A DNA stretch of 64,000 bases from Octopus sinensis. Its lineage: Eukaryota. Position 1 is the stretch's first letter; the number at the start of each line of letters is the position of its first letter. This document shows positions 1 through 64,000 of this stretch, piece after piece. The DNA is taken from contig NC_043014.1 in the NCBI RefSeq assembly GCF_006345805.1, forward strand, positions 992,001-1,056,000. Direction: 5' to 3'. A program made the translations under genes and the position numbers. The notes under the pieces are model-generated. The model worked only from the letters and a program-made list of their open reading frames with translations. It did not search any database and was not told the origin of the DNA.

Positions 1-269
1 GAAGGGGAGGGGGAGTGGAGAAAAGGCGTTACGCAAAATAGAATACGACGAATGGAAATAAAAAAAAGAAATATTTACCACAAAAATTACACAGAAATAA
101 ATAAACCAAAGAATAATCAAAACAAGGCATTTCTATGAACTTGAAACGTCTTGTTGCGTTGATCAAGGTAAGCCCTACAGCACTACCCTCTCGGGGTGGT
201 TCACGGCTGGAGATTCTAAAGTCATTTGTGGCGAGTTCTTGTATTGGGCAAGTGTCCCCTGAATCGTTG

Positions 270-301
<32 letters not shown>

Positions 302-381
302 GTCCCGGGTTGAGTCGGGGTTAACCACAGTAAATAAGGTACTCAATACATAGCAAAGTAAATTAATTTATTTTATAGAAG

Positions 382-434
382 GAGCTTCTACAGGACTAGA
401 ACTGTTTCATTCAAATGAAATCATCAGGAAGCTC
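382..434 (-). ncRNA. Mirror copy of the hammerhead motif (left arm of palindrome)
   Basis: Exact reverse complement of 437-489. Confidence 0.72.
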
Positions 435-436
435 AG

Positions 437-489
437 GAGCTTCCTGATGATTTCATTTGAATGAAACAGTTCTAGTCCTGTAGAAGCTC
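437..489 (+). ncRNA. Type-I hammerhead ribozyme motif
   Basis: Stem I GAGCTTC/GAAGCTC, core CTGATGA (444-450), stem II ttca-tt-tgaa, GAAA (463-466), stem III CAG/CTG, cleavage triplet GTA (480-482). Stem II base is a U-U mismatch. Confidence 0.75.
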
Positions 490-496
490 CTTGTAT

Positions 497-545
<49 letters not shown>

Positions 546-980
546 TACAACTAATTTGAATTCCTTATATTCCCTTACCCTAATCCCTATAACTAAAGAA
601 ATTTCTAACAGCAGTCAGTTACAAGCAGAGTTTTGGTCAGTTAGTATCTGGACTACACGACCTCATGTTCCTAAGATTCATATCTACATCTTTATCTGTG
701 TATTTACCTTCCCTAAGATGTTATTAATTGATTTGAAAACTTTTATATTATTGGAAAACCTATATAATTTAGCTGAAGAGTACTCAGCTTCTCAAATCTG
801 CTGTAATACTTACAGCTTTCAATAAAATGTTGTAGTATGAAACAATTGTACTAAATTACCGGATTCATTCTTGTTGCTTATTTTTGATTATAATCACCCC
901 GCATATTTTTATGGGTAACACCATACAAAATTCTGGTGTATCTAAATTAAGTACCATATTCATTTGAATCTAAATTGTTG

Positions 981-1047
<67 letters not shown>

Positions 1048-1569
1048 TATATAAACCCAAACCCCTTAAATATAAGAAAATATGTCAGAAAGTCTGAGAT
1101 TCGAACTGTTCTTCTGTTGTTTTAAGGCTCTTTTAAACTGTGATCCCATTTCCTTCTCGATCTTTCGTCTAGATATTCCTTGTATATATTATAGAAGCAT
1201 TTTATTAGAATTATTCTTGTGAATTGTCGTGAATTTCATTTTATTCCGGTCAAGGGCTGGTTCCAGCTCTCGGGTCTTTGGTTCTGTTTCAAAAGATCTG
1301 GTTTCTTCTTCAACTGAATTTCCTTTTCGCAGCCAGTGGAACTCCTCGCATTTTTAAGTTGACCAGAATCAACAGCTTTCTCGATGATATTATGGTTAGC
1401 AGTCATGATGTTATCTTTGAAATAGGACGGACACCATTGCCAACACAAATCCCATCAAACTATTTCTTTTTTTTTGTAGATATTTTAATCTCCTGTAACA
1501 TAGCAATTGCATTACTTGTGATCTCCAGACCAGCAGTGAAACCATCAAAAATTCTTTCTTACTTTCTCT

Positions 1570-1660
<91 letters not shown>

Positions 1661-2561
1661 ACACACACCACACACACACACACACATACACACATACATA
1701 CACACACAAGGGCCTGAGCATTCTGGGGTATGTCGTTCTCTTCAAGGATATCTTTATGACCACTGAAAATACAAGTACCATTGTTTATTTTATTATTCCA
1801 TCGAACGGGGTTCTAATTCGTCTTAATCCCCAGCAACGGCATTGTCAAATATTTCGTTATGAGCAACCATTCCCAGTTTGCTGTTATAGACTTGACTGCT
1901 ACCGTTTGAACTCTTCAGATCTCGTTTAGTCAGATAAGAGGCTTGCTTCCAGTTCTTATGTGAATCCTGAGTAAAAATGAGTTGAATATAACATGGCCGT
2001 TGTCATTGAAATAAACTCCAACCTGCTTCCCACTGTGTATTGTACACTTTGGAGAATTGATTGGCTGCTGTCGTAATACACACGCCAGCTTACGTATTGG
2101 AATAGACTTCATTTTCTTCAATTAGTTCTTCGTCCTTCTCAAGCACATACACCTCACCCCCATGCTACCCATGATGGATTTTGTCATATTGTACAATCGG
2201 GTTGCTACATGTCCAAACGATTATATGTAGCAAACAAATGACAGAAGAACATTGATAATTGATATGGCCTTTATTTCATCGTTACAATGTCAGATATAAA
2301 CTGTTCGAGTTGTTGTCATACACAGATCAGTTTGAGTTCTGTAGTCCATTTCGTAGGTAGTTAAGTTCATTTTTTGTTGACTGCTAGGAGAACGAATGGA
2401 AGACAAGGAGAGGAAGAGTAAAAGAATTTACCTCTCTGTCTTGACAAATAAAGAGGTTGAAAATTACATAGTCCCGCGGTCATTATTGATATGTTCCTTT
2501 GAGTCGGGGCCAAGCGAAAGAGACGGAAAAGTTAGAATTGAATTTGGGTACTGTACTTATA

Positions 2562-2790
2562 CGAGGTCTGACCATAAAGTATTGGAACTGGTGCCATAAA
2601 AAGAAAACGACAACATAATCAATTTGGCATTTAATCTCCTTCGAAGTTGTCCCCTTCTGAAACCACAAACTTTATCCTGTGCCATTTCCATTGATGGAAG
2701 CATTTCTGGAAATCCTTTTTAGGGATAGCCAGCAGCAGCTCCTCGTCGCATTTGAAATCTTGTTCCATTCAACTGAAATTTGACTTTTGC
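2562..2790 (-). mobile_element. Mariner/Tc1 transposon 3' relic
   Basis: Minus-strand ELLLAIPKKDFQKCFHQWKWHRIKFVVSEGDNFEGD-stop resembles a mariner C-terminus; TA followed by CGAGGTCTG... TIR-like end at 2560-2590. Confidence 0.7.
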
Positions 2791-2929
2791 AAAGCTACTT
2801 GGCCGTAATAATCTTCGAGCCGGGTCTCCTTCCACGCGCGCACGCACACACATACATTTTCTCTGCCAAGTTAATGATGGAACCCCTGTGGTTTGGTCAG
2901 GAAACCACACTCTTCTCACCTTATTTCCA

Positions 2930-3740
2930 TGCAAGCGGAAGTGAGCTACAAACAGCGGAAGTGAGAATGTTATAACTTGTGCGCATGAGCGACGGAGTTG
3001 AAGGTAATTCGGTGCCGAGCCTCTTCATTCCACGTACTTCCATTCCGTTACCGTAGCAACCATCTCGATACTTTTTAATTAGATTTCGTACATGTTGGAA
3101 AGGTGGATGTAGGTCGGAGAACAATGGGAAGTGATCGAGTTTATCTCTACTGAACCTTATTTAACGCAAGAATGTCCTCTTAAACAAGAGAACTGTGACA
3201 GTAGATTCTCATAAATGTTTAAGTGATAATGTCGACATCGATAGAAAGGAACTCGTTGAAACAATCTAGATCGGGTTTCGAAACTTGACGAAGAATCCAG
3301 AAAACGATTCTTTCTAATGCATTACTATTTATAACCATTGTATTCTATGAAAACCAATGTCAACGACGAGGATTGTCAAGTTGCGCCCTCTGGCGATATA
3401 GCATAGAAATATTATTAATGATTCTATTTTTGTTTTGCGAAAAATGACTGGGGGCATTTGTAAAGCACCCTCATTCGGTAATTGGAGGTACTAAGGTAGA
3501 AAAGGTTGAAAACCGCTTCAGTGAAAGGACTGGAAGGGGCCATGTTTTGACAGATTTAATAAGGAAAAAAGAAAACATGAATTTTTTCTGCTAGAGTAGG
3601 AAGAATGAGTGAGAGGTGTCAGCGGTTTTTATCCGACAAATTATAATTAAAAATTTACTAAAATTTAAGTCTATTATGTGAAAAGGTCAAAGTTCAGAGT
3701 GACACGTCTTTAATTATCTCCACACCATAATGACGTCATA
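2930..3740. promoter_or_regulatory. Candidate promoter/regulatory motif cluster
   Basis: Two CGGAAGTG ETS-type motifs (about 2936 and 2956), NRF1-like GCGCATGAGC, CTCF-like GCGCCCTCTGGCG (3383-3395), DR1-like AGGTCAAAGTTCA (3684-3696) and CRE ATGACGTCAT (about 3730). Motif matches only. Confidence 0.35.
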
Positions 3741-5009
3741 AATCATTGTGTTTTTTTAGGGCGTCATAAAAGATATGATAAGAGATGTCTGGGTGCAACT
3801 TTGGTCTTTGGGCTCCGCACGTAACAAAAAGTATTCACTTTGTCAAAAGTAAATGGCTTCCAGGTGGAAAAAAAACGGCAAGCAGGAACCCCCGCACCAA
3901 TACATAGATACATAAATACATACATACATACACACATACATACATACATACATACATACATACATACATACATACATACATACATACATACATACAATTG
4001 TGTCTGGAAAAAAAAAGCCGGAATTCGCTGAAGCTTGAATTTATTTGGCTGTTATTATAAGTCTGCTGGACTGGGCTTAACCTGGGGCTTAACTATAACA
4101 ACAACTGTAGCACCAAAAGCAACAACAACAGTAACAGCAGCAGCAGCAGCAGCCACAATACCACGGGTGGACTAAACATCAGAGATGTTTTGCCCTTCGC
4201 TGGAACTGCAGAAGAAACCCTGAGAAGTTGCAAGCCCTTCATTGCAATGTCGGGAAGCGATCTGTATTAATGGCAGTTTGTTCAAGATCACATGCGTTTC
4301 GCCCTTTAAACATGGAGACATCGACATGAAGCGTTTTCAACATTAAATTCCGACATAATATGCAAATGGTTAGATTTCTTGTGTGGAACTCGTCTTTTTT
4401 TTTAATTAAAAAGAGTTAGCCAAGATGGCGTTGTTGTTGTTATCGAGATCGTGTCTTCACCTTACCCCTTTTCTGTACAGTTGGCCTGTACATTGGGCCA
4501 TAAGACACCGCTAGTTACCCCGGCTTTGATGCATAGTCGCCGGCATCTTCCCACGTGATGCTGAGTTGCTTCATGTCTTCTTTGAAGGTGACGCGCCCTG
4601 TCTTCTTGGCTTTCCTTCTCTTCTTCCTTTCGTCCCTTTGTTGGCTCCCATTCAGTTTGTAGCTGTCGTTGGTCTTCGATCTATTGGCAATCGAAAAGCA
4701 TGACCCCTAATTCTCGAGATCCCGTGAATAAAGATATATTTAAATCAGGGAACAGAAGAAGGCATATGGTGCGATTAAGGATTACATTTATTGATCTGGA
4801 TTTAGATCGCGAAATATTGTAAATCAATGGTGCCAAGATTCTATTGATCTTTAAGTATTGGATTTAGAATTTAAATTAAGGAACATTTTGAATTTTTGGA
4901 GCAGAGATCCTGTTGATTTTTTTAGTGTTTGTGACCTTAAAGTGCGATTTTGAAAGGTTCGTCTATTTTGATTTTGTTCGTAGTAAAAAATATATCTTTC
5001 TTGCGGGGT

Positions 5010-5442
5010 TACTCTCTTTACTCTCTCTCTCTCTTTTACTCTTTTACTTGTTTGCGGCCATGCTGGAGCACCGCCTTTAGTCGAGCAAATTGACCCCAGG
5101 ACTTATTCTTTGGAAGCCCAGTACTTATTCTATCGGTCTCTTTTGCCGAACCGCTAAGTTACGGGGACGTAAACACACCAGTATCGGTTGTTAAGCAATG
5201 CTAGGGGGACAAACACAGACACACAAACATACACACACACATATATATATATATACATACATATATACATACATATATACGACGGGCTTCTTTCAGTTTC
5301 CGTCAACCAAATCCACTCACAAGACTTTGGTTGGCCCGAGGCTATAGTAGAAGACACTTGCCCAAGATGCCACGCAGTGGGACTGAACCCGGAACCATGT
5401 GGTTGGTAAGCAAGCTACTTACCACACAGCCACTCCTGCGCC
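5010..5442 (-). mobile_element. tRNA-derived SINE, family B (full length)
   Basis: Head with A/B-box-like TGGCTGTGTGG and GGTTCAGTCCC, internal (TA/CA)n, conserved gtttacgtccccgtaacttagcggttcggcaaaagagaccgatagaataagtac, and a (AAGAGT)n tail. Confidence 0.82.
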
Positions 5443-6670
5443 TGATTAAATATTGCTACAAGGTCAGCAGTTTTAGAGAGAAGGGTTAATCTATTCCATT
5501 CACCCAAGTACTTTATTTTATGGACCCTGAAAAGACGAAAGGCAAAGATGCTCCCGGCGGAATTCGAACTCGTAATGAATCGGAAGAAATACCGCAAAGT
5601 ATTTTCGTTCGATGCTCCGACGATTCTGTTCGCTCACCGAATTGTTTTTAATTTGTCCCAAAGCCAGTAATTTCGAGGGTGAGGGGGACTTAGTCGACTA
5701 CATTGCTGCCAGTCCTTGAGTGCTGCTTAATTTAATCGACCCCCAGAAGAATGACAATCAAATCTGACCTCGGTAGGAATTGAACTCATGTGAACGGCCA
5801 GTCGACAATTTCTATCAATCCACCACCTTTTAGTAGTAATAACAAATAATTAAAAATCATTTCTTATTTTATTGCTAATTAACGTAAAATAGCAAATATT
5901 GCATTGTCAGATAAATTCCTTCGCTTTTTTTTTCTCTTTCTATTTTGCATTCCGTTGTCTTATGTTTGAAAAGACGGAATATTTATTCGGATTTCAAAGA
6001 CGATAAACAAAAGAACGGTTCTACAAAAACCACTAAAAACACTTCGATACAAATATTTTTCGTGTTAATTCTAATATCATTGGAAAAGATTAAAATAAAT
6101 TAAAGAAAAAATTAAACGAATTCATTTGACAATTCAGTAAATTATTCGTTAAAATTATCAGTTGAATAATAAAAATTTCGAGTTGCGAAAGCATTGATCG
6201 TTTTGTGACATTAAAATGACTTTTCTATAAATTTGATGGGTTTTTTAAAGCCGAGGTGCAAAAATGGGGCAATAAAAATATTTTTAAATACATTTTTATG
6301 ATTATTTTAGTTGGTCGTAAAACAAGAGTAAAAACAAACGATGAGATATGAAACTATATTAGCGCCAGGAATTTTACATCTTTCAAATTATACAAGACAT
6401 ATTTATGAGGTCAAACTAGGCAACTTTTAATTAAAATGCTATAATACATTAATTATAAATCTTTAAACACCGAAGTTGATACAATATTGGTTTCAGATTT
6501 TGGCACAAGGCCACCAATTTCACGGGAGGGCGTCAGTCATTTCCAATGATCAACTGGTAATTATTTTATCGATCCCGAAAGGATGAAAGGCAAAGTCGAC
6601 CTCAACGGAATTTGAAGTCAGACCGTAAAAACGAACGAGGCAGTTTTCCCGGCGTGCTAACGATTCTTAT

Positions 6671-6888
6671 TTCTTTATTGCCCACAAGGGGCTAAACACA
6701 GAGGGGACAAACAAGGACAGACAAACGGATTAAGTTGATTACATCGACCCCAGTGCGTAACTGGTACTTAATTTATCGACCCCGAAAGGAAGAAAGGCAA
6801 AGTCGACCCCGGCGGAATTTGAACTCAGAACGTAACGGCAGACGAAATACGGCTACGCATTTCGCCCGGCGTTGTTAACGGTTCTGCC
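6671..6888 (-). mobile_element. tRNA-derived SINE, family A
   Basis: Shared core actggtacttaatttatcgaccccgaaagga.gaaaggcaaagtcgacc..ggcggaatttgaactcagaacg; many further copies in the window. Confidence 0.85.
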
Positions 6889-7487
6889 TTGCAAGACGAC
6901 ACACAGGATTAAGTTTAGATTAAAGAAACGATTTCTTTTGCAGTTTAGTGAGTTGTGAGGGGGGGATGATGGCGTAGAAGTTCTTGGTTTCATCTAATTA
7001 TTGTTTGTAAATCTCAGGATGTTTGTTCTGGATCACTGTGCAGTGGGTTCAAATCCTATCAACGTGAACTTTACCTTCCATCCTTTTAGAGTCGATACAT
7101 AGTATCGGTACTGTCCTATCCGTGTGTGTCTGTCTATTTGCGTCTCTCGCCCTCTCTTCTTCTCTCTCCTTCTCTCTCCCAGCAGTTACATCCTGGTTGT
7201 TGCACGGAATCAGGGATCATGGAATCAAGATGCTGCCTGTCTGCTCGCGACTCCACAGGCCCCTAAAACAGTTCGTGAAAGCACGGTACATACTATCGAG
7301 TCATGCTCGTTTGACAATGTCTCCCACTCTTCGTTTGTCTGTCTGTCTGTCTATTTCTGTCTGTCTGTCGTCTGTCTATTTCTGTCTGTTTATTTCTGTC
7401 TGTCTGTCGTCTGTCTATTTCTGTCCGTCTATTTCTCTCTCTCTCTCTCTCTTTCTATCTATCTATCTCACTCTGTTAGTCACTCTC

Positions 7488-7518
<31 letters not shown>

Positions 7519-7931
7519 TCCTTTTTTCTTTGTCTCTTTCTTTCTTTCTTTCCTTCCTTCTTTCTTTGTCTCTTTCTTTCTTTCTTTCTTTCCATCTCTC
7601 TCTTTCTATCTCTGTCTCTTTCTATCTCTGTCTCTTTCTTGCTCTCCCCCTCTCCCTCCAGCTTCCACATCCTCAGAGTTCCGCTGGATCAAAAGATGGG
7701 GAGCGTGAGAGAGCGTCAATACCAGCTCGTGACTCCACAGGCCCCTAAAACAGTTTGTGAAAGCATCGCACATTTTACTAAGCCACACTTGTTTGCTGAT
7801 GACGGCTGTCGTCTTCTTTTTTATCCTTAAATCTGGCAACCAAAGGATTCTCAACGTTGAGAACAATTCTTCAGTTCGAAATGTGTGTGCCCGCGCATGC
7901 GTGCGTATATATGTGTATGTATGAATGTGTG

Positions 7932-8048
<117 letters not shown>

Positions 8049-8514
8049 TACATAAACACACATAATACATATTACGTATGTGTATGAGGGCGTGAGTGAG
8101 CACTGCGCGTGCGCGTACGGTGTACTGTTTGTGCGCTCAGAAACGCGTTAAAAGACGCCATTTTCCATATTTAAATACTTTTTGCTAACGGAGATTTCAT
8201 GTCTATTATAAACGAATGCAACGTAGAGGTCGTCATCCATCTCCACCTGATAAAGAAGGGAAGTAGATCATAGGTACAAGGAAGACGAACGGATGTCGAT
8301 GCCACATTCGAGAATTGAACTTGTCCCGCCGAATTGTCTTACATACATGTCCCAGCACAGCAACCACAGTTTGTTGACCAGCCCCAGGGAGGTCCTGTCA
8401 CACAGAAGATAATAGAACTGGTCACCCTTTGATGGATACTTTTGATCCTTTGATGTCACGTGTCTGACTCTTTCTCACGACTGGTTGGATTGTAACGTAA
8501 TTACAGAATTTTAT

Positions 8515-8617
8515 ACGTACATACATACATACATACATACATATATACATACATACATATATACATACATACATACGTACATACATACATACATACATAC
8601 ATACATACATACATACA

Positions 8618-8650
<33 letters not shown>

Positions 8651-8716
8651 CTATTATATATATACACATACATACACACATATATACGTACATATACATA
8701 CATATACATACATACA

Positions 8717-8749
<33 letters not shown>

Positions 8750-8793
8750 CTATATATATATATACACATATATACACACATATATACGTACAT

Positions 8794-8824
<31 letters not shown>

Positions 8825-8906
8825 CGTACATACATACGTACATACATACGTACATACGTACATACATACATACATACATACATACATACATACACATACA
8901 TATACA
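8515..8906. repeat. (ATAC)n compound microsatellite
   Basis: Direct reading; similar tracts at 10308-10790 and 63560-63870. Confidence 0.95.
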
Positions 8907-10347
8907 TGTTGAGAAGTCATGGATGTATATTTTGTAGAGGTAAGTTCTCGGGATTTCCATACGTGACCCTCCTACCGACTGTATCGATTGACTTTATTGT
9001 TGATGAAATTTCTCTATTTCAAGTTATTGATCACAATTATTGCTAAATTTCCGATCTAATTAGGCATCGTGACAGGTTTAAACAGCAAAATTTGTTTTTT
9101 AAGTGGCTGAGCTCGAATTTGTTTTCCTTGTTTAACAATTTGGTCGAGTAATTAAAAAACAGATCGCTTTGTGGTTTCGGGTTCAATCCCTCTCAACCAG
9201 CTTGGGCAAATGTTTTCCACTACAGCTTCGGGATGACTCATGTATGTATGTGAGTGAATTTGATAAACGGAAACTGTGTGGAATCCCAACGCATATGTGT
9301 GTGTGTGTGTGTGTGTGTGTGTCTACCGCACCACTTGGCAATCGGTGTTGGTTTGTTTATGTCCCTATAACTTAGCAGTTCGGCAAAAAGATATCCATGA
9401 AATTAGTACTAAAATTAGTAAAAAAGTACTGACGTCAATTTGTTCTACTAAACTTTCCAAGGTCATGCCCCAACATGGCCGCAGTCCAATGACTAAAAAA
9501 TACTAAAGAGTAAAGTTACACCCGCCCCTCTTTGAAGATGAGAGTTTATCTAAAAGAACGAATGATTTCCAGAGGTTTTCATGGTCAAATTCGTTCAAAA
9601 CACATCAAAGAACATAGAAAGAAAAAACACAAAACAAAAAAGAAACGTAAATTTCGTCTTTAAAGTGAGGCGGGTAAAGAAAAATAGAAAAAAAAAGGAA
9701 CAATGTCTTCGAGAATGCAACAATCGTTGTTGCTTCTCCCACCAACCATTTCTTTCGTTCCATCATCATCATGTCCTCATCCAGCTCGCAGCTACTCCCT
9801 CTATGTACGGCCTTCATAGCCAATAAAATGAAATGAAATAGTCAAAATTTACTATTTTTTCCCACTGATGGAATTACAGCAAGTTGGTCACCTAAGTCTT
9901 TTATGACGTCATCGTCTTCGTTGCTAATTTTCTGAAGCTCAGAATCCACTGTTTCTCTCTTTTGCTGGATTTGGTGACATTTTTCATATCTTCTGGCTAA
10001 ATTTGAAGAAGAGTTGGTCCAAAAGAGAACCGCAAAAGACTTTTTACTGGACTTGGGCGGATTCTGTCAACCACAACATATCGGGTTCTGCTTCACAAGA
10101 AATATCGATCTCAGGACAATGCTTTTCTACGGACTACAGTTTTCGATAGCTTTTTCAGAAGAATGGTGCCGTCGACTTTGAAAAACCATTTTGGTTGGGA
10201 CTTAAGAGATTTTTATTTTCAAGAAGTCACATCACTTTCATTTCATCTCATCTTCCTCTCAAATATTTTACTCGTGTGAGAAGTAAGGGGGAGAGTATCG
10301 GTGGTATACATACACACACACATACATACATACATACATACACACAC

Positions 10348-10380
<33 letters not shown>

Positions 10381-10833
10381 CATACACATACATACATATA
10401 CATACATCTATACGTACATACATACATATACATACATACATACATACACACACATACATATACATACATACATACATACACACACATACATATACATACA
10501 TACATACATACACACACATACATATACATACATACATATACATACATATATACATACATACATGCATACATACACACACATACATATACATACATATATA
10601 CATACATACATACACACACATACATATACATACATATATACATACATACATGCATACATACACACACATACATATACATACATACATACATACACACACA
10701 TACATATACATACATATACATACATACATAGACGCATACATACACACACACATACACACATATATATACACACACATATACATACGCACGCCTTCACTGT
10801 GATTGTAGGTTTGTACATGAATGTATGCCTGTG

Positions 10834-10896
<63 letters not shown>

Positions 10897-11007
10897 GTAT
10901 TCGCATGTAAATAGAAAGACAGAGAGGTTAGAGAAGACAGAGGGAAAGAAAGGAAGAATAGGGTGGGAGAGAGGGGGGAGAGAGGTGGTAGAGAGGAGGA
11001 GGAGGAA

Positions 11008-11190
11008 GGAGGGGTGGTAGAGAGGAGGAGGAGGAGGGATGGGTGGTAGAGAGGAGGAAGGGATGGGTGGTAGAGAGGAGGGAGGGATGGGTGGTAGAGA
11101 GGAGGGAGGGATGGGTGGTAGAGAGGAGGGAGGATGGGTGGTAGAGAGGAGGGAGGGATGGGTGGTAGAGAGGAGGGAGGAAGGGGTGGT
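11008..11190. repeat. Purine-rich minisatellite, unit about 24 bp
   Basis: (gggatgggtggtagagaggaggga)n. Confidence 0.88.
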
Positions 11191-11371
11191 AGGGCGATCA
11201 AGATGTCGCCGCCATATTTAATGTGTCAATGTTTAATGGTTTACTTAAACTTCCGTCTTGTTTGATGAATGAACATCACACCTTCACCTTTGAGACTTCG
11301 TCGCTTTTTTTTTACTAATTAATGACGCGTATGTTGGTATTTGTGTATGTCAGTGTGTGTAATATATATAT

Positions 11372-11405
<34 letters not shown>

Positions 11406-11489
11406 ATAATAATAAATATTAGGGATAAATCCAAATTTACAGGGAAAAAAATCAGATTTAGGATGAAATCCAATTTTATAGTAAAATAT

Positions 11490-11659
11490 TATAAAATATT
11501 ATTAGAGACAAAACCACTATTTTGCAAAACAAACAAGAAAGACTTAATCAATACATAAAATTTAATAAATAGTCAAATTTATTAAAATTTTATGTATTGA
11601 TTAAGTCTTTCCTTGTTTGTTTTGCAAAATAGTGGTTTTGTCTCTAATAATATTTTATA
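11490..11659. repeat. Foldback inverted repeat (about 80-bp arms, 6-nt loop)
   Basis: 11490-11570 versus 11577-11659, nearly identical; loop agtcaa. Confidence 0.92.
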
Positions 11660-11714
11660 TATATATATATATATATATACTTTATTTAAAGCATGTTTAC
11701 TCCGGTATATATAC

Positions 11715-11785
<71 letters not shown>

Positions 11786-11898
11786 TATATATATATTTGC
11801 ACTCATACATTTATATACATGTGTATATATGCATACATGTGTGTGTGTGTGTATATATTATATAATATATATATAATATATATAGATATGTATGTATG

Positions 11899-11955
<57 letters not shown>

Positions 11956-12744
11956 CATATATATACATATATTTATCATATATGCATGTGTATGTATATA
12001 TATGAGTGTGTGTGTGTGTGTGTATATATGATCAAACTGATCAACTCCATAAGCCAGATATCAATTTACCCACACTGTCTCATGTCTGATGTTATTATAA
12101 ATCTACGTTTTTTTTTTCCGTCGACACTTTGTAAAGACACATAGCGTTAACCCCACCCTGGGACCCCTATAACTGGCATAGTGCAGGGTGACCCTATGTT
12201 TCCCCTGTTGTGATCCCATTTCCCTTATCTGACCATGAACTTACAACTGATATTTAAGCAGGGGACCCAGTATCAACAAGTCTATCGTCCCTTATTCCTT
12301 ATCTAATTTATAACAAGATTGAATGACAGAATTAGCTTAGAAGTAATGTTTAGTCGGGTGCTGGGAGGTGGTGACCCCTAAAATAGGAATTTGGCGGACT
12401 CTAATTAAGGTGGCTAGTGAAGATGTTTGTTGGGCTGAGTACGGCAATAAATTTACATATGAAATTCAGCTCACAGGGATTAGGGGTCGACGCGTTTACA
12501 CCTTGCGACTTGGTTTCAAAAGATGGAAAGTCAGGACACTTTAGATGAAAGCTGTAAAACTGTCTCCTACAGGGAAATGGAAATCGTCTTCCTGTAATTT
12601 TACACAAACGGTTACTCTTTTACTCTTTTACTCTTTTACTTGTTTCAGTCATTTGACTGCGGCCATGCTGGAGCACCGCCTTTAATCGAGCAACTCGACC
12701 CCGGGACTTATTCTTTGTAAGCCCAGTACTTATTCTATCGTTCT

Positions 12745-12898
12745 GGTGAAAGGGTACAGCAGGGATCACCACCCCCTGTCGGAGCCTCGTGGAGCTTTTA
12801 GGTATTTTCGCTCAATAAACACTCACAACTCCCGGTCTGGGAATCGAAACCGCGATCCTACGACCGCGAGTCCGCTGCCCTAACCACTGGGCCATTGC
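12745..12898 (-). mobile_element. tRNA-headed SINE, family C
   Basis: Minus strand gcaatggcccagtggttagggcagcggactcgcggtcgtaggatcgcggtttcgattccc; a related + copy at about 62680-62830. Confidence 0.65.
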
Positions 12899-13677
12899 AG
12901 TAAAATCTTAAACGAAAGTATCTCAGTCTGATATTTATTTATATTTGTCGGGTCAGGAGAATCTGTGCCCATGTCCTTCATAGGACCCTACCCTGCCTTG
13001 ATTGGGGAGGTTGGTGCCATTAATATTCCTCTTGGACCTTTGTAAGTTAACACTTGTGGATGGACCCCAACAGGAAGGAGTTCGAAGGGAAAGGTGACGT
13101 TCTGGGAAGGAAGGACTCGTTTTAGTAATTAACGTAGGCGTTTGGGGGTTGAAAGCATTGGGGTGATGGAAGGAGGAGAGGCGGGTTGGTTGGAAAAGCC
13201 TGGGTGAGGCAGCATGACACCAATATTCTGAGGACCAATGGTCGTTCTATAGTAGCGGTAGGAAAGGTAGAGAGAGGAGACACAGCACAGCAATCAGTCG
13301 GGTGGTCATTTTTGGATGCAGTTCATGATGACTAAATTGGCAGCAACACCGTTAGGTTCTGTTGCTGCTGCTTCAGCCGAGAGAACCAATCTTACATAGG
13401 CCCTCAAAATATAATTTTATGAAGGGTCCCTTTCAATACGGACCCTTAGAAAGACATTCATTTTTATGGTTTACTCAGATGAGAAAGGGACGCATCTGCA
13501 TTTTTTACAGGGCTTCCGAGATTGGCGATAGAAAGGGGTTGCAGGGTTTCTTGGACCTGGTCTAAATGCTTGCGACAAAAAGGACTCCACTAAAGTCCTA
13601 TGTATTCTATGCCCGAAAACGTAGACTGTGTGGTCATGGTTGGAATGCTTTTGATTACTAGGTGTCTTCCAGGGAGA

Positions 13678-13713
<36 letters not shown>

Positions 13714-14255
13714 AGGTTAACGTCGTGATGTTTGTAAAGATCAGACAAGGACAAAGTTTTCAGGTGAAAGGCATGATGGGAAGGTGAGGCGTCGGGAGGC
13801 GGGGTGGTCACAGAAACAATAAACAAAAGTGAGGATTGTGGAATAGATTTCATTATTAATTTGATCCGACTTCTTTAATAAGAAAGTCGTTAACTGAGAC
13901 ACACTCCACCACCACACACCACCACCACACCACCACCACCACCACCACCACCAAACCACCACCACCGACAGACGACTTCTCACACACCTCTTCACTATAT
14001 ATATATATGTATATATATATACACACACACACAATATATATATAATATATGTATAGGATATATATATATTATAATATATAATATATAATATATATATATA
14101 TATATACACCACTGCGCCGCCATCATCACCTCTGCACTACTACACAACTAAAGTACCCCCCACGCCACCCCCACCTCACGGACTCAATAACCTTAGTTAA
14201 ATACGAGTCAAATTGTTTGCTGATATGAGAAACGTGCTGAAAAACACGCTCGCAT

Positions 14256-14310
<55 letters not shown>

Positions 14311-14786
14311 ACATATGCGCACACACACACACAGACGCATGCGCACACATGCATGCAAGCACATATTCACACACCCACATATACATTCAACACACATCCA
14401 CATACATGTATACACACAAAACATGCAAGCACATACACATGCAAACACACATATACATGCACACACCTACGCATATATATATATATCTACACAAACACAC
14501 ATTCATAGACTCCAATACACAACTTACACACACACATACACACACACACACAATCCACAATGGGTTGTCCGGATTCTGGATTCTCTAGAAACATCCCCAA
14601 GGGAAACCCTTCGTAGTCACTCGATCATCAAGAAATAGTAGCCAAGCTCCCCTCAACTCACATCCTACCCTCTTAAAAAGAGGACACATCAGATAAAATC
14701 ATCCTACATGTGTCTCAATAGATGAGATGATGGCGGCTGATTATACTTCTTCATCGAAGTCTGGTTAATCAGGCTTGACCTTGGGC

Positions 14787-14821
<35 letters not shown>

Positions 14822-14955
14822 TAGTATTTCATTTATTTTCCACTTGATTTTCACTTTAAATGTTTTAGCGTTTAGTAATGTGACGGACATCAATGATTTG
14901 CAAAGTCTTACATAACTCCAAGTTAGTCTTCTTTATTTTCTGTCATTTATAATAC

Positions 14956-15355
14956 ACTAGCAGTATTGCCCGGCATTGCTCGAGTTTGTAAGGGAAATAA
15001 CTATATAAGCATTTTTAGAGTTATAGCCAAAAAATAGCAAAAAAATTCATTAAAAATGGAAAAAAAATGATGGTAAATTTTTTTTAAAATCGTTGACTCA
15101 TCGTAGACATTTTTAGAGAGTTACTTCCCTTATATAATAGCGAAAAAATGCATTGAAATGGAAAAAAATGATGGTAAATTTTTTTTTAATCGTAGACTCA
15201 TCGTAGACGCGCGCTAATACCCAGAAGGGCTCGATATGAATCACGACTATAAGATACCCGGTTTTGGTTACACTGCACCGCAAAATGTGGGAGTAGTTAG
15301 GAATCTAAATCGTAGGAGACAGACAGTACACAACTTCTCTTTTATATATAAAGAT
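14956..15355 (+). mobile_element. Non-autonomous Helitron-like element
   Basis: 5' ACTAGCAGTATTGCCCGGCATTGCTCG, internal direct duplication, 3' agacagacag...CTTTTATATATAAAGAT; these ends resemble Lep1-type non-autonomous Helitrons. Confidence 0.5.
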
Positions 15356-15434
15356 ATAATTTATATATTTTATTTTTTTCAGATATTTTGGTTGCTCGTC
15401 TGTCTGTTTGTCATTTGAGACATCGCCTTTCAAG

Positions 15435-15902
15435 ATGATGGCTACACTGAAAGTCCCGCCTTTGGCTGTTCCAAGTGCCTACCTGAAGAGAGGGCCACAC
15501 CTATCAAGTTTAGACTCTTGCAGTGGATCGGGAGATTTAGCAAATTCAAACAAAAACTTGATTGACGTAAAGCAGACGACAGAAACATTGAAACAAGCCA
15601 ATGGCATTGGATCGTGCCTGGACAATATCGCTTTTGAAATTGAAGACGAAATTTCCAAAATAGAAGCCAGAAACGGTTTTGCTCCTTCTATCAAATCGAA
15701 GCCCAATAATAGTTATTCCGATGCCATCGCATCGACTTCAAAGGACGAGATATGCTTCACCATCACCGGAAGCAATAACAACGAAAGTATAAGTAGCAGT
15801 GGCGACACCCAGCGGAAAGAACCGGACATTTCCACAAATGATTCAACCATTACATCTCGACGGAGTAAAAATGTTCAAATTTTGGATTTTGCAAACAAAA
15901 AG
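15435..15902 (+). CDS. MYORG: GH31 MYORG-like protein, coding exon 1 (156 aa Ser/Asn-rich N-terminal, probably cytosolic, region)
   Basis: Acceptor tttttttcAG at 15381-15382, then ATGATGG at 15435. Open frame MMATLKVPP...DFANKK ends at donor AAG|GTCAGT (intron starts 15903, phase 0), matching the phase-0 acceptor at 28099. The join is inferred from phase compatibility only. Confidence 0.7.
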
Positions 15903-17142
15903 GTCAGTTTTAAAAACTGTTTTTCTTTCGTTAGATATTCCCTAAAATTAAAGCTTAAGATGGGACACAATGAAACAAACTGCATTGAATCGAAACGAAA
16001 GATAAATAAATAATCTTTATGTAATGAAAGAGGGGATGTAAATGTTTGTTGGTTGGTTGGGTGATTTCTGCAGTCGGGTTTCACATCGTATATATATATA
16101 TATAGAGAGATATAACATAAGAGGTGCAAGATAAGTGCATGTACTGGGCTTGGTGACAGTCAATGAGTAAGGGAACGCTATGCACACACAGACACGCGTT
16201 GAGAAAGAACCAGTTGATGACTGGGGTCGATATGAACGACTTACCTCCTCCCCCGAACTTGCTACCCTTATGTCAAAATTTGAAACTAATAATCGTCAGT
16301 AAAGGCGAAAGTCAAGGACCAGACGTCCATCGCAGAAACCACGTTTCCATGGAATTCATGAAAGCCAGTTTTCTTTTTCCGCCTTTTTCAATCCAACGAC
16401 TTTAAACCCAAAGCATTAGAAGCTATTTTTTAGAAGACATATTTATATATTTCTCGATGTTTTTCCTTTGCATTCTAAATGTAAATAAACCTTCTCGCTA
16501 GGAAGATTAAGGGGTTTTATTTGATGGTCGAAATACAGGAGGTTGCTCTTGTGGAATTAACCGCTCTGGGTCACAGAAAATGAGGGGCCCAAATCCTGCA
16601 GACTGCTTTCAGGCGTTTCTTCTATCCAGGGTAATTTTTTTTAAAACCAGTGTCGCATAAGTTAATAGCAATGAGTGAATTCGCTTCGACAACATTGTTA
16701 AGTAAAGAGTTATTTAAATAAAATAAAATTAATTAGATTTTAAAATAATTACAAAGATTTAATTATCTTTCTCTTTGGTTCGGTGCCGTTTTGTTTCACT
16801 CTGCCCACCATCTTAAAATTGTATTCCTTCTTGATACAAGAACTGTCTCCATATTAGATCAATTTGTTATATGCGGATATCAAGTTCTTTGAAAATGGTT
16901 TCCATGTAAAAAAAAGGACCCAAGTTTTAATTTGTTCAAATGTCTGGATTTGTTCCTTACTAAGAAACACTTTCTACAAGACAACATTTTGACTTTTGAT
17001 TTAAAGTTCTCCATTTTGGTGCCATTTAGATATTTCTCATTAAACGTCATAAATTCTGGTTCGGCGAAGACATTTCTTCAGAAATTGCAACAAAAGAGCT
17101 GAAATTCCAATTTTGTAAAGACGGAAACTCAGTCTTTCTGTT

Positions 17143-17212
<70 letters not shown>

Positions 17213-17217
17213 ACCTA

Positions 17218-17436
17218 TTTCTTTATTACCCACAAGGGGCTAAACATAGAGGGGACAGACATAGGTATTAAGTCGATTACATCGACCCCAGTGCATAACT
17301 GGTACTTAATTTATCGACCCCGAAAGGATGAAAGGCAAAGTCGACCTCGGCGGAATTTGAACTCAGAACGTAGCGGCAGACGAAATACCGCTAAGCATTT
17401 CGTCCGGCGCGCTAACGTCTCTGCCAGCTCGCCGCC
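17218..17436 (-). mobile_element. tRNA-derived SINE, family A
   Basis: Near-identical to the copies at 6671-6888 and 45704-45937. Confidence 0.85.
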
Positions 17437-18079
17437 TTTTCTCTATCTATCTATCTATCTATTTATCTACCACCTACCGATTTCTCCTCTCTTTCTCTCC
17501 CTCCTCTTTCTCACTCTGTTCCTATCCATGCAGTTTTATAAAATAGTTTACAAGATCAAGGTTTAATGATTCAATGGAAAAACCTCGCCAGCTGTTTCTA
17601 GAAAATGTAGTGACTCCTTCACCTCCCCCATCGAGATGGTTGGTAGATAGAGAAGTGCAATAGGAGGAGAGAGGGTCGATTATGTCAAGCCCCGGGTAGA
17701 AAGGGTGTGTAGATTACTAGTAAAGAAGAGCAGTGAACGTCATAGTAGCGGTAGATGGAGTACACCAAGTCTGTCGGTTTGTGAACGGGTGACAATGTAT
17801 TTTCTCAGCAGCAACCACAGAATTAGGGGTAAAATCAAGGTTAGGATTTACAATATATAACGGATTAGTCATAGCTTGGATTACAAAAGAGAATTAAGGT
17901 GTTGGCCATTACAAACGTCTTTTATTTATTGACATACACTCACTCACACGGGTAGGTGTGTATATAACACCTTGAACATAATTTCGCCATTAAATACAAA
18001 ACGGGATACTGACCTCTCCTCTTTGATAAACATGTCCTCGCACGTCCTTGCACCTCGTCACCGTCGTCGTCAGCGTCGA

Positions 18080-18121
<42 letters not shown>

Positions 18122-18477
18122 TACAATCGAAAAACAAATACTTAATTTTTTCCTAGAATTGAAGCGAATCTGATAAACAAATAAAAACATAAATAAAAGT
18201 CACTGAAATTAACCCAAGCTTTAATGAGTGCGCACACACGCCCACACACACACACACATACATAATAGAACAACATGCACACGCATACATACACACATAT
18301 ACGCATTTGCATATATGCATACCCCCACCGCACCCCTATGCAAGATGTCACCCCCCCAAACTCTATACAATGTATAGAAAGAGAGTTAACAGTGAAAACG
18401 AGTAGAATATTGCTCCCTAGCTTGAGGTACTCTCTTTATCGATGTACTCTCTACATTAATGTACTCCCTAAATCAGT

Positions 18478-18830
18478 GTGCCCCCTACATCGATGTACCC
18501 TTTTTTTATTTAAGTACCCCCTACATCGATGTACCCTTTTTTATTATTAATGTACCCCCTACATCGGTGTACCCTTTTTTATTAATGTACCCCCTACATC
18601 GATGTACTCTTTTTTTATTTAAGTACCCCCTACATCGATGTACCCTTTTTTATTATTAATGTACCCCCTACATCGGTGTACCCTTTTTTATTAATGTACC
18701 CCCTACATCGATGTACCCTTTTTGTTTATTAATGTACCCCCTACATCGATGTACCCTTTTTTATTAATGTACCCCCTACATCGATGTACCCTTTTTTATT
18801 AATGCCCCCCCCCGTATCGATGTATTCTAT
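18478..18830. repeat. Minisatellite, about 10 units of 35-38 bp
   Basis: Unit gtaccccctacatcgatgtacccttttttattattaat; variants recur in a three-unit order. Confidence 0.92.
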
Positions 18831-21800
18831 ATATCGATATTGATATACTCCATGTTGATATGCTCTACGTTGACGCACTCTTTATCGATGTACTCCCTAC
18901 TTACTGCTGATATACTCCCTAAATCCACGTACTTCCTATATTGGCGTACTCTCGCCTCATGGATATACTCTCAGAAGTGTTTTTTTTATACCTTCATCAA
19001 GCGGGGAAGAGGAAGGATGGAGCCCTTTAGCCTTTTCAGTAAAGAGGGACTGGAAGACAATGAATAAACATTTTTTTTCTTTTTAATGTTTTTAGTGCCA
19101 GAAGGGAAAGCAGGGCCCATGACCCTCTACAAGGCCTTAAGGACCAGTGGGAAGGCGGGAGGACGGAAGGAAGAGATCCTCAAACTGGAAGCTTGGCCTG
19201 AATGCTTACGACAAGGTGGACTCTGCCAAACCTACCCGGGGTGCCATGTGATGATGTTAAACCGGGTGACAAGTGAGCTCTCCACCCGCCACAAGTAGGC
19301 TTGGAAAGATTCCAACAAATACCACAAGACACTTTGGTCCCTCATTCTTACACTTCTACCAACCCCCGTCCTCCATCGATACTTTTCCTTTTCTTCAATA
19401 ACCATCCAAAGAATTATTCCACTAGGATGTCTTAACCATAGTCTTAGTTTCTTCCACACAGTTGGCCCCTTTTCTCGAGCAGCAACACATCCCCAATCAC
19501 CAGAATCGCCTGTATCTTCTCAGGCGGCACTAAGTTACTTCAGATCTTTGAAGGGGCCGTGCCGTGTCTTCCTGGATTTCCCTCTCTTCGTTTGGGGTTC
19601 GTTTTCGGACAGGATCTAGTGTAAGAATATACTGAGGTGCCATCGGACAAGCTCCACTCTAACATAGGATTCTACACGAAACGCACCCAGAACACGAATG
19701 GTCCCTGCCACAAGGTCTTTACACTGTTTCCGTCTTACCAATTCTTCTCCCAAGACATAACTTTCATTCAAATTTATGATGAAATATACCCACTGTGGGA
19801 CTGAACCCGTTACCATCTGACTGCAAACCAAATCTTAACCACATTACCTTATCCGTAGCCACACCTTCTAGACTGTCGATCTTTTCTGTCTGCAACATCG
19901 ACCCTTCCACCCTTCCACCCCTACACCCCCCCCGTCGCCCTTCCCATCACTTTCTTCTTCTCCAACACAAACCTCCTCCAATTCCTTCTCTACCCCTACC
20001 ACTTTCTCCTCCCCTCCCTCTTCTTCTTCTTCTTCTTCTTCTTCTTCTACCTCTGCTCCCAGCCACTCCACTGTGTCTCCCCCTCCTTCTCTTCTTTATT
20101 CTTTACCTTTCCTTTCTCACACCATCCCTTCCTCCTCCTCCTCCTCCTCCTCCTCTTCCTCCTCTCCTCCTCCTTCCCTCTCCTTTACCCTTCCTCCTCT
20201 TCCTCTCTTATCCCCCTTCCCCTCCAATGTCGTTAGAAGCTTCTTCCTTCAGTTTGGATCGCTTTTGCCAGTAAAACAACATCAAAGCTTCAAACACACA
20301 CTTCTATACACACACACACACGTACGAATATACACACACACACACACATATTTCTATACACACGTACACACAGTTGCATACACCTGCACACACACAGACA
20401 TCACCCTGCACACACACACACACAGATGGCTGCTCTTTCTTCGAGACTAAATTTCTTGGAACATGGCAAATCCTTCTCAACGACGGCCATTGACAGAATT
20501 GGAATTTCCAAAACGTCTACGTCTACCTTGGAGAGAAACATACGAAGGGTTCGGTTCGCCAGTCTATTATTCCCTCTTTCCATATCTGCCCCGACCCCAG
20601 TTGATAAAACTAAACAGCTGACGACTCAGGATCAAATCCCGCCAGTGACTGTAACACCAAAGGTCAGAGTGCTTTCTCTTTTTTTTTTATGTTTTTGTGC
20701 GTTTTTAAAGGTTTATTTTGAGGAAAGGTGGTGGCTGCCACGGTAGGGTACCCGATAATGGGCCAAGAGTTCGTATCCAAGTATTGATATTGCGTTTGTT
20801 TCTGTTTGTTCTGCTCACATGCTCAGTCCACCCAGCCGTAAACAAAAGAGACCACGGGGCAGCGGAGTAATGTCCGTTTCTATAAGCATCAGTCCTGTAC
20901 AGAGACTTACACACACACACACACACACACACACTCAAACTCTCTCATTCTCTCTTACTCTTACATACACACTCACATACGCACACATATAGTGACACAC
21001 GCGCATACACACACATACAGTTATCCCCCCCACACACACACGTTGTTGCTGCTGTTGTAGTTCCTGTTGTTGCTATTGTTTTTATTGTTGTTGTTGTTTA
21101 AACCAAGGTTATTCTAATCTCTGTTGATCTCTCATCCCAATCTTGTATATGGCACGTACCCGTATGTGCCTTGTATATGGCACATACCCGTCTGTGCCTT
21201 GTATGTGGCACGTACCCGGTTGTGGAGTTAGCAAGTTTACTTGGTAACCACGATATTTTAACTTCAATTCCACCGTGTGGCACCTTGAATTTACCAAAGC
21301 TTTGTAAGAGCAATTCGAGACCTGGAAACTGTGAGGAAGCGCTAAGATGGACTGTTTCTTTCCAAGAATGCATATTTTCCTATTCACGACAGTCGGAATG
21401 GTAGGCATAATCCTGGATTTAGGATGTCTTTTAGTGGAGTCCAGTCTGTCGCAATATGGCAGTGGCCAGGTCCCCAGTTTGAGAATTACTTCCTTTCCAC
21501 CCTCTCACATGTCTTGAGGGCCGCAGAAAAGGGGGTATGGTCCTTGTTTTTCTTTCTTTGATCGAGGTTTGTAATACTCACACACACACACACACAGGCG
21601 CGCGCGCACACACACACACACACTCCCGTTGATTTCCATGTATGAGCGTCCAGTTGTTCAATCGACTAAATGATCCGTGAAATTCCTTATAAAACAGTTA
21701 AACAGTCAGCGTTTTTAAAAAATATTTCAGCAATTTATTTACGCGGCATAAATTCAAATGCTCCCTCACCTGTGTTGGTCGTGTACTAGTATTTCGTATT

Positions 21801-22440
21801 TGCCGACGGTGTACAGTCATTCCTTTCTTCAAAGTGCATCTTCTTTGTCCTATGCGTTACATTGTGGCCAGGTCCCCGGTTTGAGGATAACTTCCCTGTC
21901 CCTCACTAGCCTTAGAGTCCATGGAAAAGGGACGCGGTCCCTGTCCTGCCTCCTTTAACTAAAACATGTAATGCACATTTGCATATTAATTAAATTTCAT
22001 GGTGCACAGGCGATGATATTCCTTCCGGTTAATGTCTGCCATCTTGCTTAGTTTGCCACCGAAATATGAATGGGAAATTCGCTTATTGCGGAAGTAATTT
22101 AACATACTAGAGATTTAGGATTAAATTGTTCACAGGTATAATAAGAATGGTCGTGATTAAGCGATTGCAAAACGTTTTAAAGGGATAAATGTCATTTGAC
22201 AAAAAAGTCCGATATTTGATGAAAGAAGGGCCAAACAACAATAAGATGGCGGGAAAAAAATCATCTTTCGATTCAAGATTAGGAATGATCTGGAACTAAT
22301 CTGGGGGTTCGTTGCATCATGCTTGGTTAATTCGATAATTGTGTGTGTGTGTGTATAATTATATTAATCAAACACTTAAACACACTTATCGACTTATTCC
22401 TATTAGTCCTAATATTATTATCATTATTATCATTTTATAT

Positions 22441-22732
22441 ATATTAATAGTTATCGCCATATTAATATGGCAGTCTATAAATATAAGACTAAAGCTGTCG
22501 CTGATTAGCTCCAAGAGGCCATCGCCTCTAGCTAGCTATATGACACACGAACCTGCGTCCATTACAACGCAGGTTCGTGTGTCATATAGCTAGCTAGAGG
22601 CGATGGCCTCTTGGAGCTAATCAGCGATGGCCTCTTGGAGTTAATCAGCGATGGCCTCTTGGAGCTAATCAGCGACAGCTTTAGTCTTATATTTATAGAC
22701 TGCCATATTAGTATGGCGATAACTATTAATAT
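22441..22732. repeat. Foldback inverted repeat with arm-specific 24-bp triplication
   Basis: Left arm 22441-22558, loop ccattaca, right arm 22567-22732 containing three copies of gcgatggcctcttggagctaatca. Confidence 0.93.
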
Positions 22733-23913
22733 CCAGTAACGCTGCCGTAATCTCCTTTAGAGAGACTTAGTAATTTTAATATTTCTATATATATATATAT
22801 TTACGTATGTCAATTCGCGTTGACATTTTCCTCTTTTACGGTGTCTCCTTCTCGTTCTCTTCCTTTCTGAATTTATTTTTCTCTCTCACACACACACACT
22901 CTCTCTCTTACTCTCTCTCACTCTCTCTCTCTCTCTCTTTCACACGCACACACACTTATTTTCTCTTTCTTTCTACCTCTAATAGGCACATATCTTTCCT
23001 TTGTGTCTCTCCCCCTTTAAGCCTTCATCTTTTCTCTCTCCTTCCCCCTCTCACCCTCTCTCTCCCTCTCTTGCTCCAAACTTTCACTTCCAACTCTATC
23101 TACTTTTTCACTCTCACAGAAGTACCTGTGTGTGTGTGTCTCTCTCTCTCCTTTTCTCTCTCTCCCTCTCTCCCTCTCTCTCTCTCTCTCCCTCTCTCTC
23201 TTATAGACACTGTCGGTAATATCCATCTGTAATGTCTCCCTTTTTCCTCTCTTACAGACCCTGTCTCTCCATCCGTAACCTCTCTCCTCTTCCTCTTTAC
23301 CGATTTCCTTTATCTCTCTCACAGTTTTATCTCTGCAAAATGAAATATTCGGATGCCATTAATTCATGTCCGTCCCTCAGGGAATTGTCACCATGCACAA
23401 ATCATCTCGTTTCTCTGTCAAACACAAACACCCCGCCCCCACACACATACTCATTCACACACACACCACACACACACAAACACACACACACACACACACA
23501 CACACTCGCGCGCGCGCGCAAATATAACACTACAATACATGATATGTCTTATCAAAGAGCTTGTACTAATGGCGGACGAGAAGGTAAGCTGAAATTCAAA
23601 TAGTTATGTTGGGTTTTCTTCTTCAATTTTCATTGAAAACACAATTTTTTACATTCATTTCTTTTATGCACCAAGAATTTCTGCGAAATTCTTTCTCAAT
23701 ATTTTTCGATCATTGCGTAATATGACAAATGAGACTGTATGTAATTCTTTGCGTGTCGTCTGCTGCAAAAGAAGCGATTTTCGTTTCCATATTGGTCGTT
23801 GTTATGGTTATGTATTGGTTTGTTGCGCCAAGCACACAACATCATCGTATTTATCATACCATGTCATATTGAATATATTGTTTTTGGATGAGTGTGTGTG
23901 TGTACATGCATAC

Positions 23914-24019
<106 letters not shown>

Positions 24020-24111
24020 GTATATATATACATATATATATATGTATACGTACATATACACATATATATATGTATGTATGTATGTATGTATATATATGTA
24101 TATATTGTATG

Positions 24112-24167
<56 letters not shown>

Positions 24168-24516
24168 CATACGGAGAAAGAGAGATTAATTGAAGGATTG
24201 AGGCATAGATAGAGATATATATTAATGTTTGTTTGGTGTATAGTAATGTATAAAAAAAGACACTCCTTGCAGCGTGTATTACACACACACACATACATAC
24301 ACACACAGACACACACACATACACACACACATACACACACACATACACACACACATACACACACACACACACACACACTCTCTCTCTCTCACACACACAC
24401 ACTCGTACATATGACTGAGTAACATGTTTCTATATATAGTCACGTGCAAACAGGAACACCCTCTCGTCCCTCCGAATATTGACCCAGCGGGACATCCAGG
24501 AATTCACATCTGGGAA

Positions 24517-24570
<54 letters not shown>

Positions 24571-24914
24571 GCGCCAGTACTTGGTTAGTACTCGTTTTCA
24601 GCTGAACACACTGGAACAGCGAAAAATGAAACGCCATGCTCAAGAAGCCAATGTGTTCGGGAATCGAACGCATACTTCACAATAATGAGCTTAACTTAAA
24701 ATTTATGTTACACGCATTCACATAAACACCCCCACCCCCACCCCACACACACGTATACACACACAGACGCATACGCATACATATATATATACATGTGTGT
24801 GTGTATGGTGTCGAAATTGCGATGACATTTGGTTGGCAATTGATGAAGGACAGAGATTTTCTGCTTTTCCTGTAAATTCCTTTGTCGTACCTTTATGCCA
24901 CCATTTTGATTCCA

Positions 24915-24971
<57 letters not shown>

Positions 24972-25384
24972 ATCTATATTGTTGTATATCGGGATGGTAA
25001 TTTTTTTTTACCAAATAAGCACACGCACCGTATAATCGTCCTTCACTCGTCTATTGCTGTTCTTATTGTAACTCGACGCAAGATACATCCTTAACTCCAG
25101 AACGGAGGTCTTCGCATCGTGCTTACATTTCAGGCAATTCCTGCTGGCCAATTGGAACCCACAGGAGGGTAGGGGTCACCGGCGATCGATAGCCAAAGGA
25201 GACAATCCACTTTGTTGACATTGAGTAGTGGAATCCTTTCCTCCTCCATAGTCTAGAGAGGTCACTTACTAGACAGGCCTTAAGCCAATGGGTTTTAGGA
25301 TCTGCTGATACTCCATAAAGTTAAACCCTTTATGGACGTGAAGCCTGAGGAGGTAGTCCCATAAACCGGCCTTATCTAACTTTA

Positions 25385-25448
<64 letters not shown>

Positions 25449-25707
25449 AGTGTGTGTCAGTGTCTATGTAGAATATGAGGAGATTAGTTCACTGGTGATC
25501 TAAACGAATAGGTACGCTGCGTGAGTGCTGTAATTGGTCATCCGTTGGGTTCCAAGTTGAAAACATAGATGACACCCATACACATAGACACACGTATGTA
25601 TATTCTTTGAATGTTTTAATGTGTTAATGTCATTTTGCGCAAAGGTTACACATTTACATATCATTAAATAATAATGAGTGTACTCTGCCAATTATATTAT
25701 ATTATAT

Positions 25708-25788
<81 letters not shown>

Positions 25789-26463
25789 TACATACACATA
25801 CATACATACGTGTGTATGTGTATGTATAAACGTTTATATATGTTCGTCTGTCCTCCCGCTCGGTCTGTTAAGATTTTCCATTTCTCTTTCGCGCCAGCCT
25901 ACTACGTTCGTCTGATAGTCGAAAGACCCTTTCTCTTATTTATCTATTTATGTTGTAATTGTACAATTATTTTCTTCTTGTTGTATAACCGAAAGGCGTT
26001 CGTCTCTTGTATGTGTATCATTTTAGCTTTCTTGTTCTTGTTTTCGTTCTTCTATACATTCGTTTGCTTTTCATAAAAGTTTAATCCCTTTAGCTTAACG
26101 CTCTGGCACTTGCCGGATTCGAGCGGTCTCAACGATAAATAAGTGCGAAACCGCTAGGGCTTCCGAACTCTGGCTAATGAGGAAATCTGCTGTGAATGGT
26201 CCGTGTGTCATGTTTTTGTCTAGTTTTTCGTTTGTTATGTTATCGTCTATCTTTGCGTATGTTGTTTTTTTCGTGTTCTTTCTGTCCTACCCTTGATATA
26301 TATATATATATATATATATCCGTAAATATAAGAGAGTTAACGTTAAATAGGTTAACTCTAGTGCTAGAAATAGCTCCTCCGGTATAATCGCCGACGATAC
26401 CTCCACATAGAAATAGCACTACCCTCAACGTAAGGAAAGTGAAAAACAACTAAAAAGTAGATT

Positions 26464-26542
26464 AATGTTGTACAATTGTTTCTTTATCAATATAATAAGC
26501 AAATTATACTCACATATATATCTATAAATCATCAGCAACATT
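26464..26542 (-). ncRNA. Mirror copy of the hammerhead motif (left arm of foldback)
   Basis: Reverse complement of 26555-26633 with one mismatch, located in the stem II loop. Confidence 0.75.
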
Positions 26543-26554
26543 GCATCAATGACA

Positions 26555-26633
26555 AATGTTGCTGATGATTTATAGATATATATGTGAGTATAATTTGCGT
26601 ATTATATTGATAAAGAAACAATTGTACAACATT
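26555..26633 (+). ncRNA. Minimal type-I hammerhead ribozyme motif (Penelope-like class), sense within the GH31 intron
   Basis: Stem I AATGTTG/CAACATT, CTGATGA (26562-26568), stem II TTTAT...ATAAA, GAAA (26615-26618), palindromic stem III ACAATTGT, GTA triplet (26624-26626). Confidence 0.78.
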
Positions 26634-27402
26634 AATCTACTTTTTAGTTGTTTTTCACTTTCCTTACGTTGAGGGTAGTGCTATTTCTATGTGGAGGTAT
26701 CGTCGGCGATTATACCGGAGGAGCTATTTCTAGCACTAGAGTTAACCTATTTAACGTTAACTCTCTTATATTTACGGATATATATATATATATATATGCA
26801 AATATGTGTATGGATGCATGTATGAACCCATGTAGTTCTGTTACTTTTGATCCGGTGGTTAATCTACGGGTTCTTCTCGTGGTGGATTCAACGTTTTGAC
26901 AATATCTGATGGCTTTCAGTTTGGAATGACGTCTAAAGCCGGATGCTCTTCCGAATGTCCTGGATGCTTTTTTTGTTTTGTGGCACCAGCACCAATGTGG
27001 TTGTCTTGTGAGTTGACCGAAAGGCTGGGTAGGCGACAGGGTGGTCACTTTAAGTGAAGTGTTGAGAGGTTAAAGTATGATGGTGGTGGGGACACCAGGA
27101 ACAGGTTTATTTTATGTGGAGGAGATTCCTGGCCACTTCACCTTTTATATGGGTGAGATTGGAATGGTGTCCAGAGGAGAGGTAAATATGGGCGTGGCGG
27201 GGTGTGCAGTCTCAAGGTCACATGTTCAGCAAGCGAATAAAAGAGAGCATGGGTGCGGAGGAGGATGCTGGGAAGTTTGCTCGATCGTGATGGGAGGATG
27301 AGAGTTGGATATAAATATGAGGTGGCAGGGGTCAGATGTTTGAATAGGATGAATGTAGGATGGACGTGGTGGACGAGGACGTGAGGATGTGAACAGGAAT
27401 GA

Positions 27403-27748
27403 TGTGGCACCTTGGGCAAGTGTCTTCTGCTATAGCCCGGGCCGACCAAAGCCTTGTGAGTGGATTTGGTAGACGGAAACTGAAAGAAGCCCGTCGTATA
27501 TATGTATATATATATGTATGTGTGTGTGTGTGTGTTTGTGTGTCTGTGTTTGTCCCCCTAGCATTGCTTGACAACCGATGCTGGTGTGTTTACGTCCCCG
27601 TCACTTAGCGGTTCGGCAAAAGAGACCGATAGAATAAGTACTGAGCTTGTAAAGAATAAGTCCCGGGGTCGATTTGCTCAACTAAAAGGTGGTGCTCCAG
27701 CATGGCCGCTGTCAAATGACTGAAACAAGTAAAAGAGTAAAGAGTAAA
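27403..27748 (+). mobile_element. tRNA-derived SINE, family B
   Basis: Same body and tail as 5010-5442, in the opposite orientation. Confidence 0.82.
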
Positions 27749-27780
27749 TGAATAAGAATGAGGGATAGATGTTGAGAGAA

Positions 27781-27813
<33 letters not shown>

Positions 27814-28099
27814 TGAGTGAGTGAAGGTCTTCTGTATTGCAATCATGCTGGACCTCCGCCCCTCCCCCCTCCCATGCTTTCTGCTCACTGTTAACACAAT
27901 GTCTGACTCCTATTTTAATCGAGTCAACAGATATTTATTTGAAAATGCACTTAAAATATAAATATTGTACTTGCTTTAAATAGGTTTTATTTCCAAGAAA
28001 AATCACCCCCCCCTCTACGTCTTTGATATTTGTTCCCCTACTTTAGCTCTTTCATTATTCCATAAAAAACTCAGTTTTATTTATTGTTTTTATTTGCAG

Positions 28100-30133
28100 G
28101 AATCACCGAAACAGAGTTACCTGAAGAGGTTCCAGCTTCACTTTATGGTCGCCATCACGTTTCTGTTTATCATCGGAAACCTGAGCGCAGTGTGGCACTT
28201 TCACGAAGAAGAAAGATTGGCCATCAAAATGGGTCGGCGCATATCGTTCGATACGTCCAGTCGTGTTCTTACATTCAAAGATGCTCCCTGGAGTTCGCTG
28301 CAGTTCAAAGGTTATTTGGCAAACAACATTCCAAAAGGATGGCTGCCGCTCGTTTGTTCGGCCGACAAGAAGAACGTATCAAAAATGTGCATGCGTTGGA
28401 AAGGAATTGCCAGAGTGAATTTGGACTACCATCAAGTGGGGTCTCTGTCCTGTTTCAACGTGAAATGGGATGCTGACAACCAGAACGAAGTTCTTAGAGA
28501 TTGTTACATCAGTAACCTTGATTGGTTTGGGTCTTCAAACACAGGAGATTTCCAATGGCCCCTTCAAAATGTCAGCTATTCCCATTCTCCCAATTATACT
28601 TTCAATGACGTTAACACATTCGGTCATCTGTCGGAACATTTTTGGCTGTCGTCAAATGGTATTGCTATCCTCTTGAACGAATCCACACCTTTTCACGTAT
28701 CTTGGAAGAAAACCAAACTGATGGAGATGTGTATTAACTCCAAATCGAATTCGATATCTGCAACTGAAAACCAGATGCTTGGTTCTTCAAACAAGATAAC
28801 TGAGAAACCAAACCCGATTCTTCGCTACCGAATATGTTACGGTAGAAATATTATGGACACTTATTCTACTGTCAGGAAGTATTTCTCGAGAAATTCTACC
28901 AAAAAGTGGCCCAATGTGAAAATGTTTGAACATCCACATTGGATCGCAAAGGATGCTGGGAACGAATTAGCATCGATGTCGACTGTCGTTGATCTGGCGA
29001 GAGAATTGACCAAAAGGAATTTATCCTGTTCTACAATGGAAGTGTTTGGGAAATGGGAGTCGGAATATGGTAATTTAGAATTTAATGAGATTCACTTTGG
29101 AAATATTTCTAATTTGATGAAATTCATGGATCAGTCATGTGACCTAATGCTGCCAATTAGACCATATATTCACCATAATTCGCAAAGATTTAGCGAAGGA
29201 ATTGAGAAGAACTATTTTATTATGGACGCAGGTGGTCGTGTTCCGGGACTGGTGCATTGGAGCCACGGGGTAGGGGCCATGCTAGATGCTTCATACACCC
29301 CAGCTGTCGACTGGTTTATGCAAAAACTAAAACAACTCCAACTCGATAGTCGAATCAGTTCCTTTCATTTTACATACGATGGCAACATGTCCCTTCCTTT
29401 CCAACCTCACTTCAAGAAAGGATTTCATTCCGGAGATTTGAATCAACGTTTCTCAGAGATTATGGGAGCGTTCAGTGACAAAGTGGTCGTTGATCACGTG
29501 TCTCACTCTCAAAATTCTTCAGTGTTTGTCGCAGTTCAGAGCGTCATCGTCTCAAATGATACTTCGGTGTGTTTTACAAATCTGATTGAGAAATCCTTTG
29601 TGTTGGGTATTTTAGGATACCCTTACATAATGTCGGACGGGATATCGTTTGGCGACGGAACGTTTGCAAACAAAATTCCGAACGAAATAGTCTATCAACG
29701 ATGGCTTCAGGCTTCTATATTCCTCCCCGCCATTCGGTTTTCTGTGACCCCTTGGTCTTATTCTGAATCTGTTGTAGAAAACATTAAAAAATTGCTTGCT
29801 TTTAGACAAAAGATTGTGATCCCGCATTTAATGGGATTAAAAAATGATACCCTTGCTGGGGTACCTTTTATTCGACCCATTTGGTGGTCTTACCCAAACG
29901 ATTCCGATTCACTCGCAATAAAGGATCAATTTTTAGTGGGTGACTCTATATTGGTGGCGCCGTTGTTCTGCGACCAACCGTCACACAGGAACATATATAT
30001 CCCAGCAGGCATCTGGGAAGACGTTAATAAGAAGAAAGTGGTTGACGGTCCTATGTGGTTAGTGAATTATACCATCAGTATCACAGAAGTTCCCTATTTC
30101 AATAGAATGCCACAACACAAAAAAGTCGGTTGA
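28100..30133 (+). CDS. MYORG: GH31 MYORG/KIAA1161-like glycosidase-fold protein, large coding exon 2 (TM helix plus luminal GH31 domain, 677 aa plus stop)
   Basis: Acceptor tatttgcAG|GAA at 28098-28099. Hydrophobic segment FMVAITFLFIIGNLSAVW. MYORG-like blocks recognised from memory: FWLSSNGIAILLNESTPFHVSW, GLVHWSHGVGAMLD, LGYPYIMSD, RWLQASIFLPAIRFSVTPW, PFIRPIWW, DQFLVGDSILVAP, IYIPAGIW. AATAAA at 30226-30231. May be a paralog rather than the ortholog. Confidence 0.92.
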   Translation, partial: ESPKQSYLKRFQLHFMVAITFLFIIGNLSAVWHFHEEERLAIKMGRRISFDTSSRVLTFKDAPWSSLQFKGYLANNIPKGWLPLVCSADKKNVSKMCMRWKGIARVNLDYHQVGSLSCFNVKWDADNQNEVLRDCYISNLDWFGSSNTGDFQWPLQNVSYSHSPNYTFNDVNTFGHLSEHFWLSSNGIAILLNESTPFHVSWKKTKLMEMCINSKSNSISATENQMLGSSNKITEKPNPILRYRICYGRNIMDTYSTVRKYFSRNSTKKWPNVKMFEHPHWIAKDAGNELASMSTVVDLARELTKRNLSCSTMEVFGKWESEYGNLEFNEIHFGNISNLMKFMDQSCDLMLPIRPYIHHNSQRFSEGIEKNYFIMDAGGRVPGLVHWSHGVGAMLDASYTPAVDWFMQKLKQLQLDSRISSFHFTYDGNMSLPFQPHFKKGFHSGDLNQRFSEIMGAFSDKVVVDHVSHSQNSSVFVAVQSVIVSNDTSVCFTNLIEKSFVLGILGYPYIMSDGISFGDGTFANKIPNEIVYQRWLQASIFLPAIRFSVTPWSYSESVVENIKKLLAFRQKIVIPHLMGLKNDTLAGVPFIRPIWWSYPNDSDSLAIKDQFLVGDSILVAPLFCDQPSHRNIYIPAGIWEDVNKKKVVDGPMWLVNYTISITEVPYFNRMPQHKKVG

Positions 30134-31122
30134 TAAACTTTGCTATTTTATCTTCAAGGGAAATAATGTCCACAAAACATAAAGTAAGATTTCGGCCATC
30201 TTGTTTCACCGATTCGGACATACAAAATAAAAGACTTAACAGAACTCTACCAAATCTCGACAGATAATGATAGTTTAAGGACCGCTTGTTAATTAAATGG
30301 GGTTTCTTGCTATAGGAACTATCGTTGTCTTGGATGGAGGAGGCAGGGGAAAGACCTGCCCCAGGTAAGATACGAATCAGTATGTCTGTCTGTCCGTCAG
30401 TCAGTCTGTCAGTCTGTCTGTCCGTCAGTCAGTCTGTCAGTCTATCTGTCTGTCTGTGTGTCTGTCTGTCGGTTATCTCGTTGTAGTGATGTTTTATCCG
30501 AAGTTTAAAGGAGAAAAATGGAAAGAAAAGGCTGTGCGCGCGTGTGTGTGTGAGAGAGAGAGAGAGAGAAAGAGAGAGTGAGAGAGAAAGACATAAAAGA
30601 GTCAAGGAGTAAGAGAGAGAGAGAGAGAGAGAGAGACATAAAAGAGTCAAGGAGTAAGAGAGAGTGAGTAAGTGTGAGTGACTGAGAAGGAGAGAGATGT
30701 ATTATGAAATATAATTATTCTACATTATTGTTCCACAGTAAACCGCCATCTTGTGTCTCGGTTCAGTTGATGCTTTGAGTTCGCGAGTAGAACTCTCCTG
30801 CAATCACACTGGTGTATATAGTGTAATACAGTGGTATATACATACATACATAAATATATAATATATAAATACATACATACATGCATGTATGTATGTATGT
30901 ATTTATATATTTATGTATGTATTTATGTATATAAAGAATAAAAGAATATATATTATATACTAATATGCCATTGTGTATACAACAACGAAAAATGGTTTGG
31001 AATTTAGATATAGCTGAGTGAATAACGAATTTGTGTGGCTGTCTACACATGAATGTATGTATGTATGCATGCATGAATGCATGTGTATACAAATATTTTG
31101 TGTGTCTGACTGTATTTGTGTG

Positions 31123-31171
<49 letters not shown>

Positions 31172-31231
31172 TGAAAAAATTCAAAAAGGAAACGTGATTC
31201 ATAGGAAAGGTTTTTGTTTGAATCTGTTGAT

Positions 31232-31277
<46 letters not shown>

Positions 31278-31312
31278 TAATAATAATAATAATAATAATG
31301 ATGATGATGATG

Positions 31313-31348
<36 letters not shown>

Positions 31349-31579
31349 TAATAATAATAATAACAATAGGTTTGAATTTTGGCACAAAGTCAGCAGATTG
31401 AGGAAAGGTGGGGTTAGTCGATTACATCGACACCAGTACATGACTGGTACTATATTTTTATCGACCCTGAGAGGATGAAAGGGAAAGTGGACCTTTGTGG
31501 GATTGAAACCCAAAACAAAGATCCAGAAATACTGCACAGTATTTTGTTCGACGCTCTAACGACTCCACCAGCCCTCTCA

Positions 31580-31611
<32 letters not shown>

Positions 31612-31986
31612 GATGATGATGATGATGATGCCCTGATGCTGTACCAGACAGTGGCTCTCATGGCTTCTGATCTTAACTGATTGGAAGTGTTATCGTGTAC
31701 ATTGTTTTGTCGTGGTATAAAATACCACAGATTTGCTTGTCAGTTGTTTGACCATAACCAGTTGAGTATGTTCCTTAGTGGCTGACAATGTGGGCATCTC
31801 TGATCACGAGCAGAAGTAGTGGGGGAGCATCATAGCCATGTGTCCATGTGTTGAGGGGAATTATTTGGCGTTTGCATAAATCACCTTTGGAAACATAGGC
31901 TCTGTATATTTTACCCCAGTGTCACTTTGATGGCATGCACTGCTCTCTCACTCAATAATAATAACAATAATAATAATAATGATAAT

Positions 31987-32020
<34 letters not shown>

Positions 32021-32764
32021 TTTTCTATTATTGGCACAAGGCCTGGAATTTGTGTGGAGGGGGATAGTCGATTACATCGACCCCCAGTACTCAACTGGTA
32101 CTTAATTTATCGACCCCCGAAAGAATGAAAAGTAAAGTCGACCTCGGCGGAATTTGAACAATAATAATAATAATGGTGATGAGAACAATACTTGGGTGTT
32201 GAATGTCTTCCACGATAATTAAAACCTAAATAACGAAGCTTTTAATGAGCGCAAAGAGACATTCTGAGTCCTCTGACAAGAGGCTGTTGTTGTCGTTCGC
32301 TCTCATAGAATCAAACAAGACTGAGCACCCTGGGAAGTATAACAACAACAACAATAATAATAATGATAATAATAAGTTATAAAAAAATAACAATAATAAT
32401 GTTAATAACAACAACGACAACAACAATAATAACAATAACACCACCAACAACAACGATAATAATTCTGTGCGTGGTTCCCTGTGAAAATTAAAGATTTGTT
32501 TTTAGGGGTTCGTACACAAAGTCGAATTCTCCTCACATCGTGTATATTATATATGGTGGCGCCATTTTCAAAGGGAAAAACCGACGGAAGATCAAGTTCG
32601 TTTACTTCACTGCTCGGGGAGGCATCACCCTATAGGACACGACGTTTCTGTTTTATTTGCTGTTGTTATCTGAGTTGTATAGCAATGAATTTTCTGCCTC
32701 CAAAATATACAACAAACTGATTGATTTAAGCTTAAAAAAAGTATGAGGTAAAATCCCAATATAT

Positions 32765-32884
<120 letters not shown>

Positions 32885-33122
32885 CATATATAAATATAGT
32901 GCCTAAACTGGTTTCTGACAGAAACTCAAGTTTCATGTTAAAAAAAGGAAGAGATTTGATTAGATTTGTGTTAAATGTCATATTTGAACATGAAACTCGA
33001 GTTGCTGTCAGGGAAGCTATTTCAGTTATCGTACATAAAATATATTCATGACTCAAAACTTTTGAATGCTTTCTATTGCTGAAGTTATCAACAAATTAGC
33101 AGTGCGTACATATGTGCACGCG

Positions 33123-33164
<42 letters not shown>

Positions 33165-35480
33165 GGAGGGAGAGAGAGAGAATCTTGTTTTGAATGGAAG
33201 CTTAAGTTTTCCCTTCACCCGTTTATTCAATAATGTCCAAGTCAAATCAATACACTTTACACTATTTTGGGTCCTACCATAAAAATAATTCGTCCTCAGC
33301 AAAGAGGTCGACAGTTACCACACCCAAAGTCTTCCTCACTTTGCTACTCTCTCTCTCTCTCTCTCCTTTAACACTTTTTGTCATACACTTGTGCACACAC
33401 ACCTACCACACCCTCCACATTCCTCTTGCCACTCCTTCAGCAATAATATTCTTCCACCACACTGGCGCCGCCGGCTCTCATCTCCTTTCATAGTGCTTTC
33501 TTACCACTCACCTAACGCTGGGACTCACACACACCAACAGCCTCACACTCCCGCTAACCTTCGCTACTATACTCCCACACTCGCATACATCTACACACAT
33601 GCATACCTCATTAAAATACCCACATACACATATCAGTGCCCCTTTTATACTCGCTCTCAAATACAAGTATTCTCCTATACTTATAAACACCTACCCATTC
33701 TCCCCTCATCGCCCCCCCCCATAAAACAGCATCCTCACTCATTTTCTAACTCTTCACCCATTTTCTTTTCTCAACTGACTAAATTGTTTTCTCGCTGTCT
33801 CTGTGCTTGTGTCTTTCTTCTGATGAAGGAATAACCTTGGAAACGTTAATACTGTTCTTCCATTAAAGTGTTAAACTCGAACCTTATATGTTAAAACCTC
33901 TTCATGTGTTGTTCTTTTTGTTGTTCACTGGATTTACAAGATATGTATGAGCGTATATATATATATGCGTATGTATGTATAAAAATTGATAGAATGAGAT
34001 AAAAATACCAAGGCAGTAAATAGATTTCATAACATTTATCAAGAAAAAGGTCTTGCAGCTGTTTCCTGGATATTTTATAATTCCCTTCATCAGAAATTGT
34101 GTGAGAAAATGTTTGAGTATTAATTTTCAATTATACTATGAAAGTGCTGTGGTCTCCTTCAGGTGATGCTGCAAAGTGCTGTTGTACTGGTAGAGACTAA
34201 TTTTAAAAGGATTCAGTGTAACCCCTACATTGCTTATTGATGCCTTGTTGACAGGGACATCCACACACACACTACAATTTTTAGCTCCCTTTTTAGTCTA
34301 GGATGCTCCATTGTTTAGCTATGGCTTGTTGGGTCCCTGAAATATTTTTTGCTTGTGGTCCTTAATTACACCAGACATGTTTTCATGTAGATATAGTTCA
34401 TATTTATGTTTTTTGAACATCTTTTCGAAATTCATGGCTGTTTGTGGAGTTATGTTGAGATAAAGCTACCCTTAATAGGGACACTGAGCATTTCAGTGAG
34501 GTTCGATCCTGAACCCCAAACCAAGAAGCATTTAACAAACCAATATCATCAAGTAACCGCCGTAAAAACACAATAAAGGAAAATGGTGTATCACATTGGG
34601 TTTGATAATGTAAAATTCTTGTCAACAAGCATAAAGTGAAAGGACTCGGCATGCAATTGCTGATACATAAAGCTTTGATTTCTAAAGAGAAAATGTCTTG
34701 AGACAGGTATTGTGCACACTATTATCACTCTTAGTAACTCATCAATCAAAAGCCTTATAGGGCTTGATTAATCAAGAAACTGCATAGGGTTTACAGAGAA
34801 GTCGTTTTACACGAGTTTGTTAACGCAACTTCCAAAACATCACAACACTTTCACATCATGTGAATCAAAGGAGAAACTATGGCCAGAGAAAGAGAAGGGG
34901 AAGGCGCTGGCGAACGGACGAAACTGCTGCATCTTCTGTCTTACAGAGCAACTCCACATCAATTGCTATCTCACCTCAATTACAAATAAAATATATGATC
35001 TAATATCTACTTGCCGATACATACCTAAAATATTCCTCAAGAATTTCAAAGCAGACCCCTTTGACACGTGATAGAGGACAGCTGGTGATCCCGTCACATA
35101 CATTCATCCCATTCCTTTCCAATCCTGCCATGCACAATTAACTGAACGGTCGATAGAAGGAAACCATCAACTGAATATGCAGTCTCTGTTTCTCGCATAA
35201 ATTTACATATATTACGAGTTCCTACACATTGGCGGCTTTTGTGGCTATTTGTGGACAATTGGTAAAATCTGTACACACACGCATATATATTACATATGTA
35301 TATATATATGTATTTTTGTATGGTATATATGTGTATGCGTACGTGTGTGTGTGTGTGTGTGTTTGTATGTGCTTGGGTATCCATCCTTTCTTGCCGCCAC
35401 TAATTCACAATGAAAATTGATTTCATAGCAGCAGCAGCAGTCGCCATCCACCCGACTCCCACCTACTGCTCATCACTACC

Positions 35481-35541
<61 letters not shown>

Positions 35542-37317
35542 GTCGTAGTCGTCGTCGTCACCCTCATTCACCACGAACTAAATGCCATTGGGTACAGCAT
35601 GAACGCCACAACACAACGCCTCCTTTCTCCTTAAGACACTTCATAAGCAAACGACGGAAACAATGAAATCTCATTCCAGACCCTTTCCTTCTTTGACATT
35701 TCTTCTTCGTGTTATTGTTGTTGTCGTCGTTCAAATCTCGTCCTCCCCACCCCACCCTATCCCACCCCCACCCCTACGCCACCCCTCTGTCTGAAGCAAT
35801 AAAAAACGTTGGAACAAATATTTCTAAAAGCTTGTCTTGTGTTCTTTATTTGTGTTAAATGACAAAGATATTACGTAGGGACACCATCTGCATAGAAAAT
35901 AAACAGTTAAGTGGGTGCTAATTTACTTCGTGATATAAAAGCCGAACCCAATGAATTTCCAGCTCACCCATAACCAAAGGAAATTTCAAAACGTTTATCA
36001 ATTAGATATTTTCGTATCCCATGATGCCTTGTAACACATGACACGCTATTGATCCTTGATCGTCTTCGATTTTTAATATTGAATTCAGGTGCAAGCACAG
36101 TGGTGTGGTTAGGAAGCTTGCTTTGTGACCATGGGGTTTCGGGTTCAGTCCCACAGTGCAGCACTTCGGGCCATCGTCTTGTACTACAAACCCGAAGCAA
36201 CCAAAGCCTTGAGAGTGAATTTGTAGATGAAAACTGTAAGGCAGCCCTGATGCTGGTTTGTATATGTCCCCGTAACGTAGCTGATCGGCATACAGAGACT
36301 GATAGAATAACTATTAGACAGGTCGATCTTGTCGACTAAAACCTTCAAAAATATCAAAAAATGAAAAACTCAATAAAAAATTTAACAATATCAAGGACAG
36401 CGTATGTGTTACAAGGTGGTACACTAGGGTACGAGAAATGTACCCTGGGGTACGTACAAATTTGAATACCTTTTGATTTTGGAATTTGAGCCTCAAGCAC
36501 AAAAAAAATGTGAAAAAACAACGATTTTATGATAAACTTTGGTACAGAAAGGTAAGGGAGATAACCCTGGAATTTAAATTATTGAAACAGAGAATGTGGA
36601 CGGAGAACGTCTGTCAAAGAAACGATCACCAACTAAGTGGTAAAGTTTAATTCTTTGTGATGTGTGTGCGTGCGGGCAGCATTCAATATCATGCCACTTA
36701 GCGGACACAATTATGCCTCGCAACAAAATATTAATATAGGTAACCCCCCCCCCCCCCAAATAACACGAAATCCAAACATAACTAAATGCAGGCTACGAAG
36801 AAGAACACTGAAATCTATTTGAGGTTTTTGATGAAGAAAATAGTTATTCTTTTCTTAAGAAAAAAAAATGGTTGCTACCGTTCCTACGGACGACAAAACG
36901 CCGAGAGAGAGTTTGGCAAAGATTGTTCTTGAATTGGTATGATTTTAGCAGCAGTCAAAATGTTGGCTGGTCCTTGTGTGGCTGTTTGTTCATCAACTGC
37001 TGGTCTTCTGATGCCTTTTAATGTCTCTCGTTCGTCGACTGTTCATTGCTTTTGTGTTGTTAGCTTGTGCTGGCTGCTGACCGCCGTCTGTCTGCTGTCT
37101 CCCAGTTGTAGCTAAGGTGCGCTGAATATATATTGATGGTTAGGATCGGACAAAAACGCGCCAAAAGGGGAAATTGTTGTTGGAGCCGGTTCCACTCAAA
37201 GTTAAATGATCGGATTTCTTTTTTATGATGTTGGTAATATTCTAGAGAATCGTGACATCGGGTATAATGATCTGATCTTCGAGTTCTAAGGCTGAGCAAT
37301 TCGAGCAGAACCGACAG

Positions 37318-37705
37318 CGTTTAGCAAAGAGTTAGCCATAGAAAGAAATAGATTAGAGGGAGAACTAAACGGGAAAGTAAAAGCGATTAGTAAAAAGCAT
37401 CGCTACTGATGTGCTAACAGCTAGAATGGTCCTTGGCCATTTCTTTGAGGTGAAACACGGAGTCTGCATTATCAGAGCGGAGGCCCGTGCGCGAGGCTTG
37501 AACGGTGGGGACGCGTCGCGGCAACTAAACCACGATCGGGCCTTCGACAGATCAGGACGGGCGCGTGGTTGCTTGGGAGGGCGATGGGTCAATGATGGTG
37601 GTTCATACCTGGACAGCCTGCTGCGGCTCTCGGCAGCGGATGAGAGGTTCTGCAAAAAACCGGTAATAGCCACTGAAATCCGGGAGGCGATGAGTGGTTG
37701 CACAA
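37318..37705 (+). mobile_element. Tx1/L1-like LINE ORF2 relic (endonuclease-RT linker)
   Basis: FSKELAIERNRLEGEL, HFFEVKHGVCIIRAEARARG and YLDSLLRLSAADERFCKKPVIATEIREAMSGC resemble the region preceding the RT domain of Tx1-type LINEs (from memory). Confidence 0.55.
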
Positions 37706-38253
37706 TTGCCTGGATTGGATGGTCTACTCTATGCCAGATTTGTTTGCTTGGATGGTCTGTTCATGCCAGATTTGTTTGCCGTCCTTTTGGCAGGCATTTG
37801 TCTTAACTGACAGCAGAACAGGAGAATTCCTTTTGCTGTTAACCGGAGTTCGGTGACGTTGATGAGAAAGGATGCCAACAATGGGGATGTTTTAGGTAAT
37901 TTTAAGCCCATAACTTTACTAAACACAACAGAGTTTAAGATTTTAGCTAAGGTTGGCGCTTATTGTCGGTAGTCGAGTCGGAGAAGCGCAAATGTGCACA
38001 ATCCCGAACAGGTCCATCCAACCTCCACCTTATACACAGAGGGCTGGGACTAAAACTGGCTTCGGTGAGGCTCTGAAGAATTTTGGACCAGTCCAAAGCG
38101 TATGATAGAGTCTACCATCGCTACTTGGAAAGCATCCTGAAAGCGGCGTGTTTCGGGCTTGTTTTTCAGAGGCTGGATCGCTGCAATAAACATCGGCATC
38201 TGAGAGAAAATACATTATTATTATATTATTATTATTATTATTATTATTATTAA

Positions 38254-38468
38254 GGCAGTAAGCTGGCAGAATCGTTAGCACACCGGGCGAAATGCTTAGC
38301 GGTATTTCGTCTGCCGTTACGTTCTGAGTTGAAATTCTGCCGTGGTTGACTTTGCCTTTCACTCCTTTCGGGATCGATAAATTAAGTACCAGTGAGACAC
38401 TGGGGTCGATGTAATCGTCTAGTCTCCATCGTCCAAATTTCAGGCCTTGTGCCTATAGTAGAAAGGAT
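38254..38468 (+). mobile_element. tRNA-derived SINE, family A
   Basis: Reverse complement of the same core; follows a (TTA)n tract. Confidence 0.82.
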
Positions 38469-38575
38469 TATCATTAAAAGAAATCATTATTATTATTTAT
38501 TTATTTATGTACTTTTGCCTATGTCACAAACCATTACCGCCACCACCACCGCCAACACTGCTACTACTACTACTA

Positions 38576-38633
<58 letters not shown>

Positions 38634-38899
38634 ACCAGCTGGATGTCTATCAGCTTCTGTCAGACTCACATACAACTCTGGTGACCATGACAACGTTGAT
38701 CTCATTAATTTTCTTCCATCACCATTTCCCAGAACTAATGGCTGCTAACAACTCCTTCCTCCACGACGACGACCGAAAGAGTTTCTCTTCTTTCTTTTTT
38801 CTCTTCTTTTTCCTTTTTTTCTCCAGTTAAGATCCATCATCAATTCTGCTTTGGCAGAAAACAACTGTTCTTGCTTTTGTTTCTGTCACTCATGTATAA

Positions 38900-39135
38900 T
38901 GATGATGATGATGATGATGACAACAACAATGACGATGATGATGATGATGATGATGATAGTGGTGGTGGTGGTGGTGACGTTGACGGTGGTGGTGGTGATG
39001 TTGACGGTGGTGGTGGTGGTGGTGGTGGTGTTGGTGATGTTGACGGTGGTGGTGGTGGTGGTGGTGGTGATGTTGACGGTGGTGGTGGTGGTGGTGGTGG
39101 TGATGTTGACGGTGGTGGTGGTGGTGGTGTTGGTG
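38900..39135. repeat. (GAT)n/(GGT)n compound repeat
   Basis: gatgttgacggtggtggtggt units. Confidence 0.9.
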
Positions 39136-40066
39136 GTCAACCAGGGCAGAACATATGGAAACGTGAGCAAACTGTTGAAGACCAGAGACGAAGGGGCAAG
39201 TGGAGGTGGTGACCCGCATTCCTGGCCACAAGCATGTTTCGCAGTATATTGGCAGGCGGGACGGACCCTTAGAATGTTGTTACATGGTGAATGTAAGGGT
39301 TGACCTACAATGTGCTCAGATGGGATGTATATGAACACCCTCATCTTAATGACACCCGAATATCTCAAGACCAGAAACTATGACTAGGGTCACCCTTGAT
39401 GGAGAGGGAAGACAGAAATTGGGGATTTGTTTATAAACCAATAAGGAACGAATCAAGGGGGCAAGAGTGGACTCGAAAAACTGAAAATTCCTTGCAAAGA
39501 ATCCTCCCACATCGAATCTTTAAATTTTACGGTGATCCGGAATAATAATCATAGATTAGTTGGATTAACGCTAATCCTGACAGCGAAAGATTCAAATATT
39601 TTGGTGATTGCGAGGGAGGTCAAGGGCGGAGGGATTTAGCACCTGGAGCCCCTTTAGGTGTGATAGTTGATAAATACCACATCTGTGGACTATCAACATT
39701 TGAAAGATCACGGCCCTAGGAATCTGGGGTCCGTCATGGTTCGGCAGAACCTAAAAATGCTTGAGAGTGGTTTTAGAAAACTCAGATTGCAGAAAGTGAT
39801 TGGGTTAAGATCTCCGAATCTAACGTCTGGGGCCACGACGGCCAGGGCTGAATTATCCAAACGATCGATGAATTCGTGATGTGTTTATTTGGTCCACTCC
39901 ATTATTTAACGGAGGAATAAAGTCTCGTTGTTATTTTCCAAAGTCTGTTTCTTGTATTATTTCCCCGAGTGAACACACCGTGCAAGATTCCGTAGTGAAA
40001 CCAAGGCAGACTTTATACCAACCCCGTTGAATATATTTCTATAGAAGAAACGATTATTCTTATTAA

Positions 40067-40517
40067 GGTGGGGAGCTGGAAAACTCGTTAGCAGGTCGGG
40101 CAAACTATTTAGCGGAACTCGTCCGTCTTTACGTTATGAATTCAAATTCCGCCGGCGTCAACTTTTCCTTTCATCTTTTTCGGGGTCGATGAAAAAAGGA
40201 TCAGTGGGAGCACCGACATCTATTTGTCAGATTATTACTGCTTTACTTCTCAGGAGGTTCGGGCTTGTTTGTTCTGGTAGATTCTGTGAGAGCAGACGAC
40301 AGCGGCCGAGAGGTCTCACATTATAAGCTTTGATACTTGGTTGTTAATTATCGTGGGAGACATTCAACATCCAAGTACCGACCCCAGCTGGTACTTCTTT
40401 AATCCGAAATGATGCACGACAGGGTCGGTGGAATTTGAACTCAGAACGTAATGGCGGACGAAATGCCGCCAAACATTTTGCTCAGCTTGCTATCGGTTCT
40501 GCCCGTTGGCCACCGTA

Positions 40518-40565
<48 letters not shown>

Positions 40566-40970
40566 TTGACATCAAATTCTGGCACAAGGTCAGCAATTTT
40601 TGAGGGGAGGGGGACAGTCGATTATATTGGCTCCAGTACTTAACTGGAACTTATTTTATCGATCCCGAAAGGGATGAAAAGGCAAAGTCGACGTCGGCAA
40701 CATTTGAACTCGGAAAGTAAAGGCGGACGAAACACCGCTAAGCATTTTGTCCGACGCGCTAACGATTCTGCCAGTTCGCCACCTTAATAATAACAATAAT
40801 GGTTTCAAATTTTGTCACAAGGGCAGCAATTTAGGGGAAGGGATGAGTCGATTACATCGACCCCCAGTGTTTCACTGGTTCTTAATTTATCGACCCCGAA
40901 AGGATGAAAGGCAAAGTCGACTCCGGCGGAATTTGAACTCAAATGAAATACCTTTTAGCATTTCGCCACC
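40067..40970. mobile_element. Cluster of four family A SINE copies or fragments, mixed orientation
   Basis: Copies at about 40067-40200 (+), 40370-40515 (-), 40570-40785 (-) and 40800-40970 (-), separated by (TAA)n tracts. Confidence 0.75.
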
Positions 40971-41002
<32 letters not shown>

Positions 41003-41597
41003 GGGTCGTTGTTATTCATTTCTTCGCAGTGTTGAGGTGGAACCTGGTGCACAACGTGACATGAAAGCTAGTAAAACGGTAAAAAATAATTTGTCAACAA
41101 ATTGTAAAGACAAACTTGTTAGATCTTTTCGACAGAATAGCAAACGGACAAGGACACCGAACCTCCGTTAATGGCCAACCCTCACCACCACCACATCCCT
41201 TTCTCTTCCTTTATTATCCTCCCACTCTCCCTCTTCCCAACAATCAATGAAAATAACAAACAACCAAAGGAAATGGTTATTGACGTAAATTGAATACCTG
41301 TGTACCTGTGCGTATGTATTTATATACATATATTCACAGGTGCGTACATACATTCACATACACTCACACGCATGAATCTATGTGTGTGTGTGTGTCTGCA
41401 TGTATATGTTTATATAGTATACACACACACACACACACATCTTATACATATCAAACAGCGAGTGTTGTTGTTAGAAGTGAGGTTACACGAGTCTATATAC
41501 ACAGGTACGTCTAAAGAAAATACAGGTAAGTTGATCATTTCTTTACTCTAGTTGTGTAGGTGCGTGTGTGTGTATGAGCGTGTGCATACGTGTATAC

Positions 41598-41685
<88 letters not shown>

Positions 41686-42073
41686 TATATGTATATATAT
41701 GTATGTATATATGTATGTATGTAGATGATAAATAAGCTGGGCAAACCACTGCCTTGTCCACCTCTGCCAATGATAGGTGCTGTATGTGTGTGGGTGTGTG
41801 TGTGATTGTGTGTGTGTGTTCACCAATCCACATAGATTTCCTTCCCAAGGTCAACATCTGTCTCGACAGAAAAGTTTTATCAACCAGTTCCTATGAGCCG
41901 GGTCTGTCTGACGCTGTGACTCTACGTCAATTCTGCCAAGACCTCAAAAGGTCACATTTCTGGAATATTCTCAAATATTTGCAATAAACAATAACAAAAC
42001 AATATTTGTTTTTATTTATTTAATTAGAAAACAATAAAAATAATAAAACTTGTTAATTATGCCTCATTAATTG

Positions 42074-42113
42074 TTAATTCCTCCAAGTGACATGAACTTC
42101 ATCCGTTCGATAT
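42074..42113 (-). CDS. OSGEP: OSGEP coding exon 12 (terminal)
   Basis: tttgcAG|(R)YRTDEVHVTWRN-stop (TAA). The 12 exons sum to 1008 nt = 335 aa plus stop. AATAAA on the minus strand at 42011-42020. Confidence 0.94.
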
Positions 42114-43339
42114 CTGCAAAGACAATACAAGAATGGCATCAAAGAAAGTGGAATCAGCTTTTATTCCAACATGCTGACGGTTTTGGAGTTGTAGCCTTAA
42201 TAATAATAATAATCCTTTCTACTAAAGGCACACGGCCTGAAATTTGGGAGAAGGGGACAAGTCGATTACATTGACCCCCAGCATTTCACTGGTACTTATT
42301 TTATCGACCCCAAAAGGAGAAAAAGGCAAAGTCAACCTCAGTGGAATTTGAACTCAGAACATAGCGACCACTTAGCGAAATACCACTTAGCACTTCACCT
42401 GGCATGCTGACGATTTGACCAGCTTACCACCTTCGTAATAATAATAATAATAATAATAATATGGCTGAAGGAGTTTGGAACAGAATGCCTGGTAGAGCTC
42501 CCACAGAAAGTTTGTCTTTTAGGGACAGCAAAGATTATTAGGAGGGTTCTAAGTACTTGAAAACTACTAAAAACTTGTGGATACTTAAGGTTACAGGGGG
42601 TAACCCGCTACCCACATAAATCCTTCCAGGAATAAGACTGAACCTGAGTCAAACCAAATAATTTCGTTTTTGGTTTACAAGATTCTTGACATGTTAAATA
42701 AACAACCAAATGCTTGATTAACCAATACATTAAACAAAAGATTGATTAGTTAGTTGGTTGTATATTTAACCAATTGACAAACAATGAAGAAGTGATATTG
42801 AACCAGTGTGTGTGTTTATTAATATTGGCATTATGACCCTCACAAGACACAGCAAAATAAAAAAACCTAATAATACTCCTTTCTACTACAGGAACAAAGC
42901 CTGAAATCTTTGTGGGAAGGAAAGTTAGTTGGTTACATCAACCTCATTATTTTAGTGGTAATCATTTCATCAACTCTGAAAGGACGAATGGTAAGGTCAG
43001 CCTTGGTGGAATTTGAACTCAGAACATAAAGAAGGAAGAAAGGCTGCAAAGCATTTTATCCAGCATGCTAATGATTCTGCCAGTTTGCTACCTTAAATAG
43101 TAGTAGTAGTAGTAGTAGCAGCAGTCGTCCAAGGATTTGGACCTGGAGATCTCCATTTCCAGCGACTTCGAGAGCCACCTCCCAGTGGTGTCGGCCGTCA
43201 ACCAAGAGCCCTCGACTATAACAAGACGGCCAAAGTTTTTTTTTTCCAAGGTCTGGGGTCCCCTGCTCCTAAGCCCTAAACCATCACCTAACCACCCTTA
43301 CCCATCTTGTTGCTTAACAACAACAGCAACAGCAGCAGC

Positions 43340-43373
<34 letters not shown>

Positions 43374-43389
43374 ACAACAATAATAATAC

Positions 43390-43488
43390 CTCTGGGTGCA
43401 ACCTGTGTCTTTTAGTGGGGTGGTGTAACCATTCTTGTACATCAGTAAACCAGCATAAGCTATCATGGCACCATTGTCAATACAGAAC
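43390..43488 (-). CDS. OSGEP: OSGEP coding exon 11
   Basis: ttcttcAG|(R)[32 protein letters not shown](R)|GTATTA; contains the DNGAMIA motif; 99 nt. Confidence 0.95.
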
Positions 43489-45134
43489 CTGAAGAAGAAT
43501 TGGAATTCTGGCATTAAGATTTAGAAACCTGAAGACTGAGGAGTGTCCAAGAGGAACGGTCAATTTTGTAATGGGTTCTGTTTAGCAGAATGGACCAAAA
43601 TGTGAGATGTTCTTGCAATCCCTGGGGTCTCTCATTTGCTTTCGTACAAATGGATGAGAGACAAGTGTGGCTGTGCGATTAAGATGTTTGCTTCTTAAAC
43701 TCATGCTTTTGGTTTCAATCCTTGGGCAAGTTTCTTCTGCTTTATGCTCAAAACACATAGAGTTCAGATTTGGTAGATGAAAACTGAAAGAATCCTGCCA
43801 TGTATTTAATGTGTGTGTGTTGAGATGGAATGGAAATTGTAAACAAGTGTCACTGTCATACAACCAGTGTCATTCATTTCCAGTCTTCCATAAAAACATG
43901 TCTGGTCTGACCATGGAGAAATACTGTCTTGCTTGGAAATGAGTGAAGGCTGGTGACAGGAAGAGCATCCGACCATAAGAAATCCATCTCAAGAAACTCC
44001 ATCTGACCCATGCAAGCATGGAAAAGTCAACGTTAAAAAGATGACGACAATGATGAGGAGGATGCAGATAGAACTCTCCTGGATAAGTCACCAACACTAC
44101 ATTACATTCCCTGTTATATTTATTCAACAGCCATATTACCTGAGGGACTGAGAACTACATTGTGTGTGAACCGCAGCAAAATATCTGCAGTGAGTTTGAA
44201 CCCAATACCTCTAGGTTGATAGCCTCATACCATACCCACTCAGCCATTTTATATGTTGCTACAAATGCATAAAATAACAACTCAAATGTTTGTTTCTTTG
44301 TTGTACGTCTGTTTTTCCATGTTGGCATGGGTTAGATGAGTATATATTACTGTGTCATGGTTTTACAGCTGGATGCCCTTCCCATCACTAACCTTTATCA
44401 GCTTTCCGAATAAAGGATCTTTTATTTCATATGCTTTCTCTAAATTGCCTTTGACGTTAAATCTATTAACAGTTTTTTAAAAAATAACTTGCCAGTATTC
44501 CCCATCATCATATACGTGGTAATCACATTTGGTTAAAATGGCTTAAAATGTGTTTTATTTTTTTTTTTTACCTGACAAGATTGTTTTACATCATTTTATT
44601 CCCTCCGGAATAATATCAATGTTTTCTTTGAAACATATGTTGGAAATATAAAGATTTGAACAACACCTGCATTTGACTCCATTTCTTAATTTATCTATGT
44701 TATACACAAACATTTCACTCAACCCTGGAATTTCTACCTTTATAAGTAGGCTGTAATACCCATGGCACTTAAGTGAATTTTTGCTACCCTGGTAACTATT
44801 TATTTATTTTTTCCGTGTTATTTGTACACAATGTAAAAATACACATACATTTATATATACATATACATACATACATACATATATATATAATTTATATGCA
44901 TACATACACATATGTACACACATACACACACACAAACACAAGGTTTTGGTTGGCCTGAGACTATAGTAGAAGCCACTTGCCCAAGGTGCCACGCAGTGGG
45001 ACTGAACCTGGAACCATGTGGTTGGGAAGTGAACTACTAAAGCACCCAGTCACATCCCTTCCCATGTTTGAGATATTATAAAAGTGAGAACAACTGGTCA
45101 GCAATTGGTTGGAGGTGACCAATGCAGGACTTAC

Positions 45135-45210
45135 CGCTCGTCTGTTGCAAATAATTTGGCCCCTCTCTCTTCAGCCATTTGACCCATCATCTTTTGTAAA
45201 TGTTCATTGC
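45135..45210 (-). CDS. OSGEP: OSGEP coding exon 10
   Basis: ctctgtcAG|(C)NEHLQKMMGQMAEERGAKLFATDE(R)|GTAAGT; 76 nt. Confidence 0.94.
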
Positions 45211-45703
45211 CTGACAGAGATTTTTAAGAAAAGAAAAAAAAGGAGAAATAAAAGGCAGGAAGACATTTTTGGTAACATTGAAATACAGACTACAAAAGAA
45301 TCATCAGTCGGCCATCACTGACGTCACCAGCACTGCCACCCAAACGTTTTTACATATGCTTTCTTCATGTTAGCATGGGTTAGATGAGTCCAGAAGTCCT
45401 TCCTGCCATCAACCCATCGCTTAATCCATTGGTCTTTCCTTTCACACAATGAAATAACTAAAGAGAGGAAGAAACTTTTTACTTTAAACAATGTCAAAAC
45501 AAACCCATGCACACACCAACACCACCACCACCATCACTATCATCACCATTGCTTTAACCTCCACTTTTCCATGTTTGTACAGGTCAGTTGGAATTCATTG
45601 AGACAGACTTTCTACACACCAGATGCCTTTCCTGTTGCTAAACCTCACGTTTCCAAGCAAGGTCATATTTTGTCATGGCCAGACATGGTTTCCATGGAAT
45701 ACT

Positions 45704-45937
45704 TATTTCTTTACTACCCACAAGGGGCTAAACACAGAGAAGACAAACAAGGACAGACAAACAGATTGAATCGATTATATCGACCCCAATGCATAACTGG
45801 TACTTATTTAATCGACCCCGAAAGGATGAAAGGCAAAGTCGACCTCGGCGGAATTTGAACTCAGAACGTAGCGACAGGCGAAATAACACTAAGCATTTCG
45901 CCCGGCGTGCTAACATTTCAGCCAGCTCGCCGCTGTA
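45704..45937 (-). mobile_element. Family A SINE with a 15-bp target-site duplication, in OSGEP intron 9
   Basis: TTTCCATGGAATACT at 45689-45703 and again at 45938-45952. Confidence 0.88.
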
Positions 45938-46281
45938 TTTCCATGGAATACTGCAGACGAATGACTCTGCTGGTATGATGGTGGCACTCATTCACAACCA
46001 TCATGCAATGTCAAGACAAGGAAACACACACACACAGTTTTTCTCTCCCAAATCCACACTCGCTGCTGTGGTTGACCAGGGGCCACAGTAGAAGACTGAG
46101 CCATGTAGTGAGACTAAACATGGAGCCACATGGTTGGTAAGCAAACTTCTTAACAACACCACCCCTGCCTGCTCCGAAATCTAAGACCGAGCTTGCTGAG
46201 CCTGCAAAACGGTGAAGAGCAGGATTGGAAGAGAAGAAGACATTCCATGAGAAAGGGTAGCAAAAAAGGTGAAATACTTAC

Positions 46282-46338
46282 AGCCAACACCACCAACAAT
46301 AAGGACTTCGTTGGAGTTGCAATGGGCCATGGCACGTT
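46282..46338 (-). CDS. OSGEP: OSGEP coding exon 9
   Basis: cccacAG|(E)RAMAHCNSNEVLIVGGVG(C)|GTAAGT; 57 nt. Confidence 0.95.
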
Positions 46339-47200
46339 CTGTGGGACATAAAAAACACCCGAAACATTTGAAGAAACATAAAATACAAAATAAAAATAAG
46401 AATAAACAAAACATCAGTAAATAGAGTTGGGGACAACTAGGATAACTAAGACAACGTGATTTAAATGTTAACCCCTTAGAAACCAGGTTACTATAAATAG
46501 TTGTTGTTAACAGTAGTGGTTGGTTAATGAAAAACAGAGAATCAGAGTTTCCACCCATGGCTTCCCCAACTTTAGTTTACAGTTTGATATCCTGGGATTT
46601 ACCATTTCAAACATGTGGCTTCTGGCTTCAATAGAATTGGAAGTTTGCTGGGGGAGAATACACTTCTTCATTGTGTAGGGAAACATTCAGCTATTTTTAA
46701 GAAAGTAAAACTAAAGCTTGAAGACATGGCTGCTAGAAATAGCAGCCCTGAGTAACATCTTCGTAACTCCCTTTTTGGTCCAGCAGTGAGGAAGCTGAAT
46801 GAATGTGAAGAGGGCCCTTAAATGGGAACCCAATCCTATGTTTTCACAGAAGACTAGCAATGAATGATACCATTTGTACAACAGTGACACTCGATTTACC
46901 ACCAGCATCTAACAAGGACACACACACACACACAAAAGGTGTCTTTCACTTCCTATCCACCAAATCTTCTCGCAAAGCCTCAATTAACCTGGGGTTGTAG
47001 TAAAAGACACGTTCCCATGGTGCCATGCAGTGGAATTGAACTCAAAACTATGAACTTGGGAAGCAAACCTTTTAACCATGCATTCATGCCTAAAGTAAAA
47101 TCTCAACATGGATCACCCAAACCATTCTACACTCAGCCGTTACCGTCCCCGTCAACCAGTCATACGCCAGGGGATGAGAGACTCAACTATACACACTTAC

Positions 47201-47300
47201 CAGTAATCTCCACCAACATAGCAAAGACCGTCTCCTGAAGAGAGAAACAGAGATCTTCCGGTGTGAAGTCACCATTCTTTAACCATTGAGGGGCTTTCTC
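47201..47300 (-). CDS. OSGEP: OSGEP coding exon 8
   Basis: atttcAG|[33 protein letters not shown](E)|GTAAGT; 100 nt. Confidence 0.94.
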
Positions 47301-47438
47301 CTGAAATATATCACAGGGGACCATTATAGGGGACGGATGTAACAACAAACATGATGCAGGCTAAATAATGGACATAACAACAGGCTGAGGTATGTGTGTA
47401 TATGTGTGTGAGTGTGTGCATACGTGTGTGTATATGTA

Positions 47439-47478
<40 letters not shown>

Positions 47479-47542
47479 AGTCACCATGATAGATCGTTAG
47501 CCACTACACACATTTTTTTCTCTCCTTGTTTTTTCTGTGTCC

Positions 47543-47578
47543 CTTTCTGTAGAAGAGCGTAGGCTCGAAACGTAAAAG
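47543..47578 (+). ncRNA. Minimal hammerhead-like motif with a core variant, antisense within OSGEP intron 7
   Basis: CTTT-CTGTAGA-A-GAGC gtag GCTC-GAAA-CG-TA-AAAG; A6 is replaced by T; palindromic ACGT stem III. Confidence 0.5.
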
Positions 47579-47665
47579 ACTTTTTCTATTCCTGAGTGTT
47601 AGGCTAATACATCTGTTTGTTTTGTACACCACCTGCCTTCGTCTTTTGTTTTTTTCGTAAACTCT

Positions 47666-47721
<56 letters not shown>

Positions 47722-48438
47722 ATACATATGCTAACACATATACATGTATTTGTGGGTATATATGTATATGAACAGACTTCACACCCAACACAGGTATGTA
47801 TATTGTAGTTAGGAAGTATATATAGTAAAGATCCAATGACGATGGGATTGTTCCGCTCCGAAGCACAAGTCCGTGTAAGGTTATTTTTATGGAAGACCAG
47901 CAGTCGCCCATGCTTACCAGCCTCTCCTCTCCACACCACTGATGTTATCCAAAGCAAAGGGGCCGATACAGCTTGGCATCTGTGACGTCAAAACTCACTT
48001 CTACAGCTGAGTGAACTGGAGCAACGTGAAATAAAGTGTCTTGCTCAAGGACACAACATGCAGCCCGGTCCTGTTGGGTGGTAGACTTAATCTGTCCTCA
48101 CCTGGTCTGACACAACCATCTGCTCCTTTTAGAGTCTTTAGTAGGGTCCAGTCTGTTGTAAACGTTTGAGTCAGGTGTTCAACCTAAGAACTACTTCCTC
48201 TCCCCCACCTACCCCATTCTCCCACTCCAGTCAGGAAGCCCCAAGAAAGGTCACAAAGTCACTAGTCCTGCCCTTCCTTTAATAATCAAACCATACAAAA
48301 CTATAAATAGAAAAAAGAAAATGAATTTTACTGAAACATGACAAAAGTTTAGTTTAAAATAGAGAAAGGCACAAGGTTTGGTGGTGGTGGTGGGTGGGGG
48401 TTTGGAGTAAAGAATCAAGCAAAAAGCTGCAGACTCAC

Positions 48439-48517
48439 CTCAATGTATGACAGTAAACCAGAGAATGACACATCCATGCCCTTCACCGTGTAAGGGAGTT
48501 CGGCCAGTTTCTTCCCT
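48439..48517 (-). CDS. OSGEP: OSGEP coding exon 7
   Basis: tttgcAG|(K)[26 protein letters not shown]|GTGAGT; 79 nt. Confidence 0.95.
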
Positions 48518-49117
48518 CTGCAAATAAAATAATCAGACAAACATTGCAGGTCATCCGTTTAACGTCCGTTTTCACAATGGCTGAGAGGAAGAGTGGGTGA
48601 GGCAGGATTTTTATGGCCAGGGTTTTTCTGTCACCCACCCTTACCTGTTTTTATTAGTAAGGGATTTTGTAATTCCGGAGGAATTTGAAAGTGCAGAGAT
48701 TGCGGTTGACTTGTTGACAAGAAATGTCAACAAGTGCCACCCATTGCTGCCCAGCTGTCACTGGTGACATCATCAAGTGAAGTGCAGCTCACCACAGATT
48801 GTAAACCTACACACACACAAAATGATATTCACTCTTATCCAGCTGTATTTAGTCAGGTCCAGATACATCCAGTCATATCCAGTCTTTGTCTCCTTGTAGC
48901 CAGTCTGATGCAGTTAAATCCAGTAGTATCCAGTTATGTCAAGTCACATCCAGTCAGCATTCAGACATATCTAATTTGTGTCCACTCATATCCAGTCCTA
49001 GCCAGTTATATCCTATCTGTTCCATTCATTTTCTTTTAGTTCCAGTCACATCCAGTTATAACCAGTCTGTTCCAGTCCTATCCAGTCCAATCTGTCACAA
49101 TATAAATCTATACTTAC

Positions 49118-49167
49118 TTTTTGGCCATTTGTTCAATGTTGTAGCCAGGACTAGGGTCATTGGATAA
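49118..49167 (-). CDS. OSGEP: OSGEP coding exon 6
   Basis: tattacAG|LSNDPSPGYNIEQMAK(K)|GTAAGT; 50 nt; too short to appear in the ORF track. Confidence 0.93.
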
Positions 49168-49223
49168 CTGTAATACAGAGAGGAGGAGAAATAGAATGAA
49201 GATGACTGTGATAGATAAGGTGG

Positions 49224-49263
<40 letters not shown>

Positions 49264-50004
49264 AGATATATACTTATATAAATATATATACAAGATATTT
49301 ACTTATATTTATATTCTCTTTTTTATATATATTCTACTTATTATACAACATTACTCTTTTATGTACACTTTTTTATGTACATTCCTTTATGTACACTGAT
49401 TTGTTCTGCTTTTTTATATTTAACCCTACAGTCTCTTATGTGGTGGTTTAATAAAATATGTGATTGAGTATTATCTGGTAATTGATATTTGATTTAGATA
49501 TATTTCTCCATTTTCTTATCTTCTATTAGTAATTTGTGTTAAATCATTTTACCTTTGCCCATATAATACAGTAAATGAATTGATTGCATCGCAATCCTTA
49601 ACATTTATGTATTAACTTTGTTGGGTACTTCACTAGCAGTATATTGGATATACGTTATCCCATGGAGGGTTGCACTCACAACCGTTATCTCAATTTATAT
49701 ATATATATATATATAAATACAAGGGGATAATTATAACAGCTAAGGGCAAATGTATAACAACAACTGTAATATAAGGTAGCAACATATATATATATATATA
49801 TATATATAGAAGTGAGTTCAATTAGAGGTTATAAAAGACGTCTAAGGGATATTTATATCCAATGAATTCCTGGTGTATTACTTAACGTAAACAGAAATAG
49901 CTGTCAGATGAGACATTGTCTTTTTTTGTAATCAATAAATAATAATTGATGCTCATCAATTATCAATTTCATCTCCATTTTCTTATTTTTCCTTTTATAT
50001 ATAC

Positions 50005-50039
<35 letters not shown>

Positions 50040-50167
50040 TAATCAGTATATAATGTAACTTATTAAACAGAGTTCAACAAATTCGTTCATATTTTATGCA
50101 ATGGAGGAGATTAGATGAAAAAGAAAAAGGAAAAAAAAAAGGCAGTGAAAGGTGAAAGTGGGATTAC

Positions 50168-50263
50168 CTTTAAAACCCTGGCAAATCTGTCCAGGCAGTT
50201 TCCGACTGCAATGTCAATGGTTTCCCCAAAGATACGATATTTCTGCTGGGAATAAGAGATGAC
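50168..50263 (-). CDS. OSGEP: OSGEP coding exon 5
   Basis: cctgcAG|[32 protein letters not shown]|GTAATC; 96 nt. Confidence 0.95.
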
Positions 50264-50364
50264 CTGCAGGACAAACAGACAGACAGGGTTGTGTTGAGAA
50301 ATGGAGACGAAGACGGAGAGAAAGAGGGAAGCAGAGATAAAAAAAGGGAGAGAGGATGTCTTAC

Positions 50365-50438
50365 CTGTGTGTTTCCTCCACTAACATAGAGGACGGTGGG
50401 ATTCTGTGCCCCGGTTACCAGGCGACCCATTTCAATAT
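50365..50438 (-). CDS. OSGEP: OSGEP coding exon 4
   Basis: Begins after an AC acceptor: (H)[24 protein letters not shown]; donor CAG|GTAAGA; 74 nt restores phase 0. Confidence 0.93.
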
Positions 50439-51392
50439 GTAAAAAGAAGAATTAAGGAACAACAACAACAACAACAATAATGGAACAGAAAACAGGAACC
50501 AACATACATCATCATCATCATCATTTCCTTCATCATCACTATCATTATCACTACAATCAACATCACCATGACAACCATCCTCATCCTAACCCACAACCAC
50601 CACCACCACCAAAGGAACAACAACAAATCCCTTATATGCTAATTTGACTTGCTAAAAATATCAACCAAATCTCCCTCAAATCATTTGCTACTGCCTTAAA
50701 AAGTATAAAAAGTTGATAATATTTTCTAATGCAGGCCTAGATATGTTGTGTCTAGCGCTGCCTCGACTGGCTTCCGTGCCAGTGGCACGTAAAATACACC
50801 AATCCGACCGTGGCCGTTGCCAGCCTCGCCTGGCACCTGTGCAGGTGGCACGTAAAAAGCACCCACTACACTCACGGAGTGGTTGGCGTTAGGAAGGGCA
50901 TCCAGCTGTAGAAACATTGCCAGATAAGACCGGAGCCTGGTGCAGCCTTCTGGCTTCCCAGATCCCCGGTCGAACCGTCCAACCCATGCTAGCATGGAGA
51001 ACGGATGTTAAACGATGATGATGATGATGATGATGATAGTCATGGCAGGATAATGTTTGTACATAGCTTTGTAGGATTAGATTTGAACTGGGCTAAAACA
51101 ATAACAGCAATTATCACCACCTTATGGTGTGTGTGTGCAGACACACACGATCCATGACACATACATACACACACACACATTACTCATACATAAACATGTG
51201 TACTCCTAGATACACATGTAACCCTCACAGACACATACAAGTGATCTCCACACGTGAACACATAACCCACACACGTCCATATACACACATACACATCCAT
51301 AAATCACCTCCCATATTACCTACATGTGACACCCTCCCCATTCACACATGAAGCCCTTTGAGACCCTTTTGAGACCCCAAACAGAAGGATAT
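50439..51392 (-). other. U12-type (minor spliceosome) AT-AC intron, OSGEP coding intron 3
   Basis: 5' site ATATCCTT (51392-51385), branch point TTCCTTAAT (50459-50451), terminal AC (50440-50439). Splicing here restores the conserved NHCIAHIEMG. Confidence 0.92.
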
Positions 51393-51494
51393 GAGCAATA
51401 CAATGATTAACTGCCACAACAGGTTTCTTCCAAAGCTGTGCCACTGTGCGTGCCACAATTGCTGTGGACACCAAAGGTCCACCCATTCCGGGAC
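51393..51494 (-). CDS. OSGEP: OSGEP coding exon 3
   Basis: ttttcAG|; [33 protein letters not shown](H); ends at the U12-type donor C|ATATCCTT; 102 nt. Confidence 0.93.
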
Positions 51495-52199
51495 CTGAAA
51501 ATACAAAGGAAAACAAAATCTGAAAATTTATATGTGTTACCATGGAAACAATATGTTTGCTGAATTACTTACAGAGGAAGGATATTACACACACACACAC
51601 TCACACGCATGCACACACACACACATGCATGCACACATATGCACATGCAGGGGTGTTTGGCTGGTTAAGGGTTTCACTTCTCAACCACATGACTATGGGT
51701 TCAGTTTTACAGTGTGGCAGTTGGGGCAACAGTCTGCTCCTATGGCCCTTGGCTGACCAAAGCCTTGTGATTGGAAAGAGGCCTCTTATATTATCCTCAT
51801 CATCCTTTAACGTCCATTTTCCATGCTGGCATGGGGAGGGCGGTTTAATGGGAACTGGCAGGTCAGAAGACAGCACTAAACCCTACTGCCTGTTTTCGTA
51901 GGGTTTCTATGCCTGGAGCCCCGTTCTTGATGCCAACCATTTTACAGAGTGTGGACCGGGTGCTTTTTATGTGACACCAGCACCACTGAAGTTAACAAAT
52001 AACTTTCTGGACAAAATCCCTCAAATGCGAAGGAGCAGCACTGAAAGACAACACTGAGGTGTCTCGGATTAGAACTGAAACGTGGCTACATCAGAGGGGG
52101 AGAGAGAGAGAGAGAAGAAAGATGGGAGAAATGAGACAGGTGTATGTATGTGTGTGTATATGTGTACACACACACACACACACACAGAGGTGTACCTAC

Positions 52200-52319
52200 C
52201 TTTTGTATAACAAACGACATCAATGTCTTTTGGTTGGATCTGTGCTTCTTCTATCGCTTGGTTAAGAACCTTCAGGATGTATTCCTGGTGATGCTTGGCA
52301 GTGTCTCGTGGCAAAAAAC
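52200..52319 (-). CDS. OSGEP: OSGEP coding exon 2
   Basis: ctctgcAG|GT TTT...; FLPRDTAKHHQEYILKVLNQAIEEAQIQPKDIDVVCYTKG; donor G|GTAGGT; 120 nt, phase 1-1. Confidence 0.95.
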
Positions 52320-52462
52320 CTGCAGAGAAACATCATAGAACTAACATTGGTACAAATGTTACCTGCATCTAACCTGGCCAAACCAGATGATAATGGGTAC
52401 AAGAGGAGAGCAGCAACAGTAAATAAGGTTGGGTGGCCATGGTGGAATGGTGAAATTCTTAC

Positions 52463-52577
52463 CTTGACCAGGAGGTGTGACGTAGGTGTGGCGAGGGTTG
52501 CTTAAAACTTTGTCATTCTTCATAATACCAATTCCAAGTTTGTTGGCACTGCCTTCAAATCCAATAGAGATAACCAT
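52463..52577 (-). CDS. OSGEP: OSGEP/Kae1 tRNA t6A threonylcarbamoyltransferase, coding exon 1
   Basis: [39 protein letters not shown]; donor G|GTAAGA. An upstream acceptor ttctttcAG at 52602-52603 implies a non-coding first exon. Confidence 0.95.
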
Positions 52578-52742
52578 CTTTAATTTGGAGGGAATCTAAG
52601 ACTGAAAGAAAATAATAATAATAATAATTACTGAATCCCATGATATTCATCAGGTGAGGGGGAAAAGGTTTCTCTCTCTCTATAGTTGTGTGCATGTGTG
52701 TATGTCTTTACATAAGAATTTCGTAACTTCAAGAGAAGTTAC

Positions 52743-53030
52743 CGACCAATGCCTTGTGAGTGGATTTGGTAGACGGAAACTGAAAGAAGCCTGTCGTATA
52801 TATGTATATATATATATATGTGTGTGTGTGTGTTTGTGTGTCTGTGTTTGTCCCCCTAGCATTGCTTGACAACCGATGCTGGTGTGTTTACGTCCCCGTC
52901 ACTTAGTGGTCCGGCAAAAGAGACCGATAGAATAAGTACTGGGCTTACAAAGAATAAGTCCCGGGGTCGATTTGCTCGACTAAAGGCCGTGCTCCAGCAT
53001 GGCCGCAGTCAAATGACTGAAACAAGTAAA
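52743..53030 (+). mobile_element. tRNA-derived SINE, family B (5' truncated)
   Basis: Near-identical to 27450-27740. Confidence 0.8.
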
Positions 53031-54364
53031 AAAGAGAGAAAAAAAAGAGAAAGAGAATATGAAGTAAATGGTGGAACTTAAGAGTAAATAAAGCTGTAAA
53101 TAAGAGAAAGTTAAAATCTCTGGGTTTAAAAACCATTGGACGGAAAATAGTCAAAACCTCATCCAACATTTTTGTATCCAATGTTTTTTTTTAAGCCCTA
53201 TACTCTACTCAGTTATTTATAGCTCCATCTACTTCAAGTTACCCCAGTAAAAATGACTTGCTATATATATATATTATGGAGATGTACTTGCATAGTAAGT
53301 GACCTGATCTGAGATCGTGTGCTGGAATGAAAACAACTGTAGCATGGAAGGTATTTATAACCCATTTAAAAGCACACAAAAACCATTAGATTCACTTCAA
53401 CATTTAAATTTAATTTGCCAAAATATTTTCGTTGCTTTGAGACCGCGACCTGTTCCCTGAGAAAATTCTGTGCAGCATGGAATTTAGTCAGTGAACCGTG
53501 TCAAGCGAAGATTCCATATGCTGAGGCAGGAGAGAGAGACAGGTTAAACATATGTAACAGGGGGATAAAAGTTATGATCGTCAATGATAGTTGTTGTGGT
53601 TCATAATATCTAAAAAGGGAGGAGAAATCCAGTTCGATTGGGTATTCCTTAGGTAAATCCATGATCAAAGAGAATGGTTAGATAATAATCCATTATCCCC
53701 GCTCACCATGGATTATATCGCTAAATTAAATCTTTGCCAAGTCTTCTTTTCTGAGACATTGGAACAATGATGGAACATGGGTATGTTAGCAACCATTCCA
53801 ATAGAAATCTGGGGAATGTTTCACCAGGAGTACAAGGAAATATCACGAAATACAGTCACAAGACAGTAATAAACTCTCATAGAAGTGAACAGTCGTCCGT
53901 CACAGTAAACTGACCAACTTGTGAATACAAAAGGTGTCCCTTTTTTTTATTATTATTTGCTGGACTGTTCTAGTCCTTTCTATGAATTTGGGTCTGAGCA
54001 GTTCTCTCCTTAAACAAATGCTGCACAAAGCAGGGGATTCCATCCAATTCTTTTAATTGTTGAGATTGAAGAAAACACACCCATCACTGAAGGGCTTTGA
54101 AAGACCAGAATGGAAAATGTTTTGTTTGTTATTTCTCATAAAATACTGTGATGTCAGGCTGTGAAATATTTAATGGCACACGGGTATACGGTATATTCAG
54201 CCACTTACAATAAAACTTAACGAATAGGCAGTTTATCGTTTACTTCACACACGCGCGCGAATAAGGTCGTGTGTGTGTGTGTGTGTGTGTCCGTGTGTCC
54301 ACCTCCTCAGGTATTTCATAAGGGAATTGTGCCAAAGCGAATTAGGTTTAAACCGGTATTGGCA

Positions 54365-54624
54365 ATCTTTCGTCTCTAGTAGACCTTTCCGTCGATTTCC
54401 GTAAAAAATTTTTTTTTTTTTACATATGGGCTTGCGGGAACTTTTGAAGTAATGAGAGCGAAAGAGACTAAGAGAAAGCGATTGTATGACGAGGGAAGTT
54501 CTTTTGAAGTTACCGTGCATGGGAGCATTGATGTACATGTGGGTGTGTGTGTGTGTTTGATGGGGTGTGGGAGACAGACAGTATGTTGTGTAATCGACGG
54601 AAAGGTCTACTAGAGACGAAAGAT
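54365..54624. mobile_element. MITE-like element with 33-bp perfect terminal inverted repeats
   Basis: atctttcgtctctagtagacctttccgtcgatt (54365-54397) and its exact reverse complement (54592-54624); no TSD identified. Confidence 0.5.
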
Positions 54625-57600
54625 CGCCCCAGTATTGATACTGTCCTGAGATTTTGTACAAGGACGTCTTATCTCTGCATCTCTGATGTCTCCCAAGTTC
54701 TGTGAATCAACCTAACTCTAAACAATATTTATTTGAAACTAAACACGAGGGATATTTCTATACGGCAGAGGTTGCGATCATAGTTGAGTCATATCCAGTG
54801 AGTAGTGGCTAGACCTGTAACCCACCCGGGTAGGCCCCGGGGTCACCACTGAATCTCTAGTTTTACTGCAATGGCTCAAGGCGGTGTTATTGTTTAGCCC
54901 TAGATCGGTTTTGATTGCGCAAGTCTATGGTGAAAGGAATTTCAGTTGTGGCCCCTACATACCTGTTATTTTAGCAGTGTATATACAACAACATTCGCCA
55001 GTATATAATTTGCGTTTAAGACAGTAATGAGTGGTTTGGGGGGGCTGTCTGGCTGTTATTTCTTTCAGATCGAGCGATCGAACAAAGACTCCTGTCCCGT
55101 TAAGAGGTAGAATACACAACAATCATTTGCGCCTCCTATTATTGTCCCTTCCAGGGCCCCAACAGCAATAGGACACCATCTGATTGTTTCCTCCACAACT
55201 CGTAGCGAGATAAACTACTCCACGTGGTTTCCAACTTCGAGGGAGACGGACCCAGCTTTTAAGATTCAAGGATAACACAACCACACAATGTACAGACTAG
55301 GGACACTTCGCTCAGACTGTGTTGGCCCATTACCTATCTCGGTATATAACTGGTGCCTGTTTTACAGTGGACCCGTGGCCTAAAACAACTAATTCGACAA
55401 CTGCGCCGTGGTTTGAACCTATGGAGAACACAGGAGATCGATCGTAAATATAAAACAGTTATCAGCCTGGCCCACCACTTCTTGTAACAGAGAACCTTCA
55501 CATTTAAATAAAATTTATATATAAATATATATAAACAAAGCAAAGCTAATTACCTGCGAAACTTTCTAGTTCGAATTATAATTGTCAGTTTGAGTGTAGA
55601 GAGTCCGAAATGCGAAGGAGATAACTCTAACTCCAAGAAGAAGCTTTTAGAAATTATTTCCTATTTAATAATCTTTCATTTAGTTGTTCAAACTTCGTAA
55701 TTCGTGTGAGTCGTTCTCATACACACACTCACATATACAATACATACATATGTCATAATAGTCATGCTTGATTAAAGCACATCACATTTCTAGCTGTTAA
55801 TATTTCAATGTGGCTGGTCCAATGTGAAATAAGATAACCACACAGAACAATCTGTTAATAGTTGAAGAACTGCCAAAGTTAAGATAGTTTGAGGCGCGAA
55901 TGAATTTATTAGGATCTTCTCAAGCTACAGTGGTTAAAAACTCCTTCGGGAACAATGGGAATATTTTAACAATGTTCCTGCCTTAATGCATCCTTTTACT
56001 CTATACTATAATAATACTTATATAATTGGTTCGTGGTCTGAAGTTCCGCTTACTTTCCTTCCTTATAATAACTGTATTTTACACTAATATATATATATAT
56101 ATATATTTACTACGATCTGACGTTATGTAAATCTTCGATCCTAAAGATGAAAGTAAAACTAATGCAAGAATGGAATCGAATTTAGGAAGAAGGAACGGCT
56201 GATAAGGTCGTTCTTATTTTAACAGCGACATTCCGATTTAGAACTTAATTTCTAACTACTTGATAGACTTCATTAGCCTTATGTTCTATAATTTAATTGA
56301 CATGAAGTGTTGAGTTATAATTGGAGAAATGAGGAGTGAAGTCGTTTAAGGAAGGACCTCGTCTTTCTTTTATTGTAATTGAAACTTATGTGAATCAGTC
56401 CGAAATAGAAACTGAAGCAAGACTTGAGATTCAGTTCGCCGAGACCTTATCCCCAAACCCCCACCCTTAATTACAGGGACCAATTACCTATTTTTATACA
56501 ACCTATCGAATCCTATTCCAAATTTATTTCAAGGAACAAAGCCGACCCCAGCTGGCTTTTTAAAGCAGAAATGTCTTATTACATAAGTAGAAATATGCAA
56601 ACTACTGAATAACTAGAATGATTGTCTATTCTGTGAATTATGCAGTGGATCTCCTTATTGACTGCAACTTCGACATCGATCTCTGATCGTCTTTAAATTA
56701 TAATTATTTAATTAATTCCAATCACACGTCTTCGACACAGACGGTGAACAGCGAGATTTGTCCCCTGTTTAAATTTGTGTCTGGGTTTCGATAATTAGAA
56801 AATGAAAAACTAAATTCGTTGTTCACGAAATTGAAATTATAGCAATAATTAGAAAAATGAACTGCTTTCGTTTTTGAAAAAAAATCCGATGAACAAAATA
56901 TCAAACCTTACACAATCATTTGGAATATTTAGTCTGTGCCCGTGTTGTGACCTCCAGAGGTCACAGCCAAGAGTTAATTACCGGCGAGTGTTTGGAAATT
57001 CTCAGGAAATAATTTGGCGAAAGTTTAATTTTTGTAAACGTCTTGATGGTAATTATTTGAATTGGAAATTCAAATGTTTTTCTAGATTAATTAGCTGTAA
57101 AGTATCACAATTATTTTTGTTTTAGTCGAAGGACATTTAACAAACCCAGCAACATTCTTTTTCCGCGATCTTTCAACTCAAATCACTTCACATTTGCAAA
57201 GAAGATTATATTATTTAGTAAATGTCACAGAAATATATACTTCATGTGTTACGCACATATATATGCATTAAATAGTTCATACTCGGGTTCGATCACAAAT
57301 ACACACCTTTATTAGACATACACACATAATTAGGAGTTTGTTTTAATTACTAAAAGTTTCCATGTTTTAGTGTGTTTTTGTTAAAATATATAAATGTAAT
57401 CTTTTGATCGTTGTTCAAATCAAACTAACGGGTTCTATCGTTCATCTCGAGGGGAAAATGTTTATAAAATCGTTTATATAATAATATTTAGTTTGATTAA
57501 TTATACAACTTCGTATAAAGTTGGTTTTGTAGTTAGTCAGAAGGGCATTCAGTGGTATAAAGTTACATGGGTACGTACTGACTTGTTTGTGTGCATATTT

Positions 57601-57665
57601 ATATAGAGACACATTGATTATTATTATTTTATTTTTAATATTTCCATCAACCAGAAGTGACCAAC

Positions 57666-57770
57666 ATGATTGTGGGAAGACACTGTATAAATCCGGTCCT
57701 GTTCCGTAAATGGTTCTGCTGGAAACCATGGAGCAAATACCGAAGTTTGTTCAGCAAAACTGGAATATGG
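57666..57770 (+). CDS. LARS2: Mitochondrial leucyl-tRNA synthetase, coding exon 1 (transit-peptide-like)
   Basis: Acceptor ccAG at 57653-57654; ATG at 57666; MIVGRHCINPVLFRKWFCWKPWSKYRSLFSKTGIW (basic, no acidic residues; RSLFSKTGIW resembles human RSIYSATGKW as recalled); donor TGG|GTAAAT. Confidence 0.8.
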
Positions 57771-58544
57771 GTAAATGTTTATTAAGCTATTATATATTTT
57801 CTGTTCTATTGTATACGTATATCATACACACACACACGTATACATTTGACATATGTATATACATGAAACATCCTCTTCTATCCCCTCTGTACCACTTGTA
57901 TTTTCCCCACTGTACCTTGTGGGTATGTCCAGGTGCACCTCCAACACCATCTTTCTCCTTTCCTTTCTGCTAACGTAGCCAAGAATCGCCTTGAAAGTAA
58001 AACCCCTTATCTCCATCCCTCGATTGTACTTTACCCTTGCAATCAGCTCAAAGCCACTCCCTTTCCCAACCAAGGGTCTTTGCCTTGTAAGTTACTTGGC
58101 AATCATAAACCACACCCAGTTCACTCTGTAAAGGGGCTGGCATTAGGAAGGGCATCCAATCACAGGAACCAGATGCAGCTCTCTGCTTTGCCATCTCCTC
58201 TCAATCCATGACAACATGGAAGACGGATGACATTAAATGATAACGATGTATGTATGTGTGTATATATATATATATATAAAAGCAGTGATATCTCACAATG
58301 TGAGTTTAATTCATTCCATGACCGAGCTTGTCTTATGATTTATTTGTTTTACAAATCAATTTTTCTCATTGAAATTAACTAAAATATAATTAATCTGTTC
58401 CAGCCCCCAAAAAACCACCCCAAAATAATTTTTTATGGGTTTTAAAACAGAAAAAAATGTAGCTACAATTAAAATGACAATTATATAAAAGAGAAGGCAA
58501 AGGAAATATGTAAATTGGTTTTATTAACTGAATTGCTTTAAAGA

Positions 58545-59708
58545 TGGCAGCAGAGTGATTAAATAAAGCAGCTACACGACCTGTAGCTACTTTTGCAGGT
58601 AATTTTCTAGAAATTCAGAAACATACGGCCACCAACACTGCCTTTGTTACTCGTAGAGATAGCATTCTCTACTGCACTGCCTTCCTCTTCTGCCTCATCC
58701 AAATGCTGCTGCTCCTGAAGCTGCAGGAGTTCATCTGTCATCATTTCCCCTGACTGTTCCTAAATGAGATCGTTAATGTCCCCATCATTAACCTCGAGAC
58801 CCATGGATTTGCCTAGAGATGCTATCTCCTCGACTACAGGTGTCTCAGACTCAAACCCTTCAAAGTCTCTTTTGGATAGGCAGTCAGGCCACAGTTTCCT
58901 CCATGCAGAATTCAGCGTTCTCCTTGTTACACCTTGTCAGGCCATATAGATGATTTTCAGGCAGTTTACAATGTTCTGGTGACCCTTCCAATATTCACGA
59001 ATATTCACAGCGCTTCAAAGCCCTGACAAAACAGTTGTTTGATGTACAATTTCTTAGAGTTACAAACCACCCATTGGTCCATGGGCTGCAAGATAAGGGT
59101 GGTGTTGCATGAAAGGTACAGAACTTTTATAAATCTAAATTCGTCCAGGGTATCATCTTCGAGGTTAGGAGGGTGAGCAGGAGCATTGTTGAGGATGAGG
59201 AGGGCCTTGAGAGGAAGAGTGTTATCCAGAAGGTACTTTTTCACTGCTGGTCCAAAGACAACGTTGACTCATTTGGAGAAGAATTGCTTGGTGACCCAGG
59301 CTTTAACGTTTGTCCTCCACATAACCTGCAGCTTCTCATTCAGGATTTTGTGCAACTTGGAACACTCATGGATTTTCGGAATGGTAGATAAGCAGTGGCT
59401 TAATTTCCACTTGCATTGGCACTAAGGGCAAGAGTTAGCCTATCTTTCCTAGGCTTGTGGCCTGGCATTTTCTTCTCCTCTGCAGTTATGTGGGTTCCTC
59501 TGGGCATTTTCTTCCAGAAAAGGCCCAGTTTCATCACAGTTGAATTTCTGTTGTGTGATATACCCTTTGGCTGCAATGAGCTGACAGAATTCACAAACGA
59601 AATCTTCAGCTGTGTTCGTGTTTGACATACCACTACTTCTCTATACTTGATGGTGCTATGAACACCATTCCTCTTCTTGGAATTATTAAACCAGCCATGA
59701 CTGGCCTT
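58545..59708 (-). mobile_element. Tigger/pogo (DDE_1) transposase relic, frameshifted
   Basis: KASHGWF, GLFWKKMPRGTHITAEEKKMPGHKPRKDRLTL..NASG, KKYLLDNTLPLKALLILNNAPAHPPNL, LQPMDQ motifs; multiple frame breaks. Confidence 0.88.
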
Positions 59709-59979
59709 AATATTCCTCACACTTTCCGTTGCGTTGTTGCTTTTATTGAACTCATAAAGCAAAATATGCAGAATATGCTCCTTTGTCACTTCCATTATAG
59801 CTTTGAAAAAATAACTGTTAAAATTGAACTGCACTCTTCAAAAGTTGCACTAAGAATAAGGACAAGGTAAAATCACTGCCTGCTTTTATAGAAAGTTGAT
59901 GCAGGTAGTTTATCCCATCCCCCTCCGACTTTTAGTTCATGCAATTGAAAAAAACAGGATTATTTATGGGATGACCCAA
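59709..59979 (-). mobile_element. Mariner 5' fragment (TIR plus N-terminal HTH start)
   Basis: TA-TTGGGTCATCCCATAAATAA TIR-like end at 59979; ATG at 59795, MEVTKEHILHILLYEFNKSNNATESVRNI. Confidence 0.75.
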
Positions 59980-60006
59980 TATATATATATATATTCATAT
60001 TTATAC

Positions 60007-60041
<35 letters not shown>

Positions 60042-60090
60042 AAGTGAAATAGAGGCATTTCTAAAATCTGATATTTTTTACTGTTTTCAG

Positions 60091-60177
60091 GAAAATACTT
60101 TCAAAGCTGAAAAACGAAAAGAAATTGAAGAATATTGGAAACCTAAAATTCAGGAACTTGATCAAATCGGTGCAACG
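60091..60177 (+). CDS. LARS2: LARS2 coding exon 2
   Basis: ttttcAG|ENTFKAEKRKEIEEYWKPKIQELDQIGAT|GTAAGT; 87 nt, phase 0-0. Confidence 0.88.
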
Positions 60178-60502
60178 GTAAGTAAAATGCCATGAGGGGT
60201 TGGGAGTGAAGAGATTTCGTTTGTCTTTTGGGGTTAAGGGTTTGGTGTGCAGTGCCATTCTTCTGTTTGCTCTTTGGTAATAGATGTGCTGTAGAAGCTG
60301 CTTATTGTTATCGAAATTAAAATCAAACATCTCCACACACCCGTGGCCGCATTGTCCCAAACTCTTTATTCAAAATGGACAAAAACTTAATCACTTATTA
60401 GCATCAGTGGCCCAAATATTGCTTTACCCTTTGCTTAATGTTATCAACCATTTATTGTTATTGAAAAATCTTCCTACCAGAGTGATCGCAAGTGATAAAA
60501 AA

Positions 60503-60618
60503 ATATCCATTAACCCTTTATCATTAACCCTTTAATATCCATTAACCCTTTATCATTAACCCTTTAATATCCATTAACCCTTTATCATTAACCCTTTAAT
60601 ATCCATTAACCCTTTATC
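60503..60618. repeat. 32-bp tandem repeat, about 3.6 copies
   Basis: atatccattaaccctttatcattaacccttta repeated, in LARS2 coding intron 2. Confidence 0.9.
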
Positions 60619-60748
60619 ACTCAGATTTCTCCATCAAACGTAAAGCTTATTTATTCATGTTGCTTTTTAATTAATCGTTCGTTATCTTGTGGTTTCAAGA
60701 TTTTGATGAGACGATTGTTTATATCTAGAATGTCATTGTAGGGTATAA

Positions 60749-60952
<204 letters not shown>

Positions 60953-62146
60953 TGATAGAGTAATTTTGGACTCATTAATCACACAAATCTGGCTCAGCAC
61001 CATTGAGTAGGACTAAACATCTTCCATGGAGACGAGTCGTCGACCTTGTAGGGACGGTTTTGTTTATACCTGTCATTAGCCCTTACCTGCTTCTAAGCAA
61101 GATAATATTCCTCCATGGCCAAACACGCTTCCAAAAAATATTGGAAACGAATGGAACTGCTTGTATGACAGTGACACTCATTCACAACTGTCACAAGATA
61201 TCAGGACAATTAGTTTATAAAGAGTACATCGTCAAAATAAATAGAAAATTACTATTTTTAAATCTCATAATGAGAGATATTCAGCAACAGTACTTTGGAG
61301 TAAAGATTTTTGCCAATATAACATGGCAGTCCTGGTTTAGGATGAAGGTTGCTGTAATTTATCCCCAGGAGACATCATCTCCAGCTGGCTATATGACATG
61401 ATCTGATTCCTTATATTTTCAAATAAGGGAATCTAGCAATCCCACTCAGCTCAAAACACAGATCGTGTCGTACAGCCAGCTGGAGACGATGTCTCCTGGG
61501 GTTGAATTACAGCAACATTCGTCCTAAACCAGGACTGCCATGTTATGTTGATCAAAAAAATACTCTGAATATTTTAGAAGAGTGCCAAAGGATTGTTGTA
61601 TAAATTCTTGCCTTACATTTTTCACAATGGATCAACGTAAGCATGGTTGCTTACTCTGCTAAAAACAGTAGCTAAATCTTCCACAAATAAATCACTTCTG
61701 CATTGAAGTGATAATATCATTGAAGATACACTATATTCTCTATATCATTGATTGACTCTATCTAAAAACAAGATGGCCATGTCTGGATTGCCTTTGATCA
61801 TAGCTCTATTCAAACTAGGGTTAAGCAATAATTTTCCATTTATATCTCCCTCAGAAATCTTTCAAACTTAATCTTGCAATAGTAAGATTTGAACCTATTA
61901 TCTTGAGGTTAAGAGGTTAAGGTGCTGGACACCTGACCACATGGATTGTAAGTTCAAATCTTACTGAAGCCACTTTAGTAGATTTCAGAACAAGGTACAT
62001 AACTCTGTCTGTTGCCCGGCTTACAACAGGATTTCCCCTCCTGCTTCCCATTCTAGGGGTTTCATTCCAGGAAGGGCACCAACCTTTCGAAATGGTAAAC
62101 CCATATCTGGAGTAAAGATAAGCGTTTACCGATGCTGGGACATTGA

Positions 62147-62305
<159 letters not shown>

Positions 62306-63472
62306 TAGGTACCAGATTCATTTCTATAGCTGTAGACATAGTACATAATTAAAGGTACCAGATTCACAGGTATGGCTACATGTACACACACACACACACT
62401 GGCATGGCTACCTGGTTGAGAAGTCACTTTGCAACCACATGGTTCTGGGTTCAGTCCCACTGCATGGCACCTTAGGCAGGTTTCTTCCACTATAGCGCTG
62501 GACCAACCAAAGCCTTGTGAGTGGATTTGGTTGATGGAAACTGAAAGAAGCCCATCACACACACACATCACTCTCTCTCTTTATATATATTATAAAAAGC
62601 AAAGTTTGTATGTTGACCACTGAAAACAGTAAATAAAATTCATAATATTTCATATACATACATATATATATATGTGGAGGCACAATGGCCCAGTGGTTAA
62701 GGGCAGTGGACTCGCAGTCGTAGGATCTCGGGCGTTGTGGGTGTTTATTGAGCGAAAACACCTAAAATCTCCGCGAGGCTCTTGTAGGGGGTGGTGGCGA
62801 ACCCTGCTGTACTCCTTCGCCACAACTTTCTCTCACTCTTTCTTCTGTTGGCCTGCTCGCTTAGCCAGTGGGGTGGCGTCATTTGAAGGCTAAGCAAAGC
62901 GCATTGCGACCAACGATGTGTAGCAACATCTGATAGCCTGGTCGGTCATGGTGACATATATATACATACACACACACACACACACACACGAATATAGACA
63001 CATTGTTTAGCTCATCTTTACAGTCTGTTGCTTGGGTGTTGTTATGGCAACAGATACTCGTTTCTTTGTCCATATTCACAAACCATTAACAATATGCTTG
63101 GAATCATCTTTGCCAACCGTCTTCTCGAGATTCTGCCCGGAACTCTTTGACTCCTGCAAATGTCATCACCTCTCCCTCTCTCTCTCTCTCCTTACTTCTC
63201 TAACTTTGGTGTCAAAACAATCCTCATTCAAACTCTACAACTCTTTCTAATCATGTATCTTTCTATTAAGGAGAACTCATTTACCTAAACACTTCATCTC
63301 TTTGTAATTATATTTACTCCTGTAACAACGACACTCCCTCCATGACACACCTCACTGTTGCTTTATGTCATCATCTTTATCTCTCCCCATCACCCCTTGC
63401 TCACCTCCTCCTCCTCCTTCCTCTGTTTCTCATTTATTTACCTTTTTATTTTTTCTTACTCTCTATTCTCAG

Positions 63473-63533
63473 TAACATCAAGTCTATGAAGAAACAAATT
63501 GAAGATTTGTGCTGCAGCTTCGACTGGGACAGG
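63473..63533 (+). CDS. LARS2: LARS2 coding exon 5 (gene continues beyond the window)
   Basis: ttctcAG|(S)NIKSMKKQIEDLCCSFDWDR|GTAGGT; 61 nt restores phase 0. Confidence 0.93.
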
Positions 63534-64000
63534 GTAGGTCTCTCTCCAGCTTGGAGATGCACGTACATACATACACACATATGCATGCATGCATACATAC
63601 ATACATACATACAAACATACATACACACATACATACATACATACATACATACATACATACACACACATGCATACATACATACATACATGCATGCATGCAT
63701 GCATGCATACATACATACATACATACACACACATGCATACATACATACATACATACACACACATACATACATACATACATACATACATACATACATACAT
63801 ACATTCACATACATACATACATACACATGCACACTCACACACATACATACACACACACATACATACATATATGCATGCTTGTTGGCATGTATGTATGTAT
63901 AATTTAAAGAGAAATGAGCTAAGAGAAGAGTTGGGGTGGCATGTATTTGAATGACGTAAATAAATACGGGTGTATCAGATTTCAGAAACAAATGTGTGAC

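What the first reader, a model, noticed from the sequence alone, without database searches (positions are those of the whole stretch)
29045..29542. MYORG-like GH31 protein appears to be a pseudo-glycosidase (both catalytic Asp lost)
Ungapped comparison with human MYORG, recalled from memory. The nucleophile motif SFKFDAGEVSYLP reads SFHFTYDGNMSLP (Asp to Thr, codon 29372-29374). The acid/base motif CFFRLVDRDS reads VFVAVQSVIV (Asp to Ser at 29540-29542, and Arg to Ala). Substrate-contacting LEIDD reads MEVFG (29045-29050) and WSTW reads WIAK. The ORF is nonetheless intact over 677 codons and retains the structural motifs, which suggests selection for a non-catalytic role such as lectin, scaffold or ER chaperone.
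Basis: partly seen in the sequence, partly recalled or inferred. Interest (0 to 1): 0.74.

Follow-up and report, generated by a model that had tools for sequence, protein, structure and literature searches.

The report
Catalytically dead MYORG-like octopus membrane protein
An octopus gene encodes an intact, evolutionarily conserved membrane protein that keeps the fold of the sugar-cleaving enzyme MYORG but has lost almost every active-site residue; it belongs to an old mollusc-wide branch of such "dead enzymes" that databases still label as glycosidases.

Summary
The gene has two coding exons (15435-15902 and 28100-30133) and encodes an 833-aa type II membrane protein. Its luminal part is a complete GH31 fold of the MYORG type (AF2 pLDDT 92; best solved match is human MYORG, TM 0.84). 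Of the ten residues that form the human MYORG active site, nine are replaced. These include the nucleophile (D463 to Thr, 29372-4) and the acid/base (D520 to Ser, 29540-2). Only the +1-subsite Asp is kept.

It is not a decaying gene:
- Octopus bimaculoides, Argonauta and two further cephalopod-type sequences carry the same losses.
- dN/dS is 0.06-0.19 (NG86).

It is also not the MYORG orthologue. It nests (NJ bootstrap 83 and 97) inside a clade made only of degenerate MYORG-like proteins, whose named members are all molluscs. Bivalves and gastropods have these alongside a canonical MYORG. The clade has long, motif-bearing cytosolic tails that canonical MYORG lacks.

The pseudo-glycosidase reading is therefore supported. 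A lectin role using the old pocket is disfavoured. A scaffold or ancillary-subunit role is my inference only. I could not determine whether cephalopods also keep an active MYORG.

Novelty is modest: a new member of a known kind (pseudo-glycosidases), in a branch that appears undescribed.

The parts
15435..15902 (+). Coding exon 1 (156 codons). It encodes the start Met and most of the cytosolic N-terminal tail, which has conserved islands MMxTLxVPxxxVPxxY, LDNIAFEIEDE and RxKxVQI.
   Evidence: tblastn of O. bimaculoides P0001 residues 2-157 gives 94% identity. ATG lies at 15435 and the donor AAG|gtcagt at 15902/15903. Tail alignment is. dN/dS is 0.14.
15903..28099 (+). Intron of 12,197 nt in phase 0, rich in repeats (7,173 nt in O. 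bimaculoides).
   Evidence: Donor gtcagt lies at 15903. A polypyrimidine tract and the acceptor ag lie at 28098-28099.
28100..30133 (+). Coding exon 2 (677 codons plus TGA). It encodes the end of the tail, the signal-anchor helix and the whole GH31 luminal domain.
   Evidence: Pfam PF01055 and PF21365 score above their gathering cut-offs. The AF2 model has pLDDT 92.3. Foldseek finds 7QQF with TM 0.84.
28145..28195 (+). Hydrophobic signal-anchor / transmembrane segment MVAITFLFIIGNLSAVW (type II topology, as in MYORG).
   Evidence: Sequence. It lies within the long helix 3-40 of the AF2 model. Fourteen N-X-S/T sequons lie in exon 2, thirteen of them C-terminal to the segment.
28607..28609 (+). 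D170, equivalent to human D213 (+1 subsite). It is the only active-site residue retained.
28949..28951 (+). K284 at the position of human W321, the Trp that gives galactose specificity.
   Evidence: Argonauta has Arg and the decapodiform-type sequences have Gln.
28973..29815 (+). GH31 TIM-barrel domain (Pfam PF01055).
   Evidence: 58 bits against a cut-off of 23.5. The coordinates are converted from residues 294-574 of the 679-aa ORF.
29045..29050 (+). F316-G317 at the positions of human D353 and D354, the ligands of the 4-OH and 6-OH.
   Evidence: D354 to Gly is shared by 88% of the degenerate clade.
29261..29263 (+). S388 at the position of human W426, the 6-OH ligand and +1 stacking platform.
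29366..29380 (+). The former nucleophile motif H-F-T-Y-D. H423 corresponds to K461, T425 to the nucleophile D463, and D427 to the invariant Gly of the D-A-G-E turn.
   Evidence: The alignment is ungapped. The model's beta-strand 421-424 ends just before T425. D427 is specific to cephalopods; the position is Gly in the sister proteins and in canonical MYORG.
29492..29494 (+). D465 at the position of human R504 (2-OH and +1 ligand), a charge reversal.
   Evidence: Most of the degenerate clade has Glu or Asp here.
29531..29542 (+). The former acid/base segment A-V-Q-S. A478 corresponds to R517 and S481 to the acid/base D520.
29858..30106 (+). GH31 C-terminal beta-sandwich domain (Pfam PF21365).
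   Evidence: 65 bits against a cut-off of 24.4.

Best explanation
The locus is a functional two-exon octopus gene for an 833-aa type II membrane glycoprotein. Its luminal or extracellular part is a complete but catalytically dead GH31 domain of the MYORG subfamily.

Shown:
- The fold is kept.
- The nucleophile, the acid/base and seven of the eight other active-site residues are replaced.
- The same state is present in octopods and in two decapodiform-type sequences.
- Both exons are under purifying selection.
- The protein belongs to a clade of equally degenerate MYORG-like paralogues, whose named members are all molluscs. In bivalves and gastropods these coexist with a canonical MYORG.

Inferred:
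- Catalysis was lost before cephalopods arose, in a duplicate of MYORG.
- The duplicate was kept for a non-enzymatic job. The dead GH31 domain would serve as a folded binding or dimerisation module, because the hydrophobic dimer-interface residues of the MYORG insert region are conservatively kept. The long cytosolic tail, a new feature of the clade, would carry short conserved motifs that recruit partners.
- The most likely mode of action is therefore a membrane scaffold or ancillary subunit. This would work like the dead-glycosidase heavy chain 4F2hc of amino-acid transporters, or like a pseudoenzyme that pairs with its active relative. It is unlikely to be a sugar-cleaving enzyme or a lectin that uses the old pocket.

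My confidence is about 0.85-0.9 for 'conserved pseudo-glycosidase paralogue' and only about 0.3 for the scaffold or ancillary-subunit mechanism.
For: Fold:
- Pfam GH31 domains score above their cut-offs.
- phmmer against human MYORG gives E = 5e-79.
- The AF2 model has pLDDT 92.3 and pTM 0.90, and Foldseek's top hits are 7QQF/7QQH/7QQG with TM 0.84.

Dead site:
- The human active site is defined in PMC9491548.
- The canonical signature DWDDWKDRRD is exact in 134 sequences, whereas octopus reads DKFGSHTDAS.
- A-to-I RNA editing cannot recreate Asp from ACA or AGC.

Maintenance:
- Four cephalopod homologues at 51-93% identity carry the same losses.
- By NG86, dN/dS is 0.19 for exon 2 (Fisher p = 2e-17), 0.14 for exon 1 (p = 3e-6) and 0.06 for the decapodiform-type pair.
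- L003 is an intronless 842-aa ORF on a 3.3-kb contig assembled from a sequencing run, which suggests a transcript.

Paralogy:
- In the NJ tree, built without the active-site columns, the cephalopods group at 100% bootstrap.
- A 25-member degenerate clade has 83% and a 37-member all-degenerate clade has 97%.
- Named members of the 25-member clade are Lottia, Aplysia, Nucella, Sinanodonta, Tegillarca, Dreissena and Ylistrum.
- Canonical copies exist in Lottia, Tegillarca and Sinanodonta, the same species that hold a degenerate copy.

New function:
- Tails of 90-585 aa precede the membrane helix, against 7-45 aa in canonical MYORG.
- The tail contains conserved islands.
- Clade-specific conserved residues lie in the N-terminal domain and the insert region, and Cys491 is invariant where canonical proteins have Gly.
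- Human dimer-interface residues Y397, F402, V406, E407, L419, L422 and I429 read H, F, I, E, V, L and V in octopus. I mapped these by hand from the alignment.
Against: - No activity, binding or localisation data exist for any member of the clade.
A re-formed site using D427, E314 or D513 is therefore not excluded structurally.
- The loop after strand beta-4 (FT[YF]DGN..LPFQPH) is invariant in cephalopods, and a basic residue persists at the K461 position. Part of the old pocket is therefore still constrained, which would fit a remodelled ligand site.
- The scaffold or ancillary-subunit mechanism rests on analogy only. No Pfam domain is found in the tails.
- Tree nodes deeper than the 37-member clade are unresolved (bootstrap below 25). 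The number of independent losses of catalysis is therefore unknown.
- dN/dS of 0.19-0.28 between the two Octopus species is only moderately low.
Confidence: 0.85

Rival explanations
1. It is a glycan-binding protein (lectin or ER quality-control receptor). In this reading it has lost hydrolysis but still binds a carbohydrate in a remodelled version of the old pocket, as chitinase-like lectins do.
For: - The +1-subsite Asp (D213 to D170) is kept in all five cephalopod sequences.
- A basic residue is kept at the K461 position (His or Arg).
- The beta-4 loop is invariant in cephalopods.
- Across the degenerate clade the old pocket shows its own recurring pattern: D353 is often kept, residue 354 is Gly, the two catalytic positions are mostly Thr, Ser or Ala, and residue 504 is mostly acidic.
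- The domain carries many N-glycan sequons, so it faces the secretory pathway.
Against: - W321 and W426 are lost. These are the specificity and stacking Trp residues.
- D353, D354, R504 and R517, which ligate the sugar hydroxyls, are also lost.
- Only 3 of the 10 positions are identical between octopus and the decapodiform-type sequences, no better than the 53% overall identity.
- In canonical MYORG the same positions are 95-100% invariant.
Confidence: 0.15
2. It is still an active glycosidase whose catalytic residues have moved. D427, two residues after the old nucleophile, would act as nucleophile, and another carboxylate (D465, E314 or D513) as acid/base.
For: - D427 is invariant in the five cephalopod sequences.
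- E314 and D513 are also invariant and lie in barrel loops near the old site.
- Pseudoenzymes with migrated catalytic residues are known in general (abstract of review PMC10211241, listed).
Against: - The alignment is ungapped, so D427 occupies the position of the invariant Gly of the D-A-G-E turn and is not a shifted nucleophile.
- D427 is absent (Gly) from all sister proteins of the degenerate clade.
- D465 is Ser in the decapodiform-type sequences, and no carboxylate is conserved in the acid/base segment.
- The residues that hold the sugar in the -1 subsite are nearly all gone.
Confidence: 0.05
3. It is a gene in decay: a recent pseudogene, or an annotation or assembly artefact, whose open frame is accidental.
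For: Both catalytic residues are lost. dN/dS between the two Octopus species is not extremely low (0.19-0.28).
Against: - The open frame of 677 codons has intact splice sites.
- The same architecture is intact in Octopus bimaculoides, Argonauta and two further cephalopod-type sequences.
- Fisher p for fewer nonsynonymous than synonymous changes is 2e-17 and 3e-124.
- The structure prediction is confident.
- 52 structural-core columns are still identical to canonical MYORG.
Confidence: 0.01

Closest known systems
Human MYORG (KIAA1161), a GH31 alpha-galactosidase of the ER and nuclear envelope; PDB 7QQF/7QQG/7QQH; Meek et al. 2022 (PMC9491548)
   Same: - Same fold and domain order: membrane helix, N-terminal beta-sandwich, TIM barrel with insert, and C-terminal beta-sandwich.
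- phmmer E = 5e-79 and Foldseek TM 0.84.
- Type II membrane topology.
- The coding sequence of the luminal domain lies in a single exon.
- 52 structural columns are conserved with the same residue.
- The hydrophobic dimer-interface residues are conservatively kept.
   Different: - Nine of the ten active-site residues are replaced, including both catalytic Asp residues.
- It lies outside the canonical clade.
- The cytosolic tail is about 170 aa with its own conserved motifs, against 7-45 aa in canonical MYORG.
Degenerate MYORG-like proteins of other molluscs: Lottia XP_009053572, Aplysia XP_012937817, Sinanodonta KAL3851704, Tegillarca KAJ8301581, Dreissena XP_052260926, Nucella KAL8596716 and Ylistrum XP_060062906. 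Databases label them variously as 'SITS-binding protein-like', 'myogenesis-regulating glycosidase' or 'hypothetical'.
   Same: - Nearest relatives by profile score (380-560 bits) and in the tree (bootstrap 83).
- All lack the acid/base, and almost all lack the nucleophile.
- They share derived states: D354 to Gly, A464 to Tyr, and Gly to Cys491.
- They have long cytosolic tails.
   Different: - Identity to the octopus protein is only 29-36%.
- Cephalopods have additionally lost D353 and gained D427.
- The bivalve tails are much longer (430-585 aa).
- None has been studied experimentally, as far as I could find.
SITS-binding protein sp105 of the Torpedo electric organ (Jentsch, Garcia and Lodish, Biochem J 1989). 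This is recalled from memory and was not retrievable here.
   Same: NCBI names the scallop member of the degenerate clade after it. This implies that sp105 is that protein's best-named relative. As I recall it, sp105 is a membrane glycoprotein of the GH31/MYORG type with no known enzymatic role.
   Different: Its catalytic residues and its relation to the cephalopod protein were therefore not tested. It is vertebrate, and its function is unknown.
4F2hc (SLC3A2) and rBAT (SLC3A1), heavy chains of heteromeric amino-acid transporters (established knowledge)
   Same: The analogy is one of working mode only. These are type II membrane glycoproteins whose ectodomain has a glycosidase fold (GH13). 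In 4F2hc that domain lacks the catalytic residues and serves as a folded module for trafficking or stabilising a membrane partner.
   Different: They belong to a different glycoside hydrolase family and are not homologous to GH31. Their partner is attached by a conserved disulfide next to the membrane helix. No partner is known for the octopus protein.
Chitinase-like lectins (GH18, e.g. YKL-40) and alpha-Klotho (GH1-like)
   Same: They are glycosidase folds that have lost catalytic carboxylates and are maintained for binding or co-receptor roles.
   Different: Chi-lectins keep the sugar-binding cleft, whereas here the cleft residues are lost. They also belong to different families and have different topologies.

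Membership tests
Glycoside hydrolase family 31 (fold and sequence family) | Matches to the GH31 TIM-barrel and C-terminal domain profiles above the curated thresholds | tested here: met
   PF01055 scores 58.2 bits (cut-off 23.5) and PF21365 scores 65 bits (cut-off 24.4).
Glycoside hydrolase family 31 (fold and sequence family) | Three-dimensional fold superposable on solved GH31 structures | tested here: met
   The AF2 model has pLDDT 92.3. Foldseek gives 7QQF at E = 2e-52 and TM 0.84, followed by bacterial GH31 alpha-galactosidases 8J50-8J53.
Glycoside hydrolase family 31 (as an active retaining alpha-glycosidase) | Catalytic nucleophile Asp at the C-terminal end of barrel strand beta-4 | tested here: not met
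   Thr425 (ACA, 29372-29374) aligns with human D463 without gaps. Model strand 421-424 ends just before it.
Glycoside hydrolase family 31 (as an active retaining alpha-glycosidase) | General acid/base Asp after strand beta-6, with the Arg three residues before it | tested here: not met
   Ser481 aligns with D520 and Ala478 with R517. No carboxylate in this segment is conserved across the cephalopods.
Glycoside hydrolase family 31 (as an active retaining alpha-glycosidase) | Measurable hydrolytic or transglycosylating activity | not testable with these tools
   This needs recombinant protein and assays on 4MU- or pNP-alpha-glycosides and on Gal-alpha1,4-Glc.
MYORG orthologue group (canonical alpha-galactosidase) | Ten-residue active-site signature D213, W321, D353, D354, W426, K461, D463, R504, R517, D520 | tested here: not met
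   The signature DWDDWKDRRD is exact in 134 sequences. Octopus reads DKFGSHTDAS, a match at 1 of 10 positions.
MYORG orthologue group (canonical alpha-galactosidase) | Phylogenetic placement among canonical MYORG sequences | tested here: not met
   It lies in a 37-member clade (bootstrap 97) that contains no canonical sequence. This is an NJ tree only, and the deeper nodes are unresolved.
MYORG orthologue group (canonical alpha-galactosidase) | Type II membrane topology with a single N-terminal signal anchor | tested here: met
   The hydrophobic segment MVAITFLFIIGNLSAVW lies at 28145-28195, inside the long model helix 3-40. Topology is inferred from the sequence and not measured.
Mollusc clade of degenerate MYORG-like proteins | Groups with the named mollusc members to the exclusion of canonical MYORG | tested here: met
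   NJ bootstrap is 83 for the 25-member clade and 97 for the 37-member clade, computed without the active-site columns.
Mollusc clade of degenerate MYORG-like proteins | Shared derived residues: D354 to Gly, A464 to Tyr, and Gly to Cys at octopus position 491 | tested here: met
   G317, Y426 and C491 are present in octopus. Their frequencies in the clade are 88%, 88% and 100%, against 99% Asp, 91% Ala and 99% Gly in canonical sequences.
Mollusc clade of degenerate MYORG-like proteins | Long cytosolic N-terminal tail before the membrane helix | tested here: met
   The tail is 168 aa in octopus and 90-585 aa in the clade, against 7-45 aa in canonical proteins. The detection of the membrane helix was crude.
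Pseudoenzyme (general definition) | The enzyme fold is kept, the catalytic residues are lost, and the gene is maintained by purifying selection | tested here: met
   Searches show the fold and the losses. By NG86, dN/dS is 0.19, 0.14 and 0.06 with Fisher p of 2e-17, 3e-6 and 3e-124.

The most novel reading that the evidence does not exclude
The dead MYORG-like branch is an ancient and so far undescribed family of membrane receptor or scaffold proteins, present across molluscs and possibly across protostomes. In this reading the GH31 domain has been converted into a binding or dimerisation module, joined to a long motif-bearing cytosolic tail. The family would work as an ancillary subunit of a membrane transporter or channel, or as a regulator of active MYORG. 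In cephalopods it may be the only MYORG-family protein left, so that whatever MYORG does in muscle and brain is done there without catalysis.
Probability: 0.2. Interest if true: 0.7.

Novelty: new member of a known kind. Interest (0 to 1): 0.45.

Why it matters
- **Annotation.** Public annotation calls this protein and its relatives 'myogenesis-regulating glycosidase'. This applies to Octopus, Argonauta, Aplysia, Lingula and several insects. At least one published study treats a MYORG-annotated invertebrate protein as an enzyme and an inhibitor target (PMC12027728). About 95 of the 150 best-scoring representative clusters lack canonical catalytic residues. Function transfer from human MYORG therefore looks wrong for a large part of the family.
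- **Human disease gene.** Human MYORG causes primary familial brain calcification when lost, and its natural substrate is still unknown. Old, conserved, non-catalytic paralogues that keep the fold, the dimer interface and a membrane anchor offer a natural experiment on which MYORG functions do not need catalysis.
- **Cephalopod biology.** If no canonical copy exists in cephalopods, this gene would be the sole representative of the subfamily there.

Tried and rejected
1. The first AlphaFold run used only three sequences and gave an unusable model (pLDDT 32.5). The second run, with 104 sequences, succeeded. A 150-sequence alignment was too large to submit.
2. The search for homologous proteins found only the four cephalopod proteins, both with the octopus protein and with the 104-sequence alignment. 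The word index does not reach the 30%-identity relatives. Those came from the representative search.
3. I searched for a catalytically intact cephalopod MYORG and did not settle the question. The Lingula MYORG query returned 889 hits, of which the best 120 were shown. None was named as a cephalopod. Three unnamed mollusc-like canonical candidates (P0226, P0285, P0212) come from sequencing runs other than those holding the cephalopod-type sequences, and their organisms are unknown.
4. Literature searches for GH31 or MYORG pseudoenzymes, GH31 subfamilies and the SITS-binding protein found nothing relevant.
5. No paralogue, RNA family or other gene was found in the 64-kb window.
6. I tested whether the ex-active-site positions evolve faster than the rest of the protein within cephalopods. 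The result was not significant (3/10 identical against 53% overall, p = 0.12), so I make no such claim.
7. I considered a FFAT-like or other known motif in the tail sequence LDNIAFEIEDE. It does not fit the consensus, so I dropped the idea.
8. MAFFT alone misplaced the acid/base column for many sequences. I replaced it with an alignment to an HMM built from canonical sequences.
Full report
**What is in the window.**
The window is AT-rich, microsatellite-laden eukaryotic DNA. The long open frame at the finding begins right after a polypyrimidine tract and an AG acceptor (…tttatttgcag|GAA, exon start 28100). It runs 677 codons to TGA at 30131-30133.

Its closest database relative is the Octopus bimaculoides protein XP-model 'myogenesis-regulating glycosidase isoform X1' (P0001, 831 aa, 93% identity). 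The first 157 residues of that protein map to a second exon at 15435-15902 (94% identity), which ends AAG|gtcagt.

The gene therefore has two coding exons separated by a 12.2-kb phase-0 intron, and it encodes 833 aa. There is no second GH31 gene, RNA family or other long credible ORF in the 64 kb.

**Check of the observation.**
Hits 7QQF and 7QQH score E = 5e-79 over residues 117-670, with no gap in either catalytic motif.

Meek et al. 2022 (PMC9491548) define the human active site as follows:
- D463 is the nucleophile and D520 the acid/base.
- D353, D354, W426, K461, R504 and R517 bind the galactose.
- W321 sets galactose specificity.
- D213, R504 and W426 hold the +1 glucose.

I mapped these ten residues through the alignment, and independently through an HMM built from 80 canonical sequences. 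The octopus residues are:

| Human MYORG | Octopus |
|---|---|
| D213 | D170 |
| W321 | K284 |
| D353 | F316 |
| D354 | G317 |
| W426 | S388 |
| K461 | H423 |
| D463 | T425 |
| R504 | D465 |
| R517 | A478 |
| D520 | S481 |

Only one of the ten residues is kept, and one further change (Lys to His) is conservative. The signature DWDDWKDRRD is exact in 134 of the sequences gathered. The individual positions are 95-100% invariant in 164 canonical proteins. The octopus state is therefore far outside normal variation.

**The fold is intact.**
Both Pfam GH31 domains score well above their thresholds. A model built from a 104-sequence alignment is confident (mean pLDDT 92.3, pTM 0.90). Its best matches among solved structures are the nine full-length human MYORG chains (E about 1e-50 to 1e-52, TM 0.83-0.85), followed by bacterial GH31 alpha-galactosidases.

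In the model, barrel strand beta-4 spans residues 421-424, so Thr425 sits exactly where GH31 enzymes place the nucleophile. The N-terminal helix 3-40 contains the hydrophobic signal anchor (28145-28195). Thirteen N-glycosylation sequons lie beyond it. This matches the type II topology of MYORG.

**It is maintained, not decaying.**
Four homologues were found: Octopus bimaculoides, Argonauta hians and two sequences from sequencing-run assemblies. The last two are 51-53% identical and are probably decapodiform cephalopods.

All four read F-[HR]-F-T-[YF]-D-G at the nucleophile motif and V-F-V-[ATS]-V-x-[SG] at the acid/base motif.

The NG86 counts are:

| Comparison | dN/dS | Differences | Fisher p |
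|---|---|---|---|
| Exon 2, window vs O. bimaculoides | 0.19 | 49.5 nonsynonymous, 63.5 synonymous | 2e-17 |
| Exon 1 (cytosolic tail), same pair | 0.14 | 9 nonsynonymous, 16 synonymous | 3e-6 |
| Two decapodiform-type sequences | 0.06 | 138.5 nonsynonymous, 280.5 synonymous | 3e-124 |

YN00 gives 0.28 and 0.08 for the two exon-2 pairs. Deeper pairs are saturated at synonymous sites.

One of the run-derived contigs carries the whole 842-aa frame without an intron, as a transcript would.

Cephalopod A-to-I recoding cannot restore the catalytic residues. ACA can become only Thr or Ala, and AGC only Ser or Gly.

**It is an old paralogue, not the MYORG orthologue.**
A profile search of 1.8 billion cluster representatives found 436 relatives below E = 1e-30. 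The twenty best non-cephalopod hits (380-560 bits) all lack the acid/base, and nearly all lack the nucleophile. Canonical MYORG sequences score lower, at about 380 bits and below.

Where these best hits carry names, they are molluscs: Lottia, Aplysia, Nucella, Sinanodonta, Tegillarca, Dreissena and Ylistrum. The scallop Ylistrum protein is labelled 'SITS-binding protein-like'.

I built a neighbour-joining tree on 599 profile columns, leaving out the ten active-site columns. Its supports are:
- cephalopods together: 100% bootstrap;
- cephalopods inside a 25-member clade of these degenerate proteins: 83%;
- a 37-member clade with no canonical member: 97%;
- deeper nodes: unresolved.

Canonical MYORG with the full signature is present in bivalves, gastropods and chitons. 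It occurs in the very species that also hold a degenerate copy, namely Lottia, Tegillarca and Sinanodonta. Lingula likewise has both types. The loss of catalysis therefore predates cephalopods and followed a duplication.

Whether cephalopods still have a canonical copy could not be determined with the collections available.

**What the degenerate clade has instead.**
I compared 164 canonical sequences with the 25-member clade.
- 52 columns keep the same conserved residue. This is the structural core, with motifs such as GYP, RWLQ, PWxY, IRPxWW and LVAP.
- The columns that are at least 95% conserved in canonical proteins but variable in the clade are mainly the pocket residues. They include W321, W390, W426, D463, E466, R504, R517, D520, and the Ser and Trp that follow D520.
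- The clade has its own shared derived states. D354 becomes Gly (88%), A464 becomes Tyr (88%), and an invariant Cys (octopus C491) replaces a 99%-conserved Gly.
- The clade also has its own conserved residues. Some lie in the N-terminal beta-sandwich (F50, R55, P78, P83, K101, N120, W202). Others lie in the insert region (F373, D376, G378, V381).

The insert region forms the homodimer interface of human MYORG (Y397, F402, V406, E407, L419, L422, I429; PMC9491548). In octopus these positions read H, F, I, E, V, L and V, as I mapped them by hand. Dimerisation is therefore plausibly kept.

The clade also differs in architecture. Its members have 90-585 residues before the membrane helix, against 7-45 in canonical proteins. 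No Pfam domain is found in these tails. In cephalopods the tail contains three islands that have stayed conserved since octopods and decapodiforms split: MMxTLxVPxxxVPxxY at the N-terminus, LDNI[AG]F[EQ][IL]xDE, and RxKxVQ[IM] next to the membrane.

**How it most likely works.**
Shown: this is a folded, membrane-anchored GH31 domain facing the secretory pathway. It lacks the residues needed for the double-displacement mechanism and for holding galactose. It is under purifying selection in both the luminal domain and the cytosolic tail.

Inferred: it acts non-catalytically. I consider a scaffold or ancillary-subunit role the most likely. The dead domain would act as a dimerisation or protein-binding module, and the tail would recruit cytosolic partners. 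This resembles the way the dead GH13 ectodomain of 4F2hc serves transporter light chains. It also resembles the many pseudoenzymes that pair with their active relatives.

I rate 'conserved pseudo-glycosidase paralogue' at about 0.85-0.9 and the specific scaffold mechanism at about 0.3.

The alternatives are as follows:
- A lectin that uses a remodelled pocket (about 0.15). D170, a basic residue at position 423 and the invariant beta-4 loop speak for it. The loss of both Trp platforms and of all the hydroxyl ligands speaks against it, as does the fact that these positions differ between cephalopod lineages.
- An active enzyme with migrated residues (about 0.05). D427 replaces the invariant Gly of the D-A-G-E turn in an ungapped alignment and is cephalopod-specific. 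No conserved acid/base partner exists.
- A decaying pseudogene, which is effectively excluded.

**Comparison with what is known, and novelty.**
The protein is a member of GH31 by fold and sequence. It fails the defining catalytic features of an active GH31 enzyme and of the MYORG orthologue group.

Pseudo-glycosidases are a known kind; examples are 4F2hc, chitinase-like lectins and Klotho. A MYORG-like membrane protein of unknown function, the Torpedo SITS-binding protein, was cloned in 1989. That is my recollection; I could not retrieve the paper or the sequence.

I found no paper describing catalytically dead MYORG-type proteins. Current annotation and at least one published study treat MYORG-named invertebrate proteins as enzymes.

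I therefore file this as a new member of a known kind. The useful wider point is that about 95 of the 150 best-scoring representative clusters have a degenerate active site. These include a separate insect group that keeps the nucleophile but lacks the acid/base.

Interest is moderate at 0.45. The finding is real and cleanly supported, but it is neither surprising in kind nor linked to a mechanism yet.

Noticed in passing
Related proteins P0110 (Rhodnius), P0111 (Leptopilina), P0117 (Schistocerca), P0102, P0140: A separate insect group, also annotated 'myogenesis-regulating glycosidase', mostly keeps an Asp at the nucleophile position (motif FYLDxGT; Schistocerca has Glu). It lacks R517 and D520 (motif APVFVSLP) and most sugar ligands. 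This looks like a second, differently degenerate MYORG-like lineage.
   Followed up: partly
Representative search, top 150 clusters: About 95 of the 150 best-scoring 50%-identity cluster representatives lack the canonical ten-residue MYORG signature. Lingula has both canonical copies (P0040, P0247, P0278) and a degenerate copy (P0025). Degenerate MYORG-like proteins appear widespread and highly diversified in invertebrates.
   Followed up: partly
window 15435-15902 (exon 1) and homologues P0001-P0003: The cytosolic tail has three short islands conserved between octopods and decapodiform-type sequences: MMxTLxVPxxxVPxxY, LDNI[AG]F[EQ][IL]xDE and RxKxVQ[IM]. An LDNI motif also occurs in the tails of the bivalve proteins P0012 and P0160. 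I recognised no known motif class.
   Followed up: partly
window 29570-29572 (Cys491 of exon 2): A Cys is invariant in all 25 members of the degenerate clade at a position where 99% of canonical MYORG sequences have Gly. It could be a clade-specific disulfide or ligand residue. I did not identify a partner Cys.
   Followed up: no
P0002 (Argonauta hians), tail residues about 115-170: The Argonauta tail carries a long Thr/Asn/Ala low-complexity insertion that the other cephalopods lack.
   Followed up: no
window 18477-18811 (inside the intron): A minisatellite with a 35-bp unit (also scored at periods of 73 and 109 bp), about 9 copies at 88-94% match, with unit TGTACCCCCTACATCGATGTACCCTTTTTTATTAA.
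   Followed up: no
window 8513-8902, 10306-10778, 63564-63869, 11656-12003, 10961-11192: There are long (ATAC)n / (TACA)n microsatellites of 77-120 copies, a (TA)172 tract and a purine-rich 71/95-bp repeat. These create many spurious long ORFs of Tyr/Ile/His or Cys/Met/Tyr/Val.
   Followed up: no
L001 (O. bimaculoides CM046620.1) compared with the window: The single intron is 7.2 kb in O. bimaculoides and 12.2 kb here. Only about 120 nt just upstream of exon 2 align between the two, at 77% identity. O. bimaculoides also lacks three residues (MKF) present here in the region NLMKFMDQSC.
   Followed up: partly
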